Virus record (IMG/VR): IMGVR_UViG_3300045988_117852
Location: 75,613-139,612 of that record
Source: a virus
DNA length: 64,000 bases
Reading direction: 5' to 3' (one strand)
In this document: positions 1 to 64,000 of the stretch, one piece after another
How the letters are laid out: every line of letters begins with the position of its first letter
Position numbering within the stretch: the first letter of the stretch is position 1
The notes under the pieces: model-generated
What the model was told of the DNA's origin: nothing
Seen by the model: only the letters and a program-made list of their open reading frames with translations
Databases searched by the model: none
Position numbers and translations under genes: made by a program

Positions 1-68
1 TACGCAGAAATTATGACTTAAATGCCTATAAGGTAAAGTATATCAGCACTGGAAAACTAACGGATAAA

Positions 69-287
69 ATGATCCGTGAACGTGCCACACGACATACAAT
101 TTATGTGGAAATTATCAAAAGTGTTTCTGCTGGAGGTAGACATGGAACGTATGGAAAAAACTACTATATTGCCTATAACAAACGTGTACGCAAGGGAAAA
201 CACATAACAAGCTATTGTGTATGGAATCCTTGCAATAGTTATTGTGATGATGTAGAAGTCGTGGCAGATAATGGAAAAATCAGATAA
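69..287 (+). CDS. hypothetical small early protein (72 aa)
   Basis: Intact ORF in the co-directional tightly packed early-gene block; no recognisable motif. Confidence 0.35.
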   Translation: MIRERATRHTIYVEIIKSVSAGGRHGTYGKNYYIAYNKRVRKGKHITSYCVWNPCNSYCDDVEVVADNGKIR

Positions 288-304
288 AAAGAAGGTTGGA
301 AATT

Positions 305-538
305 ATGACAACTGTTACTATTTACAGAAACAAAAGAAACGAGAACAAATATATAGAAGTCCATAACGATGGATATTATCACAACTCAGTAAAACAGTTT
401 ATGCAATGGAAGAAAGATCACAATTGGAATCAGCTTGCTAAACCTATCAGAAATGAAATGGGCGATCGAGTCTTACATAGATGGAAAAAAGCAAACTTGA
501 TGACGTTACTGGAAGATTATGAACTGATTACGGCTTAG
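305..538 (+). CDS. hypothetical small protein
   Basis: ORF 296..538. The likely true start is the second ATG, after the GGTTGGAAATT motif. No motif match. Confidence 0.4.
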   Translation: MTTVTIYRNKRNENKYIEVHNDGYYHNSVKQFMQWKKDHNWNQLAKPIRNEMGDRVLHRWKKANLMTLLEDYELITA

Positions 539-556
539 AAAGAAGGTATGGAAATT

Positions 557-868
557 ATGAAAGATTATAGAACGATTATTGATAATGATACAATAGAAAT
601 GTTTTGCACGACTTTAGATGATTACTTAGAAGATAGTTTTGAAGGCTGTATGTTAGATAACTATTTCTTTGATATTGGAAATAACAATATGAGATGGGGC
701 AGAGTTAAGCTAAGAAAGTACGTGATGATCTTAGAAAAGGGCTTGAATGAATGGTCAAGTGTCAACGAACTGTACATGACAGATAGCGAAAAGAAGTATA
801 GAGAACTGTTAGATATGTACTATAAGGATCGTGAAGAGTATGAGAAAGAAAAACTGGAAACGGCATAG
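557..868 (+). CDS. hypothetical small protein
   Basis: ORF 548..868. Internal ATG after AGAAGGTATGGAAATT gives RBS-like spacing. Confidence 0.4.
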   Translation: MKDYRTIIDNDTIEMFCTTLDDYLEDSFEGCMLDNYFFDIGNNNMRWGRVKLRKYVMILEKGLNEWSSVNELYMTDSEKKYRELLDMYYKDREEYEKEKLETA

Positions 869-888
869 AATAGGAGGTATGGAAGATC

Positions 889-1377
889 ATGAGAACAGAA
901 ATCAAAGAAGCAAAAACATATTATATTTCAGATGATGGAATTTATTATACAGACAAATGGGATTGTATCCAGCATGAAAATTGGATCAAAGAAGATAATA
1001 GAAGAATAAATCTACAAGAACGCTGGAATAAATTGATTAACTCTTTACCAATGGAGCAAGGCGAATGTCCAGTATATCAAGAAGCAAGTACAGACTACAA
1101 ATATACATATGTTACCATTAAAAATAAAAAAGAATTGGAAAAAATAAACGATATGTATACAATAGCAAGTCCATATCATCACAAGGTAGAGTATACGGGT
1201 AATTTCCCAATGATTTTAGTTATGGAAACAAATACGGAACTTTATATGGCTGATCTTGAAAAAAGTCATGTGAGATTATGTACATTAGACCATATTAAAA
1301 GTGAAACACTGTGGTATTGGAAAGAAATGGGATACGACATAACAATTACAAAGAAAGATAACCAGGAGGAACAATAG
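889..1377 (+). CDS. hypothetical protein (162 aa)
   Basis: GGAGGT RBS upstream of ATG 889; intact ORF. Confidence 0.45.
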   Translation: MRTEIKEAKTYYISDDGIYYTDKWDCIQHENWIKEDNRRINLQERWNKLINSLPMEQGECPVYQEASTDYKYTYVTIKNKKELEKINDMYTIASPYHHKVEYTGNFPMILVMETNTELYMADLEKSHVRLCTLDHIKSETLWYWKEMGYDITITKKDNQEEQ

Positions 1378-1379
1378 AT

Positions 1380-1715
1380 ATGATTGGAAATAGATATGAA
1401 TTGAAAAAAGATGAAGCAGAACTAAAAGAAATTGAAAATGATCTTGCAAAATATCTTAATGTGCCATTTGTAAAATGTAGCTACGACAATGTAAATAGTC
1501 ATAAGTATAAAGATAAGAATGAAATTGAATATAGAAATAAAGAAGCAATGGAAACTGGTTTATATGATATGTGTGATTACATTATTAACTATGAAAAATA
1601 CAATACGCTAGATGGCTATAAACAAAATAATGGCGGATACGATGGGGAGGTGTATGAATTGTTATATCTTAAGGGAAATGGAAATTATATTGTGATTACC
1701 AATATCGCAGAATGA
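1380..1715 (+). CDS. hypothetical protein (111 aa)
   Basis: ORF abuts the previous stop; AGGAGG lies upstream. Confidence 0.4.
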   Translation: MIGNRYELKKDEAELKEIENDLAKYLNVPFVKCSYDNVNSHKYKDKNEIEYRNKEAMETGLYDMCDYIINYEKYNTLDGYKQNNGGYDGEVYELLYLKGNGNYIVITNIAE

Positions 1716-1745
1716 TTTATAAGAAAACAAAGGAGTGTATATCAA

Positions 1746-1982
1746 ATGGAAATTTTAAAGAAACAAACTTATGAACAGTATCAGTTACAATGGATGATTG
1801 ATCACGGTTTTTCATTAAAAGATTTAATGGAATCTATGGACAGATATTTTATGAACGACGGAGATTCTATCCAGGAATTGTTTAAGGATTGGGAGTATAA
1901 CTGTGGGTTTGGCGGTATGTTGTATGCTTGTAAAGATGAAGCAATAGATTGTGGCGAATGTATAGAAGATGAGGAAGAATAG
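1746..1982 (+). CDS. hypothetical small Cys-rich protein
   Basis: AAGGAG RBS. C-terminal CGECIEDEEE cysteine cluster with an acidic tail. Confidence 0.4.
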   Translation: MEILKKQTYEQYQLQWMIDHGFSLKDLMESMDRYFMNDGDSIQELFKDWEYNCGFGGMLYACKDEAIDCGECIEDEEE

Positions 1983-1993
1983 GGAGAATAATC

Positions 1994-2266
1994 ATGGAAA
2001 TTTTAAAGATGACAGAACGCAAAACAGTAGTAATTCAGACAATTGAGAAGGAAGAACGAAATACTTTTGATATTGGAAAAATCAAAGTATCTGCCTTGCC
2101 ACCGATTGCAAAACGTGATCTTATCGCAGAACTTAAATGCAAGGGCTTCTGCGATGGAATGATTCACACGGCATTGCAATGTAGACTGGAAGATCTAAAG
2201 GACTATGTGAACGTATGGAAGTATGTGGCGTACATCTTAGCGGTAGAACTGATGGAAAGATTATAA
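1994..2266 (+). CDS. hypothetical protein (90 aa)
   Basis: GGGAG RBS; intact ORF. Confidence 0.4.
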   Translation: MEILKMTERKTVVIQTIEKEERNTFDIGKIKVSALPPIAKRDLIAELKCKGFCDGMIHTALQCRLEDLKDYVNVWKYVAYILAVELMERL

Positions 2267-2283
2267 GAAGGGAGTTGGAAATT

Positions 2284-2472
2284 ATGATAACAAGAAATAC
2301 ATATCCCGATGGTAGAACGGAAATTTTTTGTGATACACCCGATGAATATAATGATTTATGCTGTGAGTTTGATCTTGAAGATTGCGGAGCAAGTGGAAAA
2401 TATTATGGATCTAGTTGGAGCCACGATGATAAGAACAATGTAGATGTTTATTTTAAATATAAAGAAGAATAG
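2284..2472 (+). CDS. hypothetical small protein
   Basis: Internal ATG of ORF 2215..2472, preceded by GGGAGTTGGAAATT. Confidence 0.35.
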   Translation: MITRNTYPDGRTEIFCDTPDEYNDLCCEFDLEDCGASGKYYGSSWSHDDKNNVDVYFKYKEE

Positions 2473-2488
2473 AAAGTAGGTGGAAAAA

Positions 2489-2743
2489 ATGAGTCGCAGA
2501 ACGACAATGACAGCACTTGTGTGCCACGTAGAACGCAAGTATAACACGTTATACTTTACGGAAAATCCGCCAAACGCTGGAATTGACGATGATTTGTTTG
2601 GCTATAAATATTTCTTGCTATTCAAGAACACGTTCGGAATTTTTCGGAAATACAGAACGCAAGAAGAAGCAGTCAACGACATGACGGAAATTTTAAAAGA
2701 AGATCCAGCTAATCTATTCAACTTCTCTGTATGCCGTACATAG
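2489..2743 (+). CDS. hypothetical protein
   Basis: ATG after AGGTGGAAAAA; ORF 2480..2743. Confidence 0.4.
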   Translation: MSRRTTMTALVCHVERKYNTLYFTENPPNAGIDDDLFGYKYFLLFKNTFGIFRKYRTQEEAVNDMTEILKEDPANLFNFSVCRT

Positions 2744-3042
2744 TTTATTACATAGCCAATTAAAGGCTTTTACTGTCTGTAATGAAGCAGACTACACCAT
2801 AACGGAAAGACTCGACTATTGAAGCTAATAGTTACTTTATATGAACGGAAAGACTGTACTACTGGTTGATGGTAGTGACGTATTGGAACGGAAAAACGGT
2901 GGCGTATGGTAATTTGTGATAGGTTCGATTCCTATCCCGTCACTTTATGGAAAATATAAATCAAAAGAATAAAGAAAGAAGGTACTTAATTATGGGAAAT
3001 CGTGCAATTATTAAAGGAAAGAACTAGGCGTTAGGCGTATAT

Positions 3043-3651
3043 GTGCATTGGAATGGTGGTTATGATTCTGTAAATGCTTTTTGTACATATTGTAAATTAA
3101 AAGGATACAGAAGTCCAGAAACTGATAGCTACGGAATTGCTAGGCTTGCACAAGTGATTGGAAATTTCTTTGGCGGTAATGTTTCAGTAGGAATTGAGAT
3201 CGTTGACAATAATCCGACACCCAAACAAGTTGAGGAATTATGGCTTGATAATGGAATCTATGAGATTGAAGGTTGGAAAATTGTTAACCATATGAATCCT
3301 GATATAGTTATCAAAGAAGATCATGAGGAATATGACTTAATGGAATTTTTAGAAACCATTGACGAAAATATGCCGACTAAAGAACAGTTAGGAAAAGAAT
3401 TCTTACATTCAGAAGAAATGAACGTCACGGATTTAAAAGTCGGTGACGTTGTTTATTATTGGAATGAATTGTATGGAAAATATGAAAGACATACCGTTAT
3501 AGGAATTGCAGAAGGCGAAACCATTAGAAACGGACATAATATGGATGGAATTCCATATATTGATTTATACGAAAATAATGGATCATATGATGGAAATCCT
3601 AACAATTACTTAGCTTATCAGAAAACAATTAGAGTATGTAAAGAAAAGTAA
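3043..3651 (+). CDS. hypothetical protein (202 aa). An in-frame upstream ATG at 2992 is separated from it by a TAG at 3025-3027.
   Basis: The ORF as called starts on GTG 3043. ATG 2992 carries a good AGAAGGT RBS in the same frame, with a single TAG between. Confidence 0.4.
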   Translation: MHWNGGYDSVNAFCTYCKLKGYRSPETDSYGIARLAQVIGNFFGGNVSVGIEIVDNNPTPKQVEELWLDNGIYEIEGWKIVNHMNPDIVIKEDHEEYDLMEFLETIDENMPTKEQLGKEFLHSEEMNVTDLKVGDVVYYWNELYGKYERHTVIGIAEGETIRNGHNMDGIPYIDLYENNGSYDGNPNNYLAYQKTIRVCKEK

Positions 3652-3715
3652 TTTATAGTGGCGTATGGTAGATAAAAGAGTGCTTTTATCGGGCGGTTCA
3701 ATTCCGCCATCGCTA

Positions 3716-3745
3716 CTTCACACGATGGAAATTATCGTGTATAAT
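3716..3745 (+). promoter_or_regulatory. Sigma-A-like promoter (TTCACA-17-TATAAT). An inverted repeat CACGAT-N7-ATCGTG sits in the spacer.
   Basis: Hexamers and spacing read directly from the sequence; the palindrome overlaps the spacer, so it is a candidate operator. Confidence 0.35.
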
Positions 3746-3811
3746 ATAAGAGAACAGTTAACTTAAAATCTGACCGCAGGCGGTCAGTCACTAAAAAGGA
3801 TGGTGGAAATT

Positions 3812-4564
3812 ATGAAGTACAAAGAACTTATTATGACAGAACAATCTACTGGAAAGAAAACAGTGCTTTATGAGAATGAAGAGTTCAAGAATTTTGATTA
3901 TCTTAGTAATCTCATGATGAAGTATGGGTATAGTGAGAATGATTATGAAAATCTTGATGATGATATTATGAGTGGAATTGATCACTTTGATATTATGGAG
4001 TATGGAAACATAATCGAAACACTTTTATTTGAATATATTAAATATCCTGAGTGCTTTGAGATCCATAAGATTCCTGAAATGCCTGATGGATTTACAAAAA
4101 TCACTTATCATGGTTATACAATCAAATTAAATCAATATAACTGTGATTGGTACTACGGGAAAAGTTCTGACGGAAGTTTATGTGTGACAAGCACTAAGTA
4201 CGATTGGAAAAAACACGACAAGATAAAGATGCTAGTACAACGTGATTATCACGGAAAATTTGAAGAAGAATGGTGGAATATTGTTGACGACAACGGAAAT
4301 CTTATAGTAAAAATCATGGATGATGATATAGAAAAAGTTGTCGCAGACATTAAAGATAATCGTGGTCATGCAATGGATTTTGAAGATTGGTTATTATCAA
4401 CCGATGCAGAAGAGTGTGACGTTGAATGGACTCAAGAAAATTATGATAAAGATAGGGCAGATGAGATTATCAGAAATGATTATAATGACTACCTTAATAT
4501 GCACTGGAAATACGCATGGTTGGTTAGAACAGTAGCGGAAAATATGATCAAGAAGGGAATGTAG
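3812..4564 (+). CDS. hypothetical protein (~250 aa)
   Basis: ATG after GGATGGTGGAAATT; long intact ORF. Confidence 0.5.
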   Translation: MKYKELIMTEQSTGKKTVLYENEEFKNFDYLSNLMMKYGYSENDYENLDDDIMSGIDHFDIMEYGNIIETLLFEYIKYPECFEIHKIPEMPDGFTKITYHGYTIKLNQYNCDWYYGKSSDGSLCVTSTKYDWKKHDKIKMLVQRDYHGKFEEEWWNIVDDNGNLIVKIMDDDIEKVVADIKDNRGHAMDFEDWLLSTDAEECDVEWTQENYDKDRADEIIRNDYNDYLNMHWKYAWLVRTVAENMIKKGM

Positions 4565-4574
4565 GTGGTAAATT

Positions 4575-4853
4575 ATGTTTGATTATGAAAGAAAAGCATT
4601 TGAAAAGAACGTGGAAATTTTAATGGAAGATCATTGCACCCGAAAAGAAGCGGAAAGATTTTTGAAAAATAACACAGTAGTATATGAATTGAAAGATTTT
4701 ACAGAACATTTTGGTCAGTTTATGGAAGATTGGCAAGAAGATAAAGAAGGAATTGAAGCATATAAGAAGATGCTTGAAACTAAAGAACCGATGAGTGGAT
4801 ATAGTTTTGTAGAATATAATGGAAAAGAATATTTGATTAGTTATTGTTTATAG
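4575..4853 (+). CDS. hypothetical protein (92 aa)
   Basis: GTAGGTGG RBS; intact ORF. Confidence 0.4.
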   Translation: MFDYERKAFEKNVEILMEDHCTRKEAERFLKNNTVVYELKDFTEHFGQFMEDWQEDKEGIEAYKKMLETKEPMSGYSFVEYNGKEYLISYCL

Positions 4854-4890
4854 AATAACGGAAAATTTAATACAAGAACAAAGTAATCTA

Positions 4891-4920
4891 GGAAGATGCA
4901 GAAATGTATCTTCCTTTTTT
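4891..4920 (+). terminator. Rho-independent terminator
   Basis: GGAAGAT-loop-ATCTTCC hairpin followed by TTTTTT. Confidence 0.6.
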
Positions 4921-4946
4921 AATGGAAGGAAACGAGGTAAGAGCGA

Positions 4947-5234
4947 ATGAAAGTTAGTAAAGAAGAGTACGAAAGATTAGATTTTGAGGACTTTGTGGAA
5001 AAATTAAAACCACAATACAGTACATTATGTAGCCTTGAAGATATGAAAAATGCTTGCGTTGATGCAGTTAACGTGATGGAAGTTAGCCTTGCAATTCATA
5101 TCCTGGAGCCGATTGAAGAGTACGGTGTATGGTATTACGACTACGATCGAGAAAAGGGTATGCAGTATGTACCGCAGCCATTATCACAAAAAGAGGATCT
5201 TGTAAAGGCTGGATACTTAGAATTAGTCGGATAA
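4947..5234 (+). CDS. hypothetical protein (95 aa)
   Basis: GGAAACGAGG RBS; ORF. Confidence 0.4.
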   Translation: MKVSKEEYERLDFEDFVEKLKPQYSTLCSLEDMKNACVDAVNVMEVSLAIHILEPIEEYGVWYYDYDREKGMQYVPQPLSQKEDLVKAGYLELVG

Positions 5235-5274
5235 TAAAATGCAGATTTAAAAGAAAGATATGAGGTATATAGAT

Positions 5275-6423
5275 ATGAAATTTACATTAAATACAAAGGA
5301 TTTTAAAGAAGTGATAAGCAAACTGGAAAAAACAATTAAGAATAGTGTAACAGATAATTGCATTGTATTTATGGGTGGAAATGTAGTGACATTTATTGCA
5401 AATACAGCAGATGCACGAATGATTATCGTAAAAGACAGTGTTTGTGATGATGTCGGAAAATTCGTTGTGCCATTTGCTAAATTAAAACAAATATCAAAAT
5501 TGAAAGCAAAAGATTTTACTTTTGATTTTCACAAACATGATGGAAAACTTATCGTAAAAGCCGATAAGAAAGTGCAGAGTATTATAGGATCAGAAGTCAA
5601 TGTGACCTACAATGGACTGAAAAAATTACAACACGTTGCCATTATTCCAGGGAATGATCTTTTTGAGATGATGGAAAAACTTTCATTATTTAATAAAGAG
5701 TTAGACAAAAATAAACCGATGATGAATTGCTTTAATTTAAACATTATGAATAAAACAATAACTGTACTTGATGGGTACAGAATTATTCAGAAAGATTTAT
5801 CTGAGTATATGTTTGGCGATACAGCACTGACGGAAATTAACATTCCATTAAGGGCATATATAATGCTTAAAAATTGCTTAAAAGGAAATAAAGGTAACGT
5901 AGAGATTCAAGCCAATCAAGATTATGTACAGTTTACTGGAAATGATTTTACTTTCTTTATTGAAATGGTAGGTGGAAAATATTTTGATGTAGATGAAATC
6001 TTAAAAGGGATTGAACCGACTGGATCAGTAGAGCTTGTAACAAAAGAATTAATGGAAATTACAAAGTATAATGTAAATCATGTTAAAGGTTCAAGATTTC
6101 CAATGCTTCTACATAATAAAGAAAACAAATTAGTATCTTATTGTGAGAACAAACATAATGAGTCATCAATGGATTTTCTCGACACAAAGAACAATGAATT
6201 ATCAGAAAATTTTGTGATTGGATTCGATCCGAACTTTGCATTAGATGCTTTAAAAGTTATTCAAAATGATACGTTTACACTGGAAGTTATGAGTGATAAA
6301 GCACCATGTAAAATTATTGATAATGGATATACGATTGTACTTCTTCCAGTGAATATTAACATGATTGACAAATTTAATGAAGTGTTAGAAAACATCAAAA
6401 CTTTAAAGCAGTCAATGGAATAA
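5275..6423 (+). CDS. dnaN: DNA polymerase sliding clamp (beta-clamp / DnaN-like)
   Basis: ~383 aa. The N-terminus MKFTLNTKDF..L..I..V..N..I.F....V.F.A..TD... matches the DnaN N-terminal pattern, and the size is typical. A replisome is present elsewhere in the window. Confidence 0.5.
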   Translation: MKFTLNTKDFKEVISKLEKTIKNSVTDNCIVFMGGNVVTFIANTADARMIIVKDSVCDDVGKFVVPFAKLKQISKLKAKDFTFDFHKHDGKLIVKADKKVQSIIGSEVNVTYNGLKKLQHVAIIPGNDLFEMMEKLSLFNKELDKNKPMMNCFNLNIMNKTITVLDGYRIIQKDLSEYMFGDTALTEINIPLRAYIMLKNCLKGNKGNVEIQANQDYVQFTGNDFTFFIEMVGGKYFDVDEILKGIEPTGSVELVTKELMEITKYNVNHVKGSRFPMLLHNKENKLVSYCENKHNESSMDFLDTKNNELSENFVIGFDPNFALDALKVIQNDTFTLEVMSDKAPCKIIDNGYTIVLLPVNINMIDKFNEVLENIKTLKQSME

Positions 6424-6432
6424 ATTAGTGTA

Positions 6433-6460
6433 AAGCGGCATCTACATCGGTGCCGCTTTT
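6433..6460 (+). terminator. Rho-independent terminator
   Basis: AAGCGGCA-loop-TGCCGCTT hairpin followed by TTTT. Confidence 0.6.
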
Positions 6461-6502
6461 AAGTTAAAAGAAAAGTTTTATCACAGAATAGGAGCGGAAA
6501 TT

Positions 6503-6772
6503 ATGAATGATAAAGAATGGAAATTAACAAAGGCTGGCGAAGAACAAGTCGAGTATTTCATTAAAGAATGTGAAGCAAAACGAAAAGAGATTCTTGACGC
6601 AGGAAAAGACACGGCTGACGAAACGAATATTCCAACAAAGGAAGATATTTTAAGCGATATTAACGACGGATCATTTCTTGATGAAGATGGATATTTTAAT
6701 GGATGGGGTGTCACGGATAATTACGATCTAGGCATTGGATTGGCATATGGAACTGATATCGTACAGGAATAG
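6503..6772 (+). CDS. hypothetical acidic small protein
   Basis: AGGAGCGG RBS; ORF. Confidence 0.4.
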   Translation: MNDKEWKLTKAGEEQVEYFIKECEAKRKEILDAGKDTADETNIPTKEDILSDINDGSFLDEDGYFNGWGVTDNYDLGIGLAYGTDIVQE

Positions 6773-6784
6773 GAGTGAGAGATT

Positions 6785-6979
6785 ATGAATACAGAAACAA
6801 AACAGGAAATTATCGGAATCGTTATGTGTCACGGAGAGAATGATTATGGATACTGGGGAGGATTTTCTCTAACAGAGGAAGAAGAAGAACAGATTTACGA
6901 GATCATGATGCGACATGATACAGAAGGATGCTCTATTAGAGGTACAAGAAATGACATTGCAAATGAGATTAGGGAATAG
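6785..6979 (+). CDS. hypothetical small protein
   Basis: GGAGTGAGAG RBS; ORF. Confidence 0.4.
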   Translation: MNTETKQEIIGIVMCHGENDYGYWGGFSLTEEEEEQIYEIMMRHDTEGCSIRGTRNDIANEIRE

Positions 6980-6993
6980 GAGAGTGATTAGTT

Positions 6994-7245
6994 ATGGAAA
7001 ATAACGAAGTAAAAAGAATTGCAAACATCTTATTCAATATGTCTTTGGGAATGGACTATGACACGTTCGTAGATGATTGTAAAGAAGATATGAAAATGTT
7101 AACTGAAAGCATTGGAAATTTATCTAAGGCAATAGGAAAATTGTCTAAAGCGGATGATTCTCTGTTTTATGTATTGCAGAATATTGCAGATAACAACGCA
7201 GATATGGAAAATAGATTGGTCAATGCAGATGGATCTATTAATTAA
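6994..7245 (+). CDS. hypothetical small protein
   Basis: GGAGAG RBS; ORF. Confidence 0.4.
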   Translation: MENNEVKRIANILFNMSLGMDYDTFVDDCKEDMKMLTESIGNLSKAIGKLSKADDSLFYVLQNIADNNADMENRLVNADGSIN

Positions 7246-7298
7246 TAGAATGTCAATTTTATTAAAATAATATTGTGTAAAAAGTGTGTAAAATATTA

Positions 7299-7326
7299 TT
7301 GACAGTGTGTAGATATTGTGTATAAT
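7299..7326 (+). promoter_or_regulatory. Strong sigma-A promoter (TTGACA-16-TATAAT) upstream of hicA
   Basis: Consensus hexamers, with GTGT repeats around them; 25 nt upstream of the hicA RBS AAGGAG. Confidence 0.55.
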
Positions 7327-7351
7327 ATAAGTAAGTAAAGGAGACAATACA

Positions 7352-7525
7352 ATGAAGCAGAAAGATTTAATCAAGAAGCTCAAAGCAGGCGGATTTGTCT
7401 TTGACAGACATGGCGGTAACCATGATATCTACATCAAAGGAAACAAAGTTGAATCAGTTCCACGGCACAAGGAAGTTGATGAAAGACTTGCTAAAGAGAT
7501 TCTAAGAAGGAACGGGCTGTTATAA
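7352..7525 (+). CDS. hicA: HicA-family mRNA interferase toxin (57 aa)
   Basis: MKQKDLIKKLKAGGFVFDRHGGNHDIYIKGNKVESVPRHKEV matches the YcfA/HicA fold signature, with the conserved GxH and size. It is missing from the ORF track because it is under 60 aa. Confidence 0.8.
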   Translation: MKQKDLIKKLKAGGFVFDRHGGNHDIYIKGNKVESVPRHKEVDERLAKEILRRNGLL

Positions 7526-7583
7526 TACAGCCTGCCCTTGGAAAATCTTGTTTGCAATCATATATAAGAATAGAGGTGAAAAT

Positions 7584-8018
7584 ATGAAAGCAGTATATCC
7601 TGTACTATTTACAAAAACCGATGACGGAAAATATTTAATTGAGGCACCAGATTTAAATGTATTAACGGAAGGAAAAGATATGTCGGATGCTATTAAAATG
7701 GCACGAGACGCAATGGAATTAACTTGTGTTTCTATGGAAGATAGAGAGGTGGAAATTCCTAAACCAACAAATATTACAGATATCGATATTGCGAAAAGCA
7801 CATTTTTTGATGAAGGAGAAACTATTATTTCATTGGTTGATATTGATTCAACAGAATATCGAAGAAAAATTGATACAAAATCTGTAAGAAGAAATGTTGC
7901 ATTACCTAGTTGGTTAAATTATGAAGCAGAACATTCTGGAATTAATGTTTCTAAAGTGTTACAAGATGCACTTATTCAAGTATTGAATGTTACTGATAGA
8001 CCAAATTATAATAAATAA
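7584..8018 (+). CDS. hicB: HicB-family antitoxin (HicB N-domain plus C-terminal RHH)
   Basis: MKAVYPVLFTKTDDGKYLIEAPDL is the classic HicB N-terminus. The C-terminus RRNVALPSWLNYEAEHSGINVSKVLQDAL is a ribbon-helix-helix. It sits immediately downstream of hicA. Confidence 0.8.
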   Translation: MKAVYPVLFTKTDDGKYLIEAPDLNVLTEGKDMSDAIKMARDAMELTCVSMEDREVEIPKPTNITDIDIAKSTFFDEGETIISLVDIDSTEYRRKIDTKSVRRNVALPSWLNYEAEHSGINVSKVLQDALIQVLNVTDRPNYNK

Positions 8019-8046
8019 TATATATAAAAACGATTAATTTATTGTC

Positions 8047-8076
8047 AATAGGCACTTTTAATAGTGCCTATTTTTT
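8047..8076 (+). terminator. Rho-independent terminator after hicB
   Basis: 10-bp stem AATAGGCACT/AGTGCCTATT, 6-nt loop, then a T-run. Confidence 0.7.
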
Positions 8077-8095
8077 AGCAAAGGAGAGTAAAATT

Positions 8096-8266
8096 ATGCC
8101 ATTGGTTTTATTATTAATAATTATATTTATCGTTCCAGAGGATAGTTTGGAATATATGTTAGGAGCTATCTTAGGTGGTGGCTATGGAATTTTAATGGTT
8201 ATAGCATTTGTTGCTATTCTGTATGGAATTTATAAGTTCTTTTCCGATCTTTGGAACGGAAGATAG
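8096..8266 (+). CDS. small membrane protein (two predicted TM helices)
   Basis: AAGGAGAG RBS. MPLVLLLIIIFIV and GGGYGILMVIAFVAILYGIY are hydrophobic segments. Confidence 0.45.
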   Translation: MPLVLLLIIIFIVPEDSLEYMLGAILGGGYGILMVIAFVAILYGIYKFFSDLWNGR

Positions 8267-8427
8267 AATGGAAAATATCATTTGATATGAATCATTCTGA
8301 CACACCAGAAATTGACGAACTAGAATTAGAGTGAATACAAATTAATATAGGTAACTAGGACACTTATGGAAAATTCCAGAGTGTCTTTTTTAATACAAAT
8401 TTTTACATAAGAAAGGTGGAATTGATT

Positions 8428-9780
8428 ATGAATTTAAACGAAATGGAAATTCCTTGCGATCCAATTTTGGATAAGGCAAAGAGAGATGAACTGGTGCAGA
8501 ATACAGAACTTTTAAAACAAGTTACGATCAAGCCGATTCCGTGGCTCCCTGGACGAGATTATATCACTACGGAACAGGTAGCACGATTTTTTGATGGAGA
8601 TGTTGACGAGGTTAAGAGATTGTGTACGAAGTATCGCAAAGAGTTTTTAGACGATGGAATGGAAGTTAAGACGGTGCAGGAGATCATTGATGGTCAGGAC
8701 GCAGCAACGGAAAAACAGAAGGGAAGAATCATGGTAACGTATCCGAACGGATTAAATATCTCATTCGGCTATAAAGGTGCTAAGGTGTTCACTCTTAAAT
8801 GCTTAATCAGATTATCTTTACTGATGGAAACTTCAAACCTTGCTGAGAGCGTAAGATATTATGTTTTTATCAACGATTATATCACGATAGAAGAACAGAG
8901 AGAACAAGAACAGGTAGAGGCAGGTGTGCAGCTTGTTGACACAACGGAAATTTTAGGCAGACGAATTGATCTGTATAGAAGTATTGAAGATCCGTTATTC
9001 CTTGCGAGAGATGTTGCAGAATGGATTGATTACAGTAAGAGAGATAATGGAAAATATAAGACAGACATGATGTTACAATCTGTTGATTCAGATGAAAAAT
9101 TTAAGACTAAAATTCTGACTGCCAACAATCTTGGCACTCAGAATTTAGGTCAATTAGACACTGATGGAAAAACTAAAGTTCCATTTTGGTTTCTGACAGA
9201 AGATGGACTCTATGAAGTATGTATGCAGTCACGCAAACCGATTGCAAAGCAGATGAAGAAACAGATTAAAGAGTATCTTAGAAACATTCGTAAGACAGGT
9301 GGTGCAGTTGACTTTGGAAAAGAATCACAGTTCATTGAACATTACTTCCCGTCATTTTCTGAGGATGTCAAGCTTGCTATGGTAACTGATCTACGAACAC
9401 AGAACAAAGAACTCAAAGAAGAGAATCAGAAACTACAGAACGATAACAAGTTATTAGCAGCGGAAATTTTGACGTGGGATGATCGCAATAAGATGAACGC
9501 TGGGATTAGGAAGTTGGCTGCGGTTACAGGGACACAATTCTCTGTTATGTGGAACGAGTTGTATAAGAACTTACAGTATAAATATCAGATTGATGTTAAG
9601 AAACGTGGAAAGAAACCATTTCTACAGTGGATTCAAGAACATGAATGGGATAAGGTACTGAAAGTCTTTTGTGCAATGTGTGAAGCTAGAAACCTATCTC
9701 CAACAGATATGTTCCAACAGACAGCACCAGTGGAAAATTTATATGATAATGAAGATGAGGATGATGAAGTATGGAATTAG
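8428..9780 (+). CDS. phage antirepressor-like protein (ORF6N/Bro-N-like region plus coiled coil), tentative
   Basis: AAGGTGG RBS. ~450 aa. A central region resembles Bro-N/ORF6N, and the C-terminus is coiled-coil. Confidence 0.35.
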   Translation: MNLNEMEIPCDPILDKAKRDELVQNTELLKQVTIKPIPWLPGRDYITTEQVARFFDGDVDEVKRLCTKYRKEFLDDGMEVKTVQEIIDGQDAATEKQKGRIMVTYPNGLNISFGYKGAKVFTLKCLIRLSLLMETSNLAESVRYYVFINDYITIEEQREQEQVEAGVQLVDTTEILGRRIDLYRSIEDPLFLARDVAEWIDYSKRDNGKYKTDMMLQSVDSDEKFKTKILTANNLGTQNLGQLDTDGKTKVPFWFLTEDGLYEVCMQSRKPIAKQMKKQIKEYLRNIRKTGGAVDFGKESQFIEHYFPSFSEDVKLAMVTDLRTQNKELKEENQKLQNDNKLLAAEILTWDDRNKMNAGIRKLAAVTGTQFSVMWNELYKNLQYKYQIDVKKRGKKPFLQWIQEHEWDKVLKVFCAMCEARNLSPTDMFQQTAPVENLYDNEDEDDEVWN

Positions 9781-10016
9781 AACAGGTTGTTCATTTCTTT
9801 GAACAGTTCTGCGGAATATCTTTTGTGTTATATGTGATTGTTTTTCTAGCTTGGTTATCGCTAAGAAAAATTGATCGTGAACATAATAAGGTATATTTAA
9901 GCAAATATATAGACGTATTAGAGGAAATATTAGAAGCTATTATGAAGCCTATGAAAGCAATTACGACATTATGGGTTATCGTAGCTTTCGGAATGCTTAT
10001 TTATCAGCTGATTTAA
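9771..10016 (+). CDS. small membrane protein
   Basis: Two hydrophobic helices (ISFVLYVIVFLAWL and ITTLWVIVAFGMLIY). Confidence 0.35.
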   Translation: MELEQVVHFFEQFCGISFVLYVIVFLAWLSLRKIDREHNKVYLSKYIDVLEEILEAIMKPMKAITTLWVIVAFGMLIYQLI

Positions 10017-10036
10017 TTCCATATAATAATTTTGGC

Positions 10037-10108
10037 AAAGAACCGAACGGAAGGTTCTTTTTATTTTACGGAAATATTTGACAGGAACCGATTTGGCAGG
10101 TCGGTTCT
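10037..10108 (+). terminator. Tandem hairpin terminators (AAGAACC…GGTTCTT-TTTTT, then GGAACCGA…TCGGTTC)
   Basis: Two stem-loops read directly; the first has a T-tract. Confidence 0.55.
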
Positions 10109-10338
10109 TTGTCAAATTTATTATACACAAACTAATGATTAACTAAACATAGAATTGTTAATAGGTAAGGTGTTGATTACATAGAGAACTAATAGGAATA
10201 GAATAGGTTTCTATTAGGATTGGCACACTAATAGTTGGAATTAAATGTTGATTTTATTCCTATTGGTTTACGGAATACAGTTATACAAAAATAATGAGTG
10301 TAGAGAAAAATAAGACAGTTTAGAAAGGAAGATGAAGA

Positions 10339-11433
10339 ATGAACCTACAGTTAGTAAAAACGGAAAATTTTAACGATTTATCGTGTGATTTTTATAGTTC
10401 TGAGGACGATATTTGGATGACAAGAAATCAAATTGGAGAAGCACTGGAATATGCAGATCCAAGAAAAGCAATTCAAAATATTCACGATAAGAACAAGGCT
10501 CGGTTTATTGGAAAATCAAGTGTCCTCAAAACGAGGACGGTTGATGGAAGGCATAGGGAAACAGTTGTATATAATGAGTTGGGAGTATTTGAAATATGTA
10601 GATTAAGTCGTCAGCCAAAAGCAGATGCCTTTATGGACTGGGCGTGGAATGTTATCAAAGCTTATCGCCATGGAAAATTAAGAACAGGAACTTCTGTAAC
10701 AACAGTAGAACAGTTTCTTACAGAGCAGACAGAACTTATGAAGCAGATGGAAAGAAACAATGAACGCCTGTATAAAGTTACTATCAAGGGATTTAATCAG
10801 CTGGCAGATATTGTTAAAGAAATGAAAGCCGAACGGAAAGAACTGTATAAGCAGATCGGCAAACCTACGAAAGATATTCCAGTCGTAGATACTGAAAGTG
10901 TTATTGCAGAATACAAACTCAATGAATGGAAATCCAATGTCTATTCTATTATTGATGATATTCTAAAAGAATCTGACGAACTAGGAACAACTACTAGAGA
11001 TATTCTTAAAGAAGTATACAGGTATCTCACTAACACATATGGAATTGTGTGGGAGCAGGATCGGAAAGAATACAAGGAGAAATATAATATTAGCGAAAGA
11101 GGTAATGTACCAACGATTGATCTTTGCTATGACAAGTATCCTGATCTGCTAGTCAATTCATTGGAAAAAGTTTTACGGCAGTTTAGAAAAGAAAATGCAC
11201 AGCCTGATTGGGAAGAAATGAAGATCAAGATTACTAATTATGCTAATCATATTGGAAATAAATCTAAAGGTGGAACGTCTGTTTATCGGAAAATTTACAC
11301 TAAGATGACAGAGAATGGAGTTAACTGGGATGAGTATGCTCATGGAGTGCCTAAATCTCAACTTATTAAAACTAATGCAACTTTATACAATAGATTTTAT
11401 GAAGCTGCGGTGGAAATTATTTCAGAAGAATAG
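10339..11433 (+). CDS. Bro-N domain protein (antirepressor-like)
   Basis: The N-terminus has F.S.E...IW.TRNQIGEAL....K.....H..N, typical of the Bro-N/ORF6N DNA-binding domain. Confidence 0.5.
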   Translation: MNLQLVKTENFNDLSCDFYSSEDDIWMTRNQIGEALEYADPRKAIQNIHDKNKARFIGKSSVLKTRTVDGRHRETVVYNELGVFEICRLSRQPKADAFMDWAWNVIKAYRHGKLRTGTSVTTVEQFLTEQTELMKQMERNNERLYKVTIKGFNQLADIVKEMKAERKELYKQIGKPTKDIPVVDTESVIAEYKLNEWKSNVYSIIDDILKESDELGTTTRDILKEVYRYLTNTYGIVWEQDRKEYKEKYNISERGNVPTIDLCYDKYPDLLVNSLEKVLRQFRKENAQPDWEEMKIKITNYANHIGNKSKGGTSVYRKIYTKMTENGVNWDEYAHGVPKSQLIKTNATLYNRFYEAAVEIISEE

Positions 11434-11482
11434 AGAGGTGTGATATAATTATGACACAAAACGAAAAAGGAGTTGTCTCAAA

Positions 11483-11752
11483 ATGAATAAATTGGAAAAC
11501 CGAAAAGAAGAAGCTAAAGAATATAGGAAATTAGTTGATAAATGTTTAGCTTTAATGGATAAATACGTTGGAGTAACATTTGGAATTCCTGTATGGGTAG
11601 ATCGTGGCTCTCATACACTAGAGTTTAAAAAGAATGGAACTGATGAATGGAGACTCCTAACAAAAGAAGAAGTGTCTAATATTATTGAAAAATATGAGAT
11701 GTTAGATTCTGTAGCAGCAAAGATTACAAAAGAAACTAATATGGGATATTGA
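11483..11752 (+). CDS. hypothetical protein (89 aa)
   Basis: ORF with RBS AAAAGGAG. Confidence 0.4.
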   Translation: MNKLENRKEEAKEYRKLVDKCLALMDKYVGVTFGIPVWVDRGSHTLEFKKNGTDEWRLLTKEEVSNIIEKYEMLDSVAAKITKETNMGY

Positions 11753-11789
11753 AATGAAACAAATATTTGATCAGAAGGAATGAGAGTAA

Positions 11790-12374
11790 ATGGAAGATAG
11801 ATATATGTATGAAGATATGAGCAAAATTTTAAAAGATAGACAGATTGGAGATTTTAAATTGTCTCATTTTACAATAAGCAACCATAATGGATACGCCATG
11901 TGTCATGGAATTGCACCAGGAGATTATGTGAGATTAGAACATAGAGGAAGTGTCTTAATGTCTAATACACCAATGGAAAAAAGAACAAATGAAGATTTTG
12001 TAACAAATGCTCATGGGAAAGTTCTTATTGGTGGACTTGGAATTGGCTTGATTTTACTTGCGATTCAAGATGATCCAATGGTAGATAAGATAACTGTAGT
12101 AGAAAAGAATCAGGAAGTTATTGATTTGGTAGCAAGTCAGTTGCCATTGAGTAATAAGGTAGAAATCATCTGTTCAGATGTATATGATTATATCCCAGAA
12201 GATTGGTATAATACAATTTACATGGACATTTGGAGTTTTATCAACGAAGATATTTGTTATAACGAAATGTATCCACTGATGGATAAGTACGAACAATATT
12301 TAGATATTAATGATGAAGATAGATATCTTGATTGTTGGTGTAGATATGAGGCAGAGCATGGTATTAGAATTTAG
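11790..12374 (+). CDS. Rossmann-fold (SAM-methyltransferase-like) protein, tentative
   Basis: VLIGGLGIGL glycine-rich loop, followed by acidic-loop motifs. Confidence 0.3.
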   Translation: MEDRYMYEDMSKILKDRQIGDFKLSHFTISNHNGYAMCHGIAPGDYVRLEHRGSVLMSNTPMEKRTNEDFVTNAHGKVLIGGLGIGLILLAIQDDPMVDKITVVEKNQEVIDLVASQLPLSNKVEIICSDVYDYIPEDWYNTIYMDIWSFINEDICYNEMYPLMDKYEQYLDINDEDRYLDCWCRYEAEHGIRI

Positions 12375-12391
12375 AAATTGAGGTGATGGAA

Positions 12392-12619
12392 ATGATTAAG
12401 ATTTTTAAAGATATGAGTGATAGCGACTTAAAATCTATTTGGGAAAAATATGTTAGGGCTAAAGAAGTTGGAAAAACCTGTGAAAGCTTTAGAGAATATG
12501 CGAGAAAGTGGAAAAATGAACTTTATTCAGAAGACACTTTGCAATTCTCAGGGCTTGTAATCGCAGTGGAACAACAATTTTTTGAAGAAATAGCGAAAAG
12601 ATATTTTGAAAAGGAATGA
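12392..12619 (+). CDS. hypothetical small protein
   Basis: ATG after GGTGATGGAAATG. Confidence 0.35.
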   Translation: MIKIFKDMSDSDLKSIWEKYVRAKEVGKTCESFREYARKWKNELYSEDTLQFSGLVIAVEQQFFEEIAKRYFEKE

Positions 12620-12625
12620 TGTAAA

Positions 12626-12982
12626 ATGGAAATATTAACATTGAAGGGCAATGGAAAATCTAAATTTCTCAGTGATGTTATTGATAGTTCTCGATCAGAA
12701 AAATGCTTTGTAATCACATTTGAAGATGAAAACATTTCTCGCAGTCTGTTTTCAAGATGTGATAATTTTATTTTAGATGATTCGCAGAGTATTAAAGAGG
12801 AAATGGAAAAATATTTAGGAATTGTTGAAAATTGGAGTGACAAACTGGAATATTTAATAATATATAGTATAGATAAATCCGAAAAAGATATGATCAATTG
12901 TGATGTATATTATTTATTAAATCAGATTAAAGATCAACCGTTCTTTAAAGAGCTAACTTGCATTGTAGCTTGTAAAGAATAA
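12626..12982 (+). CDS. hypothetical protein (118 aa)
   Basis: ORF. Confidence 0.4.
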   Translation: MEILTLKGNGKSKFLSDVIDSSRSEKCFVITFEDENISRSLFSRCDNFILDDSQSIKEEMEKYLGIVENWSDKLEYLIIYSIDKSEKDMINCDVYYLLNQIKDQPFFKELTCIVACKE

Positions 12983-13006
12983 AGTAATTAAAAAGGAGTG
13001 ATTAAA

Positions 13007-13501
13007 ATGGAAAAATCTAAGGCATATACACCAGAAAAACCATATATGTGTGTTTACGAAACAAAAGAAGATGGAATTGGTTATGCGACATTTGACAACG
13101 AAGAGGCTTTAATGGAATTGTTAAATGAGTGCAGAGAAAACGGAGATAAGATTTTAGATGCCTGCAAGGTTGAGGATCGTTATGAATTCAAAGATGGAAA
13201 ATTTGAGTCTAAATATCAAAGAATGTATGAATATGCAGTCATTAAAGCGATCAAAGATAAGCATAAGGAATTATGTAATAAATTAAGAAAAGTAATTAAT
13301 GAAAGGATCGCTATAGAAGAAAAACTAGCAGATACAAACATGCCGTATCAAAAATATATGCATTTATTGCGTGAGAAAGAGGATATTGAAAAAAAAGAAG
13401 AAAAGTTAAGTCAGAGGAAACAAATCGTAAGAGATATGTTAGATGTCTGCTATGAAGCGGTATGGGAATGTGATGATCATATAGATAAAATGAAACTTTG
13501 A
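13007..13501 (+). CDS. hypothetical protein (coiled-coil)
   Basis: AAAAGGAG RBS precedes the ATG at 13007. Confidence 0.4.
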   Translation: MEKSKAYTPEKPYMCVYETKEDGIGYATFDNEEALMELLNECRENGDKILDACKVEDRYEFKDGKFESKYQRMYEYAVIKAIKDKHKELCNKLRKVINERIAIEEKLADTNMPYQKYMHLLREKEDIEKKEEKLSQRKQIVRDMLDVCYEAVWECDDHIDKMKL

Positions 13502-13520
13502 TAGAAAGGAAGTTGGATAA

Positions 13521-14249
13521 ATGAGAGAAAATGCTAGGAAAGAAGGAGATTATATAATATCAGAAGATGCTCTTGGAACATCATATAAACACCCATCATT
13601 TGGAATGTTATCATTCAATCGTACTCATGGCGGGCATAGCAATTTATTTGGCAGTAGCATTCAGCATAACGATACAATCCATATGGTATTAAGGGAAGGT
13701 GTGGTTACAAGGGGACTCAATGATGATTGGTATGTTGGAGAAGATGAGATTCTGGAAGTAGAAATGTCACAATCACAATTTGCGGAATTAATTACTTCTA
13801 TGAATGTTGGAACAGGTACTCCATGTACTATTAAATATTTACGTGGTAAAGGACGTATTAACGAAGCGGATTTTATCAATAAAAGACAGCAGATAACAAA
13901 TGAATTTAAAGAGTCTATGAACGAGCGTATGAGCGATGCAAAAGAATTTTATAATGAAGTCAAGGAGCTTTTTACTACGAAGAAATCTATTGGAAAAGGC
14001 GATCGAGAAATGATTTTGAAAAGACTTGCCAACGTGACTCAAGGTATGGAATCTAGTTCAAAATTTATCTTTGATCAATTTCAAAATCAGATAGACAAAA
14101 CAATTACAGAAGCTAAAGGAGAAATCGAGGCTTTTGCACAGAATAAAATTAATGCAATAGCCCAACAAGCTCTTGTAGAACAGAAAGAAGATATTTTAAA
14201 ATTAGAGAATCCTGTTGATGTAAATCATATGGAACTTGATGAAGAATAA
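13521..14249 (+). CDS. hypothetical protein (242 aa)
   Basis: GGAAGTTGG RBS; ORF. Confidence 0.45.
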   Translation: MRENARKEGDYIISEDALGTSYKHPSFGMLSFNRTHGGHSNLFGSSIQHNDTIHMVLREGVVTRGLNDDWYVGEDEILEVEMSQSQFAELITSMNVGTGTPCTIKYLRGKGRINEADFINKRQQITNEFKESMNERMSDAKEFYNEVKELFTTKKSIGKGDREMILKRLANVTQGMESSSKFIFDQFQNQIDKTITEAKGEIEAFAQNKINAIAQQALVEQKEDILKLENPVDVNHMELDEE

Positions 14250-14402
14250 AACGAAAATTTGATAGGTGGTGGTACGAATGGTGGATTGGGATCAACATAA
14301 ATGTATAAAGGAGCGTTCCCTGCACATTTGACTAGGTTGCTAGTGGAAATTTCTAATTGCTGGGTAGAATCTATGTCTGAAAAATAATGTATATTATAGG
14401 AG

Positions 14403-14591
14403 ATGATAAGAATGGAAAGTATTTATAAAAGAAGGGCAGATAGTGACTTGATTGTGGAATACAAACAATTTGAAAATAAAATGAAAAATGGTAAATTAAC
14501 TGTACACGAACAAAGAATGTATGTTACATTACTATCTGAAATTTCTGATCGTTGGATAAAACAGAATGAAATTGAAAGAGGTGCTAAATGA
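14403..14591 (+). CDS. hypothetical small protein
   Basis: TAGGAG RBS. Confidence 0.35.
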   Translation: MIRMESIYKRRADSDLIVEYKQFENKMKNGKLTVHEQRMYVTLLSEISDRWIKQNEIERGAK

Positions 14592-14833
14592 GAAAACCAA
14601 TAACAAAATGTCCGCACTGCGGAAGTGATCGTGGAATGGCTGTTAGGTTTAAAGCTACTGGAACCGATATATATAGTTTTGATGGACATTTTCAAGATAA
14701 AGAAATTATTGAATACTGTACATATAATAAATGTATGACATGCTGTGACTGTGGTAAACGTATAATGAGTTATGATGAATTTATGACACATTATGCAATC
14801 GATGAATTAACAGGTAAGCATTTAAAACAGTGA
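14588..14833 (+). CDS. zinc-ribbon protein
   Basis: CPHCGS…CCDCGK: two CxxC pairs. Confidence 0.4.
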   Translation: MRKPITKCPHCGSDRGMAVRFKATGTDIYSFDGHFQDKEIIEYCTYNKCMTCCDCGKRIMSYDEFMTHYAIDELTGKHLKQ

Positions 14834-14873
14834 AAGGAGAATTTTATCTCCACATATAGAGGGGAGCGATGCC

Positions 14874-15593
14874 ATGAGTAACACAGGATGGATTAAACTC
14901 CATCGGAAAATTACAGATCATTGGCTATGGGAAGACAAACCATTTGCCAGAGGACAAGCAATGATTGGCTTACTGATTCTCGCAGGTTATAATGATCAAC
15001 CTAAGTATGTTGATGGAAACTTAGAAACAGTCGAGCGAGGATCGATGGTTACTTCGATCAGAAGATTGTGTGATCGATGGGGGTGGAGTAATTCAAAGGT
15101 TGTCAAATTTTTAAAGACACTGGAAAACGACAGTATCATACATGTAAAAAGCGACACTAAAAAGACAGTCATAACCATAGTAAATTACAGTGTTTATCAA
15201 GGTTTTGTAGATGAAAAAACTACACAGAAACGACACCAAAACGACGCAGAAGCGACACATAAAAAGAAAGTAAAGAATAATAATAAATATAATAATAATA
15301 TAAAGCGATTCACACCGCCTGATTGCGAGCAAGTCTCCAGATATTGTCAACAAAGAAACAATGGGATTGATCCAGAAGAGTTTGTGGATTATTACACAGC
15401 CAAAGATTGGATGATGGGCAATAGCAAGATGCAAGACTGGAAGGCAGCAGTACGAAACTGGGAACGAAATCAGGCTAAGAAGAACGCTAAACAAAAGCCA
15501 AAGGTAACGAACCTTGCACACTTGGAATGTGATCGTGATTATGATTTTGGTGCGTTGGAAAGACAGTTGTTTGAGAAGCAGATGACAGGATAA
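14874..15593 (+). CDS. phage replisome organiser / DnaD-like replication initiation protein
   Basis: The N-terminus GWIKLHRKI.DHWLW.D.....A...L...A......V.G....RG....S...L...WGWS..KV..FL..LE is the phage_rep_org_N signature. The C-terminus is DnaD-like (FTPP….YY….W). Confidence 0.6.
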   Translation: MSNTGWIKLHRKITDHWLWEDKPFARGQAMIGLLILAGYNDQPKYVDGNLETVERGSMVTSIRRLCDRWGWSNSKVVKFLKTLENDSIIHVKSDTKKTVITIVNYSVYQGFVDEKTTQKRHQNDAEATHKKKVKNNNKYNNNIKRFTPPDCEQVSRYCQQRNNGIDPEEFVDYYTAKDWMMGNSKMQDWKAAVRNWERNQAKKNAKQKPKVTNLAHLECDRDYDFGALERQLFEKQMTG

Positions 15594-15614
15594 GTTTGAC
15601 GAAAGGATGGAAAA

Positions 15615-16079
15615 ATGTCAGAAAATATTTATATTCACTACGGAAGTGATAAGTTTGAGAAAGAGTTGTTTATGTCAATTGTGAACAGAAACATGATTAA
15701 CAAACCATTTGGAGGTTTATGGGCATCGGATATAAAGGCGGATCAGCCGTGGGAGAAATGGTGTATTGATAATGATTTTAGAATTGATAAACTAGACAAA
15801 AACTTTAAATTTACATTGGATGATTCGGCAAATATTGTTGAATGGACAGCGAAAGCCGATTTAAAGCAGGTTCCAACGCAAGATCTATCGGGATATCTCC
15901 CAGAATATTTATTTGATACAATGGGCGTTGTGCCAGATTTTGAGAAGATGGTCGAAGATGGAGTTGATGCAATTAAGCTTAATTTATCCAAAGGTGATTA
16001 TGAGTTATATTATGAGCTTTACGGTTGGGATTGTGATAGTATTCTGATCATGAATCCTGATATTATTAGACCATTGTAG
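15615..16079 (+). CDS. hypothetical protein (154 aa)
   Basis: AAGGATGG RBS. Confidence 0.4.
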   Translation: MSENIYIHYGSDKFEKELFMSIVNRNMINKPFGGLWASDIKADQPWEKWCIDNDFRIDKLDKNFKFTLDDSANIVEWTAKADLKQVPTQDLSGYLPEYLFDTMGVVPDFEKMVEDGVDAIKLNLSKGDYELYYELYGWDCDSILIMNPDIIRPL

Positions 16080-16231
16080 AAATTGAATAACAGAATGAGA
16101 TTGAGAAGCTTATGGCTTCTTTTTATTTTGCCTAAATTTAGAGAATAGGAGTAAGAATTATGGAATTAATCGAAGTAGAAATTAGACCAGAAGTACGTGA
16201 ACAGTGCAATAATTAGAGAGGAGAGATTATC

Positions 16232-17182
16232 ATGGCAGCAACACAGTTTGAAGTTATTGAAACAGTAAACAATAATAACGCAGAAGAATCTGAAACAAAG
16301 ATTAAAAGACGTAAGGATGGAAGTCCTAAATGGACTCGATCTAACAAACAAAAAGGCGTATCATCTTTAGTGTATCCGATCAAGGACAGAAAACAATTTG
16401 CAGCCTTTAATGCATATTTTAGAGACCAGATTGATAAATCGTACACAGAGTACAAACGATATGTAGCTGCCAGAAACAATCTTTTGGTTGCAGTTGGAAA
16501 CAATACAGCATATCGTATCTCTGATATCGTCAGACTCAAATGGGGCGATTTATTAGACGATAAGACTCGTAAGCAGGAAAAGAAAACAAAGAAATTCAGA
16601 ACTGTATACTTTAACGATTTGGTAACTGAAGCAGTGGATATTTTCTTTGAAGCTGTTGCAGGAACTAAATATGATGTCAAGATTGATGGCGAAGTGCCAA
16701 TGGATGATTATGTTTTTGGAACATGTAAGTCTGGATCAGGACACATGACTGAAGCAAATGCTTTGGATTTTGTTAAAAAAGGTGCTAAAGCAGTTGGAAT
16801 TGAGGACAATATTGGTACGCATACATTACGAAAGAACTTTGTGTATTGGACACTTGTCGATCATAAAGATGATCAGAACGTATTGTATACACTTATGAGA
16901 TTATTGAATCATAGTAGCCCTGCAATGACATTTCTGTATGCAACAATCACAGAGGAAGAAACTCATGTATTGTTTGATGATATTGCGCAGACATACAAGG
17001 AAATTATCAGTGGGGCTTTTAACGGATTGAAGGAAAATGTTGTTAATGTGAGTTATGATAGAGTTATGGAGATTATCAAGTTTGCTTATAAGACTGGCAA
17101 AGATGATGCAGATCAAGATGATAGAGTACATGAAGATAATATGCAGGCATTAGAAGAGTTATTGGAAGGAGTAATTGTATGA
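16232..17182 (+). CDS. tyrosine site-specific recombinase (phage integrase family)
   Basis: Catalytic-domain landmarks read in order: RISDIVRLKWGDL (Arg box), THTLRKNF (HxxR), LLNHSSPAMTFLYA (box II with Tyr). Confidence 0.65.
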   Translation: MAATQFEVIETVNNNNAEESETKIKRRKDGSPKWTRSNKQKGVSSLVYPIKDRKQFAAFNAYFRDQIDKSYTEYKRYVAARNNLLVAVGNNTAYRISDIVRLKWGDLLDDKTRKQEKKTKKFRTVYFNDLVTEAVDIFFEAVAGTKYDVKIDGEVPMDDYVFGTCKSGSGHMTEANALDFVKKGAKAVGIEDNIGTHTLRKNFVYWTLVDHKDDQNVLYTLMRLLNHSSPAMTFLYATITEEETHVLFDDIAQTYKEIISGAFNGLKENVVNVSYDRVMEIIKFAYKTGKDDADQDDRVHEDNMQALEELLEGVIV

Positions 17183-17925
17183 TATTTGTAACAGGAGATA
17201 CACATGGGGATTGGATAACTCGATTAAACAGTCGTTCTTTCCCAGAGGGAGTTGAGTTAACCAAAGATGATTATGTGATTATCTGCGGAGATTTTGGACT
17301 GTGGCATGACACAAAAGAAGAACGATATAATCTGGAATGGTTAGATAACAAGCCATTTACTACATTGTTTGTATGTGGGAATCATGAAAATTACGACCGC
17401 TTATATCAATATCCTGTAGAGAAATGGTGTGGCGGAAAGATTCACAAGATCAAAGACTCTGTATTTCATCTTATGCGTGGACAGGTGTTTGAAATTCAAG
17501 GAAAGAAATTCTTTACATTTGGCGGTGCCAGTTCCCATGATGTGCAAGATGGAATTTTAGAGCCAGACGATCCAAGAATTAATGAATGGTACAGAGATTA
17601 TGACAAAATGTTTAGGATTAATCATGTGAGCTGGTGGAAAGAAGAATTGTCATCTGATAAAGAGATGGCAGAAGGTGTGATGAATTTAGAGAAAAATGAC
17701 TTCCAAGTAGATTACGTTATTACACATAGTCCATACACATCTGTTTTAAGACAAATGGATCAAGGATCAGGAGTGTACAAATCTGACAAGTTAACGGATT
17801 ATTTACAGCAAATAAAAGACAAAGTGATTTATCAAAAATGGTTCTTTGGGCATATGCATGTGAACCAGAACTTTCCAGGAAATAATGCGATTGCAATTTA
17901 CGAACAAATTATTAGGATTTTATAG
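17179..17925 (+). CDS. metallophosphoesterase (calcineurin-like Ser/Thr phosphatase)
   Basis: GDTHGD, GDFGLW and GNHE motifs are present in canonical order. Confidence 0.7.
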   Translation: MIFVTGDTHGDWITRLNSRSFPEGVELTKDDYVIICGDFGLWHDTKEERYNLEWLDNKPFTTLFVCGNHENYDRLYQYPVEKWCGGKIHKIKDSVFHLMRGQVFEIQGKKFFTFGGASSHDVQDGILEPDDPRINEWYRDYDKMFRINHVSWWKEELSSDKEMAEGVMNLEKNDFQVDYVITHSPYTSVLRQMDQGSGVYKSDKLTDYLQQIKDKVIYQKWFFGHMHVNQNFPGNNAIAIYEQIIRIL

Positions 17926-17936
17926 GAGAATTTTGT

Positions 17937-18257
17937 ATGAAGATAAATACGATTAGACAAAATAAGGAAGAAAAGAAAGCAAACCAGAATCTTATGTGGA
18001 TTTCAGCAGAGATTCCACCATTAAAACCAGATAATGCATCACGTTACATGAGGTATAAAACATATCCTGTTATTGTGGATTACAAATATAATGATGGATG
18101 TGTGGACGAAGTGCTTGATTTTTGTGACTATGATTTTGAAGAAAAGAAATGGAAACTGGATAAGCCTCATAAAGTTAGACAGTATTTCCCCCTTCCAAGT
18201 AAGCACAAAGTAAAGTGTTCGAACAAAAAGAGAACATTTGTTCGAAAAATATCTTGA
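17937..18257 (+). CDS. hypothetical basic protein
   Basis: ORF. Confidence 0.35.
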   Translation: MKINTIRQNKEEKKANQNLMWISAEIPPLKPDNASRYMRYKTYPVIVDYKYNDGCVDEVLDFCDYDFEEKKWKLDKPHKVRQYFPLPSKHKVKCSNKKRTFVRKIS

Positions 18258-18338
18258 TTTTGTTCTATGGTAGCATTATAATAAGAAATGTAGAGATTCT
18301 TTGTTCACAATAAAAATTAACTTTCTTTCTTGCACCTA

Positions 18339-18367
18339 TTGACAGGGTGCAAAAAGTATGGTATATT
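18339..18367 (+). promoter_or_regulatory. Sigma-A-like promoter (TTGACA-17-TATATT) embedded in an inverted repeat TTGCACC…GGTGCAA
   Basis: The -35 hexamer lies in the loop of a 7-bp inverted repeat, a candidate operator, upstream of the MazF-like gene. Confidence 0.45.
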
Positions 18368-18416
18368 TAATTCATGAAAATAACAAATGCAACTGGGGAA
18401 AGTTGAGGGACGTAAA

Positions 18417-18866
18417 ATGAACGGATATACTAACAAAGAAAGAAAAGGAAACGATAACAGAAAAAGAAAAGAATATGTATATGGTAAATATCAAAATCCT
18501 CAAGTTTGGGGAATATATTTTGCAGATTTGCCGAAAATCGAAGGTAGCCATATCTTGCATGGGAAAAGACCAGTTATTGTCTATTCCAATAATATTTGTA
18601 ACAATACGAGCACAGAGATTAACGTGTATCCAATTACAAAAAAATTAAGGAACTGGATACCGACACATGTGACCATTTATCCAAATACCAGTAATGGATT
18701 AAAAATGGTATCACAAGTGTATTTAGAGCAAGGAAGAACAATTCCAAAGAATAATCTTTTAGAGTATTGGGGAAGAATATCTGATCTATCTTTAATGTTA
18801 AAAATAGGACATGGCATTTTAATACAAAACGGCATGTTATCGTACATGAATGCAATGGCATCCTAG
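18417..18866 (+). CDS. MazF/PemK-family endoribonuclease toxin-like protein, with a basic N-terminal extension
   Basis: GIYFADLPKIEGSHILHGKRPVIVYSNN…VYPITKK…SQVYLEQGRTIPKNNL follows the PemK/MazF core pattern (G.I…DL.P..G.E..G.RP..V.S…….P.T……S.V…Q.RTI). Confidence 0.55.
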   Translation: MNGYTNKERKGNDNRKRKEYVYGKYQNPQVWGIYFADLPKIEGSHILHGKRPVIVYSNNICNNTSTEINVYPITKKLRNWIPTHVTIYPNTSNGLKMVSQVYLEQGRTIPKNNLLEYWGRISDLSLMLKIGHGILIQNGMLSYMNAMAS

Positions 18867-18880
18867 AAATGGAGAATATT

Positions 18881-19897
18881 ATGAATAATAAAGAATTGAT
18901 ACAAAATTATATAGATTCTCATGTATCAGAATCACGTCGCCCAACATGGAATTGGTTATTTGATTCTGATATTGCGGATGACAATGAATCTGGGTTAACG
19001 TATGCACCAGGTACAATCCAAGAGGCTATATTATCAGATACTAGAGGTAAAAAAACCAAAAGTATGAATTCTATTAAAAAAAGATATGACCAGCTCGTTA
19101 AACTATATACTTATGCATATGAACAAAATTACATTAAATATAATCCATTTATTAATGATAAATTTATAAACTTGCAATTAGCAGTTGATATATATTTTTC
19201 AAATAGAGTTAATGTTAATTATGTTACACCAGATAAAATAAATGCGTTTATTTCGAATCTGATGTCGTGCAATGCATCAGCCGATACCAAATTGAATACT
19301 AGATTTCACATTGTGAGTTTATATAATGGGATAAATGGAAAGGAGTTAAGAAATCTAAAATTCTCAGATATTAATCAAAATGATTTAACAATTCTTGGGA
19401 AACCAGTCTCCAAAGATTTTATCGAGACATTGAATGAATATAAATTGAAAATGGGAGATACGAATATATATGATGATTTTGTATTAATACCACGAAAAAA
19501 ATGTAATAATATAGAAGAATATCAAGCAGAGCAAAAGAGGATATATAATAATGTGCAGTCTCAATTAGAATTAACTGGCAACACTTTATCTTATGAGAAA
19601 TTGACAACCATTGATGTTATTAATTCTGGTTTTATACAATATTTAAAATCTAAAATGGATATCAAGGCAATTGCAGATTTATATTATATTAAATCAAAAG
19701 AAGGAATTGCACGATCTGTAATCGCACGTCAATTTAGTGATATTGCAATTGATTTTTATTATAATTATTATATATCATATAGAATAAAGAAGAAACAATT
19801 TAGTGATCGTCAAACGGTAATCGGTAAAAGTATTGGTTACCTATATAAAGATGAGGACTATAAGAATTATCGTGTACATCAAATCATGGCAGAATAA
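18881..19897 (+). CDS. hypothetical protein, possibly a degenerate recombinase-like protein
   Basis: KELRNLKFSDINQNDLTILGKP resembles the integrase core-binding/Arg-box region, but no HxxR…Y was found. Confidence 0.25.
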   Translation: MNNKELIQNYIDSHVSESRRPTWNWLFDSDIADDNESGLTYAPGTIQEAILSDTRGKKTKSMNSIKKRYDQLVKLYTYAYEQNYIKYNPFINDKFINLQLAVDIYFSNRVNVNYVTPDKINAFISNLMSCNASADTKLNTRFHIVSLYNGINGKELRNLKFSDINQNDLTILGKPVSKDFIETLNEYKLKMGDTNIYDDFVLIPRKKCNNIEEYQAEQKRIYNNVQSQLELTGNTLSYEKLTTIDVINSGFIQYLKSKMDIKAIADLYYIKSKEGIARSVIARQFSDIAIDFYYNYYISYRIKKKQFSDRQTVIGKSIGYLYKDEDYKNYRVHQIMAE

Positions 19898-19911
19898 AGG
19901 AAGGTATATGT

Positions 19912-20277
19912 ATGGACAATCAAATATTAGAAATGTTAGCAGCGAATCAATCAAATCAAATGCATATTGATGTACTTGATTTACACTCATCAGAAATGTC
20001 ATCGTGGTTTCTGAGTGAATATAAGATTCGAGCAGATGATAGAAAGATAAAGATCTATGGCAAAGATAAAGATCTTTCATATCATTGGATCGAATTTATT
20101 CAAGATGAGAATTTGTTCTCTCATATTAGGCAGGACGACATATTTGACATAATCAAATGCCTGCAATTTACATACAAAGAGAGATACAATGTTGGAATAA
20201 AAATACAGACAATAAAAAAGAAAGCAGAAGTCTTTGGTAAAACTTCTACTTTCACACAAACTAAAAATTTCAACTAA
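19912..20277 (+). CDS. hypothetical protein
   Basis: ORF. Confidence 0.4.
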   Translation: MDNQILEMLAANQSNQMHIDVLDLHSSEMSSWFLSEYKIRADDRKIKIYGKDKDLSYHWIEFIQDENLFSHIRQDDIFDIIKCLQFTYKERYNVGIKIQTIKKKAEVFGKTSTFTQTKNFN

Positions 20278-20470
20278 ACAAATCATAGATAACAAAAAAA
20301 GATTTTTTGAATCTACCGTGTTGGCAGCACGATAGAAAATCGAATTTGATATTTAGAATTGTTTAATCTGAAAGGATAATAATATCCTTAAAATCATTAT
20401 AACAATTCTAAACATGTTCGTCAACATGAAAATTTTTCCAAAAAACTACAATTAAATACAGGAGTGATGT

Positions 20471-21121
20471 ATGAAATACATAATTACGAATGAAGAGTTC
20501 TATGTGAAAAGAGATCATGCAAGAAATAGATACGTTCGTGATAACCGTAAGTCTGAAGCTACTCAATTTACCTCCAAACAAGCAAAGCACATTTTAGGTT
20601 TGAAGCATAAATATACGTGGATGAAAGACGGATTTCATGCCAGAGAAATTGAGCTAGGTAAAGTTGGAAAACCTATGGAATCTAGTGAAATAATGCGTAA
20701 AGGTAATGGAAATTGCTTTATGGATTGGGAATGTGATAATACATTGATCGACAATATAGAGACTGAGGAAAGAGCTATAGTAGGACTTCTAGCATATGAC
20801 TCAGATCAATTAGGAGAAAAGAAGTTTGAATTAGAACAGGCATTATCATATGCAGATTCTGCCAGAAGTGATATTCTTCATGCAATTGAGTTTAAAAAGA
20901 TTGATGCTGCAAAACGTGCAGTGATTGTTGGGTATCTTAAAACTTTACAAGAATTGCATAGAAAGATCAAGAATTGTATTCGATACATAGAAGTGATGCA
21001 GAATTGTATGGATAATCAGAAAGACATATGTACTTTGAAGAAAGAATTAAAAGATGCAGAGCATAAACCTTATGTCGGCAGAACAAAGTATTATGAGTTG
21101 ATCCAAAATATAATCGGGTAG
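20471..21121 (+). CDS. hypothetical protein (216 aa)
   Basis: CAGGAGTG RBS. Confidence 0.45.
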   Translation: MKYIITNEEFYVKRDHARNRYVRDNRKSEATQFTSKQAKHILGLKHKYTWMKDGFHAREIELGKVGKPMESSEIMRKGNGNCFMDWECDNTLIDNIETEERAIVGLLAYDSDQLGEKKFELEQALSYADSARSDILHAIEFKKIDAAKRAVIVGYLKTLQELHRKIKNCIRYIEVMQNCMDNQKDICTLKKELKDAEHKPYVGRTKYYELIQNIIG

Positions 21122-21204
21122 AGTTTCTTCTTTATTATATATGATGACTCGCACAGGCATTTGTGCAAAATTAAAATGTAAAATTATAACTTAGGAGGTA
21201 TTTA

Positions 21205-22029
21205 ATGACAGAAGAAAAGGATATTGTAAATGAAAGATTAAACACATTAGTATTTAGCAATGATGAATTTGGAAATATCCGCACAGCGGTCTTAGATAAT
21301 AATCCGTGGTTTGTTGGCAAAGATGTTGCTGAATGTTTAGAGTACAAAAATACAAAAGACGCTCTTGCAAGACATGTAGATGCCGAAGACAAACAATTAA
21401 TCCTAAGGTCGCAAATCACGACCTTAGAAAATGTACCAAACAGAGGACTCACATTTATTAATGAGTCAGGACTTTATGCATTAATCTTTGGAAGTAAGCT
21501 TGATAAGGCAAAAGAATTCAAGCATTGGGTAACATCAGAAGTTCTTCCGCAGATTCGTAAGACGGGCGGATATATTCCAATTGAAAAAGATGATGATGAT
21601 TTAACTATCATGGCGAAAGCATTGAATATTATGCAAAACACTTTGGAGCAAAAGGATGAACTATTAGCCCAGAAAGAAGAAGTTATCAGTAAACAGAAGC
21701 CACTTGTTGATTTTGCCAATACGGTCAGTGCCACACCAACAATGGTTGATATGAAAACAATGGCAAAGCTTCTTGAGAAAGAAAATCAAGATATTCATAT
21801 GGGCAGAAACAAATTATTTGCGTGGTTAAGAAAAGAAGGGTATCTCATGTCAGATAATACCCCATATGAAAGATATGTTAAGCAGGGCATTTTCAAATTA
21901 ACAGAAAGTGAAGTTGAAACTAAGAATGGAAACAAGTTGATCACCAAAACATATGTGACTGGCAAAGGGCAATTATACTTGGCAAAGAAATTAGCACAAT
22001 ACTTTGCCTCACAGAGTGCATCAGCTTAG
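21205..22029 (+). CDS. phage antirepressor (Bro-N N-terminal domain plus KilA-C/ORF6C C-terminal domain)
   Basis: N-terminus: FSNDEFGNIRTAVLDNNPWFVGKDVAECLEY. C-terminus: KPLVDFANTVSATPTMVDMKTMAKLL….KLFAWLRKEGYL. Both are signature stretches. Confidence 0.75.
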   Translation: MTEEKDIVNERLNTLVFSNDEFGNIRTAVLDNNPWFVGKDVAECLEYKNTKDALARHVDAEDKQLILRSQITTLENVPNRGLTFINESGLYALIFGSKLDKAKEFKHWVTSEVLPQIRKTGGYIPIEKDDDDLTIMAKALNIMQNTLEQKDELLAQKEEVISKQKPLVDFANTVSATPTMVDMKTMAKLLEKENQDIHMGRNKLFAWLRKEGYLMSDNTPYERYVKQGIFKLTESEVETKNGNKLITKTYVTGKGQLYLAKKLAQYFASQSASA

Positions 22030-22043
22030 AGAGGAGACAAAGA

Positions 22044-23384
22044 ATGGATGAAAATAAAACGGGCGTTTGGGTACGCTGTATGAATGGTAAAGAAGTTAAA
22101 TATAATCCACGAGATGGTATGGCGCCATTTAATGTAGGAGATGTTGTTGAGGTAGAGAATAATGATGTATATGCGATGTTTAAAATTGAAACAGTAGAAT
22201 TCAAAGGAGATCTTCCAATAACCGAAACTTATATGATAAAGCCACATACCAAAGTTGCTAAAACAACGCAACCTTGGCACGATATTACATTTGATGATGC
22301 TGAGTCGATTGAAATGGATGTGTATAGAGATGGTAAAGTAAATATTATTGTTCCATATTGGTATGAAAAACTGCGATATAGACTACAAAGTATAAAGTCG
22401 ACAGAGGCAACTATTATAATCAGAAGAATTACAAGAAAAGAAACAATGAATGAAGATATTGAGATTAAGACAGGTACGATTTCAGCCGACAAAATAAAGG
22501 TTAATACATTAACCCTACCGTCACTTTCAGAAAGAAGAGTGTCTGCTCTGTCACACTATCAACAAAAACCAATTACTGCAACGTCAGAACCAATAAAGAA
22601 TGAGGCTGGTGAGCTTTCAACCACAGGGAAATCATGGATGATACATGACGACCGTGGGTTGAGTCCTTATGCACCAACACATATTGATTGGAATGGTGAA
22701 ATGAGTGCAACTTTAACATTTGCGTCAGAAAAATTGGATGAAATCATGAGTGAACTTACAGGAAACGAAGAGGAGAAAGATATGAATACAGAAAAATTAA
22801 AAGACAAAATCAAAAAAGTTATTTATGTAGACAAAGAGATGACAGTTAGGGAACCTGTTTTAGATAGTAATGGTAAGCCACTCGAAAGAGGTGGTAAACC
22901 AGTAACTAAGGCTAAATTTTACAGAGGTATGGTTAAGGTGGTTTGGAACTGTGGTACTGAAACTGTTGCTTATACAAGCAGATTCGACAGATTTAACAGA
23001 GAAGAAGGTTTCAAGACTTGTGTATTAAAATACCTGTTTGGTAACGCAGGTGCTCATGATGCAGTTGATTTTTGGACAAACAAATATGTGAAATATCCAA
23101 GTAGCTGCATTGAAGTGACAGAAAATTTATGCAAACTGGAAGAGATCATCGAGAATGATAAGCACAGAGAAGAGGAACGCAAAGGTTTACCTCATGCAAA
23201 ATTCTTTGTCGTAAAGAAAGAAGAATTAATGTTTGATCCACTTAAAGAATCATATGAGGACGAGAATGGTCAAAAGATTAAGGAATTTAAGAAACTTGCT
23301 AAGAAGTATTTCCCAGAACTCAAGGGCAAAGAAATTTATATCAATGACAATAAGAGTTATGAAATCTTCGTAGCAATTAAATAA
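22044..23384 (+). CDS. hypothetical protein (446 aa)
   Basis: Long ORF; no motif recognised. Confidence 0.5.
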   Translation: MDENKTGVWVRCMNGKEVKYNPRDGMAPFNVGDVVEVENNDVYAMFKIETVEFKGDLPITETYMIKPHTKVAKTTQPWHDITFDDAESIEMDVYRDGKVNIIVPYWYEKLRYRLQSIKSTEATIIIRRITRKETMNEDIEIKTGTISADKIKVNTLTLPSLSERRVSALSHYQQKPITATSEPIKNEAGELSTTGKSWMIHDDRGLSPYAPTHIDWNGEMSATLTFASEKLDEIMSELTGNEEEKDMNTEKLKDKIKKVIYVDKEMTVREPVLDSNGKPLERGGKPVTKAKFYRGMVKVVWNCGTETVAYTSRFDRFNREEGFKTCVLKYLFGNAGAHDAVDFWTNKYVKYPSSCIEVTENLCKLEEIIENDKHREEERKGLPHAKFFVVKKEELMFDPLKESYEDENGQKIKEFKKLAKKYFPELKGKEIYINDNKSYEIFVAIK

Positions 23385-23406
23385 CAAAATGAAAAGGAGA
23401 TAAATT

Positions 23407-25476
23407 ATGTGCACACCAATGAATGAAAACTGGAGCAATTTTTTAAACAAATTGTCAGAGCGTTTAAATAAAATGCTCGACTATGTAGAGAAAAACAATT
23501 CTACATTGTATGAAACTGATATTGATAAAGATGAACTTTGGGAAGTATATCTGAGCAGTTTTCCTGAAGGAACAAACAAAATGTATCGCAAACGACGAGA
23601 ATATGACTGTGGTCATTGCCGAAACTTTATTAAAACAATCGGTGGAGCTGTGGCAATTGTTGACGGCAAGCTTCATACAATTTGGGAAATTGATACTGAG
23701 GATGCCGTATTTCAGCCAGTAGTTGATGCTTTACGAACATATGTAGAATCAAAGCCGATCAAAGATATTTGGAGACATTTTACAAATACAGTTGGTACAA
23801 AAACCACAAATGAGTATACAGAAGATAAGCAGATTATCAAATGGACTCATATGTATACACCGATTCCAGAGAGATTACTAGAAAGAAAATCCGATATTCC
23901 TACAGCAAAAGCAAAAGTGAGAGATCGAAAGAATGTGTTTAAAAGATCACTTGATGAAATCACAGAAGAAGCTGTTGATACAGTGTTAGAGCTGATCGCT
24001 TCAAATACTCTTTATAGAGGACAGGAGTGGGAAAGAGTCTTAAAGGACTTTAGAAAATATCAGCGAGAATACAATGGTTTATCCGATGAAGAAAAAGATA
24101 CATATACATGGACAAAAGCCATGACCATCGGAGATGTAATTGGTCGTATTAGAAATCATAGCATCGGTACATTACTTGTGAATATCAGCGAAGGCATGGA
24201 CTTAGATAATGCAGTAAAAGCCTATGAAAATGTCGTAGCTCCTGCGAATTACAAACGACCAAAGGCAATCTTTACAAAGAAGATGCTTGAGGATGCAAAG
24301 AAAACTGTAACCGATTTAGGATATATGGATTCATTACAGCGTAGATTTGCAAGACTTGACGATATTACAGTAAACAATATTCTGTTTTGTAATCGTGATG
24401 CAGCACCACGTATTCAAGGTGGCTTAGATATTTTTGATGAAATGAGTAAGGAAGTCGCAGTAAATCCTAAGAAGTTCTCTAAAGTCGAAGAAATCAGTGC
24501 AGAGAAATTCGTATCAGATGTACTTCCAACGGCAAAAGAATTAGAAGTTCTGTTTGAAAATCGTCACAAGAAGAATATGGTTTCACTGATCGCACCTGTA
24601 AATAAAGATGCTAAGAACATGATGAAGTGGAGTAATCCTTTCAGCTGGGCATATTCAGGAAATATGACAGACAGTGAAATGAAAGAAAGAGTTAAGAACG
24701 CAGGTGGTGCAGTTGATGGAGTTTTAAGATTCTCAATTCAGTGGAATGCAAATACAGATTGGAATCAGGACGATTTTGATGCACATTGCAGAACTCCACG
24801 TCATCATATCTATTATGCTTCAATGCATGATTATGCAACTGGTGGAAGCCTTGATGTTGATGTAACTCATCCACATAGAGGAGAGCCTGCCGTAGAAAAT
24901 ATTACATGGGCAGATAAATCCAAAATGGTTGACGGAGAATATGAATTTTTCGTAAGAAATTTTGCTCATAGAAATGGAGTTTCTGGATTTACAGCAGAGA
25001 TTGAATTTGATGGACAGATTTATGAATTTGAATATGATAAGCCTTTACGTCAGAAGGAAGATGTTCCAGTAGCTACAGTTACATTAAAAGATGGTGTGTT
25101 CACAATCAAAGAAAAACTTCCATCAACAACATCTTCAAGAGAAATTTGGGGTATCAATACAAATCAGTTTGTGCCAGTAACAGTAATGTGTTATTCACCT
25201 AACTATTGGGACGAACAGACAGGTATTGGGCATAAACATTATCTGTTCATGTTAAACGGATGTGTGAATGAAGATACTCCAAATGGATTCTTCAATGAGT
25301 TTTTGAAGCAGGAATTAGTACAGCACAAGAGAGTATTCGAGGCTTTAGGAAGTAAGATGCATGTCGCAGATGACCCAAATCAGCTATCAGGAATTGGTTT
25401 CAGTTCTACAAAACGAGATGATGTGATCGTTAAAATCAAGGGTGCAACAGAAAGAGTTTTTAAAATTAAATTTTAA
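23407..25476 (+). CDS. hypothetical large protein (689 aa)
   Basis: Long ORF with AAGGAG RBS; contains a CGHC cysteine pair. Confidence 0.5.
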   Translation: MCTPMNENWSNFLNKLSERLNKMLDYVEKNNSTLYETDIDKDELWEVYLSSFPEGTNKMYRKRREYDCGHCRNFIKTIGGAVAIVDGKLHTIWEIDTEDAVFQPVVDALRTYVESKPIKDIWRHFTNTVGTKTTNEYTEDKQIIKWTHMYTPIPERLLERKSDIPTAKAKVRDRKNVFKRSLDEITEEAVDTVLELIASNTLYRGQEWERVLKDFRKYQREYNGLSDEEKDTYTWTKAMTIGDVIGRIRNHSIGTLLVNISEGMDLDNAVKAYENVVAPANYKRPKAIFTKKMLEDAKKTVTDLGYMDSLQRRFARLDDITVNNILFCNRDAAPRIQGGLDIFDEMSKEVAVNPKKFSKVEEISAEKFVSDVLPTAKELEVLFENRHKKNMVSLIAPVNKDAKNMMKWSNPFSWAYSGNMTDSEMKERVKNAGGAVDGVLRFSIQWNANTDWNQDDFDAHCRTPRHHIYYASMHDYATGGSLDVDVTHPHRGEPAVENITWADKSKMVDGEYEFFVRNFAHRNGVSGFTAEIEFDGQIYEFEYDKPLRQKEDVPVATVTLKDGVFTIKEKLPSTTSSREIWGINTNQFVPVTVMCYSPNYWDEQTGIGHKHYLFMLNGCVNEDTPNGFFNEFLKQELVQHKRVFEALGSKMHVADDPNQLSGIGFSSTKRDDVIVKIKGATERVFKIKF

Positions 25477-25498
25477 TATAGACAAAGGAGATTGAATT

Positions 25499-25888
25499 AT
25501 GACAACAGAAAACTTATTTGAAATGGCAACTAGAAACAAAATGAGATTCCCATCAACAAAGGGAGAATTATCCGTAGAAGATTTATGGGATTTATCTGAT
25601 AAAGATTTAGACGTGGTTTATAAAAATCTGAAAGATCAGGAAGTTAAATCTTCAGAAGAAAGTCTGTTGGATGATGCAAATGTTGATCCAAGATTAACGG
25701 CTGCGATTGGTATTGTGAAGTATATCTTTACAACAAAACGTAATGAGAGACTTGCTGAGAAGGAACGTATTAATAAGAAACTGACACAGAGAAAATATAT
25801 TGATGCTCTTTCCAAGAAACAGGATGAGGCTATTGAGAAGATGTCAGAAGCAGAATTACGTGCAATGATTGATTCGTTAGAAGATTAA
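25499..25888 (+). CDS. hypothetical protein
   Basis: AAGGAG RBS. Confidence 0.45.
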   Translation: MTTENLFEMATRNKMRFPSTKGELSVEDLWDLSDKDLDVVYKNLKDQEVKSSEESLLDDANVDPRLTAAIGIVKYIFTTKRNERLAEKERINKKLTQRKYIDALSKKQDEAIEKMSEAELRAMIDSLED

Positions 25889-25945
25889 GAGAATACACCT
25901 TCCCGTCAAATTTGACGGGTGGGTGCTTAAAGAAAGGAGACTGGA

Positions 25946-26413
25946 ATGATTTATAAATTAGAATTAGGCGACTGGTCGGAAGATGGGCATAAAATATCAG
26001 AAAGTTTTTTATTTGATTGTAACTATGATATTCATAAAATTCGACAAGCGTATAAAGACAGTTGTAAAAAGCTAGGAGTAGCTTTTAATTACAATGAAGA
26101 TTATACGGGTCTAGGTCTTGGTTATAGAAGTGAGAGACTGATTTGGACAGAGTATCAAGAATCAGAAATGAGCGAAACAGCATTTGAAATTTTAAATAAT
26201 TCTGGGTGTTTTAAAGAGGTTGATTTCTATAAAGAAGATGGCGTGTATTATATCGAAGAAAGGAAAGATTGTGCAAAACTTATTATGAATTTTATCGCAC
26301 TGTCTATGCCTGAAGATTTTCGATATAAGCTTGTCCAAGAGCCAAAAGTTGAATCGATTAATAGTTGGAATGATGAACTGAGACAGCACTTTGGGTATGG
26401 ATTATTTGATTAA
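25946..26413 (+). CDS. hypothetical protein
   Basis: AAGGAG RBS. Confidence 0.45.
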   Translation: MIYKLELGDWSEDGHKISESFLFDCNYDIHKIRQAYKDSCKKLGVAFNYNEDYTGLGLGYRSERLIWTEYQESEMSETAFEILNNSGCFKEVDFYKEDGVYYIEERKDCAKLIMNFIALSMPEDFRYKLVQEPKVESINSWNDELRQHFGYGLFD

Positions 26414-26444
26414 TAAAACAGTAATTTAATGGAAGGAGAAAACA

Positions 26445-27035
26445 ATGGACGTTAATAAATTATTGGTTGTCGTCGATATGCAGAATGATTTCATCGACGG
26501 AAGCCTTGGAACCAAAGAAGCACAGGAAATTGTTCCCAAAGTAATTGAGAAAATTAAAAATTTTGATGGCATTATTGTTGCAACAATGGACACACACGAT
26601 GAAAATTATTTATCTACACAGGAAGGAAAGAATCTTCCAGTAAAGCATTGCATCTGCGGAGAAGATGGATGGCGGTTAAATCAAGAGGTAGGAGATGCTT
26701 TATCTAACAATATTTCCGTTGATGATAACAAAGACAAATCTATATTACCAGATGGTATGTACCGTAAAAGCACATTTGGATCATTAGACCTTGCACTTGA
26801 CTGCGAAGATGAATTTGGGATTGGTAATCGACTTCATCCAGAAAATGTGGAAATTACATTAATTGGTTTATGTACAGATATTTGTGTAATCTCCAATGCA
26901 ATGTTATTAAAAGTAGCACTACCAAAAGCAAAGATTATTGTAGATGCTTCCTGCTGTGCAGGAGTGACACCAGAGAGTCATAAGAATGCACTTGAAGCAA
27001 TGAAAATGTGTCAAATTGAAGTAATTAATGAATAA
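26445..27035 (+). CDS. pncA: nicotinamidase / isochorismatase-family cysteine hydrolase (PncA-like)
   Basis: VVVDMQNDF gives the catalytic Asp and LCTDICV the Cys nucleophile; ~196 aa is the usual size. Confidence 0.7.
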   Translation: MDVNKLLVVVDMQNDFIDGSLGTKEAQEIVPKVIEKIKNFDGIIVATMDTHDENYLSTQEGKNLPVKHCICGEDGWRLNQEVGDALSNNISVDDNKDKSILPDGMYRKSTFGSLDLALDCEDEFGIGNRLHPENVEITLIGLCTDICVISNAMLLKVALPKAKIIVDASCCAGVTPESHKNALEAMKMCQIEVINE

Positions 27036-27049
27036 AGGGGTGATAAAGA

Positions 27050-27886
27050 ATGATTAGTATTGGTGGAGTCCCAGTTGTTCCAGAATCTTTTCCAGATGGA
27101 ACGCAAAAAATTGATTTTTCGTTAGGTGCGATATCTCAAGAAATCATAGAAAACAAGACAGCGTATATCACATGGTTATATGAGTCAGATAAAGAGTTGT
27201 TTTCCTTGTTGTGTATTTCTAAAAATATTAAAGAACATTTTCCGTGGTTACAACAAGCATTAGTGATGCCGTATATACCAAATGCAAGATTTGACAGAGT
27301 AAAAGAGCCAAGCGAATGCTTTACATTAAAATATTTTGCAGAAATTATTAATAGTCTTGGATTTGTAAAAGTTATTGTAACTGATCCACATTCCGATGTA
27401 TCTACTGCATTGATTGATCATGTAGAAGTAATCCGTGGAGCATCATATATTACACAAACTTGTAGTAAAGTCCTTAAAGCAGAGTCATCAAGAAATCTTG
27501 TAATTTATTTTCCAGATAGCGGATCACTAAAAAGATATTCTGAATTTGTATCAGATGATTATCCGATTGTCTATGGAATTAAAAATCGTGATTGGAAGAC
27601 AGGAAAAATTCTTGGTATTGAGATTCATGGAGATACAGATAAATTAGATGAGAATACAGCAATTTTAATGATTGATGATATTTGTAGTAAGGGTGGCACA
27701 TTCTACTACGGATCAAAAGAATTAAACAAATACGGTTGTAAAGATATGTATTTGTATGTTACTCACTGTGAAAACACAATTCTTGATGGCGAATTACTAA
27801 AGGAAGATAGTTTGTTTAAAAAAGTGTATACGACACGTAGTATTTTTACCAAAGAGCATGAGAAAGTTGAGGTTATGGAGGGGTAA
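27050..27886 (+). CDS. ribose-phosphate pyrophosphokinase family protein (Prs-like; candidate ADPR-PP synthetase of a phage NAD+ reconstitution pathway)
   Basis: FPDGTQKIDF, MPYIPNARFDR (the Prs PYxxYxRQDR signature) and ILMIDDICSKGGTF (PRPP-binding loop). Confidence 0.65.
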   Translation: MISIGGVPVVPESFPDGTQKIDFSLGAISQEIIENKTAYITWLYESDKELFSLLCISKNIKEHFPWLQQALVMPYIPNARFDRVKEPSECFTLKYFAEIINSLGFVKVIVTDPHSDVSTALIDHVEVIRGASYITQTCSKVLKAESSRNLVIYFPDSGSLKRYSEFVSDDYPIVYGIKNRDWKTGKILGIEIHGDTDKLDENTAILMIDDICSKGGTFYYGSKELNKYGCKDMYLYVTHCENTILDGELLKEDSLFKKVYTTRSIFTKEHEKVEVMEG

Positions 27887-27936
27887 AAATAAGAGACAAA
27901 AGTGATTTAACAGGAAATTATTATGGGAATTGGTTA

Positions 27937-28635
27937 GTGAAAGGATTGTCGAACGAAAAATCCAAAGAAGGAAAGCCTTTATGGATATGTGAATGCCAAT
28001 GTCCTAATAAAACGATCAAACTACATAAACGACATGATTTAACTTCTGGAAAAACAAAATCTTGTGGGTGTATGGCTTCATATTTTAAGAATCAAACTAT
28101 GAAAAAAAATAAAATGAATCGTTATGTTTTTGATGAAGACATGTGTATAATCATTGCCAATAACACTCATAACAAATTTTATATTGATAAAGAAGATTAT
28201 GATTTAATTAAAGATTATATTTGGTATGAAACAGATAGAGGGTATTTGGCTACAACGATTGATCGTAAAACGATATTTCTTCATCGTATGGTTATGCATT
28301 TGTCAATAGATGATGATAGAATTGTCGATCATATTTATCATACCCCAGATGGGAAGAATAGTTTTTACAACAACAGAAAGTCAAATTTAAGAATTACAAC
28401 ACAGGCAAAAAATTGTGCGAATAGAGGACTGAGCAGTAATAATACATCTGGAGTGACAGGAGTATCATGGGATAAAAAATACTGTGTATGGAAGGCTTAT
28501 ATAACTTATAACAAGAAAAGATATTATCTAGGTTCTTATTCAAATATCAATGATGCAATTCAAGCGAGAAGATCAAAGGAAGTTGAATTTTTTGGAGAAT
28601 ATAAATATAAAGAAGCGGAGGAAAAAAATGAGTAA
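27937..28635 (+). CDS. HNH homing endonuclease with AP2-type DNA-binding domain
   Basis: HNH_3-like VDHIYHTPDGKNSFYNNRKSNLRITTQAKN, plus an AP2 module GVSWDKKYCVWKAYITYNKKRYYLGSYSNINDAIQAR. It overlaps the next gene's start by 8 nt. Confidence 0.65.
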   Translation: MKGLSNEKSKEGKPLWICECQCPNKTIKLHKRHDLTSGKTKSCGCMASYFKNQTMKKNKMNRYVFDEDMCIIIANNTHNKFYIDKEDYDLIKDYIWYETDRGYLATTIDRKTIFLHRMVMHLSIDDDRIVDHIYHTPDGKNSFYNNRKSNLRITTQAKNCANRGLSSNNTSGVTGVSWDKKYCVWKAYITYNKKRYYLGSYSNINDAIQARRSKEVEFFGEYKYKEAEEKNE

Positions 28636-30097
28636 TATTTCTTTTATGTTAATGGCAGATACATATAAAAATACAAATCCAGACGCAATGCCTAACGGAT
28701 TATCGAAATTAACTTCATATATCACACCAAGAAAATCAATGTTTAATAACATTAATAAAGTAGTGTTTTTTGGGCTACAAGGATTTATTAAAGAGTTTTT
28801 GATTGATTCAATAAATAATACATTTTTTAATAGAAATAAAGATGAAGTCATAAATGAATATAAAAAATATCTTGATACTCAGATTGGAGCCCAAAGTTAT
28901 AATATCAATAGAATTGAGCAACTATATGATTTAGGATATTTACCAATTGAAATGAAAGCATTACCAGAAGGTTCTCTTGTACCGATGGGGGTTCCGTGTA
29001 TTGAGTTAGTAAATACACACCCTAAGTTTGCATGGGTTGTACAATGGATTGAATGCATGACACAGTCAGAGCTGTATGGAACATGTAATTGGGCTACTAT
29101 GGCTCATGAATATCGAAAACTGGCAAATACCTTTTATGACAAAACTACCGATAATTCTGATCCATCAATGGCTATGGCGGATTTTGGGTTTAGAGGGCTT
29201 GGTGTAAATAATGGGATTAGAGCCAGTAGCTCATGGTTATTGTCTTTTAACAAAACGTCTACGATTCCAGCAATGCAGTATGTTGATAAAATGTATGATG
29301 CAAATTGCGAAAAGAATCATATTGGTATCGGAGCAGTAAGTCTTGAACATGCAACAGTGTGTTGTAATTTGGCAGTTTGTGAAACTGAAGAGAATTTACT
29401 TAGAAGGCTTCTGACAACGGTTTATAAAGATACTTCATTTAGTTATGTGTCAGATAGTTTTGACTATTGGAATCTTATTGATAATATATTACCTAAACTT
29501 AAAAAAGAAATTTTGGAGCATAACGGCAAATTTTTTGTGCGACCTGATAGCGGAGATATAGTAGAAATTTCTGTGCAAACTGTACAAAAACTTTATAAAA
29601 TTTTTGGGGGAAAAATAAATAAAAAAGGATATAAAGAGCTTAATCATAAAATTGGATTAATTTATGGTGATGGTTGCCAGTATGAGAAGATTAAAGAAAT
29701 TTGGACGCAGCTTGAACACCTTGGGTTTGCAGCGAATACAATTTTGTTTGGTGTTGGGGCATTTTCATTCACTGCAATGTCTACAGAAAAAGACGGACTC
29801 GTATGTCTAACGAGAGACACTTTCGGGTTTGCAATGAAGAGCACTGATTGTGTAATAAATGGTAAAGAATATATGATTCAAAAAGATCCTAAGACGGACA
29901 AAACAAAATTAAAAAAGTCACATAAAGGTTTATGCTATATAACCAATGATGATGGTAATTTTGTATGTCATGATGGATATACTTCAGAAAATCTTCCATT
30001 GAATAATCTGCTTGAGACGGTATTTAGAGATGGCAAATTGGTAAAAGAACAGTCATTACAGGAAATTAGAAGAGTTTTAAACGAAGGAGAATTTTAA
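28628..30097 (+). CDS. nicotinamide/nicotinate phosphoribosyltransferase family protein (NAMPT/NadV-like; candidate Namat)
   Basis: LMADTYK at the N-terminus, DFGFRG and IYGDGCQYEKI motifs; ~489 aa, typical for NAMPT. Confidence 0.7.
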   Translation: MSNISFMLMADTYKNTNPDAMPNGLSKLTSYITPRKSMFNNINKVVFFGLQGFIKEFLIDSINNTFFNRNKDEVINEYKKYLDTQIGAQSYNINRIEQLYDLGYLPIEMKALPEGSLVPMGVPCIELVNTHPKFAWVVQWIECMTQSELYGTCNWATMAHEYRKLANTFYDKTTDNSDPSMAMADFGFRGLGVNNGIRASSSWLLSFNKTSTIPAMQYVDKMYDANCEKNHIGIGAVSLEHATVCCNLAVCETEENLLRRLLTTVYKDTSFSYVSDSFDYWNLIDNILPKLKKEILEHNGKFFVRPDSGDIVEISVQTVQKLYKIFGGKINKKGYKELNHKIGLIYGDGCQYEKIKEIWTQLEHLGFAANTILFGVGAFSFTAMSTEKDGLVCLTRDTFGFAMKSTDCVINGKEYMIQKDPKTDKTKLKKSHKGLCYITNDDGNFVCHDGYTSENLPLNNLLETVFRDGKLVKEQSLQEIRRVLNEGEF

Positions 30098-30114
30098 GAG
30101 AGGAGATATAAAAC

Positions 30115-30885
30115 ATGAGTTTTAATGCAGCAGAAACCAAAGACAGATTAGTACAGTGGATTAGAGATTGGTTTAAAGTTAATGGAAGATGGTGTAATGC
30201 CGTTGTAGGAATTTCAGGCGGTAAAGATTCATCAGTTGTCGCTGCCTTATGTGTCGAAGCACTAGGTAAAGATCGAGTTATTGGAATTATGATGCCACAG
30301 GGTGTGCAGAGTGATATTGAGTATTCTCAGATGCTATGTGATCATCTAGGAATTGAACATTACACAGTTAATATTTTTAATGCTTGCAGAGATATTAAAC
30401 ATGAAATCAGAGATGAATTAGGCGGTAAATGGAGTAAACAGAGTGCCACAAATTTACCTGCTCGTATCCGAATGGCTACATTGTATGCTTTTGCACAGAG
30501 TATGAATGGAAGAGTAGCAAATACATGTAATTTATCTGAAGATTGGGTCGGATATGCAACAAGATATGGAGATTCAGCCGGAGATTTTAGTCCATTAAGT
30601 GATCTGACTGTGACAGAAGTTAAAGCAATTGGTAGAGTTCTGGGACTTCCAACAGAGTTAATCGAAAAAACACCTACTGATGGATTATGCGGTAAGACAG
30701 ATGAAGATAATCTTGGATTTACATATGATATGTTAGACGAATATCTGAGAACTGGAGTATGTAAAGATGAAGCAGTGAGACAGATCATTGACGAGATGCA
30801 TGAGAAGAATGTATTTAAACTTGCTCCAATGCCTAAATTTATATCTGGCATGTGGATCGAGGCAGGAATGGAGTTGGATGATTAA
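30115..30885 (+). CDS. nadE: NH3-dependent NAD+ synthetase
   Basis: ISGGKDSSVVAAL PP-loop (SGGxDS); 256 aa, typical NadE size. Confidence 0.7.
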   Translation: MSFNAAETKDRLVQWIRDWFKVNGRWCNAVVGISGGKDSSVVAALCVEALGKDRVIGIMMPQGVQSDIEYSQMLCDHLGIEHYTVNIFNACRDIKHEIRDELGGKWSKQSATNLPARIRMATLYAFAQSMNGRVANTCNLSEDWVGYATRYGDSAGDFSPLSDLTVTEVKAIGRVLGLPTELIEKTPTDGLCGKTDEDNLGFTYDMLDEYLRTGVCKDEAVRQIIDEMHEKNVFKLAPMPKFISGMWIEAGMELDD

Positions 30886-30887
30886 AT

Positions 30888-31220
30888 ATGGAAGTTAAAG
30901 CAAAATGGACAGGTCGTGGTTTTGCACTCTGTATTGGAGAATGGAAGCTTGATGTTGATGGCAAAGATGTTACCGATAAGATTCCAGAAGACTTACGCAC
31001 AGAACCTATGAATACATATAAAAGATATGAGCGATGGTATTTTAAGGACTGGGTTGAAGAATGGGAATCATATTATGACGGACTGAAACAAGATGAGTGG
31101 ATTGAGGCTAATAAGTATTGGTTAGATAAAATTACAAAAGATATTGATGTTCAGCGCCAGATCTTCAAAGCAATCAATGAAGAGGATTTTCGCACTAATT
31201 CTTGTGGCGGATGTATTTAG
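30888..31220 (+). CDS. hypothetical Trp-rich protein
   Basis: ORF. Confidence 0.4.
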   Translation: MEVKAKWTGRGFALCIGEWKLDVDGKDVTDKIPEDLRTEPMNTYKRYERWYFKDWVEEWESYYDGLKQDEWIEANKYWLDKITKDIDVQRQIFKAINEEDFRTNSCGGCI

Positions 31221-31285
31221 TAACAAGATTATGACATCTATATATGGTGTTGTGATAAATAAATTTTATAACAAAGGAGATATTT

Positions 31286-32746
31286 ATGATTGAAGTAATT
31301 GGAACAGTGGTACCAGTGGTTATTGCGGTAGGTGGCGTAGGAGCTATTATCGGTAGCGGTTATGTCAAAGCAAGTCCAGATAAAGCTTATATTATTTCTG
31401 GACTTAGAAAGACACCTAAGACATTAATTGGTAAGGCAGGGTTAAAAATCCCATTCTTTGAAAAAGCAGATCATCTTAATCTTGAGTTAATTCCAATTGA
31501 TGTTAAGACATCAAGTTCTGTGCCTACAGCAGATTATATCAATATCAATGTAGATGCAGCGGTCAATGTAAAGGTTAGCAGTAATCCAGAAAGATTAAAA
31601 CTTGCAGCAGAAAACTTCTTAAATAAGCCAGTAGGCGATATTGGACAGGTCGCAAGAGAAGTCCTTGAAGGTAATATGCGAGAGATCGTTGGAAAGATGA
31701 GCCTCGAAGAAATGGTTTCTGATCGTCAGAAATTTGCACAGCTTGTTACAGAAAATGCGAAGCCAGACCTTGCTGCAATGGGATTAGATATCATCAGTTT
31801 TAATGTGCAGAATTTTATGGATGATAATGATGTTATTGAAAATCTTGGTGTAGATAATGTTGTTAAAATTCAGAAGAAGGCTGCAATTTCCAGAGCTGAA
31901 AGCGAAAGAGATATTGAAAAAGCAAAAGCAATGGCTGAAAAAGAAGCGAATGATGCAAGGGTTGAGTCAGAAACAGCGATCGCAGAAAAGAATAACAATC
32001 TGGAAATTAAAAAATCTGAACTTGAGAAGATTTCAAAAGCAAAGAAGGCTGAGGCAGATGCAGCATACAAGATTCAGGAAGAAAAATCACGTAAAGAAAT
32101 TGAAATTGTAACTGCGGATGCTAATATTATGCGTCAGGAAAAAGAAATTGAACTGAAACGTAAAGACGTTGAGGTAACAGAGCAGACATTAGATGCACAG
32201 ATCAAGAAACAGGCAGAGGCTGAAAGATATGCCTCTCAGCAGAAAGCAGATGCAGATTTATATAAGAGACAGAAAGAGTCTGAAGCTAACAAATATGCCA
32301 AAGAAAAAGAAGCTGAATCTACAAAATATGCTATGGAGCAGGAAGCTGAAGGTATTCGTGCAAAGGGTGTAGCAGAAGCCGAGGCAATCAAAGCTAAAGG
32401 TATTGCTGAAGCAGAAGCAATTGAAAAGAAAGCAGAAGCTATGAAACAGATGGGTAAAGCATCTATTGTAGAAATGATGTGTCAGATGTTCCCAGAAGCA
32501 GTTAAAAATGCAGCCGCACCATTAGGAAATGTAGGAAGTATCACTATGTATGGAGAAGGAAACACAACAAAATTAACAAAAGATATTATGAATGTTGTGA
32601 ATCAGGTATCAGATGGTGTTAAAGGATCTACAGGTGTTGATCTTGCAAAGATGCTAAAAGATTTTGTTTCTGAAGATAAAGAAGTAGAATCTACAGATAA
32701 TGAAAATCTTGGAACACCAGAGCCAGCAGATTACCGTGAGTTCTAA
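31286..32746 (+). CDS. flotillin / SPFH (band-7) domain membrane protein
   Basis: N-terminal TM helix, SPFH core (YVKASPDKAYIISG…) and long Ala/Glu-rich flotillin repeats (AEAEAIKAKGIAEAEAIEKKAEA). Confidence 0.7.
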   Translation: MIEVIGTVVPVVIAVGGVGAIIGSGYVKASPDKAYIISGLRKTPKTLIGKAGLKIPFFEKADHLNLELIPIDVKTSSSVPTADYININVDAAVNVKVSSNPERLKLAAENFLNKPVGDIGQVAREVLEGNMREIVGKMSLEEMVSDRQKFAQLVTENAKPDLAAMGLDIISFNVQNFMDDNDVIENLGVDNVVKIQKKAAISRAESERDIEKAKAMAEKEANDARVESETAIAEKNNNLEIKKSELEKISKAKKAEADAAYKIQEEKSRKEIEIVTADANIMRQEKEIELKRKDVEVTEQTLDAQIKKQAEAERYASQQKADADLYKRQKESEANKYAKEKEAESTKYAMEQEAEGIRAKGVAEAEAIKAKGIAEAEAIEKKAEAMKQMGKASIVEMMCQMFPEAVKNAAAPLGNVGSITMYGEGNTTKLTKDIMNVVNQVSDGVKGSTGVDLAKMLKDFVSEDKEVESTDNENLGTPEPADYREF

Positions 32747-32760
32747 TAGGAGAAATTATT

Positions 32761-33495
32761 ATGACAATTATTATTATTTGTGTAATTGTAGCGATTATCG
32801 CATATTTACAATTTACTAAAAATGGAAAGCAGATTAAAAATGTGGCATCTGGAACAGTTACAGAAAAAATCAAAGAAAATGCAATGACTCCAGAGGGAGC
32901 AAGAGCCAGATATAATACTGCAATTAAAGATAAGCAGGATTTCTACCAGAAAACAATGGGTACATACACAATGGTAGCTGGTCGATTGGCAACAATGGAA
33001 GATAACCTCAAAGAAACAAAAGAAGAAATTTCTAAAACCGAGGCAATGATCAACCAGTATATTGATAACAATGATGATAAAAAAGCAATGTATTATGCTC
33101 AAAAATTAGCCACGCTCAAGGCACAGAAATCAGTGTACGAAAAGAAAATCCCAGAGTTGCAATCCACAAAAGATAAACAAGAAGAAATTAAAAACCAAGC
33201 GTATGATCAGCTCATTAAGCTAAAAAGCGAAAAAGATACTGTGGTTCTTCAGATGGAGGCAGATCAGCAGATTGCAGAATTGCAGAAAAATTTAGATCAA
33301 TACAATAGTTCAAATGCTGCTCAGGAAGGTTTGGAAGAGGTTCGAGAAGGAGCAAAGAAACTTAGCGAACAAGCCAAAGGCGTTGCTATTGCGTATGAAT
33401 CTAGTGCAGAAACATTGGATTATCATATGGAGCAAGAAGAGCGACAGCAAGAAGCTAAAGCCATATTAGATCAGATGAAAAATGCTCGCAAATAA
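32761..33495 (+). CDS. PspA/IM30-like coiled-coil protein with an N-terminal TM helix, tentative
   Basis: TM start (IIIICVIVAIIAYL), then a PspA-like heptad-rich helical region (ARYNTAIKDKQDF….MEDNLKETKEE). Confidence 0.35.
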   Translation: MTIIIICVIVAIIAYLQFTKNGKQIKNVASGTVTEKIKENAMTPEGARARYNTAIKDKQDFYQKTMGTYTMVAGRLATMEDNLKETKEEISKTEAMINQYIDNNDDKKAMYYAQKLATLKAQKSVYEKKIPELQSTKDKQEEIKNQAYDQLIKLKSEKDTVVLQMEADQQIAELQKNLDQYNSSNAAQEGLEEVREGAKKLSEQAKGVAIAYESSAETLDYHMEQEERQQEAKAILDQMKNARK

Positions 33496-33625
33496 CGAAT
33501 AAATTCATCTACAAAAATTAATTTCACAAACATAAAACTGGCATTTTATGGCACTATAAACCACAATATATAGTGTTTACTCAATTATCAAGCCACTATA
33601 TATAGTTGTATAAAGTGCCAGTTAT

Positions 33626-33763
33626 GGAAACATAGCTCAGTTGGTAGAGCAGGCAATACATACATTCTTTTTCTACCTCCGTATAAGTATTTTTATATTA
33701 TTTACATTTTAATTTTTCATCACATATAAATTGCCGACGCAGGTTCGATCCCTGTTGTTTCCA
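33626..33763 (+). tRNA. tRNA-like gene interrupted by a ~70-nt AT-rich insertion in the anticodon arm (anticodon uncertain)
   Basis: Perfect 7-bp acceptor stem (GGAAACA/TGTTTCC), canonical D-arm GCTCAGTTGGTAGAGC, T-arm GCAGG-TTCGATC-CCTGT, and anticodon-stem halves GGCAA (33652-56) and TTGCC (33731-35) 74 nt apart. Confidence 0.55.
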
Positions 33764-33765
33764 CT

Positions 33766-33801
33766 AAAAAAGACCTTAACCTAAATGGTCAAAGTCTTTT
33801 T
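33766..33801. terminator. bidirectional hairpin terminator (AAAAAAGAC…GTCTTTTT) between the tRNA-like gene and the XRE gene
   Basis: Stem with an A-tract on the 5' side and a T-tract on the 3' side. Confidence 0.5.
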
Positions 33802-33803
33802 GA

Positions 33804-34022
33804 TTAATCGTTTGGTATGACCTCGATAACATCTTCAATTTTGCAATCAAGATATAAGCAAATTTTGTCAATGTTTTCGAGACTGATATATTGGTGCTTT
33901 GCCATCTTAGCAATAGTACCAGGACTCATATGCAATGCGGTTCGCAAATCAGATTTTGTCATACTCTTTTTCGCTAAAGTAACGAAAAGCGGTTTATAAC
34001 TTATCATATGATATACCTCCAC
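33804..34022 (-). CDS. XRE-family helix-turn-helix transcriptional regulator (Cro/CI-like)
   Basis: MTKSDLRTALHMSPGTIAKMAKHQYISLENIDKICLYLDCKIEDV is an XRE-type HTH motif. It is the only clearly coding − strand gene in the window. Confidence 0.7.
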   Translation of the reverse strand: MEVYHMISYKPLFVTLAKKSMTKSDLRTALHMSPGTIAKMAKHQYISLENIDKICLYLDCKIEDVIEVIPND

Positions 34023-34088
34023 ATCTATATTGTAGCATATTACATACTAGATGTAAAATAAAATATTCAAGAAGTTGAAGATTTTGTA

Positions 34089-34117
34089 TTGACACTATCT
34101 GCAAGAAGTGGTATATT
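34089..34117 (+). promoter_or_regulatory. Sigma-A promoter TTGACA-17-TATATT with extended -10 TGg, divergent from the XRE gene; an inverted repeat ACATCTA-N19-TAGATGT lies at 34021-34053
   Basis: Hexamers read directly; a candidate operator palindrome sits between the divergent genes. Confidence 0.5.
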
Positions 34118-34171
34118 ATATTCAACAAATGAAAGATAAACTTCAAGAAAATGAAGTGAAGGAGTGAGAAA

Positions 34172-34579
34172 ATGTCAAATAAAATTTACAGATATTATCA
34201 ACCAAACGATAAAGATACGAAAGACAATCATTCAGATTGCGTGATCAGAGCATTAACGAAAGTTCTTGACAAAGAATGGTTAACGACATTTGATGAATTG
34301 TTACCATATGCAAGGGATATGCAGTGTATGCCGTCAGAGCGAAAATGTTACGAAGAATATTTATTCGATAACGGATTTGCTTATCAGGGCATAAGCAACA
34401 GAAAAGGATCTAAACGACCAACGGTTGAAAGCTTTGCAAAAGATCATAAGCAAGGCAATTACTTGGTAAATGTTGCGAATCATGTAGTTGCAATTTCAGA
34501 CGGTTGTTATTACGACACATGGGATTCTGGAGATTGCTGCTTGTATGGATATTACTATAAAGAAGAAGGAGAAAAATAA
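34172..34579 (+). CDS. hypothetical protein, possibly a papain-like Cys peptidase-fold protein
   Basis: Cys (CVIRAL) … His (NHVVAI) … Asp order. Weak evidence. Confidence 0.3.
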   Translation: MSNKIYRYYQPNDKDTKDNHSDCVIRALTKVLDKEWLTTFDELLPYARDMQCMPSERKCYEEYLFDNGFAYQGISNRKGSKRPTVESFAKDHKQGNYLVNVANHVVAISDGCYYDTWDSGDCCLYGYYYKEEGEK

Positions 34580-34608
34580 ATGAGAAAGAAAATTTTGGCA
34601 ACGGTTTA

Positions 34609-34842
34609 ATGACAGGATGTACCGCAGGATTCAAAAGAGAAGTTGTTGATATGAAAAGCAATTGGAATGGCGGTATGAAAAGAGTCATTACAGTATATAC
34701 AGCAGATGGTAAAAAGATTGCTGAATATAAAGGGAAAATTGACATTGATACAAATGACGGTGGATATGTCAAGTTTGACTACAAAGGTAAGAGATATATT
34801 TACTACAACTGCTTCGTAGAAAGTATCGCAGAAATTGATTAG
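34609..34842 (+). CDS. hypothetical small protein
   Basis: ORF. Confidence 0.35.
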   Translation: MTGCTAGFKREVVDMKSNWNGGMKRVITVYTADGKKIAEYKGKIDIDTNDGGYVKFDYKGKRYIYYNCFVESIAEID

Positions 34843-34869
34843 AAGTATAGAAAAAAGGAAGTGGATAAA

Positions 34870-35367
34870 ATGGGAATTAAAAATCTAACAGAAGCAGAAG
34901 AAAAAGAGTTTTACAGACTTGTTGAGAAAATGAATGGAAAAGAACCAGACAAGAAACAGGATGTAAAGGTAAAGAAACCAAAGTGTAGGCAAGAGTATTT
35001 TTTTGCCAATAGTCGTGGATGTGTTGAATGTAGTACATGGCAAGATACAGTTGCAGATAACGAAAGATGGGAATTTGGAAACGTCTTTCTGACAAGAGAG
35101 AAAGCGTTATTTGATGTAGAAAAAAGAAAAGTAGAAGTTGAGTTGGAACGGTATGCAGATGAACATAATAGCAAGATAGTTAAAAAACGTTTTTGTATTC
35201 AATATGATGATGAGGATACAAAACAACTGAGTTGTGACTTTTGGAGTTTAAAGTTACAAGGGGCGGTGATGTTTACGTCAAGACAGCTTGTATTTGATGC
35301 AATCGAAGCAGTAGGAAAAGAAAGAATTTTAAAATACATCTTTGGGGTAGAAAGTGAGGGGAAATAA
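34870..35367 (+). CDS. hypothetical protein, paralogue of the next gene
   Basis: Shares GNVF.T.EKA.F..EK.KV.VELE.YA.EHN and RI.KY.F.V. with 35368..35901. Confidence 0.45.
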   Translation: MGIKNLTEAEEKEFYRLVEKMNGKEPDKKQDVKVKKPKCRQEYFFANSRGCVECSTWQDTVADNERWEFGNVFLTREKALFDVEKRKVEVELERYADEHNSKIVKKRFCIQYDDEDTKQLSCDFWSLKLQGAVMFTSRQLVFDAIEAVGKERILKYIFGVESEGK

Positions 35368-35901
35368 ATGAGTACAACAAAAACAATTGATATTTCGAAA
35401 TTATCTGAAGCACAGCAGAATTTATTTAAATCATTATTTGATCAGTTTTGTGAAAGATCGGAACCGAAAGAAGAAACTAATCCATGTGGATTAAATAATG
35501 GGGATACGTATTATTTCATCACTGATGATGGACATATCTGTATGGCAAAATGGCAAAACAGAACTTCAGATTTTAGAAGATTAGCTTTAGGAAATGTATT
35601 TAAGACTGAAAAGGATACAGAGTTTGGTATTGAAAAGCAGAAGGTCAAAGTAGAGCTTGAGCAATACGCAAAAGAACATAATGATCCAGAGAAAGAAGAG
35701 TGGAATGGCATAAATCCACATTATACTATTAGATATGATATTGGAGATGAAGCTTTAGTAAGATCATCAAATCATGTAGTAGAAAATATCAATGATATTT
35801 ATTTCACTTCCGAAGATATTGTTAAAAATGCCGTTGATTATATTGGAGCAAAACGCATCATGAAATATCTATTTGATGTTGATTGTGGGGTGGATGAATG
35901 A
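35368..35901 (+). CDS. hypothetical protein, paralogue of the previous gene
   Basis: Tandem paralogue (see above). Confidence 0.45.
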   Translation: MSTTKTIDISKLSEAQQNLFKSLFDQFCERSEPKEETNPCGLNNGDTYYFITDDGHICMAKWQNRTSDFRRLALGNVFKTEKDTEFGIEKQKVKVELEQYAKEHNDPEKEEWNGINPHYTIRYDIGDEALVRSSNHVVENINDIYFTSEDIVKNAVDYIGAKRIMKYLFDVDCGVDE

Positions 35902-36221
35902 GTACATATAAAATCGGAGAAATCTTAGTATCACAAAGAGAAACAGAAGTTGAAACAATTTTTGGAAGAAAAGAGATAATTCCTAAAGGAAACAAAATTA
36001 TTATTACCGCTCATAGGCTTGGGTATCATATTAGGAACGGCATGAAACAGCCTTTGCAAAAGGATGATGCTGTAAAAGGCTATGACACAGAAGGACTTGC
36101 AGAGTATTTGTTTACGTGTATGAAAAGTCATCTTCCGATGGATGATATGATGTGTGATTATGATTTGACACAAACAGATGTTCAAGAAGTTATTGAAGAA
36201 GCATTGGATGAGATTTTTTAG
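35898..36221 (+). CDS. hypothetical protein
   Basis: ORF with overlapping start/stop. Confidence 0.4.
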   Translation: MSTYKIGEILVSQRETEVETIFGRKEIIPKGNKIIITAHRLGYHIRNGMKQPLQKDDAVKGYDTEGLAEYLFTCMKSHLPMDDMMCDYDLTQTDVQEVIEEALDEIF

Positions 36222-36237
36222 AAGAGGAGGATGAATA

Positions 36238-36702
36238 GTGCTGATAACAATACTTGTAATTACTATAATTGCTTCAATGACCTATTATCATCATGCTAAA
36301 AACAAGGATTACTCCTCTTGTGATCTTGATATTCTTAGTGTTGTATTAATTCTGATTAACTTTGCCATTATCGTACTTTTATGTTCACTACTGAGTAATC
36401 TATATGAAAATCAAGGTGTCAATCAGAAAATCAAAATGTATGAAACACAAAATCGGCAGCTTGAGAGAAAGATTGATGTGACTGTTAAGAGTTACATGAA
36501 TCATGAAAAGGATACATACAAAGAATTTAAAGCTGGTGATGGAATGGCATTGATCACAACATATCCTGAATTAAGAAGCAATGAACTTGTTAAAAAACAG
36601 ATGGATACATACCAAAGCAATAATCGTAAGATTGCAAAATTAAAAGAAAAAGAAATTGATTGCAATGTTACCAAGTGGTGGATTTATTTTGGAGGAGAAT
36701 AA
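36238..36702 (+). CDS. membrane protein (two TM helices) with a coiled-coil tail
   Basis: LITILVITIIASMTY and LSVVLILINFAIIVLLCSLL are hydrophobic helices. Confidence 0.4.
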   Translation: MLITILVITIIASMTYYHHAKNKDYSSCDLDILSVVLILINFAIIVLLCSLLSNLYENQGVNQKIKMYETQNRQLERKIDVTVKSYMNHEKDTYKEFKAGDGMALITTYPELRSNELVKKQMDTYQSNNRKIAKLKEKEIDCNVTKWWIYFGGE

Positions 36703-36704
36703 TT

Positions 36705-36893
36705 ATGAAAGTTTTATATAAAGGTAAGAAGTACAAAGTGTATGGAGTAAGCCCTAGCCCATACACACAAGGTTATTACTATGAAAAGGGTGCAGATTTC
36801 TTAATCTATATAAAAAATAGTTGGGTATGGGTATCTTCTGATTATTGTATACCATATAAAAAGAAAAAACATAAGAAGGAAGAGGGTAAATGA
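36705..36893 (+). CDS. hypothetical small basic protein
   Basis: GGAGGAG RBS before ATG 36705. Confidence 0.35.
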   Translation: MKVLYKGKKYKVYGVSPSPYTQGYYYEKGADFLIYIKNSWVWVSSDYCIPYKKKKHKKEEGK

Positions 36894-36993
36894 TATTAGA
36901 TACGCACTTAGAGATGTTTCGCTATTTGCGCTTACTGACGATACAACCGATGAAGAAAAAATAATATTTACAGTTCAAGGGAGTAAGGCTGAT

Positions 36994-37314
36994 ATGAATT
37001 ATAATCTAACATTTCCTGTCGTAGTTCTAAAAGATGAGAATGACTCAGTTCCATATATGGCATATATCCCATATTTTGACGTAATGACACAGGGATATGA
37101 TGAAGAAGAATTGCAGATGATGGTCAAAGATTTGTTGAATCTCTGCTTAGAAGATAAAGAATCTTATACAATTCCTGCATGGGCATATAGTTATTTCAAT
37201 GAAGACGATGTCAAGGAACGAGGCAGAAAATATTTCACAGAACTTGATGATGGAGACGATACATATTTTCAGAAGAATTTTTACACAGTATGGTGGTTCG
37301 ATTTTAGGAAATAG
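36994..37314 (+). CDS. hypothetical acidic protein
   Basis: ORF. Confidence 0.4.
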   Translation: MNYNLTFPVVVLKDENDSVPYMAYIPYFDVMTQGYDEEELQMMVKDLLNLCLEDKESYTIPAWAYSYFNEDDVKERGRKYFTELDDGDDTYFQKNFYTVWWFDFRK

Positions 37315-37337
37315 TCGTAGAAAAGGAGAAAGATAAA

Positions 37338-37520
37338 ATGGACGTTTTGTTTTACATAATTTGGGTATTAGCGTTTATGGTAATTGCAGCGATCGGCATT
37401 GGAGTACCATACATGACTTATTACAATTACAAAAGAATTAAGGCAATGGATAAGAAACTTACAGGAATGTGTACAGGTCTTGGCATTATGTTAAGACCAG
37501 AAGAAGGTGATGAAGAATGA
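37338..37520 (+). CDS. small membrane protein
   Basis: One TM helix (VLFYIIWVLAFMVIAAIGIGV). Confidence 0.35.
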   Translation: MDVLFYIIWVLAFMVIAAIGIGVPYMTYYNYKRIKAMDKKLTGMCTGLGIMLRPEEGDEE

Positions 37521-37825
37521 AAGATATGAGAAATAATCCCATTGAAAATGGAAATCTGTGTTTTAGATCAAGAATGGTAAATGGAGAAACATTGATTGGA
37601 TATGCATTAGTTATCTCAAACAAGCTGTTTTGGAAAGACGGATGGAATAACTATATTTCTAGTCACGACAAACTTAATTCTAAGCAATTAATTGTCATCG
37701 AACACCTAAATGATAATGAAAAGAAAATGAGAAAAGAGTGGTTAAAGTTCATGGCAACAACAAAATCAAAAAAGGTTAAAGATGCAGACCGAGTAATTGT
37801 GAAAGACTTATTGAGTGAAATATGA
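37517..37825 (+). CDS. hypothetical protein
   Basis: ORF. Confidence 0.4.
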   Translation: MKDMRNNPIENGNLCFRSRMVNGETLIGYALVISNKLFWKDGWNNYISSHDKLNSKQLIVIEHLNDNEKKMRKEWLKFMATTKSKKVKDADRVIVKDLLSEI

Positions 37826-37840
37826 GGTGTAAGGTATTAA

Positions 37841-38008
37841 ATGAGAAGATTAATTTGGTATATCAGGTCTTGTTTCTGTAAACATGATTGGGAACAGATA
37901 TTTAATTCAGATATATATTGGAGCGAGAAATCAACTAAGCCTTATAAGTGTGAAAAGGTTTATCGGTGTAAGAAATGTGGCTGTGAGAAAAGATATGTAA
38001 TAGAGTAA
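37841..38008 (+). CDS. small zinc-ribbon protein (55 aa)
   Basis: CFC…CEKVYRCKKCGCEK; RBS GAGGTG. Under 60 aa, so absent from the ORF track. Confidence 0.3.
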   Translation: MRRLIWYIRSCFCKHDWEQIFNSDIYWSEKSTKPYKCEKVYRCKKCGCEKRYVIE

Positions 38009-38041
38009 AATCTGAGTTTTATGTAAAGTGAGGTGATTAAT

Positions 38042-38362
38042 ATGGGAGCCAATATTGAGTTCGCTATTGGCTATGCGATTGGGTTTTGTATCGTTGGAGT
38101 GATTGTATTTCTGAGATACGAAAGAAAGATGGATCGGATGAGGCAGACAAATGTAAATTTGATCTTAGATAAGATGTCGTTCATGGCTGATGCGAACGAC
38201 AAAGAAAATGGTACATGTAATAAGGAAGAAACTCGTTCAGATGTTAAGGACGCAGTGAAGTATGCAATGAAGAAAAGTCATCCAGATAATGGTGGTAGTG
38301 CAGAGGATTTTCGAAAATTTAGAGAGTTATATGAAGAAATGGAAGGTAAAGGAGTGAAGTAG
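38042..38362 (+). CDS. membrane-anchored J-domain (DnaJ-like) protein
   Basis: TM helix (FAIGYAIGFCIVGVIVFL) and a J-domain HPD motif in YAMKKSHPDNGGSAEDFRKFRELYE. Confidence 0.45.
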   Translation: MGANIEFAIGYAIGFCIVGVIVFLRYERKMDRMRQTNVNLILDKMSFMADANDKENGTCNKEETRSDVKDAVKYAMKKSHPDNGGSAEDFRKFRELYEEMEGKGVK

Positions 38363-38365
38363 TAT

Positions 38366-39973
38366 ATGACAGCTAAAGATAACACAATGGTAATTACTAG
38401 AAAAATCGCTTTGATTCCTGTCGCAAGTGAGCGAAAAGAATGGAAGAAAAGAATCAATTCTTTCTTAGAAAAAGATTTTCCAAGGAAAATTGAAGCAAAG
38501 AAGAAGCAGATCAAGAATACAAGCAAACCAGAAAAGAAAGACGGGTATAAACAGCAGCTCACAGAATTAGAAAAGCAATATGAAGATTTCAAAGAAAATA
38601 GAATCGAAGAATATACTCAGAAAATGGTTAACGATTATACATATGGTCTTGTGAGAGATGCAATGGAGAGCGAAGCAAGACGAAAGAACTACATTTTGTC
38701 TTACATATACACAAAAATGGTACAGGATGGAGTTGGATATATGCCAACATTGAAAGATAAATATACATGGATTAAAGAAAATATTAATGTTGCATATAGA
38801 CGAAAAGGAAGTAATAAAGGAAGCATCTTTGATGATGTTGACATTGACAATCCATTAGGTGGATACGGAACATGTTTCTCTCAGATATTAACAAGCAAGA
38901 TCAAAGATTTGGTTAAACAGGGATTGTTAGACGGCAAAGTGTCAATTCCGAATTTTAAAATTGACTCACCGTTTACAATTGCAAAAGCGTATTTTGATCT
39001 ATATCACGAATATGAAGATATAACAGAATTAAAGAAAAATATTCAAAATTCTGATTGTAAATTGTATTGTGGATTAGGTAACAAAGGTATTCCGACCATT
39101 GCAAATTTCAAAGTAAATATTGGACACAAAGGAAATAGAGATGAGTTGATTTCTACATTGTTAAGAATATTTACTGGAGAATACGAGATTTGTGGAAGTA
39201 CAATGCAGATTTCTAAAACAAAAATTATTTTAAATTTATCAATTAGAATTCCTAAAACACAACTTGAATTAGATGAGGACACTGTAGTTGGTGTCGATCT
39301 TGGAGTTGCAATTCCAGCGGTATGTTCTTTGAATAATAACAAATATAAGAGAGAGTATATTGGTAGTAGTGACGATTTTATTAGAATGAGAACGAAATTA
39401 CAGCATGAGAAACAGCAGTTACAGAAAGCGTTAAAAATGTCAAAAGGCGGACATGGAAGAAAAAGAAAGTTGTTGGCATTAGAAAGATGTAAAAAGAAAG
39501 AATATAACTTTGTTGAAACATACTGTCACAAAGTAAGCAAGAAAGTGGTTGATTTTGCGGTCAAGAATAAAGCGAAATATATCAATGTAGAAAATCTTTC
39601 GGGATATGATTCAAGTAAATTCATTTTAAGAAATTGGAGTTTTTATAAACTTCAGCAATACATAGAATATAAAGCTGCAAAATATGGCATTGAAGTTAGA
39701 AAAGTAAATCCTTCATTTACATCTCAAGTGTGTAGTTTCTGCGGACATTGGGAAGACGGGCAGAGAAAAGATCAAGCAACATTTGTTTGTGGTAATCCTG
39801 ATTGTGAAAGTCATAAGTTGCATATGGTAAATGCAGACTACAATGCATCAAGAAATATTGCGATGTCAACATTATTTACAAGTGATAAATTTCAATTTTG
39901 TAAAAAGACAATGCAAGATGCGGCTGAGTATTACGGTATTCAATTAGATAATGAAGATCAATTAGCAGCGTAA
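38366..39973 (+). CDS. TnpB/Cas12-like RNA-guided-nuclease-family protein (RuvC split domain plus zinc finger), 535 aa
   Basis: RuvC-I VGVDLGV, RuvC-II …YINVENL…, OrfB Zn-ribbon CSFCGH…CGNPDC, RuvC-III NADYNASRNIA. The N-terminus MVITRKIALIP resembles the TnpB start. There is no upstream left-end/TnpA. Confidence 0.7.
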   Translation: MTAKDNTMVITRKIALIPVASERKEWKKRINSFLEKDFPRKIEAKKKQIKNTSKPEKKDGYKQQLTELEKQYEDFKENRIEEYTQKMVNDYTYGLVRDAMESEARRKNYILSYIYTKMVQDGVGYMPTLKDKYTWIKENINVAYRRKGSNKGSIFDDVDIDNPLGGYGTCFSQILTSKIKDLVKQGLLDGKVSIPNFKIDSPFTIAKAYFDLYHEYEDITELKKNIQNSDCKLYCGLGNKGIPTIANFKVNIGHKGNRDELISTLLRIFTGEYEICGSTMQISKTKIILNLSIRIPKTQLELDEDTVVGVDLGVAIPAVCSLNNNKYKREYIGSSDDFIRMRTKLQHEKQQLQKALKMSKGGHGRKRKLLALERCKKKEYNFVETYCHKVSKKVVDFAVKNKAKYINVENLSGYDSSKFILRNWSFYKLQQYIEYKAAKYGIEVRKVNPSFTSQVCSFCGHWEDGQRKDQATFVCGNPDCESHKLHMVNADYNASRNIAMSTLFTSDKFQFCKKTMQDAAEYYGIQLDNEDQLAA

Positions 39974-40001
39974 ATTATATGAAAATATATGGCATGTTTT
40001 G

Positions 40002-40042
40002 GAGGGAGTTCGATGCTCCCTCAGCCATAAAATAATATGGCT
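40002..40042 (+). ncRNA. two adjacent perfect hairpins (GAGGGAG-N7-CTCCCTC and AGCCATA-N6-TATGGCT) directly 3' of the nuclease gene; a candidate guide-RNA scaffold element or terminator
   Basis: Read directly. No U-tract follows them, and they sit at the start of the first repeated unit. Confidence 0.35.
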
Positions 40043-40135
40043 ATGCCAAGAGATAGGAAAATTTTTCACTCACTAAAATTTGTGTAATTGAACAGAACGT
40101 AAAGTTCTGCATTGTATACATAATAAAGATTTGAG

Positions 40136-40237
40136 GTTTGAGAATTATTGAAAATTACACAGATACAAAACCATTCCCTGTATGCATAAGCACAATCCCA
40201 TGTTTGAGAACTATTGAAAATTACATAAAATGTATGG
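40136..40237 (+). CRISPR. CRISPR-like mini-array 1: 36-nt repeat, 30-nt spacer, degenerate terminal repeat
   Basis: Repeat GTTTGAGAATTATTGAAAATTACACAGATACAAAAC (40136-40171). Spacer CATTCCCTGTATGCATAAGCACAATCCCAT (40172-40201). The second copy from 40202 matches 24/25 nt, then diverges. Confidence 0.55.
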
Positions 40238-40375
40238 CATGTTTTGAGAAATTTTATATCCAATGTAAATTTTCTGATCATAAGAAATATGATTATGCCA
40301 AAAGTGAGATTTAAAAATAATACTCACTAAAACCTATGTGATAAAGTATCAAAATTGGACAAGGATGAAATTGAG

Positions 40376-40543
40376 GTTTGATACCTATTAAAAATTACAT
40401 AGGTACAAAACATGTTTTGATCTTCAGCACCTGATACAAAGTTTGATACCTATTAAAAATTACATAGGTACAAAACACAATCGGCATCCGATCTTTTCGC
40501 TGCCTGAGTTTGATACCTATTAAAAATTACACAAAGTGTGTGG
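40376..40543 (+). CRISPR. CRISPR-like mini-array 2: two identical 36-nt repeats, 29- and 31-nt spacers, degenerate third repeat
   Basis: Repeat GTTTGATACCTATTAAAAATTACATAGGTACAAAAC at 40376-40411 and 40441-40476. Unique spacers at 40412-40440 and 40477-40507. The third copy from 40508 matches 25 nt, then diverges. Confidence 0.65.
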
Positions 40544-40642
40544 TGTGTTCTGGAGATTTTATCTCGTCTATCAAATAGGTAGATACGCCAAAAGTGAGAC
40601 ATGAATGTACTCACTAAAATCTATGTTAGTTGAATATTTGAG

Positions 40643-40732
40643 GTTTAAGACCTATCAAATTTAACACAGGTACAGAACTCTGACGTGCTTCATTTTATTC
40701 GATCGTGCGTAAAAGACCTATCAAATTTAACA
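40643..40732 (+). CRISPR. CRISPR-like mini-array 3: 36-nt repeat, 30-nt spacer, degenerate terminal repeat
   Basis: Repeat GTTTAAGACCTATCAAATTTAACACAGGTACAGAAC (40643-40678). Spacer TCTGACGTGCTTCATTTTATTCGATCGTGC (40679-40708). Partial repeat at 40709-40732. Confidence 0.5.
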
Positions 40733-40757
40733 AAATCAAAAGGAAATTAAACGAAAA

Positions 40758-40925
40758 ATGAAATCAAGACAGCAACGTGAACAGGAAATAAAACGATTCT
40801 TTGATCGGCTGAGTCCCAGTGAATTGGACAGGCTGTTAGAAAGAAATGGAATTAATGATAAAGAGTCTGATGAGGCTCTTGCATATAGAATTATTAAAGA
40901 AGAAATTGAGAAAGGAGAGATATAA
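40758..40925 (+). CDS. hypothetical small protein (55 aa)
   Basis: ATG 40758 to stop 40923-25, overlapping the next start (ATAATG). Under 60 aa. Confidence 0.3.
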   Translation: MKSRQQREQEIKRFFDRLSPSELDRLLERNGINDKESDEALAYRIIKEEIEKGEI

Positions 40926-41230
40926 TGAACAACTTCTTATATATTGAATCACGGGAAGAAGAGAATACATCCCTCGATTCTAAACGTGTTTTATTGAATG
41001 AAGAAAATTACAAACATATTATTTCATCATTAGATCATTATCCACCGACGGCAGACGAAGTTAAGAAAGCAATTTGTATTTTGACTGGACGATTGATCTA
41101 CAGAAGCGTTTGGAATATGGAATCTGATATTGATAGTTTAAATATGAGTTTATCACCGCCAAAAGAAATGACGGTTGCAGAAATTGAAAAGGAACTTGGT
41201 TATAAAGTTAAGATTGTAAAGGAGAAATAA
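40925..41230 (+). CDS. hypothetical protein
   Basis: GGAGAG RBS. Confidence 0.4.
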   Translation: MNNFLYIESREEENTSLDSKRVLLNEENYKHIISSLDHYPPTADEVKKAICILTGRLIYRSVWNMESDIDSLNMSLSPPKEMTVAEIEKELGYKVKIVKEK

Positions 41231-41541
41231 TGCCAATGGCAAAAAAGAAACAAGGAATGTCGTTTGAAATGATGATGCAAAATATGGAAATTAATCCAAG
41301 GCAATTGTATCGTCGTAGTTCGTGGAAGAAGACACGAACAACTTATGATTATGTGTTTATGATGTGCGAAGAAGAATTAAATGAGATTATTCCATTTGAT
41401 AAAAAATATAAAATGAAACCACTCTTATGTAGAGACCAAAATGGAGTTATAACATTGGGATGGTTGCCTACACAAGAGGATATTTTCGCAAATGATTGGG
41501 TTGAGCAAGGATGGGATTTTAACAGTAAAAGGAAGAGGTGA
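41230..41541 (+). CDS. hypothetical protein
   Basis: ORF, translationally coupled to the previous gene. Confidence 0.4.
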   Translation: MPMAKKKQGMSFEMMMQNMEINPRQLYRRSSWKKTRTTYDYVFMMCEEELNEIIPFDKKYKMKPLLCRDQNGVITLGWLPTQEDIFANDWVEQGWDFNSKRKR

Positions 41542-41549
41542 ATAATTAA

Positions 41550-41849
41550 TTGAATTTTATAAAAGCAATGATCGCAATAAAAAAAGACAAAACTACTATA
41601 AGAAGAGGCATTTGGGGAAAGGAAAAGTATTTGAAAATTTATTCGTCAGAATTAACTAATGTTTATTTTGAGTGTAATGATATGGGTGAATATAAGCCAG
41701 ATTCAATTATTTTTTTATTTGATAAAGAAAACGCAGAAGTTTGGATACCTCTTGCGGAAGATGTATATGCAGATGACTGGGAAATATATGTTGAATCGGT
41801 TAAAAAGCCAAATCAATCAAAAGCAAAGGTGAAGGAGAAAGAAGAATGA
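41550..41849 (+). CDS. hypothetical protein (TTG start as called)
   Basis: GAGGTG lies 9 nt upstream of TTG 41550. Confidence 0.35.
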   Translation: MNFIKAMIAIKKDKTTIRRGIWGKEKYLKIYSSELTNVYFECNDMGEYKPDSIIFLFDKENAEVWIPLAEDVYADDWEIYVESVKKPNQSKAKVKEKEE

Positions 41850-42259
41850 AAGTGTTTTTAGGCGGAACATGCTCTGGATGGAAGTGGAGAGACCAGCTAC
41901 AGAAGATGTTGGATTGTGATTATTATAATCCAATCGTAAAAAATTGGAGTGAAGAAGACCGACTGCGGGAAGTCAAGGAAAGAGAAGAATCTGACTATGT
42001 TCTGTATGGCATTACGAATGGTATTAAAGGAGTATACAGTATTGCAGAAGTAGTTGATGATTCTCATAAGCGACCAGATAAAGTGATCTTTCTTAATCTC
42101 TATCAGGAACAAAAGAATAAAGAATCTAAGCAGATGAGCCACAGTTTAAAAGCAGTCGAAAATTTATTGAAAGAAAATCGTATTAAAGTATATTCTGGCG
42201 TACATGCTATGCAGGATGTTGCAGATTTTCTTAACTTAATGAATAAACGAAAGGGGTAA
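41846..42259 (+). CDS. nucleoside 2-deoxyribosyltransferase-like protein
   Basis: VFLGGTCSG near the N-terminus and a DYVLYGI…G core are consistent with the Nuc_deoxyrib_tr fold. Weaker match than the 46464 paralogue. Confidence 0.35.
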   Translation: MKVFLGGTCSGWKWRDQLQKMLDCDYYNPIVKNWSEEDRLREVKEREESDYVLYGITNGIKGVYSIAEVVDDSHKRPDKVIFLNLYQEQKNKESKQMSHSLKAVENLLKENRIKVYSGVHAMQDVADFLNLMNKRKG

Positions 42260-42265
42260 AGAAGA

Positions 42266-43219
42266 ATGAAATGTTTTTATCATGTTGATCAGGACGGCAT
42301 CGTATCTGGTTTCTATGTCAGAAAAGCTTGCGAACAGCGAGGTTTAGAGTTTAAACCAGAAGACTTCCGAAAAATTAATTACGGCATGAAATTCCCGTTT
42401 CATGACATTGAGCAGGATGAATTTGTGTTTATTGTAGACTACAGTATTGAGCCAGAAGAGATGTGGCAGTTGCTCAGTATTACAAAGAATGTATTTTGGA
42501 TCGACCATCATCAGTCTACGATTGAAGCGTATAAAGATTTCAAGTGTGATGTAAAAGGAATCAGAATTACTGGAGCGGGTATTTCAGGAGCGAATTTGAC
42601 ATGGTTATATTTTAAATATATGTGTGATGAAAATTGGGAGCAAATTGAGAGGACGGATGAGAAAAATGTAAAAAGATTACTCAATATATATAAATATAAA
42701 GCAGATTATCCAAAACTGGCAGAATATACAGCCATGTGGGATACATTTTATTTTGGTGAAACGTCAAAACAATTCGTAAAAGCATTTCACTATGCATTTG
42801 AATCGTATGATTTTGATGCGTTAAGTCCATTGCTAAACACGTTAAATAAAGATCAAGGAATTTATGAAGCAGCAAAAATTATTGGTGATATGATAGCAGA
42901 TGGCTTATCAATTATTGAGTATTTAGCAGCAAATGCAGAACAATATCTTAGAGCATATGGTTTTGAAACCATATTTGAGGGACATAAAGTCTATGCAATC
43001 AACCGAGCATTAATCAATTATGATTTCTTTGAATCTATTGATGCTTCTAAATATGATATGTTCATTGGTTTTTCGTTCAATGGAAGTATGTGGGAATATC
43101 AGTTGCGATCCGCAGAACAGGATAAAGTAAATGTGTATGAGCTTGCTGTGAAATATGGTGGCGGTGGTCATCCAAATGCAGCTGGGTTCAGAAGTGATAA
43201 GTATGTGTTAGGAGTGTGA
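42266..43219 (+). CDS. DHH-DHHA1 phosphoesterase (NrnA-like nanoRNase / pAp phosphatase family)
   Basis: DHH motifs HVDQDG, FIVDYS and WIDHHQ, plus the DHHA1 GGGGHPNAAGF signature near the C-terminus. Confidence 0.65.
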   Translation: MKCFYHVDQDGIVSGFYVRKACEQRGLEFKPEDFRKINYGMKFPFHDIEQDEFVFIVDYSIEPEEMWQLLSITKNVFWIDHHQSTIEAYKDFKCDVKGIRITGAGISGANLTWLYFKYMCDENWEQIERTDEKNVKRLLNIYKYKADYPKLAEYTAMWDTFYFGETSKQFVKAFHYAFESYDFDALSPLLNTLNKDQGIYEAAKIIGDMIADGLSIIEYLAANAEQYLRAYGFETIFEGHKVYAINRALINYDFFESIDASKYDMFIGFSFNGSMWEYQLRSAEQDKVNVYELAVKYGGGGHPNAAGFRSDKYVLGV

Positions 43220-43222
43220 TGT

Positions 43223-44008
43223 ATGTCAAGGAAAAATACAAGAGAATTTGAACTTGCTTTTAGTAAACATAGAGACCCAGATTGGGAAGCCGATGTAGAG
43301 ATTTATGGAAAAAGGGTTTTAAAAACAGTACGTGGTATTTGTCTTGGTGATGAATGGACAGAAATTAATTCATTGAGAAACAAGGATCATATTGAGTTAG
43401 CGGAGATGTTTTGTAATTTTGACGATCATAATCCACATTTTAATCTGAGCCCTCAATATGTTTTATTGGATAAGTTTTCTATAACATCTCCTGCGATATT
43501 GTGTAGTGATGAAATAGTTATGAAAAATGGCAAAGTTTTGAATGTTGATAATATATCAGCAAATCTATCAGGCAAAAATGAAGTATACAAGATTTATTCA
43601 AATACAAAATATGATGATTATACATATTATGATGAATCAGAAAATTTAGTATTTGAATTAGCATCAAAAGATGTTGATAAGATAATCCGATTTATGAGAG
43701 ATTTTATGGATGAATTACGTGATGCTAAATTAACAAAGTATAGAAATAGTAATTTTTTATGGAGACTATTTAACACTCTTGATATGCCACATTTTAAACA
43801 AACATATTCCATGAATGATTTGAAAAAATATACAAACACATTTAGATCTGAGGTTTGTGGTCAACTAAAAGAAACTATTCCTAATTTTAAATATACTGGA
43901 GTTCCAATGGGCGGGTATATTGAAAGATATTTTGAATTAAGTTATGTAGAGGAAGTACAAAAATTCATTAAAGAACAGGAGGCAAAGAGATGTGAAGAAA
44001 CTAAATGA
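43223..44008 (+). CDS. hypothetical protein (261 aa)
   Basis: ORF. Confidence 0.45.
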   Translation: MSRKNTREFELAFSKHRDPDWEADVEIYGKRVLKTVRGICLGDEWTEINSLRNKDHIELAEMFCNFDDHNPHFNLSPQYVLLDKFSITSPAILCSDEIVMKNGKVLNVDNISANLSGKNEVYKIYSNTKYDDYTYYDESENLVFELASKDVDKIIRFMRDFMDELRDAKLTKYRNSNFLWRLFNTLDMPHFKQTYSMNDLKKYTNTFRSEVCGQLKETIPNFKYTGVPMGGYIERYFELSYVEEVQKFIKEQEAKRCEETK

Positions 44009-44525
44009 TGAACAGCGAAGGCTGATTGAAGATAATTACTCTTTGATTTGGCATTTACATGAAAAATATTTTACAAAGTTTACAGATTTTGATACATATA
44101 TGGATCTTGGTCGTATGGCAATTTGTAAAGCAGCATTAAAATGGGACGAGTCTAAAGGAACTTTTGGTACATATCTCTTCTGGGTATTACGTTCAGAAGT
44201 GAATCAATATTATACAAAATGGCACAGACTAACAGAAAAAATGAATAGGAATGCTGAATCGTTAGATACACCATTGGCAGGATACGAACCAGAAGATGAT
44301 ATTACAATCGGAACAACACTGATGAGTAAAGATAATGTAGAGGATGAGGTGCTTACAAAGGTACATTTTCAAAATGAGTTTGATAAATTGGCACCGAGAA
44401 ATAAAAAGATTATCACGTTAAAGCAGAAAGGTTTAACACAAAGACAAATTGCAAGTCAGCTTGGAATCACTCATCAGTGGGTTAGTCAAAATATTGTACA
44501 GTTTAAGAAAGCATTATGTGGATAA
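43992..44525 (+). CDS. sigma-70-family RNA polymerase sigma factor
   Basis: Region-2-like …YMDLGRMAICKAALKWDESKG.FGTYLFWVLRSEV and region-4 HTH LTQRQIASQLGITHQWVSQNI. GTG start as called. Confidence 0.6.
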   Translation: MKKLNDEQRRLIEDNYSLIWHLHEKYFTKFTDFDTYMDLGRMAICKAALKWDESKGTFGTYLFWVLRSEVNQYYTKWHRLTEKMNRNAESLDTPLAGYEPEDDITIGTTLMSKDNVEDEVLTKVHFQNEFDKLAPRNKKIITLKQKGLTQRQIASQLGITHQWVSQNIVQFKKALCG

Positions 44526-44538
44526 AAGAGGTGAGATC

Positions 44539-45369
44539 ATGACAATTGAAGAAGTAAAAGATTACATAAACTCGTCTCCAGAGTATGACTTTTTACGAGA
44601 TTATCCTCACAAAATCGCTTTTCTCACGCTAGGTGGAAGTTATGCCTACGGAACAAATACAGAGGATTCTGATATTGATTTACGTGGTGTTTTCCTTAGT
44701 GATAAAAGAGAGATTTTGTTGAATGACAGCACGAAACTGGTGGATACCAAAAAGGATACTGATACGGTAATGTATACATTAAAAAAATATGTCGACCTAT
44801 GTGCTAAAGGTAATCCTACAACATTAGAACTGTTGTATAATCGTCCAGAATGTTATTTGTATATATCTGATATAGGTATGGAACTAATTAAAAATCGAAA
44901 TATGTTTTTATCTAAGAAAATTTGGTATGCATTTGATGGATGTGTAGAGGCTTTGAACGAACAAACTGTCAGAAGTTATGACGCAACTGTTTTAACAGAA
45001 GATCAGATTAATTTGGTAAGGAAAAAGGCTTGCAAGGCTATGATGCATGTAATTAGAGTAATGCATAACGGAACAGCGTTATTGAAAACATCTACAATGC
45101 AAACTTACAATTTTGAACTTCTCAGACGAGCTTTATTATTACTGAGAGATGGAGTTTATTGTAGTAGTATGATGATCAAAGGAAGAGCAACTGATCATAT
45201 ATTCAAACGATTTGTTCCATCTAATGATTTTGGGGAGCTATTTGATGTATTTTATCAAGCTTTTGAAAACGCATTTAAAACTACAACCTTACCAGACGAA
45301 CCAGACTGGAATCGTATTAATGATTTTCTGGCAACAACAAATGAACGAATTGTGAGAGAGATGGTGTGA
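44539..45369 (+). CDS. Pol-beta-superfamily nucleotidyltransferase-fold protein
   Basis: GGSYAYGTNTEDSDIDLRGVF gives the hG[GS]-x11-DxD NTase signature; a helical C-terminal half follows. Confidence 0.5.
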   Translation: MTIEEVKDYINSSPEYDFLRDYPHKIAFLTLGGSYAYGTNTEDSDIDLRGVFLSDKREILLNDSTKLVDTKKDTDTVMYTLKKYVDLCAKGNPTTLELLYNRPECYLYISDIGMELIKNRNMFLSKKIWYAFDGCVEALNEQTVRSYDATVLTEDQINLVRKKACKAMMHVIRVMHNGTALLKTSTMQTYNFELLRRALLLLRDGVYCSSMMIKGRATDHIFKRFVPSNDFGELFDVFYQAFENAFKTTTLPDEPDWNRINDFLATTNERIVREMV

Positions 45370-45370
45370 T

Positions 45371-45640
45371 ATGTATGTAAAGATTGGAGATGAAATTGCT
45401 TTTCATCCTGGTGAATGTTTAGAAGAATTTATTGAATCTTGCAGTATAACTCCTTATCAGCTTGCGAGTAAAATCGGTATGGATGTCGATTATGTGCAAG
45501 GGCTGATTGACGGGTCACAAAGTGTTACAAAAGAATTTGCAAAAGCAATGGCAGATCATTATGGATTTGCTAATGATGGACAGTTTTGGTTAAATTTACA
45601 AGAAACATTTAATAAGAAAGTGGGTGGTAGAGATGTTTAA
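45371..45640 (+). CDS. HigA/VapI-family XRE HTH antitoxin-like protein
   Basis: HPGECLEEFIES…ITPYQLASKIGMDVDYVQGLIDGSQSVTKEFAKAMADHYGF…FWLNLQ is a close match to the HigA consensus (HPGE.L.E.F…….LA..G…..V..L..G……A..L….G….FWLNLQ). Confidence 0.65.
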   Translation: MYVKIGDEIAFHPGECLEEFIESCSITPYQLASKIGMDVDYVQGLIDGSQSVTKEFAKAMADHYGFANDGQFWLNLQETFNKKVGGRDV

Positions 45641-46136
45641 TTTGTTGAAAAGTGATGTAAAATTTGACAAGGAATATACCGTTAAAGAATTTATTGAAGA
45701 AATGATGCAAACAAGAGTTGGGGATTGGGGATATATCAATATTTATGATAATGCGAAGCGTATTGAACAATTAGAATATGATACGGCAGGATATTATGTT
45801 GCATCAGACAATGAAGATCATAAGATTAAAAAGGCATATGCAGTCCGTAGAGGCTCAAGAACGGATTATAATATCTGTATTGAATATCAAAAACAGAAGC
45901 CGAATAAAGTAGCAAAAGGCGCGCTCAGATTTATCGTTAAGAAGCCGAATGGAGAAGAATCAGTAGTTGTTATTTTTAAGAATAAAGCCGATGGCACATA
46001 TTCGTTTGTTAATTTGACAAAAGAGCATATTTGTTCGTGCAAATTTAAGACAATTGAGGAAGCGATTCAGGATATGAATGACCGACTAAAGAAAGGATTG
46101 ATTGAGTCCTATATTGTAAAAGGAGAAAGAAAATAA
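45633..46136 (+). CDS. hypothetical protein
   Basis: ORF. Confidence 0.4.
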   Translation: MFNLLKSDVKFDKEYTVKEFIEEMMQTRVGDWGYINIYDNAKRIEQLEYDTAGYYVASDNEDHKIKKAYAVRRGSRTDYNICIEYQKQKPNKVAKGALRFIVKKPNGEESVVVIFKNKADGTYSFVNLTKEHICSCKFKTIEEAIQDMNDRLKKGLIESYIVKGERK

Positions 46137-46474
46137 TGGATATACATATTGGAGATTTTTGGCAGAATAAATGTAATCCAAAAGTAATTCAGCATGTGGT
46201 TAATTTTTCATTTAGAATGGGTGGAGTCCCAAGTAGTAAAGATATGCTACTGATCTGTGAAGAATTTCATTATACAAAGATAGGTGAGAACCCTACCTCT
46301 GTTAAAGAAGATTCCAGATTCTTCTCACATATTACAGTGGATAATTTTAAAAAGATGAATCAATGTATTCTCAGTGCTGAGAGGATTATGAAAGATACTC
46401 AGGCATTTAAAACAGATAAAGATATTTTGGATTATTTAACAAAGAAAGTGGAGGAGAAATTAAATGCAAAATAA
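46136..46474 (+). CDS. hypothetical protein
   Basis: ORF. Confidence 0.4.
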   Translation: MDIHIGDFWQNKCNPKVIQHVVNFSFRMGGVPSSKDMLLICEEFHYTKIGENPTSVKEDSRFFSHITVDNFKKMNQCILSAERIMKDTQAFKTDKDILDYLTKKVEEKLNAK

Positions 46475-46937
46475 TGTATTTCAGATTTATCTTGCAGGCG
46501 GTATGCAGGATTTATCATTTGAAGAACAGAATACTTGGAGAGAAAGAATTTGCAATCAAATTATTGCTATGCGTAGAATACTTAATGTTAATATGAAAGA
46601 AGTCAACATTATTAACCCCGTTGATTATTACAATTTTCAAACAGAGTTACATGATACAGAAAAAGAAGTAATGAGATTTGATACAAATTTTGTTAGAAAT
46701 AGTGATCTTGTTGTGGTAAATGCGAATGATCCGAAGAGCATTGGTACATCTATGGAGATTGCAATTGCATATGAACGTCATATTCCTGTACTGATTTTGA
46801 ATACAGAAAAGAAAAGATTGCATGCTTGGTGGGTGCAAATGTCTGACAAGATATTTGACGATGAGAAAAAATTATGTACATATATATATGACTTTTATCT
46901 CAGGATGAATCATAGTAGTATTCGAGCATGGGTGTAA
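46464..46937 (+). CDS. nucleoside 2-deoxyribosyltransferase-family protein (dNMP N-glycosidase-like)
   Basis: IYLAGGM N-terminal motif and DLVVVNANDPKSIGTSMEIAIAYERHIPVL match the family core (D.vv…d…s.GT..E.G.A…gkPV). Confidence 0.6.
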   Translation: MQNNVFQIYLAGGMQDLSFEEQNTWRERICNQIIAMRRILNVNMKEVNIINPVDYYNFQTELHDTEKEVMRFDTNFVRNSDLVVVNANDPKSIGTSMEIAIAYERHIPVLILNTEKKRLHAWWVQMSDKIFDDEKKLCTYIYDFYLRMNHSSIRAWV

Positions 46938-47098
46938 ATGCAATGATATAAAATAGGAATTTGAGGCAAAATGAAAGGAGTTGAATCACTATCACGGCAG
47001 AGAAACAAGGCAAGTTTATTATTTTCCATCTGGATGATGGTAAAACTTGTAAATATGATTTATCAAATGGTGATTGCTATGGCAAAAGTGGTAAGAAA

Positions 47099-48133
47099 GT
47101 GAAAGCTTTAAATAATATTCTGTCTGGGCATTCGGCTGATGAATTGGATAAATTATTTGTGTCCGATCCACATTATGCAGAGTTTTTAAAATATGTAAAC
47201 TGGCGAAAAAATTGTGAAATGGGAAGAACTACATGGGGCTTCATTGATTATAATTTAGGAACATTGTTTAAATATGCAAGTAAATATTCGGTATGTGAAC
47301 AGTTCTTTGCTATAGGATTTACACATAAACAAGTCACAGAAGATTTTAAATATTCAATCAATGAAGTACCAAAATGGTTAAGAAATTATTGTCTTGGTGT
47401 GAAGAATAGACGATTGTTAAGTAATGATTTTGTTGATTTTTATAAGATGTATCCAGATTATGTACAAAAGATTTTACAGACAGAGTATATGACATTAACT
47501 AAAGAATATTTAATAAATTTCTTCGAGGATAATCATAGATATCGTTTTACGAAAATTTTGGAGGCTTTAAATCAGGATTATGGCTATAATCTTGCAGATG
47601 TGTTTGTTTATATAGATAGAATAATTACATTTGAAGCTGCTACCAATAGTATAAATTGGTTACTCGGAGAATTGCGTGATTATGCCCGTATGATGGACAC
47701 AATCAGTCATAAATTTGATAGATATCCAAGACATTTCAAAACAACAATGGATATTGTCACAAGAAATTACAAAAGATTGCAAAAAGAATTTTCGGAAGAA
47801 GTCTTTAAGAACCGTATTAACAAAGAATACGAATTTACATATAAAGGACTGAGATTCTTTTATCCAGATTCTACTCAAGACATTAAAGACGAAGCGGTGC
47901 AGCAAAATAATTGTGTGGCAAGTTACATAGATCGAGTCATTGATGGCGAATGCCATATTATGTTCTTGAGAAGAGTAAAAGAACCAAACAAATCGTTAGT
48001 GACGATTGAAATACAAAATGGACGAATCGTACAAGCACTGCAAAGATTCAATGATCCTCTAACTGCCGATCAACAAGAAGCGGTTGATGCATGGAATAAA
48101 CATTTTAGTAAGAAAGGTAAGGTGGCAGCATGA
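47099..48133 (+). CDS. PcfJ-like domain protein
   Basis: The C-terminal NNCVASYIDRVIDGECHIMFLRR…SLVTIEI resembles the PcfJ family core. GTG start as called. Confidence 0.4.
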   Translation: MKALNNILSGHSADELDKLFVSDPHYAEFLKYVNWRKNCEMGRTTWGFIDYNLGTLFKYASKYSVCEQFFAIGFTHKQVTEDFKYSINEVPKWLRNYCLGVKNRRLLSNDFVDFYKMYPDYVQKILQTEYMTLTKEYLINFFEDNHRYRFTKILEALNQDYGYNLADVFVYIDRIITFEAATNSINWLLGELRDYARMMDTISHKFDRYPRHFKTTMDIVTRNYKRLQKEFSEEVFKNRINKEYEFTYKGLRFFYPDSTQDIKDEAVQQNNCVASYIDRVIDGECHIMFLRRVKEPNKSLVTIEIQNGRIVQALQRFNDPLTADQQEAVDAWNKHFSKKGKVAA

Positions 48134-48666
48134 TTAATATTAATGAATTGACAACAGATCATAAGATTAAATTAAAGAAACCAATGGGATGCTTCGATAA
48201 TCTTGGCGAGGTATGTGAGATTGTTAAGATTGATACAGATGAAAATGTTATTAATTTTAGATTTGGTGTAGATGGAGTACATCTTGGCGTGATGTCAGGA
48301 GATGAATTGGAAAAATATTTTGATGTTATTGAACCAACTGTTATTCCTGATGATTATGAGTGGCATCCATATGGTTTTATTGACGGATATCAGGTTGAAT
48401 ATCGGGCGGATGTCAATGGAGGAATTCATATGAGCATTGGTTATAATGGATCAATTATTTCAGTTTCATATAACCATCCAGAAATTGGATATCGTACAAT
48501 TCAAAATGGACAGCAGGGTAAATTTTATGAAAATGATTTAAAGGTTGCATTTTTCAAATTACAGAAATCATATTATGATCAATTATATAAAGATGTTCAC
48601 TATGAAGTTGAATCTGAGTATTTTGCTAAGAGAGACGAATGTGGTCTTGAGCTTAATGAATGGTAG
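48130..48666 (+). CDS. hypothetical protein
   Basis: ORF. Confidence 0.4.
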   Translation: MININELTTDHKIKLKKPMGCFDNLGEVCEIVKIDTDENVINFRFGVDGVHLGVMSGDELEKYFDVIEPTVIPDDYEWHPYGFIDGYQVEYRADVNGGIHMSIGYNGSIISVSYNHPEIGYRTIQNGQQGKFYENDLKVAFFKLQKSYYDQLYKDVHYEVESEYFAKRDECGLELNEW

Positions 48667-48674
48667 AAGTAACT

Positions 48675-48893
48675 ATGAAGGATGTAAAATTGATAATCCA
48701 ATTAGCAAGTATTCTCATAGCATGTGTCGTTTATGTTGGAATATGGTGCTGGATTTATGACAATAGAGATGAATACTTATATATATCATATCCAAAAGGG
48801 ATTCCTGGAAGATTCTTGAGTATGTTCTCTCAAATATGGTGTGTTATACATATTGTTGGTGCTATAGGTGCAATTATATGGGCTTGGTGTTAG
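48675..48893 (+). CDS. small membrane protein (two TM helices)
   Basis: LIIQLASILIACVVYVGIWCW and IVGAIGAIIWAWC are hydrophobic helices. Confidence 0.4.
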   Translation: MKDVKLIIQLASILIACVVYVGIWCWIYDNRDEYLYISYPKGIPGRFLSMFSQIWCVIHIVGAIGAIIWAWC

Positions 48894-48909
48894 AAAGAGG
48901 TGATGTAAA

Positions 48910-49296
48910 ATGTGCGATTTTAAGGTTGGAGATAAGGTGTATTTTGCTTGGTATGATGAACCATATACTGTTAAGTCTGGAATCATTACGGAGATTAAAT
49001 GTCTTGGCGATCTAATATATATAATGATACAAGACAGTATAACGCATGGTTTATATATGGTTCTTTTAGAAGAGATATATCGCACTGAATCAGAAATAAA
49101 AGCGGTTCTAAAACGAGAGTTTTATGCCAAGGTAAATGAAGTCAAAAAAGATATTCATACCTTAGAAGAGTTACTAAAATTCATGTACAATAATGATCTT
49201 ACAATTGATGAAGATGATGGATATTGTGTTTGTGAAGAACGTGTTGCGGTAAGAGAACTGGCGAAAGAAATTTGTGGGATTGAGTTAGGAGAGTAA
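48910..49296 (+). CDS. hypothetical protein
   Basis: ORF. Confidence 0.4.
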   Translation: MCDFKVGDKVYFAWYDEPYTVKSGIITEIKCLGDLIYIMIQDSITHGLYMVLLEEIYRTESEIKAVLKREFYAKVNEVKKDIHTLEELLKFMYNNDLTIDEDDGYCVCEERVAVRELAKEICGIELGE

Positions 49297-49301
49297 TGTA
49301 G

Positions 49302-49943
49302 ATGGAGAAGAAACTTTTGTGCGCATATTGTCGAAAGCTAGTTGATTATGAACTTGAAACAAGGTTTACAATTGTTCCAATGATAGGTGAAAGAATTTCG
49401 TTTGCAGAGACATATGGTATTTGTAAGATTTGTGGAAGGGAAATTTTTATTCCAGAGGTACATGATCATAACATAGAAGCTATGGACAGAGTATATCGGA
49501 TTATAAAAGAGCGAAAGGGGAATTTAGCAATGAATCAAACCTATCAAAATTGTGGTATATACTGCAAGGCACAGAATTATGATACTAATAAGTGGATTAC
49601 TGGGACATACATCGGTAAAGGATGGTTATTATTCCCAAGATGTGAACCAGCAGACCATAGTGGTATGTATGGGTGTCAAGTAAAAGAAGATACCATTTGT
49701 CAATCAACTGGCAGAGAAAATGAATTCGAATATGATGTTGTACAATTGGTTGATGATGACGAAGACGTATATTTGATTATTTATAATGATGAAGATTTGG
49801 CGTGGCAGATGTTATCTGTTTATGGTTCTGATATGATTGATTTAGGAGAAATTAAACCAGATCAATATGTGAAACTTGGCAATATCAAAGAAGATGATTA
49901 TTGGAGAAAGGAATGGGAAAGACAGAGTGAAAAAAGAAAATAA
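49302..49943 (+). CDS. zinc-ribbon-containing protein
   Basis: CAYCRK…CKICGRE. Confidence 0.4.
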   Translation: MEKKLLCAYCRKLVDYELETRFTIVPMIGERISFAETYGICKICGREIFIPEVHDHNIEAMDRVYRIIKERKGNLAMNQTYQNCGIYCKAQNYDTNKWITGTYIGKGWLLFPRCEPADHSGMYGCQVKEDTICQSTGRENEFEYDVVQLVDDDEDVYLIIYNDEDLAWQMLSVYGSDMIDLGEIKPDQYVKLGNIKEDDYWRKEWERQSEKRK

Positions 49944-50385
49944 TAAAGTATTTACATACGGGCAGTTAGAAGAATTAAGAAATAGTTTAGCACTTTCAAT
50001 AGGCGAGGTTGAATCATCAAATAAGCAAGATCATATACTTCGAAAATATTATAATATATGTAGTTTACTTGATACGTTTCAACTGACGAAACCGCTAGTT
50101 GATGAACTAAAACGTCATCCGATTGCAGCGAGATATTTTGTTTTGTCGTTATGGAACGAATTGGTGGATTCGTGTCTTAATGCGTGCGATACATTGACTG
50201 TGAATGATATAGAGAATCGAGATTCCGAAAAGCTACTATCTACTAAAACCAATGCGGCACAGTACATCCATGTATTAAATGATATGATTTCCATAAATGA
50301 TTATACAACAATTCAAGATGAGGCGTTGCAGTTTGCAATTGATACAATTAAGGAGAAATATAATGGAGAAAGAAAAGAAAAGTAA
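49876..50385 (+). CDS. hypothetical protein (start uncertain; overlaps the upstream gene)
   Basis: The ORF extends 5' into the previous gene; the true start may be GTG 49927. Confidence 0.3.
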   Translation: MAISKKMIIGERNGKDRVKKENNKVFTYGQLEELRNSLALSIGEVESSNKQDHILRKYYNICSLLDTFQLTKPLVDELKRHPIAARYFVLSLWNELVDSCLNACDTLTVNDIENRDSEKLLSTKTNAAQYIHVLNDMISINDYTTIQDEALQFAIDTIKEKYNGERKEK

Positions 50386-50596
50386 ATTACATACGCCAAA
50401 AGAAATTTTAAATGCACTGCATGTGATTCAGGATACGTGCGAATACCATCTTGATGGAGCAGACGAAGATTGTAAAGCCTGTCCTTTATGCACGATGATG
50501 GGCGAAGCCCCGACTTGTACCCCTAGAGACCTTGACCCTTGTAATTGGGAAATTGATGATGATCCAGATACTATATGGCGAGCATTCAAGAAGTAG
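50363..50596 (+). CDS. small Cys-rich protein
   Basis: CKACPLC…C..C cluster. Confidence 0.35.
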   Translation: MEKEKKSKLHTPKEILNALHVIQDTCEYHLDGADEDCKACPLCTMMGEAPTCTPRDLDPCNWEIDDDPDTIWRAFKK

Positions 50597-50607
50597 GAGG
50601 TGATATT

Positions 50608-50850
50608 GTGAGCGAGAAAAATTATAAAGAGTATACACCTGATGAGATATATGATGCTTTAAGCGTAGTTCAAAATATCTGTAAGGCAAACAGAGTTCAT
50701 GATATGGGAAGTAGAAGTGTCGATTATGAGAATTGCTTAAATTGTGATTTTTATAATGTAGTTAGAGGTTGCAGGGTAAGAGTTTCATTACCGAAATATT
50801 GGAAGCTAAATGCTCCACCCAGAGAATGGGAACCATTTGTTCATGATTAA
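50608..50850 (+). CDS. small Cys-rich protein
   Basis: GTG start after GTAGGAGGTG RBS; C..C…C cluster. Confidence 0.35.
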   Translation: MSEKNYKEYTPDEIYDALSVVQNICKANRVHDMGSRSVDYENCLNCDFYNVVRGCRVRVSLPKYWKLNAPPREWEPFVHD

Positions 50851-50879
50851 CACATAAACACAAGTAAATAAAGGAGAAA

Positions 50880-51419
50880 ATGTCGTTGAAATTAAATGAC
50901 GAACAGAGAAAATTGGTAGAACAAAATCATAATTTGATTTACTCTGCTATGACAAAATGCGGTATCCGCAGACAAGATTTTGATGACTATTATGGATTCG
51001 CTGCCATTGGGTTGTGTAAGGCAGCAATTGATTATGATGAATCCAAAGCTAAATCATTCTCTACATATGCATATAAATGTATGCAAAAAGAAATTATAGC
51101 ATATACTCGATGGAGATTTGCAGATAAAAGAGATGAACGACTTACCTTATCGTACAATCAGTTAATGAATGATTTAGATGAAGACGAAAAAGAATATTCT
51201 TTTTTGTTAGCTGATAAAAAAAATAATGAAAAAAAATTAATTTTCTTTTTGTGTTTTGATGAGCAAATGCGAATACTAAATAATAAGGACAGGTTAATTA
51301 TTAATTTAAAGGCAAAAGGGTATACGAACGAAGAAATAGGAAATACCCTTGGTGTTACATATCAAGCAATTCAATATCAATTGAAAAAAATTAAAAATAA
51401 ATTAATCCCATCCTTATAA
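50880..51419 (+). CDS. sigma-70-family RNA polymerase sigma factor (second copy)
   Basis: Region-2 YGFAAIGLCKAAIDYDESKAKSFSTYAYKCM and region-4 HTH YTNEEIGNTLGVTYQAIQYQL. Same architecture as 43992..44525. Confidence 0.6.
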   Translation: MSLKLNDEQRKLVEQNHNLIYSAMTKCGIRRQDFDDYYGFAAIGLCKAAIDYDESKAKSFSTYAYKCMQKEIIAYTRWRFADKRDERLTLSYNQLMNDLDEDEKEYSFLLADKKNNEKKLIFFLCFDEQMRILNNKDRLIINLKAKGYTNEEIGNTLGVTYQAIQYQLKKIKNKLIPSL

Positions 51420-51629
51420 TTTCAAAAAAGCTTTTTGCTTTTATTATTTTTTTGACGCATTTGTTATAAACGTACTAGAACGATTATAGCAATGTAAGAC
51501 GATCAGATAAAATTATTTTTTTGTTCCTGTTGGCTTTGGCAGAGTTGACAGTGGATATAAATTGATGACTTATTCACAAACTAAAAACTAACTAAACAAA
51601 TTTAATAACAAGAGGAGGAATTCTATTTA

Positions 51630-52874
51630 ATGAATTTTGAAATGACAGGGAAACTCAGCATTAGCAAGGACACAGAAAAATTTCACCCTTACAGTGAGAC
51701 AAAATATGAAAAGTCAGGCTGGGTACGAAGAAGACTGTTATTTAATGTGACATGCGGTGACAGTAGACATATGTTAACTGTTGATGCAGGAAGTTTCGAA
51801 GATGGACACGGTGATGTCTATACATATTCCAAACCAGAATACGACCCAAGTGGTAAGAAAATCAAAGATGGAGAAAAAATTCAGATTCCTTTTAAAGACA
51901 GATTAACATCTCCAAAACTGGAAGAAGTATCAGATTTCAGAAAATTTGTTTTTGATTTAGAAAAACCAGGAAGAAGATACAAATTAAAAAATGCTTTAGA
52001 AAAAATCAAAGAAGGTAAAGATCTTACAGATAAAGATCTTGCAGAAGTTGGATTAACATCTGTAGACGAACTTGAAAAAGAGTATGAGAAGAGTAAGAAG
52101 AGACATCATGAATTTATTTCTGAATGGGACTATGCAGAATTTATCAAAAAGGTCATTGACAGTGGTAAATATGATGATTGCAATTTCCATATCAGAGGAC
52201 GTGGAGATTATTCATATTCCGACGATAAAGAAAGATTTTATGAGAATCTAATTCCTAACAGAATTTATCTTGCAGCAGATGATGATGAACCATATTCTAC
52301 AGCAACAATGAGTTTTGTATTTGGAGCTGAGAGCTTAGACGAAACAAGTGTTGAGGAAGACGGTAAATATTACGTTAATGGATTTGTCTTTGAATACATC
52401 CAGAGCAGAAAGAAAAAATTAGCCGTTCCAACAACAGTTGTTATTCCAGTTCCTGATAAAGAAAAAGACGAAAGCGGATACAAGAAGGCTAATGGCTTAA
52501 AGAGAAAATTCATTGTCGACGATGAAGACAAATACATGGAATATGGCATTGTCGTAGATATGATCAATGGTTCTCAGCGTGTAGAACTTACAGAGGACAT
52601 GCTCTCAGAAGAACAGAGAGATGATCTTGAATGTGGAATCATTACTATGGAAGAGATTCAAAAGGCGATTGGCGGAAGTGCTTATGGAGATAAAGTCAAA
52701 GAGTATCAGTTAATTAAACCATCACGCAACGGTATTAAAGAGGGCGTTCAGGACACGGTTTATACAGCAGAAGATATGGAAGTACCTGCATTAGAGATTG
52801 ACGAGAACGAAGATTTATTCTCAGAAGAATCAATCGATAACGATAATGATGACGACGATGACTTATTCGATTAG
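51630..52874 (+). CDS. putative single-stranded DNA-binding protein with acidic C-terminal tail
   Basis: Ends in …DNDNDDDDDLFD, an SSB-type acidic tip. Located at the head of the replication module; the N-terminus is β-rich. Confidence 0.4.
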   Translation: MNFEMTGKLSISKDTEKFHPYSETKYEKSGWVRRRLLFNVTCGDSRHMLTVDAGSFEDGHGDVYTYSKPEYDPSGKKIKDGEKIQIPFKDRLTSPKLEEVSDFRKFVFDLEKPGRRYKLKNALEKIKEGKDLTDKDLAEVGLTSVDELEKEYEKSKKRHHEFISEWDYAEFIKKVIDSGKYDDCNFHIRGRGDYSYSDDKERFYENLIPNRIYLAADDDEPYSTATMSFVFGAESLDETSVEEDGKYYVNGFVFEYIQSRKKKLAVPTTVVIPVPDKEKDESGYKKANGLKRKFIVDDEDKYMEYGIVVDMINGSQRVELTEDMLSEEQRDDLECGIITMEEIQKAIGGSAYGDKVKEYQLIKPSRNGIKEGVQDTVYTAEDMEVPALEIDENEDLFSEESIDNDNDDDDDLFD

Positions 52875-52952
52875 AGTTTAGAGCTTTTAGCTCTTTACTC
52901 GCTTGATGATTTATAAAACAAAATACTGTCTTTAAAAGGAGAAATTATACAT

Positions 52953-54161
52953 ATGGAATTACCAGTAATTAACGAAATTAAACCAGATATTAAAAACCTG
53001 TCAATCTATCTTAGATCAATTAAAAAGTTTGGAAAGACTACATTATTCAGAGATGTAATTATTGCAAAATATGGGGATCCGTCATGTGGACTTCTCGTAC
53101 AGTGTGGATTTGAAAAAGGAACAAAGATGTTAGATAACATCAACACTCTGCGTATTACATCTTATGAAGATGCGATCGAACTTAAAGAATACTTAATTAA
53201 CAAAAGAGTATTCAAGAGAGATAAATCTGGCAAGATTGTCCGTAACGAAAAGAGAAAACCAGAATACATCCCAGTAAAACACAATATTCAGATGGTTTGC
53301 TTTGATACAGTTGATGAAATTTGCCCATTGTTTGAAGAAGAAACAATCAGAATCAGCAATAAAGAAGGACAGAAAAAATGTAAAACTATCAACGCTGCAA
53401 TGGGTGGTTATCAGGCAGGACAGAGATACACAGCTGATATGATCAAAGCCTACATGGGTGATATTGAAGATGCTGGTATCGGTGTTTGGGGAATTGCTCA
53501 TACAAAATTCAAGACTATCAGAGAAAAAGGTGGCTTAGAAGAAGATGGATATCAGCAGTTAACATCTAATCTTGTAAGTGCTTATGAATCTGCTTTTGGT
53601 GATATCTTTGATGTAACTTTCACTGGTGTAATTGACAGAAATGTTGAAGTCAGAGGTGAAGGTGATAAAGCTAAGAGATATGCTACAGATGAAATTAGAA
53701 AACTTTATTTCCGTGGAACAACATTAATTGATGCTGGTGGTAGATTTGCTTCTGATGCAGTTCCTGAATATATGGTATTTGACAAAGGAAATATGGGAGA
53801 AGATTTCATTGAAGTGGTAGAAGACGGAATGGAGAAATCTAAAACAGTTCTTTCTAAAAAAACTAAAAAGCCAACTCCTCAGCCAGAACCAGAAGATGAG
53901 ATCGAGGAAGACATCGATGATATTATTGAAGATGATATTACAGAAGCTGACGAAGATTTAATGGAAGATGTTATTGATGATATTGATGAAGATACATCAG
54001 ACAACTATCCAGAAGATTTAAGAGAACATGTAAAAGAGTTGTGTAAAACTTGTGAAGACGCAGAATTAAAAACAAAAGTCAAAGGAATCATTAAGCAGTA
54101 TGGAAAACTTAGTGAAGTCGACGATGATGGATTAAAAGAAATGTATGATCTGCTGAAATAG
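52953..54161 (+). CDS. RecA-fold ATPase (AAA_24/Sak4-like recombination-replication protein), tentative
   Basis: P-loop-like IKKFGKTTLF near the N-terminus. The C-terminal third is very acidic (EDEIEEDIDDIIEDDITEADEDL). Confidence 0.35.
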   Translation: MELPVINEIKPDIKNLSIYLRSIKKFGKTTLFRDVIIAKYGDPSCGLLVQCGFEKGTKMLDNINTLRITSYEDAIELKEYLINKRVFKRDKSGKIVRNEKRKPEYIPVKHNIQMVCFDTVDEICPLFEEETIRISNKEGQKKCKTINAAMGGYQAGQRYTADMIKAYMGDIEDAGIGVWGIAHTKFKTIREKGGLEEDGYQQLTSNLVSAYESAFGDIFDVTFTGVIDRNVEVRGEGDKAKRYATDEIRKLYFRGTTLIDAGGRFASDAVPEYMVFDKGNMGEDFIEVVEDGMEKSKTVLSKKTKKPTPQPEPEDEIEEDIDDIIEDDITEADEDLMEDVIDDIDEDTSDNYPEDLREHVKELCKTCEDAELKTKVKGIIKQYGKLSEVDDDGLKEMYDLLK

Positions 54162-54172
54162 GAGTCTGAGCA

Positions 54173-54709
54173 ATGCTTGTAAAATGTAGAATTTGCGGCA
54201 CAAAAGTAGACAGAAACGAAGCTTTTAAAGTAGCAGTAGAAGGTAAACCAAATGCCTACTACTGCTCAGAAGCTGAGTATAACAAAATGATGGAAAACCG
54301 CAAAAATAGGAATGATACATATTATTGTATTTATGATATTTTCGGATATACGGTAACGAACACTGTATTAAATAAGGAAGTAAATGCTCTTGGCAAGATT
54401 TACGGATTTAAACTGATATTAGAATACTTGCATGACAATCAAGAATATTTAACAAGAATTGTTGGGAGAGAATACAATAGCGAATTTGCTAAGATTAAAT
54501 ATTTTTCAGCAATTTTAAAAAATAGTCTGGTTGATTATAGGGACTCAGACGATGGAGTTCCACAGAGACAACAGGCTATTGTCAAACATCATGTTGTAAG
54601 CAAGCAGATCAATGAAAATATCGGAGCTGAAAAAACTAAATACAAGAAGAAAAAGAAATCTCGTAGATGTATTAACGATATTTTGACGGAAGTTGGTGAG
54701 AAAGAATAG
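54173..54709 (+). CDS. zinc-ribbon protein
   Basis: CRICGTK…YYCSEAEY. Confidence 0.35.
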   Translation: MLVKCRICGTKVDRNEAFKVAVEGKPNAYYCSEAEYNKMMENRKNRNDTYYCIYDIFGYTVTNTVLNKEVNALGKIYGFKLILEYLHDNQEYLTRIVGREYNSEFAKIKYFSAILKNSLVDYRDSDDGVPQRQQAIVKHHVVSKQINENIGAEKTKYKKKKKSRRCINDILTEVGEKE

Positions 54710-54765
54710 CAGATTTTGTTGCAGGAGTTAAAGACAAATATCCGTCAAAATTATTAAAAGGTCGT

Positions 54766-56256
54766 ATGGAGGCAGAGGGAAATGTAATTAGTTGTTTCTT
54801 TAAAGATATGTTGCTTTTGGATGACACTACATTCGAACAACACGATTTCATTACAAAAGATGGACTTTTTTACTTTTCTATGCTTAAAAAATTACGTGAA
54901 CAGGGTTTCTATTCTCTGGATGAAATCACGATTTTATCCAACCTGTCTGAGAACGCTATAAAAAGATACACTGACATGGGAGGATGGGATTCTATTCAAC
55001 ATCAGATAGATATTATCAACACACAGAATTTTGATGTGTATATCGACATTCTGTATAGAGAAAACACTATGCTGAAGATGTATGATGATGGATTTAACCT
55101 GTTCAAAGAGATAGACATTGACGGCAAGAAAATCGTACCAGTAACACTTTTCAGAAGAATGACTGCCGAGGAAGTTACGGATTGGTATGATGCAAGACTA
55201 AGTACATATGGTACGGGATATTCCAGTAAGATTCTGGAAGAAGAAGAAATTGATTTTGATGATGATTTTATTGATTCCTGCGTGGAAGGTGAAGAAAATG
55301 GAGTTCCATTTGATGTGGCAGGGATTGATATTAATGGCGAAGAAATGAACTGCTTTCCGTTCTTATCCAGACAGATCATGGGTATTCTTGAGGGAACACT
55401 TACTATGATGGGTGGATTCAGTAGTGCAGGTAAATCAACATGGTTTATCACTTTGCTTATGGCATTGCTGAATTATGATAGGAAAGTATTGATCATTTCA
55501 AACGAAGAAAAAGTAAAGAAATTTAAAGTCAAGTTTATGATTTGGCTTTTGGCGAAGCATAATCGTTATTTTAAGTTGACAAAAAAGAAAATGATGTCTG
55601 GACAGATTGATGATGCAAGCCGAAGAGAACTAAAAGACGTGCAACAGTTATGGCGAGAACGGTATAAGGGTAGAGTGAAATTCTTACTTATCAACGATGC
55701 TGATATGACTGTTGTCAAGAAGAAAATTAGAGAACATGTACTTCGCTACGGATATGACACAGTGTTGTATGACACTTTTAAGATTCAAGAAGGAGATTTT
55801 AAAGGTAATCGTACTGATTTATCTTTGGTTCATGACAGTCGAGAGTTAGATAAACTTGCAAAAAAATACAACATTATCATGCTGGCATCTGTGCAGTTAG
55901 CAGAGTATATGAGAGGAAGGCTATTTCTTGATAGCTCTGTTCTTTCAAACTCTAAACAGATCAAAGAAGTATTAGAGAATCTTTTCTTGATGAGGACTGT
56001 ATATGACGAAGAACTTGATGAAAAGAGTAAATTCTATTGTCGTCCATTTAGGCTAAAAAAAGTTAATGATAAATGGATTGAGGAAGAATATCATCCTGAT
56101 CGTACTGCGGTGTGGAGAGCTTTATTTGTTGAGAAATGTCGAAGCGGTTCAAACTCATCAGATACAGGAGTTGGTTATCTACTTAAATTCGATGGTGATC
56201 ATTGTATCTTTAGAGAGGTTGCGCAGGCAAGATTTAAACATGGAGAAATCAAATAA
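54766..56256 (+). CDS. dnaB: DnaB-like replicative DNA helicase
   Basis: Walker A GGFSSAGKSTW in the C-terminal RecA-like domain; size and N-terminal helical domain are consistent with the DnaB family. Confidence 0.6.
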   Translation: MEAEGNVISCFFKDMLLLDDTTFEQHDFITKDGLFYFSMLKKLREQGFYSLDEITILSNLSENAIKRYTDMGGWDSIQHQIDIINTQNFDVYIDILYRENTMLKMYDDGFNLFKEIDIDGKKIVPVTLFRRMTAEEVTDWYDARLSTYGTGYSSKILEEEEIDFDDDFIDSCVEGEENGVPFDVAGIDINGEEMNCFPFLSRQIMGILEGTLTMMGGFSSAGKSTWFITLLMALLNYDRKVLIISNEEKVKKFKVKFMIWLLAKHNRYFKLTKKKMMSGQIDDASRRELKDVQQLWRERYKGRVKFLLINDADMTVVKKKIREHVLRYGYDTVLYDTFKIQEGDFKGNRTDLSLVHDSRELDKLAKKYNIIMLASVQLAEYMRGRLFLDSSVLSNSKQIKEVLENLFLMRTVYDEELDEKSKFYCRPFRLKKVNDKWIEEEYHPDRTAVWRALFVEKCRSGSNSSDTGVGYLLKFDGDHCIFREVAQARFKHGEIK

Positions 56257-56277
56257 TTAAAATGTGCGGTGTGATAT

Positions 56278-57306
56278 ATGTTAGACAATATAAAAAAAGA
56301 ACTATTGTCTAATCCTGAAAAAATAAGAGAAGTCTTGGAGCATTTTGATTATTGTCATGTAGTGATCAGAAACACATATATGTCATTTGGTCGAGATGAG
56401 GTCTCTTCAAAGAAGTCCATAGTAATCAATCTGAAAAATAACAAAGCGTTGTTTGTGCATGATTATGCTAGAGCAATCCAAAAAGATTTGTTCTCATATA
56501 TTATGCAGCAACGTGGAGTTGATTTTGCAGAGGTTTTAGGAGTTGTTAAAAACATCTTAGGGATTACTGATTACTATGATTTCTTTGATAGACAAGGTAT
56601 TTTTGGCGGATTTTATGAAAGGATTAGAAATCACAATGTAGTTCGAATCCAAACTTATGATGAATCTATATTAGATAAATACAATAATGTAGGGAATTTA
56701 AGATTCCTTAAAGATAATATATCACTTGAAGCACAAAGAACTTTTGGCATTCGGTTTGATACATCATCTCAAGGGATCGCAATTCCGATTAGAAATCAAT
56801 TAGGACAACTAATTGGTGTAAAAGAAAGATTTAACTATGATGTTGAAGATGGTGAAATGAAATATTTCTACGATGTTCCGTGTCAAATGTCTCAAACATT
56901 ATATGGATATTCTCAGAATTATCAGTATTTAGCCAACGGTGTTGTGTTGATATTTGAGGCAGAGAAATCTGTAATGCAGTGTTTTACATATGGAATTAGA
57001 AACTGTGTGGCACTTGGCAGTGGAACAATCAGCAAGAAACAGGTGCAATTATTATTGGAATTAAATCCTAAAAAAGTAATATTTATGCATGATGTTGGCT
57101 ATGATATTGAGAATATTATGAGAAATATTGACATGGTAAAAGGATACTCAAGATTTGCTGAGATTGAGTTAGGATACTGGGACTTTAATTTAAGTGAGTA
57201 TTCCAATAAGGTATCACCGTCCGATATGGGAAAAGAAAAGTTAAATTACATATTAGAAAACGAAATAAAAATGATAGGGGATGAAGACGTCGAAGAAGAA
57301 ATATAA
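56278..57306 (+). CDS. TOPRIM-domain DNA primase-like protein
   Basis: LIFEAEKS (Toprim Glu) and FMHDVGYD (DxD); it sits between the helicase and RecJ. Confidence 0.45.
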   Translation: MLDNIKKELLSNPEKIREVLEHFDYCHVVIRNTYMSFGRDEVSSKKSIVINLKNNKALFVHDYARAIQKDLFSYIMQQRGVDFAEVLGVVKNILGITDYYDFFDRQGIFGGFYERIRNHNVVRIQTYDESILDKYNNVGNLRFLKDNISLEAQRTFGIRFDTSSQGIAIPIRNQLGQLIGVKERFNYDVEDGEMKYFYDVPCQMSQTLYGYSQNYQYLANGVVLIFEAEKSVMQCFTYGIRNCVALGSGTISKKQVQLLLELNPKKVIFMHDVGYDIENIMRNIDMVKGYSRFAEIELGYWDFNLSEYSNKVSPSDMGKEKLNYILENEIKMIGDEDVEEEI

Positions 57307-58900
57307 CATTTTGAACGATTGCAGAGGACTTTTTGAAGATGAGGTGTTTGAAATTATCATGCAGGAGCGTGGTATTGACGATCCAGAGCATTTTCTAAAT
57401 CCTACGGAAGATGATTTACTTTCTCTTGATGACTTAAAAAATATTGATAAAGCATATAAGCTTTTGGTAGATGCAGTATACAAAGATAAACGTATTGCAG
57501 TACATTTTGACACAGATACTGACGGAGTTGCAGCGGGAACTATTATTACACGACATTTAAAAAACATGACAGAAAATCCAGTAGATGTATACATTAACCG
57601 AGGCAAACAGCATGGATTAGCAAATCAGGACATTGCTAAGTTTTATGGGTATGATTTACTGATTGTCGTTGATAGTTTGGATAAAGACGAGACTCAGTAT
57701 AAGGATTTAAAAGAAACAGGAGTTGATGTGATTGTGTTAGACCACCATGCCATCGATCCAGATGTTCCTTATGACAACTATTGCACATTAGTTTCTTCTC
57801 AGAGAGAATATGAAAATCCACAGCTATCTGGCGCAGGTGTTGTTTGGAAGTTTTGCAAGTATATTGATGAGCAGAATGGTACAGATTATGCAGATGATTT
57901 GGTCGATCTAGCAGGTGTTGGGCTGATTGCAGATATGATGGATATGAGAGTAATGGAGAATCGTTACATTGTATCCGAAGCTTTGAAAGAAATTAGAAAT
58001 CCTGCGATTAAGAAGATTATTGGTGGATTTGAATTCAACAGCACAGCAGTTGCTTTTAGTATTGCACCGTTGGTTAATGCTGCAAACAGAATGGATCAGA
58101 ATGAAATTGCCCTAAATGCTTTCCTTGAAGACGACAATAAAAAGTTACGAGGATATATTAAACAGTTAAAGCAATGCAAAGAAGACCAAAATGAAGAGGT
58201 CGCACAGCTGATGCCAATGATTGCGGAACAGTGTGAAGCTCAGAGTGATAAAAAGATGATCACAACTTTTATCGACACTGATTATGGTATTTCTGGGTTA
58301 ATTGGAAACAAATTGCTTGAAAAATACCAGAAGCCGATTCTTGTGCTAAAGAAAAATGAAGATACATATGCAGGATCTATGCGAGCAGTTGGTGTAAAAG
58401 ACTTCCGACAGATGTGTAATAACAGTCAGTTGGCTGAAGCAAATGGACATGAACTTGCCAGTGGTATTGAAATTCCTAGAAAGAACTTCGCTGAGTTCAC
58501 CTCTTATATAGAAGAAACTCTTCCAGATAAGCCAGAAGATACAACAGTTGATGTCGATATTATGCTTGATATTTCAGACATCACAAGAAAAATGGTTGAC
58601 ATGATTAAGAAAATTGATCGTATTTCTGGACAAGGATTTAAACCTGTAAGAGTTTATATTGAAGAGATTGACGACTATGACATTGGTCAGATGAGCAATT
58701 ATAAACATCTTGTCCTGAAACCATGTAACAATGATAAATTGTGGATCATTAAATGGAACTACGATGGATCATTTGAGGATATGGAAGACCACTCTATGAT
58801 GAATGATGAATTTTGTGCTGTAACTACTCTTGATTGTGGATTCTTTGGCAGAAAGTTTGTGCTGAAAGCAGTGTGTGATTCACTTGAAGAGGTGGGATGA
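57281..58900 (+). CDS. recJ: RecJ-like DHH-family single-strand DNA exonuclease
   Basis: VHFDTDTDGVAAG (motif I/II), LIVVDS, and VIVLDHHAID (the DHH motif). Its start overlaps the primase end. Confidence 0.65.
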   Translation: MKTSKKKYNILNDCRGLFEDEVFEIIMQERGIDDPEHFLNPTEDDLLSLDDLKNIDKAYKLLVDAVYKDKRIAVHFDTDTDGVAAGTIITRHLKNMTENPVDVYINRGKQHGLANQDIAKFYGYDLLIVVDSLDKDETQYKDLKETGVDVIVLDHHAIDPDVPYDNYCTLVSSQREYENPQLSGAGVVWKFCKYIDEQNGTDYADDLVDLAGVGLIADMMDMRVMENRYIVSEALKEIRNPAIKKIIGGFEFNSTAVAFSIAPLVNAANRMDQNEIALNAFLEDDNKKLRGYIKQLKQCKEDQNEEVAQLMPMIAEQCEAQSDKKMITTFIDTDYGISGLIGNKLLEKYQKPILVLKKNEDTYAGSMRAVGVKDFRQMCNNSQLAEANGHELASGIEIPRKNFAEFTSYIEETLPDKPEDTTVDVDIMLDISDITRKMVDMIKKIDRISGQGFKPVRVYIEEIDDYDIGQMSNYKHLVLKPCNNDKLWIIKWNYDGSFEDMEDHSMMNDEFCAVTTLDCGFFGRKFVLKAVCDSLEEVG

Positions 58901-60162
58901 TTATGGCAGGAAAAGAAGTATTTTGTTCAGTCTGCGGTTTATCATCTACTTTGGACGGACATTTTTGGAAAGAAAAGAAGTTGTGCAACAGACACAATAT
59001 GCAGTTAGAAAAACATGGAAAACTGTTAGATAAAGATATAGTAATCCCTAAAAAGAGACATAGATGGACTCCAGAAGAAGAAACCAGATTAGAAGAGTTG
59101 TATAAACAAGGAGTTTCTTTTGAAAAAATTAGTAAACAAATGAATCTATCCGTGGCAGCCATAGCGGCTCGAAGTCGTCATTTGAATCTTGGCAATAAGT
59201 ATATGAGGTCTAATAATCCTAATTTTAAAGCCACATATCAGGATTATGATTGGTGTTATGAAAGATATGTTGTTAAGGGAATGACTCATCAAGAAATGGC
59301 AGATGAATGTGGTGCCTCGTTAAGAGTTATTCAGAAATGGTGTTCTGAAGTTCATAAATTAAATTGTTGGACTTTCAAAAACAATAAGACATTAACCGAT
59401 AAACAGTATCAAATTATTTTATTTGGCACATTAGGAGATGGGCATATTGATAAGAGAGAGATGCAACCTTTGTATATTGAATGTCATTCTATAGCAGAAA
59501 AGGATTACGTGTTTTGGAAATATGAAGAATTAAAAGATTTATGTAACTCTGAGCCAAAGTATTATGAAGGTGGCTATAAAGATTTTGGTTCTGGTACAAA
59601 GTATTGGTGTAAACCACATTACAGATTTGAGACAAGAATTATTAATCAATTGAAGGACATTCGAGACATGCCAAGAATCAATAAGATTTGGCAATTGAAT
59701 GAATTTGGATTATCTCTTCATTGCTTAGACGATGGATGCAGAGGTAAATCAGCGTGGGAATTATGTTTGGCAGAATATACTCAGCAAGAAATTGATTTAT
59801 ATATCAAGCTGTGTAAAAAGAGATTTGGGTTATATGCTAAACAGCAGACAGATAAAAGATATATAAGATTTGATTCAGATTCAAGTAGAATTATTGATCA
59901 AATTATTTTAAACAATATTCCTAATTCGCTTGACATTATCAAAAAGAAGATATTAGAAAACGATAAAATTTCTAAAAAAGTAAGATACATTTATGTTGTC
60001 ATGCAGAACGGAGAACAGATTGGTTTATCTACATATTGTAGATCTCATGGTATTCCATATGAAAAGACAAGAAAATATGTCATTGAGCACAATATCTCTC
60101 GAATTCAAGAAGCTGATCTACTAAATAGATTAAAAGCTGGAGGATTAATGAATGCGGTATAA
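58897..60162 (+). CDS. LAGLIDADG-family homing endonuclease with N-terminal zinc-finger/HTH region
   Basis: Two LAGLIDADG-like motifs (ILFGTLGDGHID and LSLHCLDDGCRG), plus CSVCG…C and an HTH (VSFEKISKQMNLSVAAIAARSRHL). Confidence 0.55.
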   Translation: MIMAGKEVFCSVCGLSSTLDGHFWKEKKLCNRHNMQLEKHGKLLDKDIVIPKKRHRWTPEEETRLEELYKQGVSFEKISKQMNLSVAAIAARSRHLNLGNKYMRSNNPNFKATYQDYDWCYERYVVKGMTHQEMADECGASLRVIQKWCSEVHKLNCWTFKNNKTLTDKQYQIILFGTLGDGHIDKREMQPLYIECHSIAEKDYVFWKYEELKDLCNSEPKYYEGGYKDFGSGTKYWCKPHYRFETRIINQLKDIRDMPRINKIWQLNEFGLSLHCLDDGCRGKSAWELCLAEYTQQEIDLYIKLCKKRFGLYAKQQTDKRYIRFDSDSSRIIDQIILNNIPNSLDIIKKKILENDKISKKVRYIYVVMQNGEQIGLSTYCRSHGIPYEKTRKYVIEHNISRIQEADLLNRLKAGGLMNAV

Positions 60163-63100
60163 CAATTATCATAAACACGATCATGTGTCAAATATCTTTA
60201 CCCCAGATACAAATACTAAACAAGAAGAGTATATTCTTAAAGCATTGGAGTATGGGCATACAAGTTATTATAGTACGAATCATGGCAGTTTTGGAGATAT
60301 CTTTGAAGCCAGAACATTGTGTAATAAGTATGGATTGCGTTGTATTGCAGGCATCGAAGGATATATTGTCCCAAATGCGTCGCAAAAAGACAAAAGGAAT
60401 TATCATATTATAGTGATCCCTAAAACCGATGAAGCCAGAAAGAAGATGAATTATGTATCAAGTATGGCAAACATCAAAGGGTTTTATTATAAACCAAGAT
60501 TTTTTTTATCTGATTTATTAAAACTTGATCCCAATGATGTTTATATTACAACTGCATGTGTAGCAGGATTATTACGAGATGAGGATTCAATTAATGAGAT
60601 TTTTATGCCTCTATATAAGCATTTTAAAGAAAATGTAATGCTAGAAGTTCAGACTCATGATGATCCGTTGCAAATTGAAATCAATAAAAAGGCAATATAT
60701 CTGTCTGATCAATATGGGTTAAGCTTAATTGCTGCAAATGATTCACACTATATTGACGAATCAGGCAAAGAAGAACGTCTGGAATTATTGCGAGGTAAAC
60801 ATATCAATTACGGCAGTGAAGACGATTTTATATTAGATTATCCTACTGCTGAAACAATGATTGAAAGATTCAAAAAACAAGGCGTTTTGACAGATAGACA
60901 AATCTCAGATGCATTAAATAACACATTGTTGTTTGATGAATGTGAAGAAATACAACTCGATTATTCAATTAAAATGCCTACGATTTATCCTAACTTGACT
61001 CCCGAACAAAGAGTGGGTCTTCTAAAAAAAGAAGTAAATAAACGGTTCAAGGAGATTCGAAAAGAAGAACATATTGAAGGAGAAGAGTTTAAAAAATATA
61101 AAGATGGAATTCGATATGAGATGAAAATCATCGAGGATACTAATGATGAAATACATACAGCGGACTATTTTTTGTTTAATGAGAAAAATGTAGATCTTGC
61201 AGTTAATAAATATGGTGGTGTATTGACTCGTGGTGGAAGAGGTAGTTGCGGTTCCTTCTATATAAATAGGATATTGGGAATGACACAACTAGATAGATTT
61301 AAAATTAATCTTCCGCTTTTCCCAGACAGATTTGCTTCTACTGCCAGATTGCTAGAGAATCGCTCATTGCCCGATATAGATTTTAACGTAAAATCCCAAG
61401 AACCATTTATTAAAGCTTCAAGGGAATTGCTTGGTGAACACGGGTGTTATCCAATGTATGCACCAGGAACCATGCAAATATCTGAAGCATTTAGAAATGT
61501 ATGTAGATCTAAGAATATGTCATTTGACGAATTTAATCATGTGGCAAAAAATCTGGAAGAATATCAAGATGATCCGAAATGGAAACCGATTATCGAAGAG
61601 GCAAATCGCTATGTTGGAACAATTATATCTGGTTCTGTACATCCTTGCGCCCATATTTTAAGCAACACTAATTTGCTTTATGAGTACGGTGTTACTCGTT
61701 TAGGTGAAAACGTATGTGTTTTAATTACTTCATCTGAAGCAGATGAATATAAGGTACTTAAAAACGATTATCTTATCGTCACGGTTTGGAAGCTTATTGA
61801 CGAAACATTTAAAGAGATTGGAATTCCGATTATTAAGGCAAATGAATTATTGGATAAAATTAAAGATGATCAGAGAATATGGGATTTATTTAAAAATGGT
61901 ATTACATGTACTTTAAATCAGGTTGATAGCGACAATGGATGTAGACAAGCAAAACAGTATGGTATTTCGTCATTTGAGGATGGCGCCCATATTGCAGCAG
62001 CCATAAGACCGTCTTTTGATTCATGGAGAGAACAGTTTTTAGACAGAAAACCATATACAACTGGTTCAGATCAGCTTGACGATGTTTTGAAAGATACTCA
62101 TGGATACATTTTATTTCAAGAATCATTAATGCAATATTTTGACTGGTTGGGGGTTAGCCCAGCTGAATCTATTGGTTTAATTAAGAAAATTTCCAAGAAA
62201 AAAATTAAACAATCGGATTTTGATAATCTTGAGGAAAGAATCAAAAAGCAATGGATTATTAATACTGGCTCAGAAGAAATGTTTTCCGAAACATGGCATT
62301 TGGTACAAAGTTGTATGAGCTACGGATTTTGTTCAGCCCATGCAGCAGCAACCTCATTGGACATGTGTTATGGAGCATATCTAAAGGTCAATTATCCTTA
62401 CGAATACTACAGTGTTTGTTTCAATAATTACGTTGGAGACAAAGAACGAACGAATAAACTAACAAATGAGTTAGAGTATTTTGGTATTAAATTAAGCGAC
62501 ATTAAGTTTAGACACTCTAACTCAAAATATTCTTATGATAAAGAGGGTCATACAATATTCAAAGGCATGTCGTCCATTAAATTTGTTGGAGATAATGTTG
62601 GAGAAGAACTGTATGCATTACGAGATAATCAATATGATTCTTTTATAGATTTGTTGCAAGACATATCTAATACATCTGTCAATTCTAAACAGTTAGATAT
62701 TTTAATTAAATTAGATTTCTTTTCTGAATTTGGAGACATTAATTATCTACTTAAACAGGTTGAGTGCTATGACAAATTCTATGGCAGAAAACAGTTTACA
62801 ATTTCGAAGCTCCAAAAAGAAGGCGAAGATATTGAATTAATCAAAAAGTATTGTCAGAAACAGACAGAAAAAACATTGAAAGAATTTGATTATATTGGAT
62901 TTTTGAAAGATATGACATCAAGTATGGCATATTCACTAGTTTCAATAACTGAACGGATGGATTATCAGAAAGAATATATTGGTTACATCAGTTACATTAA
63001 CCCAAACGTCGGCAAACGATATTACTATGTTAAAGATTTATCTGTAACAAAATCCATCGTGAACATCCAACTATATGAAATTTACTCTGGAAAAACACAA

Positions 63101-63316
63101 AAAGTAAAAATGTGGACAACCCAATATAAGAAGAATCCATTCGATGAAGGAGATATTCTATATCTGAAATCAGTTGAGAAGAAACATAAAAAAGAACCAA
63201 CTGGAGAGATCAATCAAAAAACAGGAAAGAAAATCTACAAAGATGTGCCAGATAAATTTGAGTTTTGGCTTAAGAATTTCACTATTAAAAATGACGTAGA
63301 GGAGGAATTAGTATAA
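60152..63316 (+). CDS. dnaE: DNA polymerase III alpha subunit (DnaE family, PHP plus polymerase core)
   Basis: The PHP N-terminus YHKHDHVSNI…G.TSYYSTNHGSFGDI is the DnaE hallmark; 1054 aa. Confidence 0.7.
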   Translation: MRYNNYHKHDHVSNIFTPDTNTKQEEYILKALEYGHTSYYSTNHGSFGDIFEARTLCNKYGLRCIAGIEGYIVPNASQKDKRNYHIIVIPKTDEARKKMNYVSSMANIKGFYYKPRFFLSDLLKLDPNDVYITTACVAGLLRDEDSINEIFMPLYKHFKENVMLEVQTHDDPLQIEINKKAIYLSDQYGLSLIAANDSHYIDESGKEERLELLRGKHINYGSEDDFILDYPTAETMIERFKKQGVLTDRQISDALNNTLLFDECEEIQLDYSIKMPTIYPNLTPEQRVGLLKKEVNKRFKEIRKEEHIEGEEFKKYKDGIRYEMKIIEDTNDEIHTADYFLFNEKNVDLAVNKYGGVLTRGGRGSCGSFYINRILGMTQLDRFKINLPLFPDRFASTARLLENRSLPDIDFNVKSQEPFIKASRELLGEHGCYPMYAPGTMQISEAFRNVCRSKNMSFDEFNHVAKNLEEYQDDPKWKPIIEEANRYVGTIISGSVHPCAHILSNTNLLYEYGVTRLGENVCVLITSSEADEYKVLKNDYLIVTVWKLIDETFKEIGIPIIKANELLDKIKDDQRIWDLFKNGITCTLNQVDSDNGCRQAKQYGISSFEDGAHIAAAIRPSFDSWREQFLDRKPYTTGSDQLDDVLKDTHGYILFQESLMQYFDWLGVSPAESIGLIKKISKKKIKQSDFDNLEERIKKQWIINTGSEEMFSETWHLVQSCMSYGFCSAHAAATSLDMCYGAYLKVNYPYEYYSVCFNNYVGDKERTNKLTNELEYFGIKLSDIKFRHSNSKYSYDKEGHTIFKGMSSIKFVGDNVGEELYALRDNQYDSFIDLLQDISNTSVNSKQLDILIKLDFFSEFGDINYLLKQVECYDKFYGRKQFTISKLQKEGEDIELIKKYCQKQTEKTLKEFDYIGFLKDMTSSMAYSLVSITERMDYQKEYIGYISYINPNVGKRYYYVKDLSVTKSIVNIQLYEIYSGKTQKVKMWTTQYKKNPFDEGDILYLKSVEKKHKKEPTGEINQKTGKKIYKDVPDKFEFWLKNFTIKNDVEEELV

Positions 63317-63366
63317 TTCAATTTTATAAATACACAGATAAGGAAGTCAAAGAGCTAATAAGCTCG

Positions 63367-63849
63367 ATGACAATCCTTGTCGACACAAGGGAGCAAAAGG
63401 CTGATCATATCATAGACTACTTCGATAGAAAAGGTGTAAATCATAAAAAGAAAGCATTGGATTATGGAGACTACAGTTTCATGATTCCTGCAAATGAGAA
63501 GCTTGGTATTCAGAGAGATATGTATTTTGACAGCAAAGTGTGTGTTGAGCGCAAAGGAAGTCTTGAAGAAATCAGTGGCAATTTATCAAAAGATCGTGCT
63601 AGATTCGAAAAAGAGCTAAGTCTTGCACCAGAGACAAAAGTTATTTTACTTGAAAATGCCAATTACTCAGATATTGCAGAGGGCAATTATAACACGCAGT
63701 ATAACAAGAAATCATTCATTGGATCATTGCACAGCTTTTGGTTTAAATACAATGTGCCGATATTCTTCATGCCAGATAATAAATATTCTGGTCTGTTTAT
63801 TCGATTGTATTTTGAATATTACTTAAAAAATTATTTAAAAGGGAAATGA
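63367..63849 (+). CDS. ERCC4/XPF-type nuclease-domain protein (putative structure-specific endonuclease/resolvase)
   Basis: ILVDTREQ…YGDYSF…VERKGSLEEISGNL carries the ERCC4 D…E, GDY and ERK motifs. Confidence 0.55.
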   Translation: MTILVDTREQKADHIIDYFDRKGVNHKKKALDYGDYSFMIPANEKLGIQRDMYFDSKVCVERKGSLEEISGNLSKDRARFEKELSLAPETKVILLENANYSDIAEGNYNTQYNKKSFIGSLHSFWFKYNVPIFFMPDNKYSGLFIRLYFEYYLKNYLKGK

Positions 63850-63864
63850 GGTGCTGCCTAAATA

Positions 63865-64000
63865 ATGGAGAGTCAGACATGCGAAAAGGTATGCGAGTTT
63901 GAAATGATTCCTACATATCAGATATTTTATAATGAAGAATCAATGTTTGGTATCTATGCGTTTTGTACAAAAGACCAGATACCACAATTCAGTCCATACA
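63865..64000 (+). CDS. partial CDS (5' end), resembling a RecD-like helicase N-terminus
   Basis: MESQTC…EMIPTYQIFYNEESMFGIYAFCT resembles the RecD2 N-terminal domain; it runs off the window. Confidence 0.3.
   Translation, partial: MESQTCEKVCEFEMIPTYQIFYNEESMFGIYAFCTKDQIPQFSPY

What the first reader, a model, noticed from the sequence alone, without database searches (positions are those of the whole stretch)
26445..30885. NAD+ metabolism island: nicotinamidase, Prs-like enzyme, NAMPT-like enzyme and NadE
Four consecutive genes encode a PncA-like nicotinamidase, a Prs-family phosphoribosyl pyrophosphokinase (PYxxxxRFDR and PRPP-loop motifs), a NAMPT/NadV-family phosphoribosyltransferase (DFGFRG) and an NH3-dependent NAD synthetase (SGGKDS). 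The adjacent Prs-like and NAMPT-like pair matches the gene content of the recently described phage NAD+ reconstitution pathway 1. In that pathway an ADPR-pyrophosphate synthetase (annotated as Prs) and a nicotinamide-ADPR transferase (annotated as NAMPT) rebuild NAD+ from ADPR and nicotinamide. This counters NAD+-depleting defences such as Thoeris, DSR/SIR2 and some CBASS effectors. PncA and NadE add a Preiss-Handler branch, so the phage may carry two routes to NAD+.
Basis: partly seen in the sequence, partly recalled or inferred. Interest (0 to 1): 0.75.

Follow-up and report, generated by a model that had tools for sequence, protein, structure and literature searches.

The report
Phage NAD-rebuilding operon rewired for nicotinate
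This gut phage carries a four-enzyme operon that most likely rebuilds NAD+ from the two fragments left by bacterial NAD-destroying defences, but through nicotinic acid and deamido-NAD rather than through nicotinamide as in the known NARP1 pathway, a route not described in the literature I could search.

Summary
The four genes are real and at the stated coordinates. They are not strictly consecutive: an HNH-AP2 homing endonuclease ORF (27937-28635) lies between the Prs-like and NAMPT-like genes.

The Prs-like protein belongs to the Adps clade, not to Prs. The NAMPT-like protein is closest to the solved SPbetaL1 Namat. The NARP1 call is therefore right at family level.

The 'two routes' reading is probably wrong. 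The Namat-like protein has lost the nicotinamide-binding Asp (SPbetaL1 D215, human D219), which is Ser211 here. Four more pyridine-pocket residues are also changed, while ribose-phosphate and most AMP contacts are kept.

Across three samples of related loci, every canonical-pocket homologue lacks PncA and NadE nearby (0 of 94). About 90% of remodelled-pocket homologues have PncA, Adps and NadE alongside, in several gene orders, in phages, a Clostridium plasmid and gut Clostridia chromosomes. In the chromosomes an ADPR-sensing NrtR regulator is often adjacent.

Best explanation (about 0.6):
- PncA: Nam to NA.
- Adps: ADPR to ADPR-PP.
- Namat variant: NA + ADPR-PP to NaAD.
- NadE: NaAD to NAD+.

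Main rival: NA + PRPP to NaMN, with host NadD completing the step. No biochemistry was possible.

The parts
26445..27035 (+). PncA-like nicotinamidase (196 aa), isochorismatase fold. Proposed step 1: nicotinamide to nicotinic acid.
   Evidence: Pfam PF00857 2.7e-17. The best solved relatives are all nicotinamidases: P. horikoshii PncA 1ilw 8.9e-13, also A. baumannii, yeast Pnc1 and M. tuberculosis PncA. The catalytic triad D11/K98/C143 and the metal ligands D49/H51/H68 align with 1ilw. Homologues lie beside remodelled-pocket Namat genes in most loci and beside none of 94 canonical ones.
27050..27886 (+). Adps-like ADPR pyrophosphokinase (278 aa; Prs superfamily, Adps clade). Proposed step 2: ADPR + ATP to ADPR-PP.
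   Evidence: phrog_619 1.5e-67. It is 34-35% identical to the validated SPbetaL1 and FADO Adps. It sits in a clade with validated Adps that excludes Prs in 100/100 bootstraps. TIGR01251 gives 86.5 bits, below the cut-off of 113, as for validated Adps. K178 equals the catalytic K162. The Adps-specific motifs KNRDWKTGKI and DDICSKGGT are present. None of 25 conserved canonical-Adps positions is changed in module-type Adps.
27937..28635 (+). Free-standing HNH-AP2 homing endonuclease ORF (232 aa, GTG start) inserted between adps and namat. It is a mobile passenger, not part of the pathway.
   Evidence: phrog_99 7.6e-38 and a weak AP2 hit. It is present at this position only in the window and its nearest IMG/VR relative. 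Homologues occur at four different positions around the module in 12 of 80 related phage loci. Its stop codon TAA at 28635 overlaps the namat start.
28628..30097 (+). Namat-family transferase with a remodelled pyridine pocket (489 aa). Proposed step 3: nicotinic acid + ADPR-PP to NaAD (deamido-NAD).
   Evidence: The closest solved structure is SPbetaL1 Namat (9w5x, 2.6e-100). Catalytic His241, R189 and the ribose-phosphate and AMP-phosphate contacts are conserved. Pocket residues are changed: A184, K209, S211, G235 and S238, in place of SPbetaL1 H187, G213, D215, S239 and A242 (human H191, G217, D219, S241, A244).
29252..29260 (+). Codons K209-T210-S211: the 'KTS' that replaces the 'GTD' of the nicotinamide-binding G-T-D-T motif.
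   Evidence: The alignment is unambiguous (LLSF-NKTST-IPA against LLSF-TGTDT-IPA). D215 hydrogen-bonds nicotinamide in the Namat crystal structure (PMC12774641). Human D219S switches substrate affinity, and NaPRTases carry Ser here (PMC4919578, PMC4442680, PMC10907753).
29750..29818 (+). Selectivity-clamp helix (SCH) region G375-D397: GVGAFSFTA-[MSTEKDGLVC]-LTRD. The 10-aa insertion occupies 29777-29806.
   Evidence: The canonical Namat motif is G-S-X-phi-X-phi-X-phi-T-R-D with aromatic X (PMC12774641). In the window the aromatic at motif position 3 (F379, equal to F392) and at position 5 are kept. Position 7 (equal to Y396) is Ala, followed by an insertion shared by the whole S-type/A-type clade.
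30115..30885 (+). NH3-dependent NAD+ synthetase NadE (256 aa, single domain). Proposed step 4: NaAD + ATP + NH3 to NAD+.
   Evidence: PF02540 3.5e-57 and TIGR00552 190 bits against a cut-off of 63.65. The best solved relatives are NH3-dependent NAD synthetases: 2e18 5e-37 and 3fiu 1.5e-30. The P-loop SGGKDS lies at residue 34. Natural Namat(remodelled)-NadE fusion proteins exist in 8 clusters, down to 45% identity.

Best explanation

Proposed steps:
1. PncA deamidates nicotinamide to nicotinic acid.
2. Adps pyrophosphorylates ADP-ribose to ADPR-PP, as in NARP1.
3. The Namat-family enzyme has a base pocket converted from nicotinamide-type to nicotinate-type. It joins nicotinic acid to ADPR-PP and gives nicotinic acid adenine dinucleotide (NaAD) directly.
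4. NadE amidates NaAD to NAD+.

The inputs are exactly the products of SIR2/TIR/SEFIR NADase effectors (ADPR and nicotinamide), plus ATP and ammonia. No host NaMN adenylyltransferase is needed.

Shown here: family and clade membership of all four proteins, intact catalytic residues, the pocket remodelling, and the strict gene co-occurrence.

Inferred, not shown: the substrate of the transferase (nicotinate; ADPR-PP rather than PRPP), the NaAD product, and the anti-defence role.
For: 1. Adps identity.
- The clade with validated Adps excludes Prs in 100/100 bootstraps.
- The NCBIfam score pattern matches validated Adps.
- Adps-specific motifs and the catalytic Lys are present.
- 0 of 25 conserved Adps positions differ between canonical and module-type Adps.
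- Module-type Adps are not monophyletic. L026 groups with SPbetaL1/FADO. Adps therefore seem interchangeable between the two operon types.

2. Namat family, but a changed base pocket.
- Five positions are invariant in 63 non-redundant canonical Namats and in three Nampt/NadV references: H187, G213, D215, S239 and A242. All five are changed in every module lineage, including the C. botulinum plasmid and Phass-1.
- D215 and A242 are direct nicotinamide contacts in the crystal structure.
- The human equivalents H191, G217, D219 and A244 are known sites for substrate switching or inhibitor binding.
- NaPRTases carry Ser at the Asp position.
- Ribose, phosphate and AMP contacts are conserved: R192, R306, D308, G360, D361, G390, T398, R399, D400 and F392.

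3. Co-occurrence.
- Sample 1: 86 loci with Asp/Glu, none with PncA or NadE. 104 loci with Ser/Ala, 84 with PncA + Adps + NadE. About 11 of the 20 incomplete loci are cut by a contig end; about 9 lack a partner despite adequate flanks.
- Sample 2: 77 of 80 IMG/VR loci are complete.
- Sample 3: 64 of 69 remodelled loci are complete. 0 of 8 canonical loci have PncA or NadE.
- At least four gene orders occur.

4. Operon logic.
- C. acetobutylicum has nrtR-pncA-pncB-nadD-nadE (PMC2330246).
- In 43 of the 80 genome-derived loci an nrtR-like gene lies directly next to the module, either upstream of pncA or downstream of nadE. The common form is nrtR-pncA-adps-namat-nadE. Adps + Namat thus occupy the slot of PncB + NadD, whose joint job is NA to NaAD.
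- NrtR's proposed effector is ADPR.

5. ADPR-centred accessories.
- Macro-domain genes, the domain family of the NARP1-associated phosphatase Adpp, and NADAR genes sit inside many module operons. These include the window's closest relatives.

6. No PncB homologue occurs in any locus. NadR-like genes occur in only 3 module loci. Neither is in the window.

7. Natural Namat(remodelled)-NadE fusions occur in 8 clusters, down to 45% identity.
Against: - No enzymology was possible. Every substrate assignment is an inference.
- The adenine clamp is only partly kept in the window's S-type. The SCL Arg40 position is Met38, with Phe39 next to it. The Tyr396 position is Ala, followed by a 10-aa insertion. 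Binding of the ADP moiety is therefore not assured.
- Namat enzymes retain PRPP activity in vitro.
- H. ducreyi NadV nests within the Namat side of the tree, so donor specificity can drift.
- In the two Namat-NadE fusion loci examined, no Adps is recognisable within 6 kb.
- The second-best solved relative of the NadE is Francisella NadE (3fiu). From my own knowledge, not checked here, that enzyme prefers NaMN.
- The remodelled types may trace to one ancient event: a Fitch count gives 1 change on 149 representatives. The co-occurrence is therefore not many independent trials.
- About 9 remodelled loci with adequate flanks lack PncA, Adps or NadE nearby.
- It is not obvious why a phage would spend an extra ATP on the deamidated route.
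Confidence: 0.6

Rival explanations
1. Preiss-Handler salvage with a NadV-derived nicotinate phosphoribosyltransferase. PncA makes nicotinic acid. The Prs-like protein supplies PRPP, or is dispensable. The remodelled transferase makes NaMN from nicotinate and PRPP. Host NadD makes NaAD, and phage NadE finishes. Alternatively a Francisella-type NadE amidates NaMN to NMN.
For: - This is the textbook pathway context for PncA and NadE. NrtR regulates pncA-pncB-nadD-nadE operons.
- Namat keeps PRPP activity in vitro.
- The adenine clamp is degenerate in the window type.
- The fusion-lineage loci lack a recognisable Adps within 6 kb.
- The NadE is similar to the Francisella enzyme 3fiu.
Against: - The Prs-like protein sits inside the Adps clade. 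Its purified SPbetaL1 member gave no product with the ribose-5-phosphate/ATP reaction but made ADPR-PP from ADPR (Fig. 2D legend and text).
- It shows no drift at conserved Adps positions.
- Adps is retained beside the transferase in about 95% of remodelled loci.
- Macro and NADAR ADPR-processing genes sit in the operon.
- The AMP-phosphate contacts and F392 are conserved.
- Phages that use a mononucleotide route (NARP2) carry their own Nmnat in 94% of cases. None is seen here.
Confidence: 0.22
2. The pair is canonical NARP1 and joins nicotinamide to ADPR-PP. PncA and NadE form an independent second branch that feeds the host Preiss-Handler pathway.
For: - Family-level membership of both core proteins in Adps/Namat.
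- The catalytic core of the transferase is intact.
- A Ser/Ala pocket might still admit nicotinamide.
Against: - The nicotinamide-binding Asp and four further pocket residues are replaced. For human NAMPT, a review tabulates D219A as loss of activity and D219S as a substrate switch.
- A co-expressed nicotinamidase would destroy the substrate of a nicotinamide-using Namat.
- PncA and NadE never accompany canonical-pocket Namats (0 of 94) and almost always accompany remodelled ones. Two independent branches would not predict this.
- No PncB or NadD is present.
Confidence: 0.1
3. A general auxiliary metabolic module that boosts NAD+ for phage replication, for example for NAD-dependent ligase or ribonucleotide metabolism. 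It would have been inherited from gut Clostridia and would have no specific anti-defence role.
For: - The same operon, with an NrtR regulator, is chromosomal in many gut Clostridia. It is therefore a housekeeping ADPR/nicotinamide recycling pathway in bacteria.
- NAD synthesis gene clusters are common in large gut phages (PMC11662467).
Against: - This concerns the purpose, not the chemistry, and is compatible with the best explanation.
- Validated NARP1, NARP1-AP and RyDEP-linked operons all act against NAD-depleting defences.
- Macro-domain genes of the Adpp family accompany the module in close relatives.
Confidence: 0.08

Closest known systems
NARP1 (Adps + Namat; Osterman et al., bioRxiv 10.1101/2024.02.11.579819; Namat structures 9w5w/9w5x, PMC12774641)
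   Same: - Adjacent adps-namat pair.
- Adps-clade pyrophosphokinase with the catalytic Lys.
- Namat-clade transferase with the same catalytic core and the same ribose-phosphate and AMP-phosphate contacts.
- Phage-borne.
- Uses the NADase product ADPR (inferred).
   Different: - The nicotinamide pocket is remodelled at five positions (Asp to Ser211, and others).
- The clamp motif carries a 10-aa insertion and lacks the Tyr396 and Arg40 equivalents.
- The pair is always accompanied by PncA and NadE.
- The predicted product is NaAD, not NAD+, so two extra enzymes are needed.
Extended NARP1 operons: NARP1-AP (with the Macro phosphatase Adpp; bioRxiv 10.64898/2026.01.28.702374) and RyDEP-linked NARP1 (bioRxiv 10.64898/2026.05.28.727677)
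   Same: - The principle of adding accessory enzymes to the two-gene core inside one operon.
- Macro-domain genes lie between namat and nadE in the window's closest relatives.
   Different: - Those accessories feed ADPR into an unchanged nicotinamide-using core. Here the accessories act on the pyridine side (PncA before, NadE after), and the core transferase itself is altered.
- The window phage has no Macro gene.
Preiss-Handler salvage operon of Clostridia, nrtR-pncA-pncB-nadD-nadE (PMC2330246)
   Same: - The same first and last enzymes (PncA, NadE).
- The same NrtR regulator in the bacterial copies.
- The same overall conversion: nicotinamide to nicotinic acid to NaAD to NAD+.
   Different: - PncB and NadD are replaced by Adps and a Namat-family transferase.
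- The ADP-ribosyl part would come from recycled ADPR rather than from PRPP plus ATP.
NARP2 (Nampt + Nmnat, KVP40) and NARP3 (PnuC + NadR; PMC13464706)
   Same: Phage NAD+ restoration against NAD-depleting defences. The NARP2 Nampt is a homologue of the transferase.
   Different: - No Nmnat, NadR or PnuC in the window.
- The transferase is on the Namat side of the tree, not the KVP40 Nampt side.
- The chemistry is different.

Membership tests
NARP1: Adps | Falls in the Adps clade, separate from bona fide Prs | tested here: met
   NJ tree of 80 sequences. The window groups with SPbetaL1, FADO and a Bas63-like Adps. E. coli, B. subtilis, Listeria, Rhodococcus and Nostoc Prs are excluded in 100/100 bootstraps. 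TIGR01251 gives 86.5 bits against 96-106 for validated Adps and 423 for E. coli Prs.
NARP1: Adps | Catalytic Lys (SPbetaL1 K162) and a Namat homologue within 10 genes | tested here: met
   K178 aligns with K162. The Namat homologue starts 742 nt downstream, separated only by the HNH ORF.
NARP1: Adps | Makes ADPR-PP from ADPR + ATP and not PRPP from ribose-5-phosphate | not testable with these tools
   This needs an enzyme assay. Indirect support: no conserved Adps position is changed in module-type Adps.
NARP1: Namat | Closer to Adps-associated Namat than to Nampt (KVP40, human, Xcc) | tested here: met
   SPbetaL1 Namat 9w5x 2.6e-100 against human NAMPT about 1e-43 and Xcc about 1e-36. It lies on the Namat side of the tree rooted with KVP40-like and T4-like Nampt.
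NARP1: Namat | Nicotinamide-binding residues F189, R192, D215, A242, R306, D13', Y15' | tested here: not met
   F, R, R, D13 and Y15 are kept. D215 is Ser211 and A242 is Ser238. The neighbouring H187, G213 and S239 are Ala184, Lys209 and Gly235.
NARP1: Namat | SCH clamp motif G-S-X-phi-X-phi-X-phi-T-R-D, with aromatic X at positions 3 and 7 | tested here: not met
   The window has G-A-F-S-F-T-A + MSTEKDGLVC + L-T-R-D. The aromatic at position 3 (F379) is kept. Position 7 is Ala, and a 10-aa insertion follows.
NARP1: Namat | SCL loop supplies a stacking residue: Arg at the third position, or the fourth residue when the third is Lys/Tyr | tested here: inconclusive
   The window loop is K36-S37-M38-F39. 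Met is at the Arg40 position, and the next residue is Phe, which could stack. A-type relatives keep Arg.
Housekeeping Prs (ribose-phosphate diphosphokinase) | Passes curated Prs family thresholds and carries the Prs ribose-5-phosphate loop DDxIDTxGT | tested here: not met
   All NCBIfam Prs models score far below their cut-offs. There is no Pfam Prs hit at E<=0.01. The loop is DDICSKGGT, as in Adps.
NARP2 (Nampt + Nmnat) | KVP40-type Nampt with the GTDT Asp, and an Nmnat in the same phage | tested here: not met
   The Asp is replaced. No NadD/NadR-type adenylyltransferase is found in the 64-kb window. The rest of the phage genome was not available.
Nicotinamidase (PncA) | Asp-Lys-Cys catalytic triad and Asp/His/His metal site | tested here: met
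   D11, K98 and C143, and D49, H51 and H68, align with P. horikoshii PncA 1ilw. Activity was not tested.
NH3-dependent NAD+ synthetase (NadE) | Single-domain NAD_synthase above the curated threshold, with the SGGxDS P-loop and no glutaminase domain | tested here: met
   TIGR00552 gives 190.3 bits against a cut-off of 63.65. The protein is 256 aa. SGGKDS lies at residue 34. The preference for NaAD over NaMN was not testable.
Classical Preiss-Handler pathway | PncB and NadD present alongside PncA and NadE | tested here: not met
   No PncB homologue occurs in the window or in any of the roughly 330 loci. NadR-like genes occur in 3 module loci only.

The most novel reading that the evidence does not exclude
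The window carries an undescribed fourth NAD+ reconstitution route, a 'deamido-NARP1'. Its core step would be a new enzymatic reaction: nicotinate + ADPR-PP to NaAD. That step bypasses NaMN and the essential enzyme NadD. The module is a conserved pncA-adps-namat*-nadE operon. It is abundant in large gut phages, present on a Clostridium botulinum plasmid, and chromosomal, often next to an NrtR-family regulator gene, in gut Clostridia and neighbouring taxa.
Probability: 0.55. Interest if true: 0.85.

Novelty: new variant of a known kind. Interest (0 to 1): 0.74.

Why it matters
If correct, this adds a new branch to the phage-bacterium conflict over NAD+, and a new reaction to NAD biochemistry: direct synthesis of deamido-NAD from recycled ADP-ribose and nicotinic acid.

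- It would explain why hundreds of large gut phages and many gut Clostridia keep PncA and NadE welded to an Adps/Namat pair.
- It would give a function to NrtR-linked adps-namat operons. Their regulator is proposed to sense ADPR, the pathway's own substrate.
- It would reveal a route to NaAD that does not pass through NadD.
- It gives a simple five-residue sequence signature that separates nicotinamide-type from putative nicotinate-type Namats. Annotation tools that now call all of them 'NARP1' or 'nicotinate phosphoribosyltransferase' could use it.
- The deamidated route dominates NAD flux in the gut. A phage-borne version there is therefore also relevant to microbiome NAD metabolism.

Tried and rejected
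- Megablast of the cluster against 50,697 phage records found nothing. All comparisons had to be made at protein level.
- The window has no tRNAs. Promoter-like sites are no more frequent than in shuffles, and there is no + strand terminator inside the cluster. Co-transcription is thus plausible but not demonstrated.
- A profile of Namat/Nampt against E. coli PncB gave no usable alignment. Only motif-level correspondence could be used: MDFGTRRR and FVGTSN against hDFxxRG and GTDT.
- Structure prediction was considered and dropped. The tool returns no coordinates or ligands, and the clamp is formed across a dimer. It could not settle the substrate question.
- I tested whether the remodelled pocket arose many times. 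A Fitch count on 149 representatives allows a single origin. Only Phass-1 is clearly separate in the smaller tree. I therefore do not claim convergent evolution.
- I looked for an Adps next to the Namat-NadE fusion genes using HMMs, PHROGs and hhalign. None was found within 6 kb.
- The NCBIfam name 'nicotinate phosphoribosyltransferase' for NF006629 (407.6 bits against a cut-off of 405) was not used as evidence. RefSeq applies the same product name to H. ducreyi NadV and to the Namat homologues of Bacillus plasmids.
- NARP3 was checked and is unrelated. It is PnuC + NadR.

Full report
**What is in the sequence**

The + strand of 26445-30885 carries five ORFs, not four.

- A 196-aa isochorismatase-fold protein, 26445-27035.
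- A 278-aa Prs-superfamily protein, 27050-27886.
- A 232-aa HNH-AP2 homing endonuclease ORF, 27937-28635.
- A NAMPT-family protein.
- A 256-aa NAD synthetase, 30115-30885.

Family assignments are secure. Pfam gives Isochorismatase 2.7e-17, NAPRTase 3.7e-23 with NAMPT_N 1.2e-9, and NAD_synthase 3.5e-57. PHROGs gives 1.5e-67 (ribose-phosphate pyrophosphokinase family), 7.6e-38 (HNH endonuclease), 2.6e-149 and 6e-71.

The NAMPT-like gene most likely starts at ATG 28628. A GGAGG lies upstream, and relatives share the N-terminus. Its start overlaps the stop codon of the HNH ORF. There is no + strand terminator inside the cluster.

The window is phage DNA. It encodes a DNA polymerase, a RecJ-like exonuclease, a DnaB-like helicase, Bro-N/ANT proteins and homing endonucleases, nearly all on one strand. 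Its nearest relative is a 165.7-kb IMG/VR contig. That contig is near-identical for the transferase but only 91-97% identical for the neighbouring genes.

**Is the pair NARP1?**

At family level, yes.

For the Prs-like protein:
- It is 34-35% identical to the Adps proteins of SPbetaL1 (purified and assayed) and FADO (NARP1 operon deletion) (papers read).
- In an NJ tree it sits in a clade with these and a Bas63-like Adps. Five bona fide Prs are excluded in 100/100 bootstraps.
- On NCBIfam TIGR01251 it scores 86.5 bits (cut-off 113). Validated Adps score 96-106; E. coli Prs scores 423.
- It keeps the catalytic Lys (K178, equal to K162).
- It carries Adps-specific motifs that Prs lacks: K-x-R-[ND]-[WF]-x-T-G-[KE]-I and DD-x-[CS]-S-x-GGT.

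For the transferase:
- It hits the solved SPbetaL1 Namat at 2.6e-100, against about 1e-43 for human NAMPT.
- It lies on the Namat side of a tree rooted with KVP40-like and T4-like Nampt.

**What does not fit canonical NARP1**

The Namat crystal-structure paper lists the nicotinamide contacts as F189, R192, D215, A242, R306, D13' and Y15'. It defines the adenine clamp as the SCH motif G-S-X-phi-X-phi-X-phi-T-R-D plus a stacking residue in the SCL loop.

In the window protein the G-T-D-T motif reads K-T-S-T. I compared 63 non-redundant canonical Namats with 13 'S-type' and 24 'A-type' relatives. Five positions are invariant in the canonical set and in three Nampt/NadV references. All five are changed in every variant lineage, including the distant C. 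botulinum plasmid and Phass-1 proteins.

| SPbetaL1 position | Canonical residue | Variant lineages | Window residue | Human NAMPT equivalent |
|---|---|---|---|---|
| 187 | His | Ala/Ser/Gly | Ala184 | H191 |
| 213 | Gly | Lys/Asn/Arg/Ser | Lys209 | G217 |
| 215 | Asp | Ser/Ala | Ser211 | D219 |
| 239 | Ser | Gly | Gly235 | S241 |
| 242 | Ala | Ser | Ser238 | A244 |

These positions line the nicotinamide/FK866 site.
- D219 binds the amide of nicotinamide.
- NaPRTases have Ser at that position.
- A review tabulates D219S as switching substrate affinity, D219A as inactivating, and H191R/G217R/A244M as blocking inhibitor binding.
- E. coli PncB carries F-V-G-T-S-N where Nampt has G-T-D-T (motif-level correspondence only).

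By contrast, the ribose, phosphate and AMP-phosphate contacts and the first clamp aromatic (F392) are conserved. The clamp is altered further downstream. The Tyr396 position is Ala (S-type) or Cys (A-type), followed by a 9-10-residue insertion. Arg40 is kept in the A-type but is Met-Phe in the window's S-type.

**Gene partnership**

I collected loci with 8-kb flanks in three samples. I searched all ORFs with HMMs built from seed sequences.

- Sample 1: 190 loci from reference phages, plasmids, IMG/VR and GTDB genomes.
  - The 86 homologues with Asp/Glu at position 215 never have PncA or NadE nearby. 76 of them have Adps.
  - Of 104 with Ser/Ala, 84 have PncA, Adps and NadE together.
  - Of the other 20, about 11 are cut by a contig end. 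About 9 lack a partner despite adequate flanks.
- Sample 2: 80 IMG/VR loci. All are S-type, and 77 are complete.
- Sample 3: 77 IMG/VR loci, a mixed set.
  - 64 of 69 remodelled loci are complete.
  - 0 of 8 canonical loci have PncA or NadE.

Gene order varies.
- PncA-Adps-Namat-NadE is the commonest.
- Adps-PncA-Namat-NadE occurs on a 210-kb C. botulinum plasmid.
- Adps-x-Namat-Macro-NadE-PncA occurs in a human faecal phage contig.
- PncA-Adps-Namat-x-NadE occurs in Phass-1.

Among the best 150 cluster representatives in 1.84 billion proteins, about 52 carry the remodelled pocket. The variant is therefore a large subfamily.

One caution applies. A parsimony count allows a single origin of the remodelled state. 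The association may be one old event preserved through deep divergence, not many independent trials.

**Operon logic**

In 43 of the 80 genome-derived loci an NrtR-like gene (Nudix domain plus winged helix) lies directly next to the module and is co-directional with it. It sits upstream of pncA in most cases and downstream of nadE in others. None of the phage loci and none of the canonical loci has one.

NrtR is a repressor of NAD genes, and its proposed effector is ADPR. The paper that defined it lists the C. acetobutylicum operon nrtR-pncA-pncB-nadD-nadE. The common bacterial form of the module is nrtR-pncA-adps-namat-nadE. Adps and the transferase thus stand exactly where PncB and NadD stand, and the joint task of PncB and NadD is nicotinic acid to NaAD.

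Further observations point the same way.
- No PncB homologue occurs in any locus or in the window. NadR-like genes occur in three module loci only.
- Macro-domain genes, the domain family of the NARP1-associated ADPR-1''-phosphate phosphatase Adpp, lie between the transferase and NadE in the window's closest relatives and in many other module loci. NADAR genes also occur.
- None of 25 conserved Adps positions differs between canonical and module-type Adps.
- Module-type Adps are scattered in the Adps tree. The pyrophosphokinase step seems unchanged and interchangeable. Only the base pocket of the transferase changed.
- Natural fusions of a remodelled-pocket transferase to NadE exist in eight protein clusters, down to 45% identity.

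**Best explanation**

The cluster is a single deamidated NARP1-type pathway.
1. PncA converts nicotinamide to nicotinic acid.
2. Adps converts ADPR to ADPR-PP.
3. The variant transferase joins nicotinic acid to ADPR-PP to give NaAD.
4. NadE converts NaAD to NAD+.

Every encoded enzyme then has a necessary place. The inputs are the two products of NADase effectors. No host adenylyltransferase is needed. I put this at about 0.6.

**Rivals**

- The main rival (about 0.22) is a Preiss-Handler route. The transferase would make NaMN from PRPP, and host NadD or a Francisella-type NadE would complete the path.
  - In its favour: the partly degraded adenine clamp of the window type; the known residual PRPP activity of Namat; the placement of H. 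ducreyi NadV within the Namat side of the tree; and the absence of a recognisable Adps within 6 kb of the two fusion genes examined.
The Asp is lost, a nicotinamidase would compete with a nicotinamide-using Namat, and PncA/NadE partner exclusively with the remodelled type.
- Whether the phage copy serves anti-defence or general NAD supply is a separate question that I could not test. Precedent from NARP1, NARP1-AP and RyDEP favours anti-defence.

**Novelty**

In the searchable library no paper contains both 'NARP1' and 'nicotinamidase'. The only paper with 'NARP1' and 'nicotinic acid' describes NARP3, which is PnuC + NadR. The NARP1 preprint does not mention PncA, NadE or deamidation. The aRES preprint reports additional genes in NARP1 operons but, in the section I read, names only the Macro phosphatase.

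I therefore rate this as a new variant of a known kind. That rests on absence from one text library. Subscription-only versions of these papers were not searchable.

**The HNH ORF**

It is present between adps and namat only in the window and its nearest relative. Homologues sit at four different positions around the module in other phages. One distant representative protein begins with about 300 residues resembling this HNH-AP2 endonuclease, directly ahead of its Namat-like part (judged by eye, and it may be a merged gene call). This is typical homing-endonuclease behaviour and is irrelevant to the pathway.

Noticed in passing
window 27937-28635: An HNH-AP2 homing endonuclease ORF (GTG start) is inserted between adps and namat. 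Its stop codon overlaps the namat start. Homologues occupy four different positions around the module in 12 of 80 related phage loci. One distant representative (P0135) has an N-terminal region of about 300 residues resembling this endonuclease directly ahead of its Namat-like part, judged by eye.
   Followed up: partly
P0159 and other long representatives; two-piece tblastn hits in Bacillus, Listeria and Felixounavirus phages: Many Namat/Nampt homologues are 800-1100 aa. P0159 has an insertion of several hundred residues exactly inside the SCH clamp motif (GVGSFC...HNTYQMNTRD), which looks like an intein. The Felixounavirus protein (L030) has a roughly 100-aa insertion elsewhere.
   Followed up: no
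window 38366-39973: A 535-aa TnpB-like protein (Pfam OrfB_IS605 4.6e-8 and Cas12f1-like TNB domain 2.4e-19) encoded in the phage. This is a possible RNA-guided nuclease or IS605-family element. No search for an associated guide RNA was made.
   Followed up: no
window 31286-32746 and 32761-33495: An SPFH/Band-7 plus flotillin-domain protein (486 aa; Band_7 7.8e-24) lies about 400 bp downstream of NadE, after a 110-aa ORF. It is followed by a 244-aa protein with no Pfam hit that looks coiled-coil by eye. This is unusual cargo for a phage, and its function here is unknown.
   Followed up: no
window 23407-25476: A 689-aa protein of unknown function (phrog_1735, 6.3e-265; no Pfam hit) lies upstream of the module. 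An ORF of similar size (687 aa) lies in the same upstream position in related phages (L008 2623-4686). Whether it is functionally linked to the module or merely syntenic was not examined.
   Followed up: no
L031-L110 (GTDB genome contigs), e.g. L061 5872-6621, L052 6012-6683: An NrtR-like regulator gene (Nudix + winged helix, with a conserved AANFRRK motif) is directly adjacent to the pncA-adps-namat-nadE operon in 43 genome-derived loci. The MAGs involved are labelled Treponema, Saccharibacteria, Elusimicrobia, Alistipes and even Methanomassiliicoccaceae. Some of these labels may reflect mis-binned phage or mobile DNA.
   Followed up: partly
L357 6001-8619 and L358 5696-8269: Natural Namat(remodelled pocket)-NadE fusion genes lie on phage-like contigs. 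L357 is from a 208-kb contig that also encodes GroES/GroEL and Bro-N/ANT. A 175-aa phosphoesterase (phrog_547) or unknown ORFs of 319 and 342 aa sit immediately upstream. No recognisable Adps lies within 6 kb.
   Followed up: partly
L002 (Phage Phass-1, OQ749652) 8974-9897: The gene annotated 'hypothetical protein' downstream of the Phass-1 nicotinamidase-prs-nampt genes is a NadE homologue, 45% identical to the window NadE by tblastn. This recoded (code 15) phage therefore carries the complete four-gene module.
   Followed up: partly
window 16232-17182; 8416-9780; 10339-11433; 21205-22029: A tyrosine recombinase (Phage_integrase 1.1e-13), two Bro-N proteins (one also with an ANT/KilAC domain) and a further anti-repressor-like protein (PHROGs Ant) occur in what otherwise looks like a large virulent-type genome region. 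The window has no tRNA genes.
   Followed up: no

What the first reader, a model, noticed from the sequence alone, without database searches (positions are those of the whole stretch)
33500..33801. tRNA-like gene with a ~70-nt insertion in the anticodon arm, preceded by nested palindromes
A cloverleaf with a perfect 7-bp acceptor stem, canonical D-arm and T-arm can be drawn only if 74 nt are looped out. That stretch (33657–33730) is very AT-rich and lies between the two halves of the anticodon stem, GGCAA (33652–33656) and TTGCC (33731–33735). This is too short for a group I intron and bacteria lack BHB-type introns. It is therefore a disrupted or pseudo tRNA, a novel small intervening element, or a tRNA-mimic used as an integration/recombination site. 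Read contiguously on the 5' side, the anticodon would be CAU but with an atypical A33. Directly upstream (33539–33623) lie nested inverted repeats: AACTGGCA…TGCCAGTT and two CACTATA–TATAGTG palindromes.
Basis: seen in the sequence. Interest (0 to 1): 0.6.

Follow-up and report, generated by a model that had tools for sequence, protein, structure and literature searches.

The report
Phage tRNA-like gene lacking anticodon arm
A family of ~160-kb gut phages carries a conserved gene that folds like a tRNA, except that a ~70-base AU-rich stretch matching no known intron type sits where the anticodon loop should be; it is most likely a non-decoding tRNA mimic or RNA-processing signal, not a working tRNA, a simply broken tRNA or an integration site.

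Summary
Window 33626-33763 (+) matches the Rfam tRNA model over its full length (43.2 bits, threshold 29), but only by skipping the anticodon arm. A 74-nt insert (19% GC) lies between GGCAA and TTGCC. The element is single-copy and present in every close relative examined (more than 50 contigs, ~20 sequence variants, 134-142 nt). The tRNA body and the insert both vary less than neighbouring synonymous sites. The insert is not a group I intron, a BHB intron or a known ribozyme, and it is predicted unstructured. No splice restores a normal anticodon loop except one giving an unnatural AUA anticodon, and that triplet itself varies (CTA, ACA) in other haplotypes. The 5' junction differs by small indels, and one natural variant carries a 1.55-kb IscB insertion element there. 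Distant relatives have, at the same relative position, a tRNA-like element with no anticodon arm, or with a different AU-rich insert. No integrase is adjacent. Best reading (about 45%): a non-decoding tRNA-derived RNA or processing module closing an accessory, anti-defence-rich operon. Rivals: a tRNA spliced by an unknown route (about 20%), or an inert relic (about 22%). The nearest precedent is the "enigmatic" tRNA introns of Lak megaphages. Interest is moderate.

The parts
33536..33623 (+). Upstream hairpin ending 2 nt before the tRNA-like 5' end. The outer stem AACTGGCA/TGCCAGTT is conserved. The inner ~62-nt palindromic segment is optional among relatives.
   Evidence: Inverted repeats I1, I2 and I13. 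RNA fold -28.1 kcal/mol, z -4.75; the short form in relatives folds at -13.7 kcal/mol, z -5.0. Long versus short forms are seen.
33626..33656 (+). 5' half of the tRNA-like body: acceptor 5' strand, U8 A9, canonical D arm (A14, G18 G19, A21), A26, and the 5' strand of the closing stem (GGCAA).
   Evidence: Rfam tRNA alignment. ARAGORN -i cloverleaf. Lowest diversity of the locus, pi 0.008.
33657..33730 (+). 74-nt AU-rich segment (19% GC, 2 G) in place of the anticodon loop. Its first ~11 nt (33657-33667) are hypervariable. Blocks TTTTTCTACCTCC, TATAAGTATTTT, TTATTTACATTT and TTTTCATCACATATAAA are conserved.
   Evidence: Sequence. Predicted unstructured: -4.4 kcal/mol, z -1.06. Variants. Composition. 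An IscB insertion element lies after GGCAATAC in L416.
33731..33763 (+). 3' half of the tRNA-like body: TTGCC, a 3-nt variable region (GAC), the T arm (G53:C61, T54 T55 C56, A58), the acceptor 3' strand and discriminator A73. No CCA is encoded.
   Evidence: pi 0.023.
33767..33801 (.). Hairpin with an A-tract on one side and a T-tract on the other, lying between the tRNA-like gene and the convergent HTH gene. It is a probable bidirectional terminator.
   Evidence: Inverted repeat I4, 15-nt arms, 87% complementary. Fold -10.6 kcal/mol, z -3.0. The simple terminator scan did not call it.
32761..33495 (+). Upstream gene (244 aa, PHROG 33389, function unknown). It is the last gene of a + strand block that includes NAD-salvage genes and a flotillin. 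It is the synteny anchor used to find relatives.
33804..34022 (-). Convergent Cro/CI-type HTH gene (context only). Predicted divergent promoters lie at 34029-34117.
   Evidence: Pfam HTH_26, 1.5e-14. Promoter scan.

Best explanation
This is a genuine, vertically conserved, phage-borne gene derived from a tRNA, and it no longer decodes. The acceptor stem, D arm and T arm are intact and make up the selected part. The position of the anticodon loop is filled by a ~70-nt AU-rich, essentially single-stranded segment that is not an intron of any known class.

Inferred mechanism:
- The element is transcribed at the 3' end of the + strand accessory operon (PncA-like, NAMPT-like, NadE, flotillin, 244-aa gene).
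- RNase P cuts at G33626, immediately after the strong upstream hairpin. That hairpin then caps the 3' end of the upstream mRNA.
- RNase Z or the terminator hairpin defines the 3' end after A33763. The host CCA-adding enzyme may then extend it.
- The product is a ~138-nt tRNA-shaped RNA with an expanded loop. It serves as a processing or punctuation module, as a tRNA mimic (a decoy or substrate for tRNA-binding enzymes), or both. The setting is a phage region rich in counter-defence genes.

Shown: the tRNA-like fold, its conservation, the absence of known intron features, the variable 5' junction, and analogous elements without an anticodon arm in distant relatives. Inferred: transcription, RNase P/Z processing, retention of the insert, and the biological role.
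For: (1) Full-length tRNA model match at 43.2 bits here and 42.5-46.8 bits in eight relatives. All canonical tertiary residues are present.

(2) The element is present in all 41 close relatives of the first set and in 50 contigs found by an insert motif. It is always single-copy, in the same orientation and at the same place.

(3) Constraint. Variable alignment columns are 11/64 in the tRNA body and 12/74 in the insert, against 81/203 at third codon positions of the two downstream genes (Fisher p = 8e-4 and 1.7e-4). pi is 0.008 and 0.023 in the body halves and 0.043 in the insert, against 0.084-0.118 at third positions.

(4) Of 8 substitutions in stems, 6 keep pairing through G-U. 99.5% of cells are paired, against 26-51% when the partners are slid.

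(5) It is not a decodable tRNA.
- The only canonical 7-nt loop obtainable gives anticodon AUA, with the intron at 32/33.
- That triplet is CTA in L417 and ACA in L416.
- The alternative CAU reading has A33, and its register shifts with indels.
- The variable region is 3 nt.
- The closest cellular bodies found are Lachnospiraceae tRNA-Val. They share the T stem (15-16 of 17 T-arm positions, which the search pattern did not impose) but have an unrelated anticodon arm. So the whole arm was replaced, not merely interrupted.

(6) There is no intron signature. The insert is 74 nt with 2 G, no Rfam intron or ribozyme hit at E <= 1, an unstructured fold (z -1.06), and a symmetric 2x2 internal loop instead of a BHB.

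(7) Distant relatives, whose anchor protein is 37-38% identical, carry a tRNA-like element after the homologous gene.
- In L042 it is 57 nt with no anticodon arm (Rfam tRNA 23.9 bits, E 0.013 in a 551-nt search).
- In L045, L046 and L074 it has the same ends plus a ~78-nt AU-rich insert (fold z -4.74).
- In both it sits just upstream of the ribosome-binding site of a CCA-adding enzyme gene.

(8) The neighbourhood is accessory or counter-defence: NAD-salvage genes, two Tad2-like genes, an RlaP RNA-repair nucleotidyltransferase.
Against: - There are no expression data, so transcription, processing and retention of the insert are all inferred.
- The insert is itself under some constraint. A pure 'filler' does not explain this, and no target or partner was found. 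Predicted pairing to translation-initiation regions in the window is no better than for shuffled inserts (24 of 60 shuffles do as well).
- A 70-nt unstructured AU-rich loop should be very sensitive to RNases.
- There is no compensatory covariation. The relatives are too close to provide it.
- The L042 and L045 elements share position and architecture with the window's element but not sequence, so homology is not shown. The Rfam tRNA model does not score the L045 or L043 versions.
- Natural variants carry an IscB insertion (L416), a T54G change (L419) or two acceptor mismatches (L009). These show the element is dispensable at least in the short term.
Confidence: 0.45

Rival explanations
1. It is an intron-containing tRNA gene. 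The AU-rich segment is removed by an unknown protein-dependent or host-dependent route, neither group I nor BHB, as must be supposed for the 'enigmatic' introns of Lak megaphage tRNAs. The product is a ~72-nt decoding tRNA with anticodon AUA under ARAGORN's reading, or CAU if spliced at 37/38.
For: - ARAGORN with the intron option builds a canonical cloverleaf with the loop U-U-AUA-A-A. The A36-A37-A38 run is typical of tRNAs that read UNN codons.
- The 3' junction (TTTTCATCACATATAAA) is invariant in 46 of the 47 haplotypes of the IMG/VR set.
- UAU is the dominant Tyr codon of the phage, 41 per thousand against 10 for UAC.
- Lak phages have short, conserved, non-group-I inserts in tRNA genes (PMC6784885).
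- Many other viral contigs carry 110-139-nt interrupted tRNA genes inside normal tRNA arrays. Several are tRNA-Tyr(GTA) or tRNA-His(GTG) with the insert right after the anticodon. So some removal route may exist.
- An RlaP RNA-repair nucleotidyltransferase is encoded at 44449-45369.
Against: - An A34 AUA anticodon is essentially unused in nature (established knowledge).
- The triplet is CTA and ACA in two other haplotypes.
- The CAU reading needs A33, and indels shift its register.
- The variable region is 3 nt.
- A bacterial tRNA-Tyr needs a long variable arm, which is absent here.
- No splicing endonuclease or RNA ligase was found among the ~70 ORFs scanned in the window.
- Conserved interior blocks are not expected for an intron removed by proteins.
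- Syntenic elements in L042 have no anticodon arm at all.
Confidence: 0.2
2. It is an inert relic. A captured tRNA gene had its anticodon arm destroyed by an old insertion or rearrangement. It now persists only because these phages diverged recently, or because it hitch-hikes with the adjacent regulatory module.
For: - All carriers are closely related. Mean column identity of the element is 95%.
- There is no compensatory covariation.
- The motif ACATA is repeated at both junctions (TACATA... and ...CACATATAAA). This could be a footprint of an insertion at the anticodon loop.
- Disabled alleles circulate: an IscB insertion element in L416, T54G in L419, and two acceptor mismatches in L009.
- In a subset of eight contigs the insert (pi 0.027) and the 3' half (0.033) are not much less variable than the terminator plus HTH gene (0.047).
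Against: - The body and the insert have 2.5-fold fewer variable columns than adjacent third codon positions in the same genomes (p about 1e-3 to 2e-4). The other intergenic DNA of the locus is 2-3 times more diverse than the insert (pi 0.07-0.12).
- The 5' half is invariant in the subset.
- No relative has lost the element or carries an uninterrupted ancestor.
- A different tRNA-like element without an anticodon arm recurs at the equivalent position in distant relatives.
Confidence: 0.22
3. It is a DNA-level site: an attP-like or recombination target that mimics a tRNA gene.
For: - A tyrosine recombinase is encoded at 16232-17182, and a second integrase-like ORF at 18869-19897.
- The last 26 nt resemble the 3' end of Lachnospiraceae tRNA-Val, as two 11-nt identical blocks.
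- The locus is used as a target by an IscB insertion element in one variant.
Against: - The recombinase genes are 14-16 kb away. attP normally adjoins int.
- No gene flanking the element in the eight annotated related contigs is a recombinase.
- An att site needs only one half of a tRNA. Here both halves are kept, with 7/7 acceptor complementarity and full D and T arms.
- The identity to host tRNA is broken by 2 mismatches.
- The phage belongs to a group related to phiCD211 and c-st. By my recollection these large clostridial phages are maintained as plasmids rather than integrated; this was not checked here.
Confidence: 0.03
4. The functional product is on the minus strand. GGAGG followed 7-10 nt later by ATG (33680 down to 33662) starts a small ORF that is antisense to the tRNA 5' half.
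For: - The motif GGAGGTAGAAAAATG is a textbook ribosome-binding site plus start codon. It is conserved in most haplotypes.
- The phage uses Shine-Dalgarno sequences.
- The window differs from the majority form by a 3-nt indel that keeps the reading frame.
Against: - Across 47 haplotypes the ORF takes three frames and lengths from 9 to 46 aa. 13 haplotypes are truncated to 9-11 aa.
- No promoter-like site lies upstream on that strand.
- A terminator hairpin separates it from the HTH gene.
- The residues that do look conserved are explained by overlap with the conserved tRNA half.
Confidence: 0.03

Closest known systems
'Enigmatic' tRNA introns of Lak megaphages (Devoto et al. 2019, PMC6784885)
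   Same: Both are short inserts (93 nt in the tRNA-Tyr(GTA) example shown in Table S6) that are not group I introns. Both lie in the anticodon loop of tRNA genes of gut phages, are near-identical between genomes, and have no known removal mechanism.
   Different: - Lak inserts follow an intact anticodon (for example CTGTAT|intron), so a normal tRNA results on removal. Here no normal loop can be restored, and the whole anticodon arm and variable region are non-canonical.
- The Lak genomes encode about 30-35 tRNAs each. This element is the only tRNA-like gene in 64 kb.
- The hosts differ: Prevotella for Lak, probably Clostridia here.
tRNA-like processing modules and mimics (MALAT1/mascRNA, mitochondrial tRNA punctuation, MHV68 TMER tRNA-like elements, phage T4 stable RNAs C/D). 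Recalled from established literature, not tested here.
   Same: All have a tRNA-shaped body that is recognised by RNase P and RNase Z (and by the CCA-adding enzyme) but does not decode. In the MALAT1 case, a structured element just upstream protects the 3' end of the upstream RNA after RNase P cleavage. Here the hairpin at 33536-33623 abuts the predicted RNase P site.
   Different: None of these has a ~70-nt single-stranded AU-rich loop in place of the anticodon loop. Processing has not been demonstrated here. There is no sequence relationship.
Group I introns in bacterial tRNA anticodon loops (cyanobacteria, Patescibacteria; PMC13011429)
   Same: Both interrupt the anticodon loop of a tRNA gene in a bacterial-type genome.
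   Different: Group I introns are 200 nt or longer, structured, and end in G. This insert is 74 nt, contains 2 G, is unstructured, and gives no Rfam hit.
Archaeal and eukaryal BHB tRNA introns
   Same: Both are short, protein-spliced in principle, and can sit at non-canonical positions such as 32/33.
   Different: There is no bulge-helix-bulge. The junctions form a 6-bp stem, a symmetric 2x2 internal loop and 3 bp. No splicing endonuclease is found in the window. Bacterial hosts lack one (established knowledge).
tmRNA
   Same: Both have a tRNA-like acceptor and T-arm domain enclosing a long non-tRNA insert.
   Different: tmRNA lacks a D stem, has G3:U70, pseudoknots and a tag reading frame. 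Here the D arm is canonical, position 3:70 is A:U, there are no pseudoknots, and ARAGORN's tmRNA search is negative.

Membership tests
Canonical tRNA (Rfam RF00005) | 7-bp acceptor stem, D arm and T arm with conserved tertiary residues; score above the family threshold | tested here: met
   43.2 bits against a gathering score of 29, over model positions 1-71. U8, A14, G18 G19, A21, G53:C61, T54 T55 C56 and A58 are all present.
Canonical tRNA (Rfam RF00005) | 5-bp anticodon stem closing a 7-nt loop with U33 and a usable anticodon; 4-5-nt (or long) variable region | tested here: not met
   The loop is 74 nt and the variable region is 3 nt. Default ARAGORN finds no gene. The readings available are A33-CAU or A34 AUA. 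The triplet varies among haplotypes.
Group I intron in a tRNA | P1-P9 catalytic core (200 nt or more), terminal G, match to the Rfam group I model | tested here: not met
   The insert is 74 nt with 2 G, and the last ~49 nt contain none. There is no intron or ribozyme hit at E <= 1. Fold z = -1.06.
BHB (archaeal/eukaryal) tRNA intron | Two 3-nt bulges separated by a 4-bp helix at the splice sites | tested here: not met
   The junction pairing is GGCAAU/AUUGCC, then a 2x2 internal loop, then AUA/UAU. No BHB can be drawn.
BHB (archaeal/eukaryal) tRNA intron | A splicing endonuclease and an RNA ligase available | tested here: inconclusive
   Neither was found among the ~70 ORFs of the window scanned. 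Only an RlaP nucleotidyltransferase was seen. About 100 kb of the phage genome and the host genome were not seen.
Lak-type 'enigmatic' phage tRNA intron | Short insert, not group I, in a phage tRNA gene, conserved between genomes | tested here: met
   compared with PMC6784885.
Lak-type 'enigmatic' phage tRNA intron | Removal of the insert restores a normal anticodon loop and a standard anticodon | tested here: not met
   Only AUA (with A34) or A33-CAU are obtainable.
tmRNA | tRNA-like domain without a D stem, G3:U70, tag ORF, pseudoknots | tested here: not met
   ARAGORN -m finds no tmRNA. Rfam gives no tmRNA hit. Position 3:70 is A:U and the D arm is canonical.
tRNA-type attP / integration site | Adjacent integrase gene | tested here: not met
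   The nearest recombinases are at 16232-17182 and 18869-19897. No recombinase is among the flanking genes called in eight related contigs.
tRNA-type attP / integration site | Uninterrupted identity block with the 3' part of a host tRNA gene | tested here: inconclusive
   The best cellular matches (Lachnospiraceae tRNA-Val) share two 11-nt blocks separated by 2 mismatches. The host is unknown.
Non-decoding tRNA-like processing element or mimic | Intact acceptor/T-arm 'top half', sufficient for RNase P, RNase Z and the CCA-adding enzyme | tested here: met
   7/7 acceptor pairs, a 5-bp T stem and a canonical T loop.
Non-decoding tRNA-like processing element or mimic | The element is actually transcribed and cleaved by RNase P/Z; a stable RNA accumulates | not testable with these tools
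   No transcriptome or biochemical data are available.

The most novel reading that the evidence does not exclude
The AU-rich segment is a true intron, removed by an undiscovered splicing route in bacteria or phage that needs neither a ribozyme nor a BHB motif. That route would be shared with the Lak-phage introns and with the many interrupted tRNA genes seen in viral contigs. Under ARAGORN's intron placement the product would be a tRNA with an NUA anticodon (AUA; CUA, an amber-suppressor anticodon, in one natural variant).
Probability: 0.12. Interest if true: 0.85.

Novelty: new variant of a known kind. Interest (0 to 1): 0.5.

Why it matters
Bacteria and their viruses are thought to have only self-splicing introns in tRNA genes. 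Short inserts that are not ribozymes have so far been reported, to my knowledge, only as an unexplained oddity of Lak megaphages. This locus is a second, well-sampled example, with more than 50 genomes and ~20 alleles.

It also has informative natural variants:
- alleles with changed 'anticodons';
- one allele split by an IscB element;
- sister lineages with the anticodon arm deleted.

Together these argue that phages keep tRNA-shaped RNAs for something other than decoding. In addition, a single pattern scan found at least 89 further interrupted tRNA-like genes in viral contigs. Standard tRNA finders would miss them. Phage tRNA repertoires, and any tRNA-mimic or decoy biology linked to anti-defence, are therefore probably under-counted. 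If splicing does occur, it would point to a new RNA-processing pathway in bacteria.

Tried and rejected
- **Close or distant DNA matches in cultured phages.** None beyond generic tRNA similarity.
- **Uninterrupted copy of this tRNA.** Patterns with a 7-nt loop, or with the same acceptor stem and D arm, gave nothing in viral contigs. In bacterial genomes the same acceptor stem and D arm belong to tRNA-Val or tRNA-Lys with unrelated anticodon arms.
- **Host identification through the insert motif in bacterial genomes.** No hit.
- **Metagenome scan with GAGCAGGCAAN{7,37}TTGCCGAC.** Wasted. All 120 hits were chance matches and none was in a tRNA context.
- **Mobile-element hypothesis for the insert.** It is single-copy, with no second copy in the window, in L416 or in the carrier contigs.
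- **Antisense small ORF.** The reading frame is not conserved.
- **Insert as an anti-Shine-Dalgarno or sRNA seed (CCUCC).** Predicted duplexes with 79 translation-initiation regions are no better than for shuffled inserts. The motif search gave 4 hits against 2 expected. One 16-nt perfect antisense match lies at 21167-21182, in the 5' UTR of the antirepressor gene at 21205. I estimate it as marginal by chance, and it falls in an indel-variable part of the insert.
- **MazF link.** There are three UACAU pentads in the insert and a phage MazF-like gene at 18387-18866. However, UACAU is not depleted genome-wide, and cleavage at these sites would not give a 7-nt loop.
- **Covariation.** The relatives are too close, and there are no double changes.
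- **Rfam tRNA on the L043 and L045 sister elements.** No score.
Full report
**1. The observation**

It has a perfect 7-bp acceptor stem (GGAAACA/TGTTTCC), a canonical D arm (GCTC-AGTTGGTA-GAGC) and a canonical T arm (GCAGG-TTCGATC-CCTGT). GGCAA (33652-33656) and TTGCC (33731-33735) enclose 74 nt.

The Rfam tRNA model matches from position 1 to 71 at 43.2 bits (threshold 29). The E-value is 7.4e-06 for the whole window. The match replaces the anticodon arm with an 81-nt skip. It is the only Rfam hit in the 64 kb. Default ARAGORN finds no tRNA in the window. With its intron option it draws a cloverleaf, 'tRNA-Tyr(ATA)', with a 67-nt intron between positions 32 and 33.

The variable region is only 3 nt (GAC), and no CCA is encoded.

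The upstream inverted repeats are real. They fold into a -28.1 kcal/mol hairpin (z -4.75) that ends 2 nt before G1. A hairpin flanked by an A-tract and a T-tract follows at 33767-33801 (z -3.0). It lies between the element and a convergent Cro/CI-type HTH gene.

**2. Genomic setting**

The window is part of a large phage.
- Almost all genes are on the + strand.
- Its DNA polymerase III alpha subunit is 42% identical to those of Clostridioides and Clostridium phages phiCD211 and c-st.
- Genes use Shine-Dalgarno sites.
- No cultured phage is close at the DNA level.

Upstream of the element lie a PncA-like isochorismatase, a NAMPT/NAPRT-like enzyme, NAD synthase, a flotillin and a 244-aa protein of unknown function. 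Further downstream are two Tad2-like (Thoeris anti-defence) genes, nucleoside deoxyribosyltransferase-like genes, an RlaP RNA-repair nucleotidyltransferase, a TnpB-like gene and two sigma factors. The element therefore closes an accessory operon in a region rich in counter-defence genes.

The nearest recombinase genes are 14-16 kb away.

**3. Conservation**

The 244-aa protein was used as an anchor and gave 75 related loci in IMG/VR. All 41 loci in which that protein is 72-99% identical carry the element. It is always at the same place and in the same orientation, 134-142 nt long. A motif from the insert finds 50 contigs, one copy each, all from this ~160-kb phage family. No copy without the insert was found in viral contigs.

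Across 47 distinct 1.6-kb haplotypes, diversity was as follows.

| Region | pi |
|---|---|
| 5' half of the tRNA body | 0.008 |
| 3' half of the tRNA body | 0.023 |
| Insert | 0.043 |
| Other intergenic DNA of the locus | 0.07-0.12 |
| Third codon positions of the two downstream genes | 0.084-0.118 |

Variable columns are 11/64 in the body and 12/74 in the insert, against 81/203 at third codon positions (Fisher p = 8e-4 and 1.7e-4). Against the immediately adjacent HTH gene alone, the insert gives p = 0.02. So both the tRNA body and, more weakly, the insert are under constraint.

Within the insert:
- The first ~11 nt are hypervariable.
- Two A/T runs vary in length.
- The blocks TTTTTCTACCTCC, TATAAGTATTTT, TTATTTACATTT and TTTTCATCACATATAAA are nearly fixed.

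Of eight substitutions in stems, six keep pairing through G-U. Two, both in one haplotype, break acceptor pairs. There are no compensatory double changes, because the genomes are too similar. Structural support therefore rests on the model score and on conservation, not on covariation.

**4. What the insert is not**

- **Not a group I intron.** It has 19% GC and only 2 G.
- **Not structured.** The fold is -4.4 kcal/mol, z -1.06.
- **Not a known intron or ribozyme.** There is no such hit at E <= 1.
- **Not a BHB intron.** The junctions pair as a 6-bp stem, a symmetric 2x2 internal loop and 3 bp.
- **Not a repeated mobile element**.
- **Not coding on the minus strand.** GGAGG-N7-ATG looks like a start site, but the ORF takes three frames and 9-46 aa among haplotypes. 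No promoter is predicted there.
- **Not an evident antisense regulator.** Predicted duplexes with 79 translation-initiation regions are matched or beaten by 24 of 60 shuffled inserts.

**5. Can it decode?**

Read from the 5' side, the loop is U-A-CAU-A-(A/C). The near-universal U33 is replaced by A. An extra A in 6 of 47 haplotypes, and 1-3-nt indels, shift this register.

Read from the 3' side (ARAGORN's model), the loop is U-U-AUA-A-A. This is canonical in form, but A34 is essentially unused in natural tRNAs, and a bacterial tRNA-Tyr would need a long variable arm. Further haplotypes found through exact matches of the 244-aa protein have CTA (L417) or ACA (L416) at that triplet. One (L419) has T54G.

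The closest cellular tRNA bodies found are Lachnospiraceae tRNA-Val(GAC/CAC). They have the same acceptor stem and D arm, which the search pattern imposed. They also have 15-16 of 17 identical T-arm positions, which the pattern did not impose. Their anticodon arm and 5-nt variable loop are unrelated. The whole central domain was therefore replaced, rather than a loop interrupted.

The closest phage tRNAs are tRNA-Ile and tRNA-Met genes, at 74-77% over the full length. Codon usage gives no clear need. AUA is 15% of Ile codons and UAU is 80% of Tyr codons.

No splicing endonuclease or RNA ligase was seen among the ~70 ORFs scanned.

**6. Informative natural variants and sister lineages**

*(a) An IscB insertion.* In L416 (Logan SRR27390249) a 1.55-kb segment is inserted inside the element, after GGCAATAC and before ATTCATTTTT. 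It encodes a 419-aa RRXRR+HNH (IscB-type) protein, preceded by ~290 nt of structured non-coding sequence. The insertion point is exactly the microsegment that is hypervariable in other genomes: ATAAAC, ATAAC, ATAC, ACAAC, and absent in L416. The element is therefore dispensable at least in the short term, and its 5' junction is a target of an IS200/IS605-type element.

*(b) Sister lineages.* In distant relatives the anchor protein is 37-38% identical.
- The intergenic region after it in L042 holds a 57-nt tRNA-like element. It has a 6-bp acceptor stem, a D-arm remnant, a T arm and no anticodon arm. Rfam tRNA scores 23.9 bits, below threshold, with E 0.013 in a 551-nt search.
- L045, L046 and L074 have the same ends with a ~78-nt AU-rich insert at that point. 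It folds into two hairpins (z -4.74).
- In both forms the element ends just upstream of the ribosome-binding site of a CCA-adding enzyme gene. A phosphoesterase gene follows.
- These elements share position and architecture with the window's element, but not sequence. The Rfam model does not score the L045 or L043 forms. This is supporting evidence, not proof.

**7. Interpretation**

The most economical reading is that this phage group keeps tRNA-shaped elements whose acceptor, D and T body is what matters. The central domain is free to be deleted, replaced or expanded.

A body of this kind is the known substrate of RNase P, RNase Z and the CCA-adding enzyme (established knowledge). With a strong hairpin abutting the predicted RNase P site and a terminator after the discriminator, the element would define the 3' end of the upstream operon mRNA. 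It would also release a ~138-nt tRNA-like RNA.

Whether that RNA has a further role cannot be decided here. It could, for example, be a decoy or substrate for tRNA-directed host defences or repair enzymes. The modest constraint on the insert suggests it is not pure filler.

I put about 45% on this non-decoding reading. I put about 20% on a tRNA spliced by an unknown route, about 22% on an inert relic, and a few percent each on an att-type site and an antisense ORF.

**8. Comparison with known systems, and novelty**

The nearest precedent is the set of short, conserved, unexplained introns in Lak megaphage tRNA genes (PMC6784885). Those leave an intact anticodon, and this element does not.

It works most like tRNA-like processing elements and mimics (mascRNA, mitochondrial tRNA punctuation, MHV68 tRNA-like elements; recalled knowledge). 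It is not a member of any curated family other than, partially, RF00005.

It yielded 89 genes (70 distinct sequences) with closed acceptor stems, 110-139 nt long. Many lie in phage tRNA arrays, and the 14 loci scanned with Rfam gave tRNA scores of 42-59 bits for them. Interrupted tRNA-like genes therefore seem common in viral contigs and are overlooked by default tools.

I rate this finding a new variant of a known but unexplained kind, of moderate interest.

Noticed in passing
L416:3899-5456 (Logan SRR27390249_329); equivalent to window ~33659/33668: A 1.55-kb insertion encoding a 419-aa RRXRR+HNH (IscB-type) protein, with ~290 nt of upstream non-coding sequence (a probable omega RNA). It sits inside the tRNA-like gene, after GGCAATAC. 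The insertion point coincides with a 0-6-nt hypervariable microsegment (ATAAAC / ATAAC / ATAC / ACAAC) in other genomes. These variants could be target-adjacent-motif escape variants or repair scars from the element's guided nuclease.
   Followed up: partly
L292-L411 (viral contigs; e.g. L295:6628-6745, L292 minus strand 4110-4237, L357 minus strand 611-725, 812-926 and 1158-1269): A single pattern scan found 89 tRNA-like genes (70 distinct), 110-139 nt long, with perfect acceptor, D and T arms and 40-65 extra nt in the middle. Many lie inside phage tRNA arrays. By eye there are three classes: (1) tRNA-Tyr(GTA) or tRNA-His(GTG) with an insert after the anticodon, some from giant-virus MAGs; (2) a 'hairpin + ACAGCAA' class; (3) a 'hairpin + GTTACTTC + anticodon-like hairpin' class. 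I found no description of classes 2 and 3 in the literature searched.
   Followed up: partly
L042:6081-6137; L045:6061-6195 (also L046, L074): A mini tRNA-like element lies just upstream of the ribosome-binding site of a phage CCA-adding enzyme gene. It has no anticodon arm in L042 and a ~78-nt AU-rich two-hairpin insert in L045. It follows a TerD x3 / P-type ATPase cluster. About 230 nt of conserved non-coding sequence lies upstream (for example TCACCCCGTAACTGGTAAGGA...GCACACCACTAT) with no Rfam match. It could be an autoregulatory or processing element for the CCA enzyme gene.
   Followed up: partly
L043:6075-6229 (also L044): At the same relative position there is a different ~150-nt sequence. 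Its possible acceptor strands are ATTCGG...CCGAAT. It has a class-II-like D arm (GGCGGAATAGGTAGACGC) and two T-arm-like hairpins. No Rfam family scores it.
   Followed up: partly
window 26445-30885 and 41230-41849: A counter-defence-like gene set: a PncA-like isochorismatase, a NAMPT/NAPRT-like enzyme and NAD synthase (NAD+ reconstitution), plus two adjacent Tad2-like (Thoeris anti-defence 2) genes.
   Followed up: partly
window 44449-45369: An RlaP-family (RNA-ligase-associated Pol-beta) nucleotidyltransferase, with no recognisable RNA ligase next to it. The neighbouring ORFs 43223-44008 and 45624-46136 have no family match.
   Followed up: partly
window 38366-39973: A 535-aa TnpB-like protein (OrfB_IS605 + Cas12f1-like TNB domain), i.e. 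a second OMEGA-type element in this phage family. Its omega RNA and ends were not examined.
   Followed up: no
window 18387-18866 and 33657-33707: The phage encodes a MazF/PemK-like toxin. The insert contains three UACAU pentads (33657, 33661, 33703). By recollection this is the recognition sequence of Firmicute MazF enzymes. Three in 150 nt is among the densest clusters in the window, but the motif is not depleted elsewhere.
   Followed up: partly
window 33701-33716 versus 21167-21182: A 16-nt perfect antisense match between the insert (TTTACATTTTAATTTT) and the 5' UTR of the Bro-N/KilAC antirepressor gene that starts at 21205. It was also the top predicted duplex. I estimate it as marginal by chance (roughly 0.05-0.1), and it lies in a part of the insert whose length varies between genomes.
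   Followed up: partly
window 33549-33620: The inner ~62-nt palindromic segment of the upstream hairpin is present in most relatives but absent in L027, L031, L036 and L040. It contains 17-nt direct repeats at 33558 and 33590 and CACTATA/TATAGTG arms. It looks like a small palindromic insertion into the hairpin loop.
   Followed up: partly
window 16232-17182, 18869-19897, 7548-8018: A tyrosine recombinase, a second weak integrase-like ORF, and a HicB-like antitoxin. Together with MazF these suggest plasmid-prophage maintenance functions.
   Followed up: no
window 58897-60162: A 421-aa ORF with HNH and LAGLIDADG homing-endonuclease matches, lying between the RecJ-like gene and the DNA polymerase III alpha gene. 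It is a possible free-standing or intron-borne homing endonuclease.
   Followed up: no

Follow-up and report, generated by a model that had tools for sequence, protein, structure and literature searches.

A probable phage-encoded type V-F1 CRISPR system with one Cas12f1 and three tandem guide cassettes

The locus analyzed here, which lies in a 64,000-nt stretch of the virus record IMGVR_UViG_3300045988_117852 (the window), is very probably a phage-encoded type V-F1 CRISPR system, in which one effector gene, cas12f1, is followed by three tandem units of a predicted tracrRNA and a mini-array. Judged from sequence comparisons, it is most likely a working phage-borne system directed against resident plasmids and rival phages. 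The enzyme is of an ordinary type; what is unusual is the tandem cassette layout and the plasmid targeting.

The Cas12f1 effector and its viral context

The 535-aa RuvC and Zn-ribbon protein that a preliminary description had placed upstream of the arrays was located as an ORF (Table 1) behind the ribosome binding site AAAGGAG, with RuvC motifs VGVD311LG, NVE409NL, and NAD491YNASRN and Zn-ribbon cysteines C456, C459, C475, and C480. This protein is a Cas12f1 (type V-F1, former V-U3), nearest to CnCas12f1 and Al3Cas12f by both sequence and fold. In a sequence search of solved structures, the best matches are CnCas12f1 (8HR5, E value of 4.7e-66) and Al3Cas12f (9NZO/9NZR, 3.5e-65), further Cas12f1 structures match at 1e-52 to 1e-27, for six Cas12f1 orthologues overall, and ISDra2 TnpB reaches only 1e-6. 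Foldseek with an AF2 model (pLDDT 84.9) returned 8HR5 at the top (3e-27), then Al3Cas12f, AsCas12f, SpCas12f1, and Un1Cas12f1, the best 22 matches all being Cas12f; the solved nuclease-dead Cas12f 9N9C is among the sequence and fold matches. Pfam matches are to Cas12f1-like_TNB (2.4e-19) and OrfB_IS605 (4.6e-08), and the only NCBIfam name is "RNA-guided endonuclease TnpB family" (164 bits, cutoff 100). The length and layout are those of a Cas12f1 effector (400 to 700 aa, a WED/REC N-terminal half, a split RuvC, and a TNB Zn ribbon). With Cas12f1 structures as the leading matches in both searches, the proposal that this was a previously undescribed type has to be given up, and that of a TnpB/type V intermediate is not supported, since a lack of adaptation genes already defines the V-U3/Cas12f1 group (PMC7229846).

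The RuvC D-E-D triad is intact, and the protein is a predicted nuclease. Across 20 homologues of 50 to 67% identity, E409, D491, and the four Zn cysteines never vary, and D311 is kept in at least 90%. Each of the three RuvC motifs matches its counterpart in the active nuclease CnCas12f1 exactly or almost exactly, and the C-terminal RuvC-III/TNB region aligns in full to active nucleases. Distant Bacteroidota relatives found in a genome scan end before RuvC-III, the matches stopping at residue 444. At an E value of 1e-20 or below the protein has 1391 homologues, labeled "IS605 OrfB family transposase" in one source; homologues occur on 123 viral contigs, mostly of 46 to 216 kb, and the ORF is intact in hundreds of homologues, down to ~50% identity.

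The contig family of the locus is viral by IMG/VR classification, and viral status is based on that class together with PHROG matches. Among the tested ORFs of the window, none was seen to encode a capsid protein or terminase, and 20 kb of the window gave no megablast match to INPHARED phages. The earlier statement that cas1, cas2, and tnpA are absent held for the ORFs tested, which were 19 of the 20 of at least 280 aa and part of the small ones: among these, there was no Pfam or PHROG match to the Cas1, Cas2, or Cas4 families and no tnpA or transposase. Precomputed Pfam tables record no cas1, cas2, or cas4 within 10 kb on either side of three relatives. Rfam gave nothing meaningful for the cas12f1 locus in E-value mode and no relevant RNA family for the whole window and the target plasmid L169 (see below) at the gathering threshold.

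Table 1. Features of the cas12f1 locus, in window positions
Feature	Position	Strand	Basis	Components
cas12f1 gene, 535 aa	38366..39973	+	ORF, profile, PDB, and fold matches	
tracrRNA module 1 (predicted)	39990..40089	+	Homology of modules and pairing to own repeat	P1 5' strand 39990-39995; pseudoknot loop GTTTTG 39996-40001; P1 3' strand 40043-40048; stem 2 arms within 40050-40057 (5') and 40067-40074 (3'); anti-repeat 40078-40089; linker to array until 40135
Mini-array 1	40136..40225	+		Repeat 40136-40171; S1 40172-40201; truncated repeat 40202-40225
tracrRNA module 2 (predicted)	40235..40342	+	Homology of modules and pairing to own repeat	P1 40235-40240 with 40295-40300; pseudoknot loop GTTTTG 40241-40246; stem 2 arms within 40303-40309 and 40322-40328; anti-repeat ACCTATGTGAT 40332-40342
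Mini-array 2	40376..40531	+		Repeat 40376-40411; S2a 40412-40440; repeat 40441-40476; S2b 40477-40507; truncated repeat 40508-40531
tracrRNA module 3 (predicted)	40541..40628	+	Homology of modules and pairing to own repeat	P1 TGGTGT 40541-40546 with ACGCCA 40585-40590; pseudoknot loop GTTCTG 40547-40552; stem 2 arms within 40593-40599 and 40609-40615; anti-repeat 40619-40628
Mini-array 3	40643..40732	+		Repeat 40643-40678; S3 40679-40708; truncated repeat 40709-40732

Mini-arrays and predicted tracrRNA modules

The three arrays sit within 760 nt 3' of the cas12f1 stop codon and use three different variants of a 36-nt repeat. The preliminary description had given one form, GTTTGA...ACAAAAC, of which the length stands and the uniform ends do not, as the third repeat, GTTTAAGACCTATCAAATTTAACACAGGTACAGAAC, begins GTTTAA and ends ACAGAAC. 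A short internal palindrome is present in repeats 2 and 3 and absent from repeat 1. Spacers S1 (CATTCCCTGTATGCATAAGCACAATCCCAT), S2a, S2b (ACAATCGGCATCCGATCTTTTCGCTGCCTGA), and S3, of 30, 29, 31, and 30 nt, are mutually unrelated, and a 24-nt 5' fragment of its own repeat closes every array (3/3), in agreement with the unique 29- to 31-nt spacers and degenerate terminal repeats noted before. These repeats are not due to chance, as 75 of 80 related viral loci have repeats of this family next to their cas12f1 homologue. Two or more arrays or cassettes are present in 60 of the 80 loci, and 127 of 167 arrays have one spacer.

The arrays had been assigned to a 0.8-kb noncoding stretch, and they do lie there, but the intervals between them are not plain noncoding DNA: they consist of three homologous modules of ~100 nt. 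Each array is preceded by its own predicted tracrRNA gene, in what would be a classical dual-RNA V-F1 system, triplicated. The P1 helix of module 3 is compensatory relative to those of modules 1 and 2, and its pseudoknot loop, GTTCTG, matches the repeat end CAGAAC. Module 1 has two inserted hairpins and an imperfect stem 2, with ~3/5 pairs, and cassette 1 may be weaker owing to this degraded stem.

Pairing between module and repeat is maintained across the family. Among 73 distinct cassettes, the helix between the loop and the repeat end is 90% paired, with five of its six pairs changed on both sides; for the 11-bp helix between anti-repeat and repeat, the values are 92% and seven of 11 pairs. 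Slid controls are 26 to 50% paired. The covariation score of 0.374, compared to 0.162 in shuffles, was reached by none of 500 shuffles. Loop/repeat-end combinations include GTTTTG/CAAAAC, GTTCTG/CAGAAC, ATTCAG/CTGAAC, ATTTCG/CGAAAC, ATTTCA/TGAAAC, ATTTGG/CCAAAC, ATTTTA/TAAAAC, and ACTTTG/CAAAGC. RNAalifold, run on 22 unedited tracr cores, found P1 and stem 2 de novo, with nine of 15 pairs compensatory. Of 54 cassettes taken from multi-cassette loci, 50 have a tracrRNA for which the best pairing partner is the repeat of the same cassette. Pairing percentages for P1 and stem 2 in the cassette alignment (A2) are circular, because these two helices were used to excise the cassettes, and the independent pairing tests are therefore only the two intermolecular helices and the RNAalifold run.

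A promoter-like site at 40204-40231 takes its -35-like TTGAGA from the truncated repeat of array 1, and a promoter-like site overlaps the start of module 2. Such sites are rarer at the locus than in shuffles, and neither a uniform -10/-35 promoter nor a uniform -10 element was found before the modules.

Spacer turnover, targets, and competing explanations

In phages with 96 to 100% identical Cas12f, the tracrRNAs are conserved and the spacers are unrelated; between near-identical phages, both the spacers and the 5' halves of the repeats are swapped. This turnover, along with matches to outside targets, identifies the spacers as real guides. The phage would have no spacer making of its own, and the variation pattern suggests exchange of a spacer plus a repeat 5' half by recombination, the use of host adaptation machinery, or both.

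Database searches with the four spacers, as proposed earlier, succeeded for one. S2b matches a circular Rep/ParA plasmid of ~13 kb, L169, at 30 of 31 positions, with the mismatch at position 27 (protospacer ACAATCGGCATCCGATCTTTTCGCTGTCTGA; native flank CTACACTTCG), while searches of IMG/VR, INPHARED, and PLSDB gave no target for S1, S2a, or S3. The four spacers gave nothing against PLSDB, and exact 22-nt IMG/VR scans with the 5' parts of all four and the 3' parts of S1 and S2a returned only the arrays themselves; the scan of the metagenome collection covered one spacer. Within the window, S1 has no protospacer outside the arrays at up to three mismatches, and neither do the window spacers and ~136 family spacers in BLAST searches of the window and of every locus retrieved. 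Six spacers of relatives also match L169 (from loci L008 and L010, two from L012, and two from L015), one from L035 matches a Waltera intestinalis plasmid at 30/30, and one from L031 matches six Heliusvirales phages at 29/29 and two more at 28/29. We infer that the spacers are aimed at mobile elements of the same host group (Lachnospiraceae), mainly small plasmids but also rival temperate phages. Plasmid targeting is often near a conserved gene for a small hydrophobic peptide between the rep and par genes, and several protospacers fall at the front of a small plasmid gene, in its promoter, 5'UTR, or start-codon region. No PAM consensus emerges from the sequences 5' of nine protospacers (TTCG, TTTC, TCAA, TTGC, TCGC, TAAT, TAAT, TTTT, and TACA), the orthologues involved being 49 to 100% identical. 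Two plasmid-borne candidates were rejected, a radical-SAM protein as viperin, for which the PADLOC match is weak and partial, and a 28-aa peptide as type I toxin, for which NCBIfam matches are sub-threshold only.

The names attached to the protein and its homologues by NCBIfam, Pfam (OrfB_IS605), and the transposase label would fit an IS200/IS605-type TnpB element whose "repeats" are transposon-end remnants. In such an element, the omega-RNA overlaps the end of the tnpB gene on its 3' side, there are transposon ends and usually a tnpA, and the insertion site sets the guide. Here, the RNA modules begin 3' of the stop codon and not within the 3' end of the gene, the tested ORFs of the window include no tnpA, 36-nt repeats bound guides that vary between near-identical genomes, and the phage loci are syntenic and not multicopy. 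As identical "spacers" do not recur and IS ends are not present, which were criteria of the preliminary description itself, and as the sequence search of solved structures puts ISDra2 TnpB at 1e-6 and Cas12f1 at 5e-66, we reject a TnpB element as next to impossible. It is very unlikely that the modules are leaders or promoters only, with a nuclease that uses crRNA without tracrRNA like Cas12j, Cas-lambda, and Cas12n. The promoter-like site over the start of module 2 and the palindrome inside repeats 2 and 3 would favor this, but repeat 1 lacks the palindrome, covariation of two separate module segments with the 3' end of the repeat is unexpected for a leader, the order of elements is that of an experimentally verified tracrRNA, and all solved close relatives use a tracrRNA.

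The small size of the arrays raises the question of whether they could be decoys (RNA anti-CRISPRs) or guides for a host-encoded Cas12f, with the phage nuclease unrelated to them, and such roles have precedents among viral mini-arrays and solitary repeats (PMC11656645). Yet in 75 of 80 loci the arrays go together, physically and in evolution, with the phage cas12f and with matching tracrRNAs, spacers have plasmid and phage matches, and decoys would not need spacer turnover, so that we see little prospect of this being correct. Silencing rather than cutting, by an RNA-guided DNA binder that alters transcription like TldR or exapted dCas12f homologues, might be suspected from the truncated Bacteroidota relatives, the nuclease-dead 9N9C among the matches, and the protospacers at the start of a small plasmid gene; against it stand the D-E-D triad and Zn ribbon conserved throughout the family (D311 in at least 90%) and the full alignment of the RuvC-III/TNB region to active nucleases, which make it highly improbable. 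A decaying, nonfunctional relic carried as passive cargo could account for the imperfect stem 2 of tracrRNA 1 and for three spacers with no known target, but it is extremely hard to reconcile with an ORF intact across hundreds of homologues to ~50% identity, four helices maintained by compensatory changes, and spacer renewal between 96 to 100% identical genomes. The earlier view of a virus-encoded RNA-guided RuvC nuclease with genuine CRISPR mini-arrays is instead upheld by the IMG/VR viral contigs, the spacer turnover, and the outside targets.

Proposed mechanism and comparison with known systems

In the type V-F1 system we favor, each cassette would comprise a tracrRNA gene and then a same-strand mini-array with one or two spacers. 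Each tracrRNA is predicted to fold into hairpin P1 and stem 2, its anti-repeat would pair with nucleotides ~19 to 29/30 of the repeat, and the 6-nt P1 loop would pair with the last 5 to 6 nt of the repeat, forming a pseudoknot beside the guide like that in the solved guide RNA of Al3Cas12f. The tracrRNA:crRNA duplex would load Cas12f, presumably dimeric, and the complex would then cut double-stranded DNA (dsDNA) matching the spacer. Type V-F1 enzymes recognize a 5' T- or C-rich PAM and cut dsDNA as an asymmetric homodimer on one guide RNA.

A broader and rather doubtful possibility is that large Lachnospiraceae phages collect, duplicate, and swap mobile and self-contained cassettes of tracrRNA and mini-array to destroy plasmids. 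Swaps would occur by recombination within the tracrRNA and the 3' half of the repeat, which is invariant, and such cassette recombination would supply new spacers with no need for Cas1-Cas2. The tracrRNA:repeat pairs, which have diverged and co-evolve, would stop tandem copies from recombining while all load one Cas12f, and resident small plasmids would hinder the phage, for example, via a type I toxin-antitoxin module or other plasmid-borne defense.

The family offers a natural case of one miniature Cas12f with several diverged tracrRNA:crRNA pairs, of value for guide-RNA tolerance and multiplexed compact editors, and a data set on how spacers are renewed without an adaptation module in effector-only type V systems and viral mini-arrays, a long-standing question. 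It also links widespread large Firmicutes phages of the human gut to small plasmids of Lachnospiraceae and to Heliusvirales phages, which suggests a phage-plasmid conflict testable in culture.

Phage-encoded CRISPR systems in general are reportedly treated in Al-Shayeb 2022 and reviewed in PMC11656645, and Seed 2013 is said to describe a CRISPR-Cas of phage ICP1 directed against the PLE element of Vibrio cholerae. Both ICP1 and the cas12f phage have their own effector and spacers against another mobile element of the same host, but the type I-F system of ICP1 is complete and includes an adaptation module, while the cas12f phage has a single miniature effector, no adaptation genes found, and plasmid as well as phage targets. 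In the literature searched, which did not cover Al-Shayeb 2022, we found no description of this phage cas12f family or of tandem tracrRNA-array cassettes; Cas12p, Cas-delta, and TranC were considered as prior descriptions and are other families. The Cas12p "hacker" (bioRxiv 10.1101/2025.01.20.633832; 9JFS), which has a GTN PAM, is likewise a phage-borne miniature Cas12 with a tracrRNA, but it is remote from the phage protein (E value of 2.8e-4 over 160 residues; Foldseek rank 27 at 5.6e-10, versus 3e-27 for Cas12f). Virus-borne mini-arrays (Medvedeva 2019; Faure 2019) are similar in having one or two spacers, some of them against other viruses. The repeats of those arrays are copies of host repeats, and the Cas proteins they depend on are the host's (PMC11656645), whereas here the effector and the predicted tracrRNAs are on the phage.

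The best sequence and fold match, CnCas12f1 of Clostridium novyi (8HR5) in the V-U3 group (Karvelis 2020, PMC7229846), shares with the phage system a single RuvC and Zn-ribbon effector from Clostridia, the lack of cas1, cas2, and cas4, and the order of nuclease, tracrRNA region, and array. It has 497 aa compared to 535, the two proteins are ~30% identical where the fold search aligns them, and no significant sequence match covers the first ~170 residues of the phage protein in the search of solved structures; the phage system further differs in being encoded by a large phage and in having three tracrRNA-array cassettes rather than one. The Al3Cas12f/Cas12f-MG119 and uCas nucleases (PMC13186708; bioRxiv 10.1101/2023.02.03.527072) resemble the phage locus in their 36-nt repeats, 29- to 32-nt spacers, same-strand tracrRNA between nuclease and array, and absence of other cas genes. 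The Al3Cas12f sgRNA runs GGCGC-GUUGGA-GCGCC ... GUUUGAG..CUCAAA ... anti-repeat, with a crRNA that ends UCCAAC (PMC13186708 supplement), and the phage modules share its order: a hairpin whose loop pairs with the last 6 nt of the repeat, a GUNGAG...CUCAN stem, an A-rich joint, the anti-repeat, one unpaired A, and the pseudoknot partner. The phage locus differs from these systems in its repeat ends (…ACAAAAC versus …AUAUCCAAC in the Al3Cas12f type), in the extra hairpins inside the P1 loop of modules 1 to 3, and in its several cassettes with arrays of one or two spacers.

Effector protein and arrays

By sequence and model comparison, the nuclease belongs to Cas12f1 (former V-U3 lineage), and on the protein matches the new type proposed in the preliminary description gives way to a phage-borne type V-F1 system. 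The protein matches Pfam families Cas12f1-like_TNB and OrfB_IS605, and only the generic "guided TnpB family" exceeds the NCBIfam cutoff. Among solved structures, the top sequence matches are CnCas12f1 (8HR5, 4.7e-66) and Al3Cas12f (9NZO/9NZR, 3.5e-65), followed by RhCas12f, AsCas12f, OsCas12f, SpCas12f1 and Un1Cas12f1, with weak matches to ISDra2 TnpB (1e-6) and Cas12p (2.8e-4). A fold search with an AlphaFold model (20-sequence alignment as input; pLDDT 84.9) gave the same order. RuvC residues D311, E409 and D491 and zinc cysteines C456, C459, C475 and C480 belong to motifs in common with the active nuclease CnCas12f1; down to 50% identity, homologues retain E409, D491 and the four cysteines without exception and D311 almost without exception.

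Homologues number 1391 at E ≤ 1e-20. The closest genome-encoded ones are in Clostridium sp. AF37-5, Roseburia, Lachnoclostridium, Butyrivibrio and Lachnospiraceae assemblies, so the host group is likely Lachnospiraceae. Distant Bacteroidota relatives (genome contigs L106-L168; 25-35% identity) lack the RuvC-III/TNB end, the alignment stopping at about residue 444. They fit published nuclease-dead, exapted Cas12f homologues and are unrelated to the function of the phage family.

The preliminary description was right about the ORF and three arrays of 36-nt repeats, the arrays lying within 760 nt past the ORF. Its account of the arrays, which are genuine, needed small corrections, for example three repeat variants (GTTTGAGAATTATTGAAAATTACACAGATACAAAAC, GTTTGATACCTATTAAAAATTACATAGGTACAAAAC and GTTTAAGACCTATCAAATTTAACACAGGTACAGAAC) rather than one. 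Arrays 1, 2 and 3 hold one, two and one spacers (30, 29, 31 and 30 nt, with no mutual similarity), and a 24-nt 5' repeat fragment closes every array (3/3). The absence of adaptation genes also held: no cas1, cas2 or cas4 was found among the window ORFs tested or within ±10 kb of three relatives.

Coordinates of features in the window, unless a plasmid is named
Feature	Position	Strand	Remarks
cas12f1 ORF	38366-39973	+	535 aa
Pre-array interval 1	39974-40135	+	homologous to intervals 2 and 3
Pre-array interval 2	40226-40375	+	homologous to intervals 1 and 3
Pre-array interval 3	40532-40642	+	homologous to intervals 1 and 2
Promoter-like site	40204-40231		TTGAGA-16-TAAAAT, just upstream of tracrRNA 2
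Two Tad2-like (Thoeris anti-defence) genes	41230-41541, 41550-41849		directly downstream of CRISPR locus
Nucleoside 2-deoxyribosyltransferase-like and DHH phosphoesterase genes	41846-43219		downstream of CRISPR locus
Prs, NAMPT, NAD synthase	27050-30885		upstream of CRISPR locus
Two integrase-family (tyrosine recombinase) ORFs	16232-17182, 18869-19897		phage early region; may serve lysogeny, dimer resolution or inversion
Rfam tRNA match	33626-33763		138 nt
Small ORF	38033-38362		just upstream of cas12f
Sigma-70 r2/r4 protein ORF	50880-51419		contains 51230-51292
LAGLIDADG-type homing-endonuclease ORF	58897-60162		
Hydrophobic 28-29-aa ORF	L169 ~9244-9330	-	MSIFSSFLLSVLASVVAYYICKWLDGDK
Hydrophobic 28-29-aa ORF	L175 (LC817946.1) 4515-4601		MSSTLLSFIMSVLASVVAYYLCKWLDRHK

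Paired tracrRNA and repeat variants

The intervals before the arrays are predicted tracrRNA genes, each forming a cassette with its mini-array. The modules carry a first hairpin, P1 (TGGCAT...ATGCCA, with the compensatory change TGGTGT...ACGCCA in module 3), a second hairpin, stem 2 (AGTGAG...CTCACT), and, after AAAA, an anti-repeat complementary to repeat nt 19-30. The first P1 loop segment complements the last six bases of its own repeat (GTTTTG and CAAAAC in cassettes 1 and 2, GTTCTG and CAGAAC in cassette 3). In the window, module 1 has an imperfect stem 2 (40050-40074; GAGATAGG versus CACTCAC); in the module 1 homologues of relatives L010-L016 the stem is intact (GTGAGG/CACTCAC).

An nhmmer search with the three modules detected 90 copies in the 80 loci retained and placed every copy directly 5' of an array. 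For covariation, conserved segments were cut out of 133 non-redundant units of module plus first repeat; 8 mis-extracted units were discarded and 73 distinct rows aligned, the two intermolecular helices playing no part in extraction. Across these rows, pairing reaches 90% in the loop:repeat-end helix, with both-side changes in 5/6 pairs, and 92% in the 11-bp anti-repeat:repeat helix, with both-side changes in 7/11. Covariation was 0.374 versus 0.162 in shuffles (reached by 0/500), and sliding the partner by 1-3 columns left pairing at only 26-50%. RNAalifold recovered P1 (6-nt loop) and stem 2 unaided from 22 unedited tracr cores, with compensatory changes in 9 of 15 pairs. Of 54 tracrRNAs from multi-cassette loci, 50 find their best pairing partner in the cognate repeat; the window's cognate pairs score 17, 17 and 16 of 17 and the non-cognate ones 13-17. 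Single-sequence folds exceed shuffles in stability (z = -3.4, -4.9 and -2.2 for cassettes 1, 2 and 3). Cassette 1 forms P1; cassette 2 forms a complete stem 2 and the anti-repeat:repeat helix; cassette 3 forms a complete stem 2, part of the anti-repeat:repeat helix and the loop:repeat-end helix.

Across modules, promoter evidence is weak. The -35-like TTGAGA of the promoter-like site comes from the 24-nt truncated repeat of array 1, and this "degenerate" terminal repeat may also serve in the candidate promoter of the next cassette.

Spacer turnover and targets

Relatives are encoded on 123 IMG/VR contigs, mostly 46-216 kb. Among 80 viral loci (±3 kb), none, one, two, three and four or five arrays occur in 5, 15, 32, 25 and 3, respectively, on either side of the cas12f gene; 127 of 167 arrays have a single spacer, and the maximum is four. 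As 60 of the 80 loci carry at least two arrays, multiple cassettes with diverged repeats are the family norm and not a peculiarity of the window.

Five loci with a Cas12f 96-100% identical to that of the window keep the three tracrRNAs near-unchanged, and some or all of their arrays contain unrelated spacers. The 165.7-kb contig IMGVR_UViG_3300045988_128818 encodes an identical Cas12f with different spacers, making the window its sister genome. In cassette 1, nothing changes over the final 20 nt of the repeat or the tracrRNA that follows; the variable portions are the spacer and the 5' part of the repeats, a pattern that would be expected from recombinational exchange of spacer-containing blocks. 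Adaptation in trans could be an alternative.

No spacer matches elsewhere within the window. A metagenome scan with S2b, from array 2, found its protospacer on two contigs without flanking repeats (30/31, mismatch at position 27). One of these, L169, has termini overlapping by 55 nt and is therefore circular, at ~12,967 bp; its GC content is 34.5% versus 33.5% for the window. L169 is a plasmid. It encodes a replication initiator (DUF6017/HTH_36), ParA, a small RHH protein, a resolvase, an HNH endonuclease, a radical-SAM protein and an SprT-like protein, with no phage structural genes seen and no match to known phages. It is also matched by six further spacers, which come from four other phage lineages (L008, 26/30; L010, 29/31; L012, 30/30 and 26/29; L015, 29/30 and 26/31).

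Three L169 protospacers, including that of the window, lie within 200 bp in the rep-par intergenic region. Small plasmids of Waltera intestinalis, Mediterraneibacter gnavus and C. perfringens share a conserved ~110-nt piece of this region. It codes for a hydrophobic peptide of 28-29 aa and supplies the ORF with a -10 box, an RBS and a terminator; the peptide resembles a clostridial type I toxin model below threshold. The ORF lacks annotation in the plasmid records, and phage spacers concentrate on it. A spacer of relative L035 matches LC817946.1 (W. intestinalis, 5.6 kb) 30/30 at the RBS and start of this ORF, and one of L031 matches Heliusvirales phages of Lachnospiraceae, six of them at 29/29 and a further two at 28/29. 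The 5' flanks of the protospacers share no common PAM. In the sister phages L001 and L002, the first spacer of array 2 occurs in versions differing at 3/30 positions, ACGCTGTCAACTGCCGCTCATGTGTATCCC and ACGCTGTTAACTGCCTCTCATGTGTACCCC; the plasmid copy (L169 4624-4653) matches the second 26/30, and these spacers seem to follow variation at a single plasmid site.

A 63-nt stretch within the sigma-factor ORF is 98% identical to L169 6471-6533. This suggests recent DNA exchange, which would in turn make phage and plasmid co-resident in one host.

Genomic setting and comparison with known systems

The viral identity of the window rests on the IMG/VR classification. ORFs of at least 150 aa are on the + strand save two, each overlapping a longer + strand ORF; those tested include DNA polymerase, a DnaB-like helicase, a RecJ-like exonuclease, anti-repressors and integrase-family proteins, with no capsid or terminase gene seen among them. 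The cas12f gene sits in an anti-defence neighbourhood, its neighbours being the Tad2-like, deoxyribosyltransferase-like, DHH phosphoesterase and NAD-related genes of the table; Prs, NAMPT and NAD synthase resemble a counter-defence set for NAD reconstitution. Tad4 lies near cas12f in relative L172.

Elsewhere in the window, the homing-endonuclease ORF has HTH/Myb-like N-terminal parts and lies between the RecJ-like and DNA polymerase genes, overlapping each by a few bases. The Rfam tRNA match (43 bits, above the gathering score) could mark a tRNA gene of interrupted or unusual form; ARAGORN found no tRNA in the window. By eye, the small ORF upstream of cas12f carries an HPD...F..F..L.E motif reminiscent of a J-domain, and it has no Pfam match at E ≤ 0.01.

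Judged from sequence, then, the locus is a real, functional-looking phage-borne type V-F1 system and no new type. It stands out by tandem cassettes of tracrRNA and mini-array whose RNA pairs co-evolve, by an apparent renewal of spacers in the absence of adaptation genes, and by guides apparently directed at small plasmids and rival phages. The literature searched, with the Al-Shayeb 2022 phage CRISPR survey outside its scope, gave no earlier description of this phage Cas12f family or tandem layout. V-U3 loci consist of nuclease, tracrRNA region and array, without adaptation genes (PMC7229846; uCas preprint). The Al3Cas12f single-guide RNA comprises GGCGC-GUUGGA-GCGCC, GUUUGAG...CUCAAA and an anti-repeat, with a crRNA end of A-UCCAAC (PMC13186708 supplement), and the order of its elements is that of the window modules.
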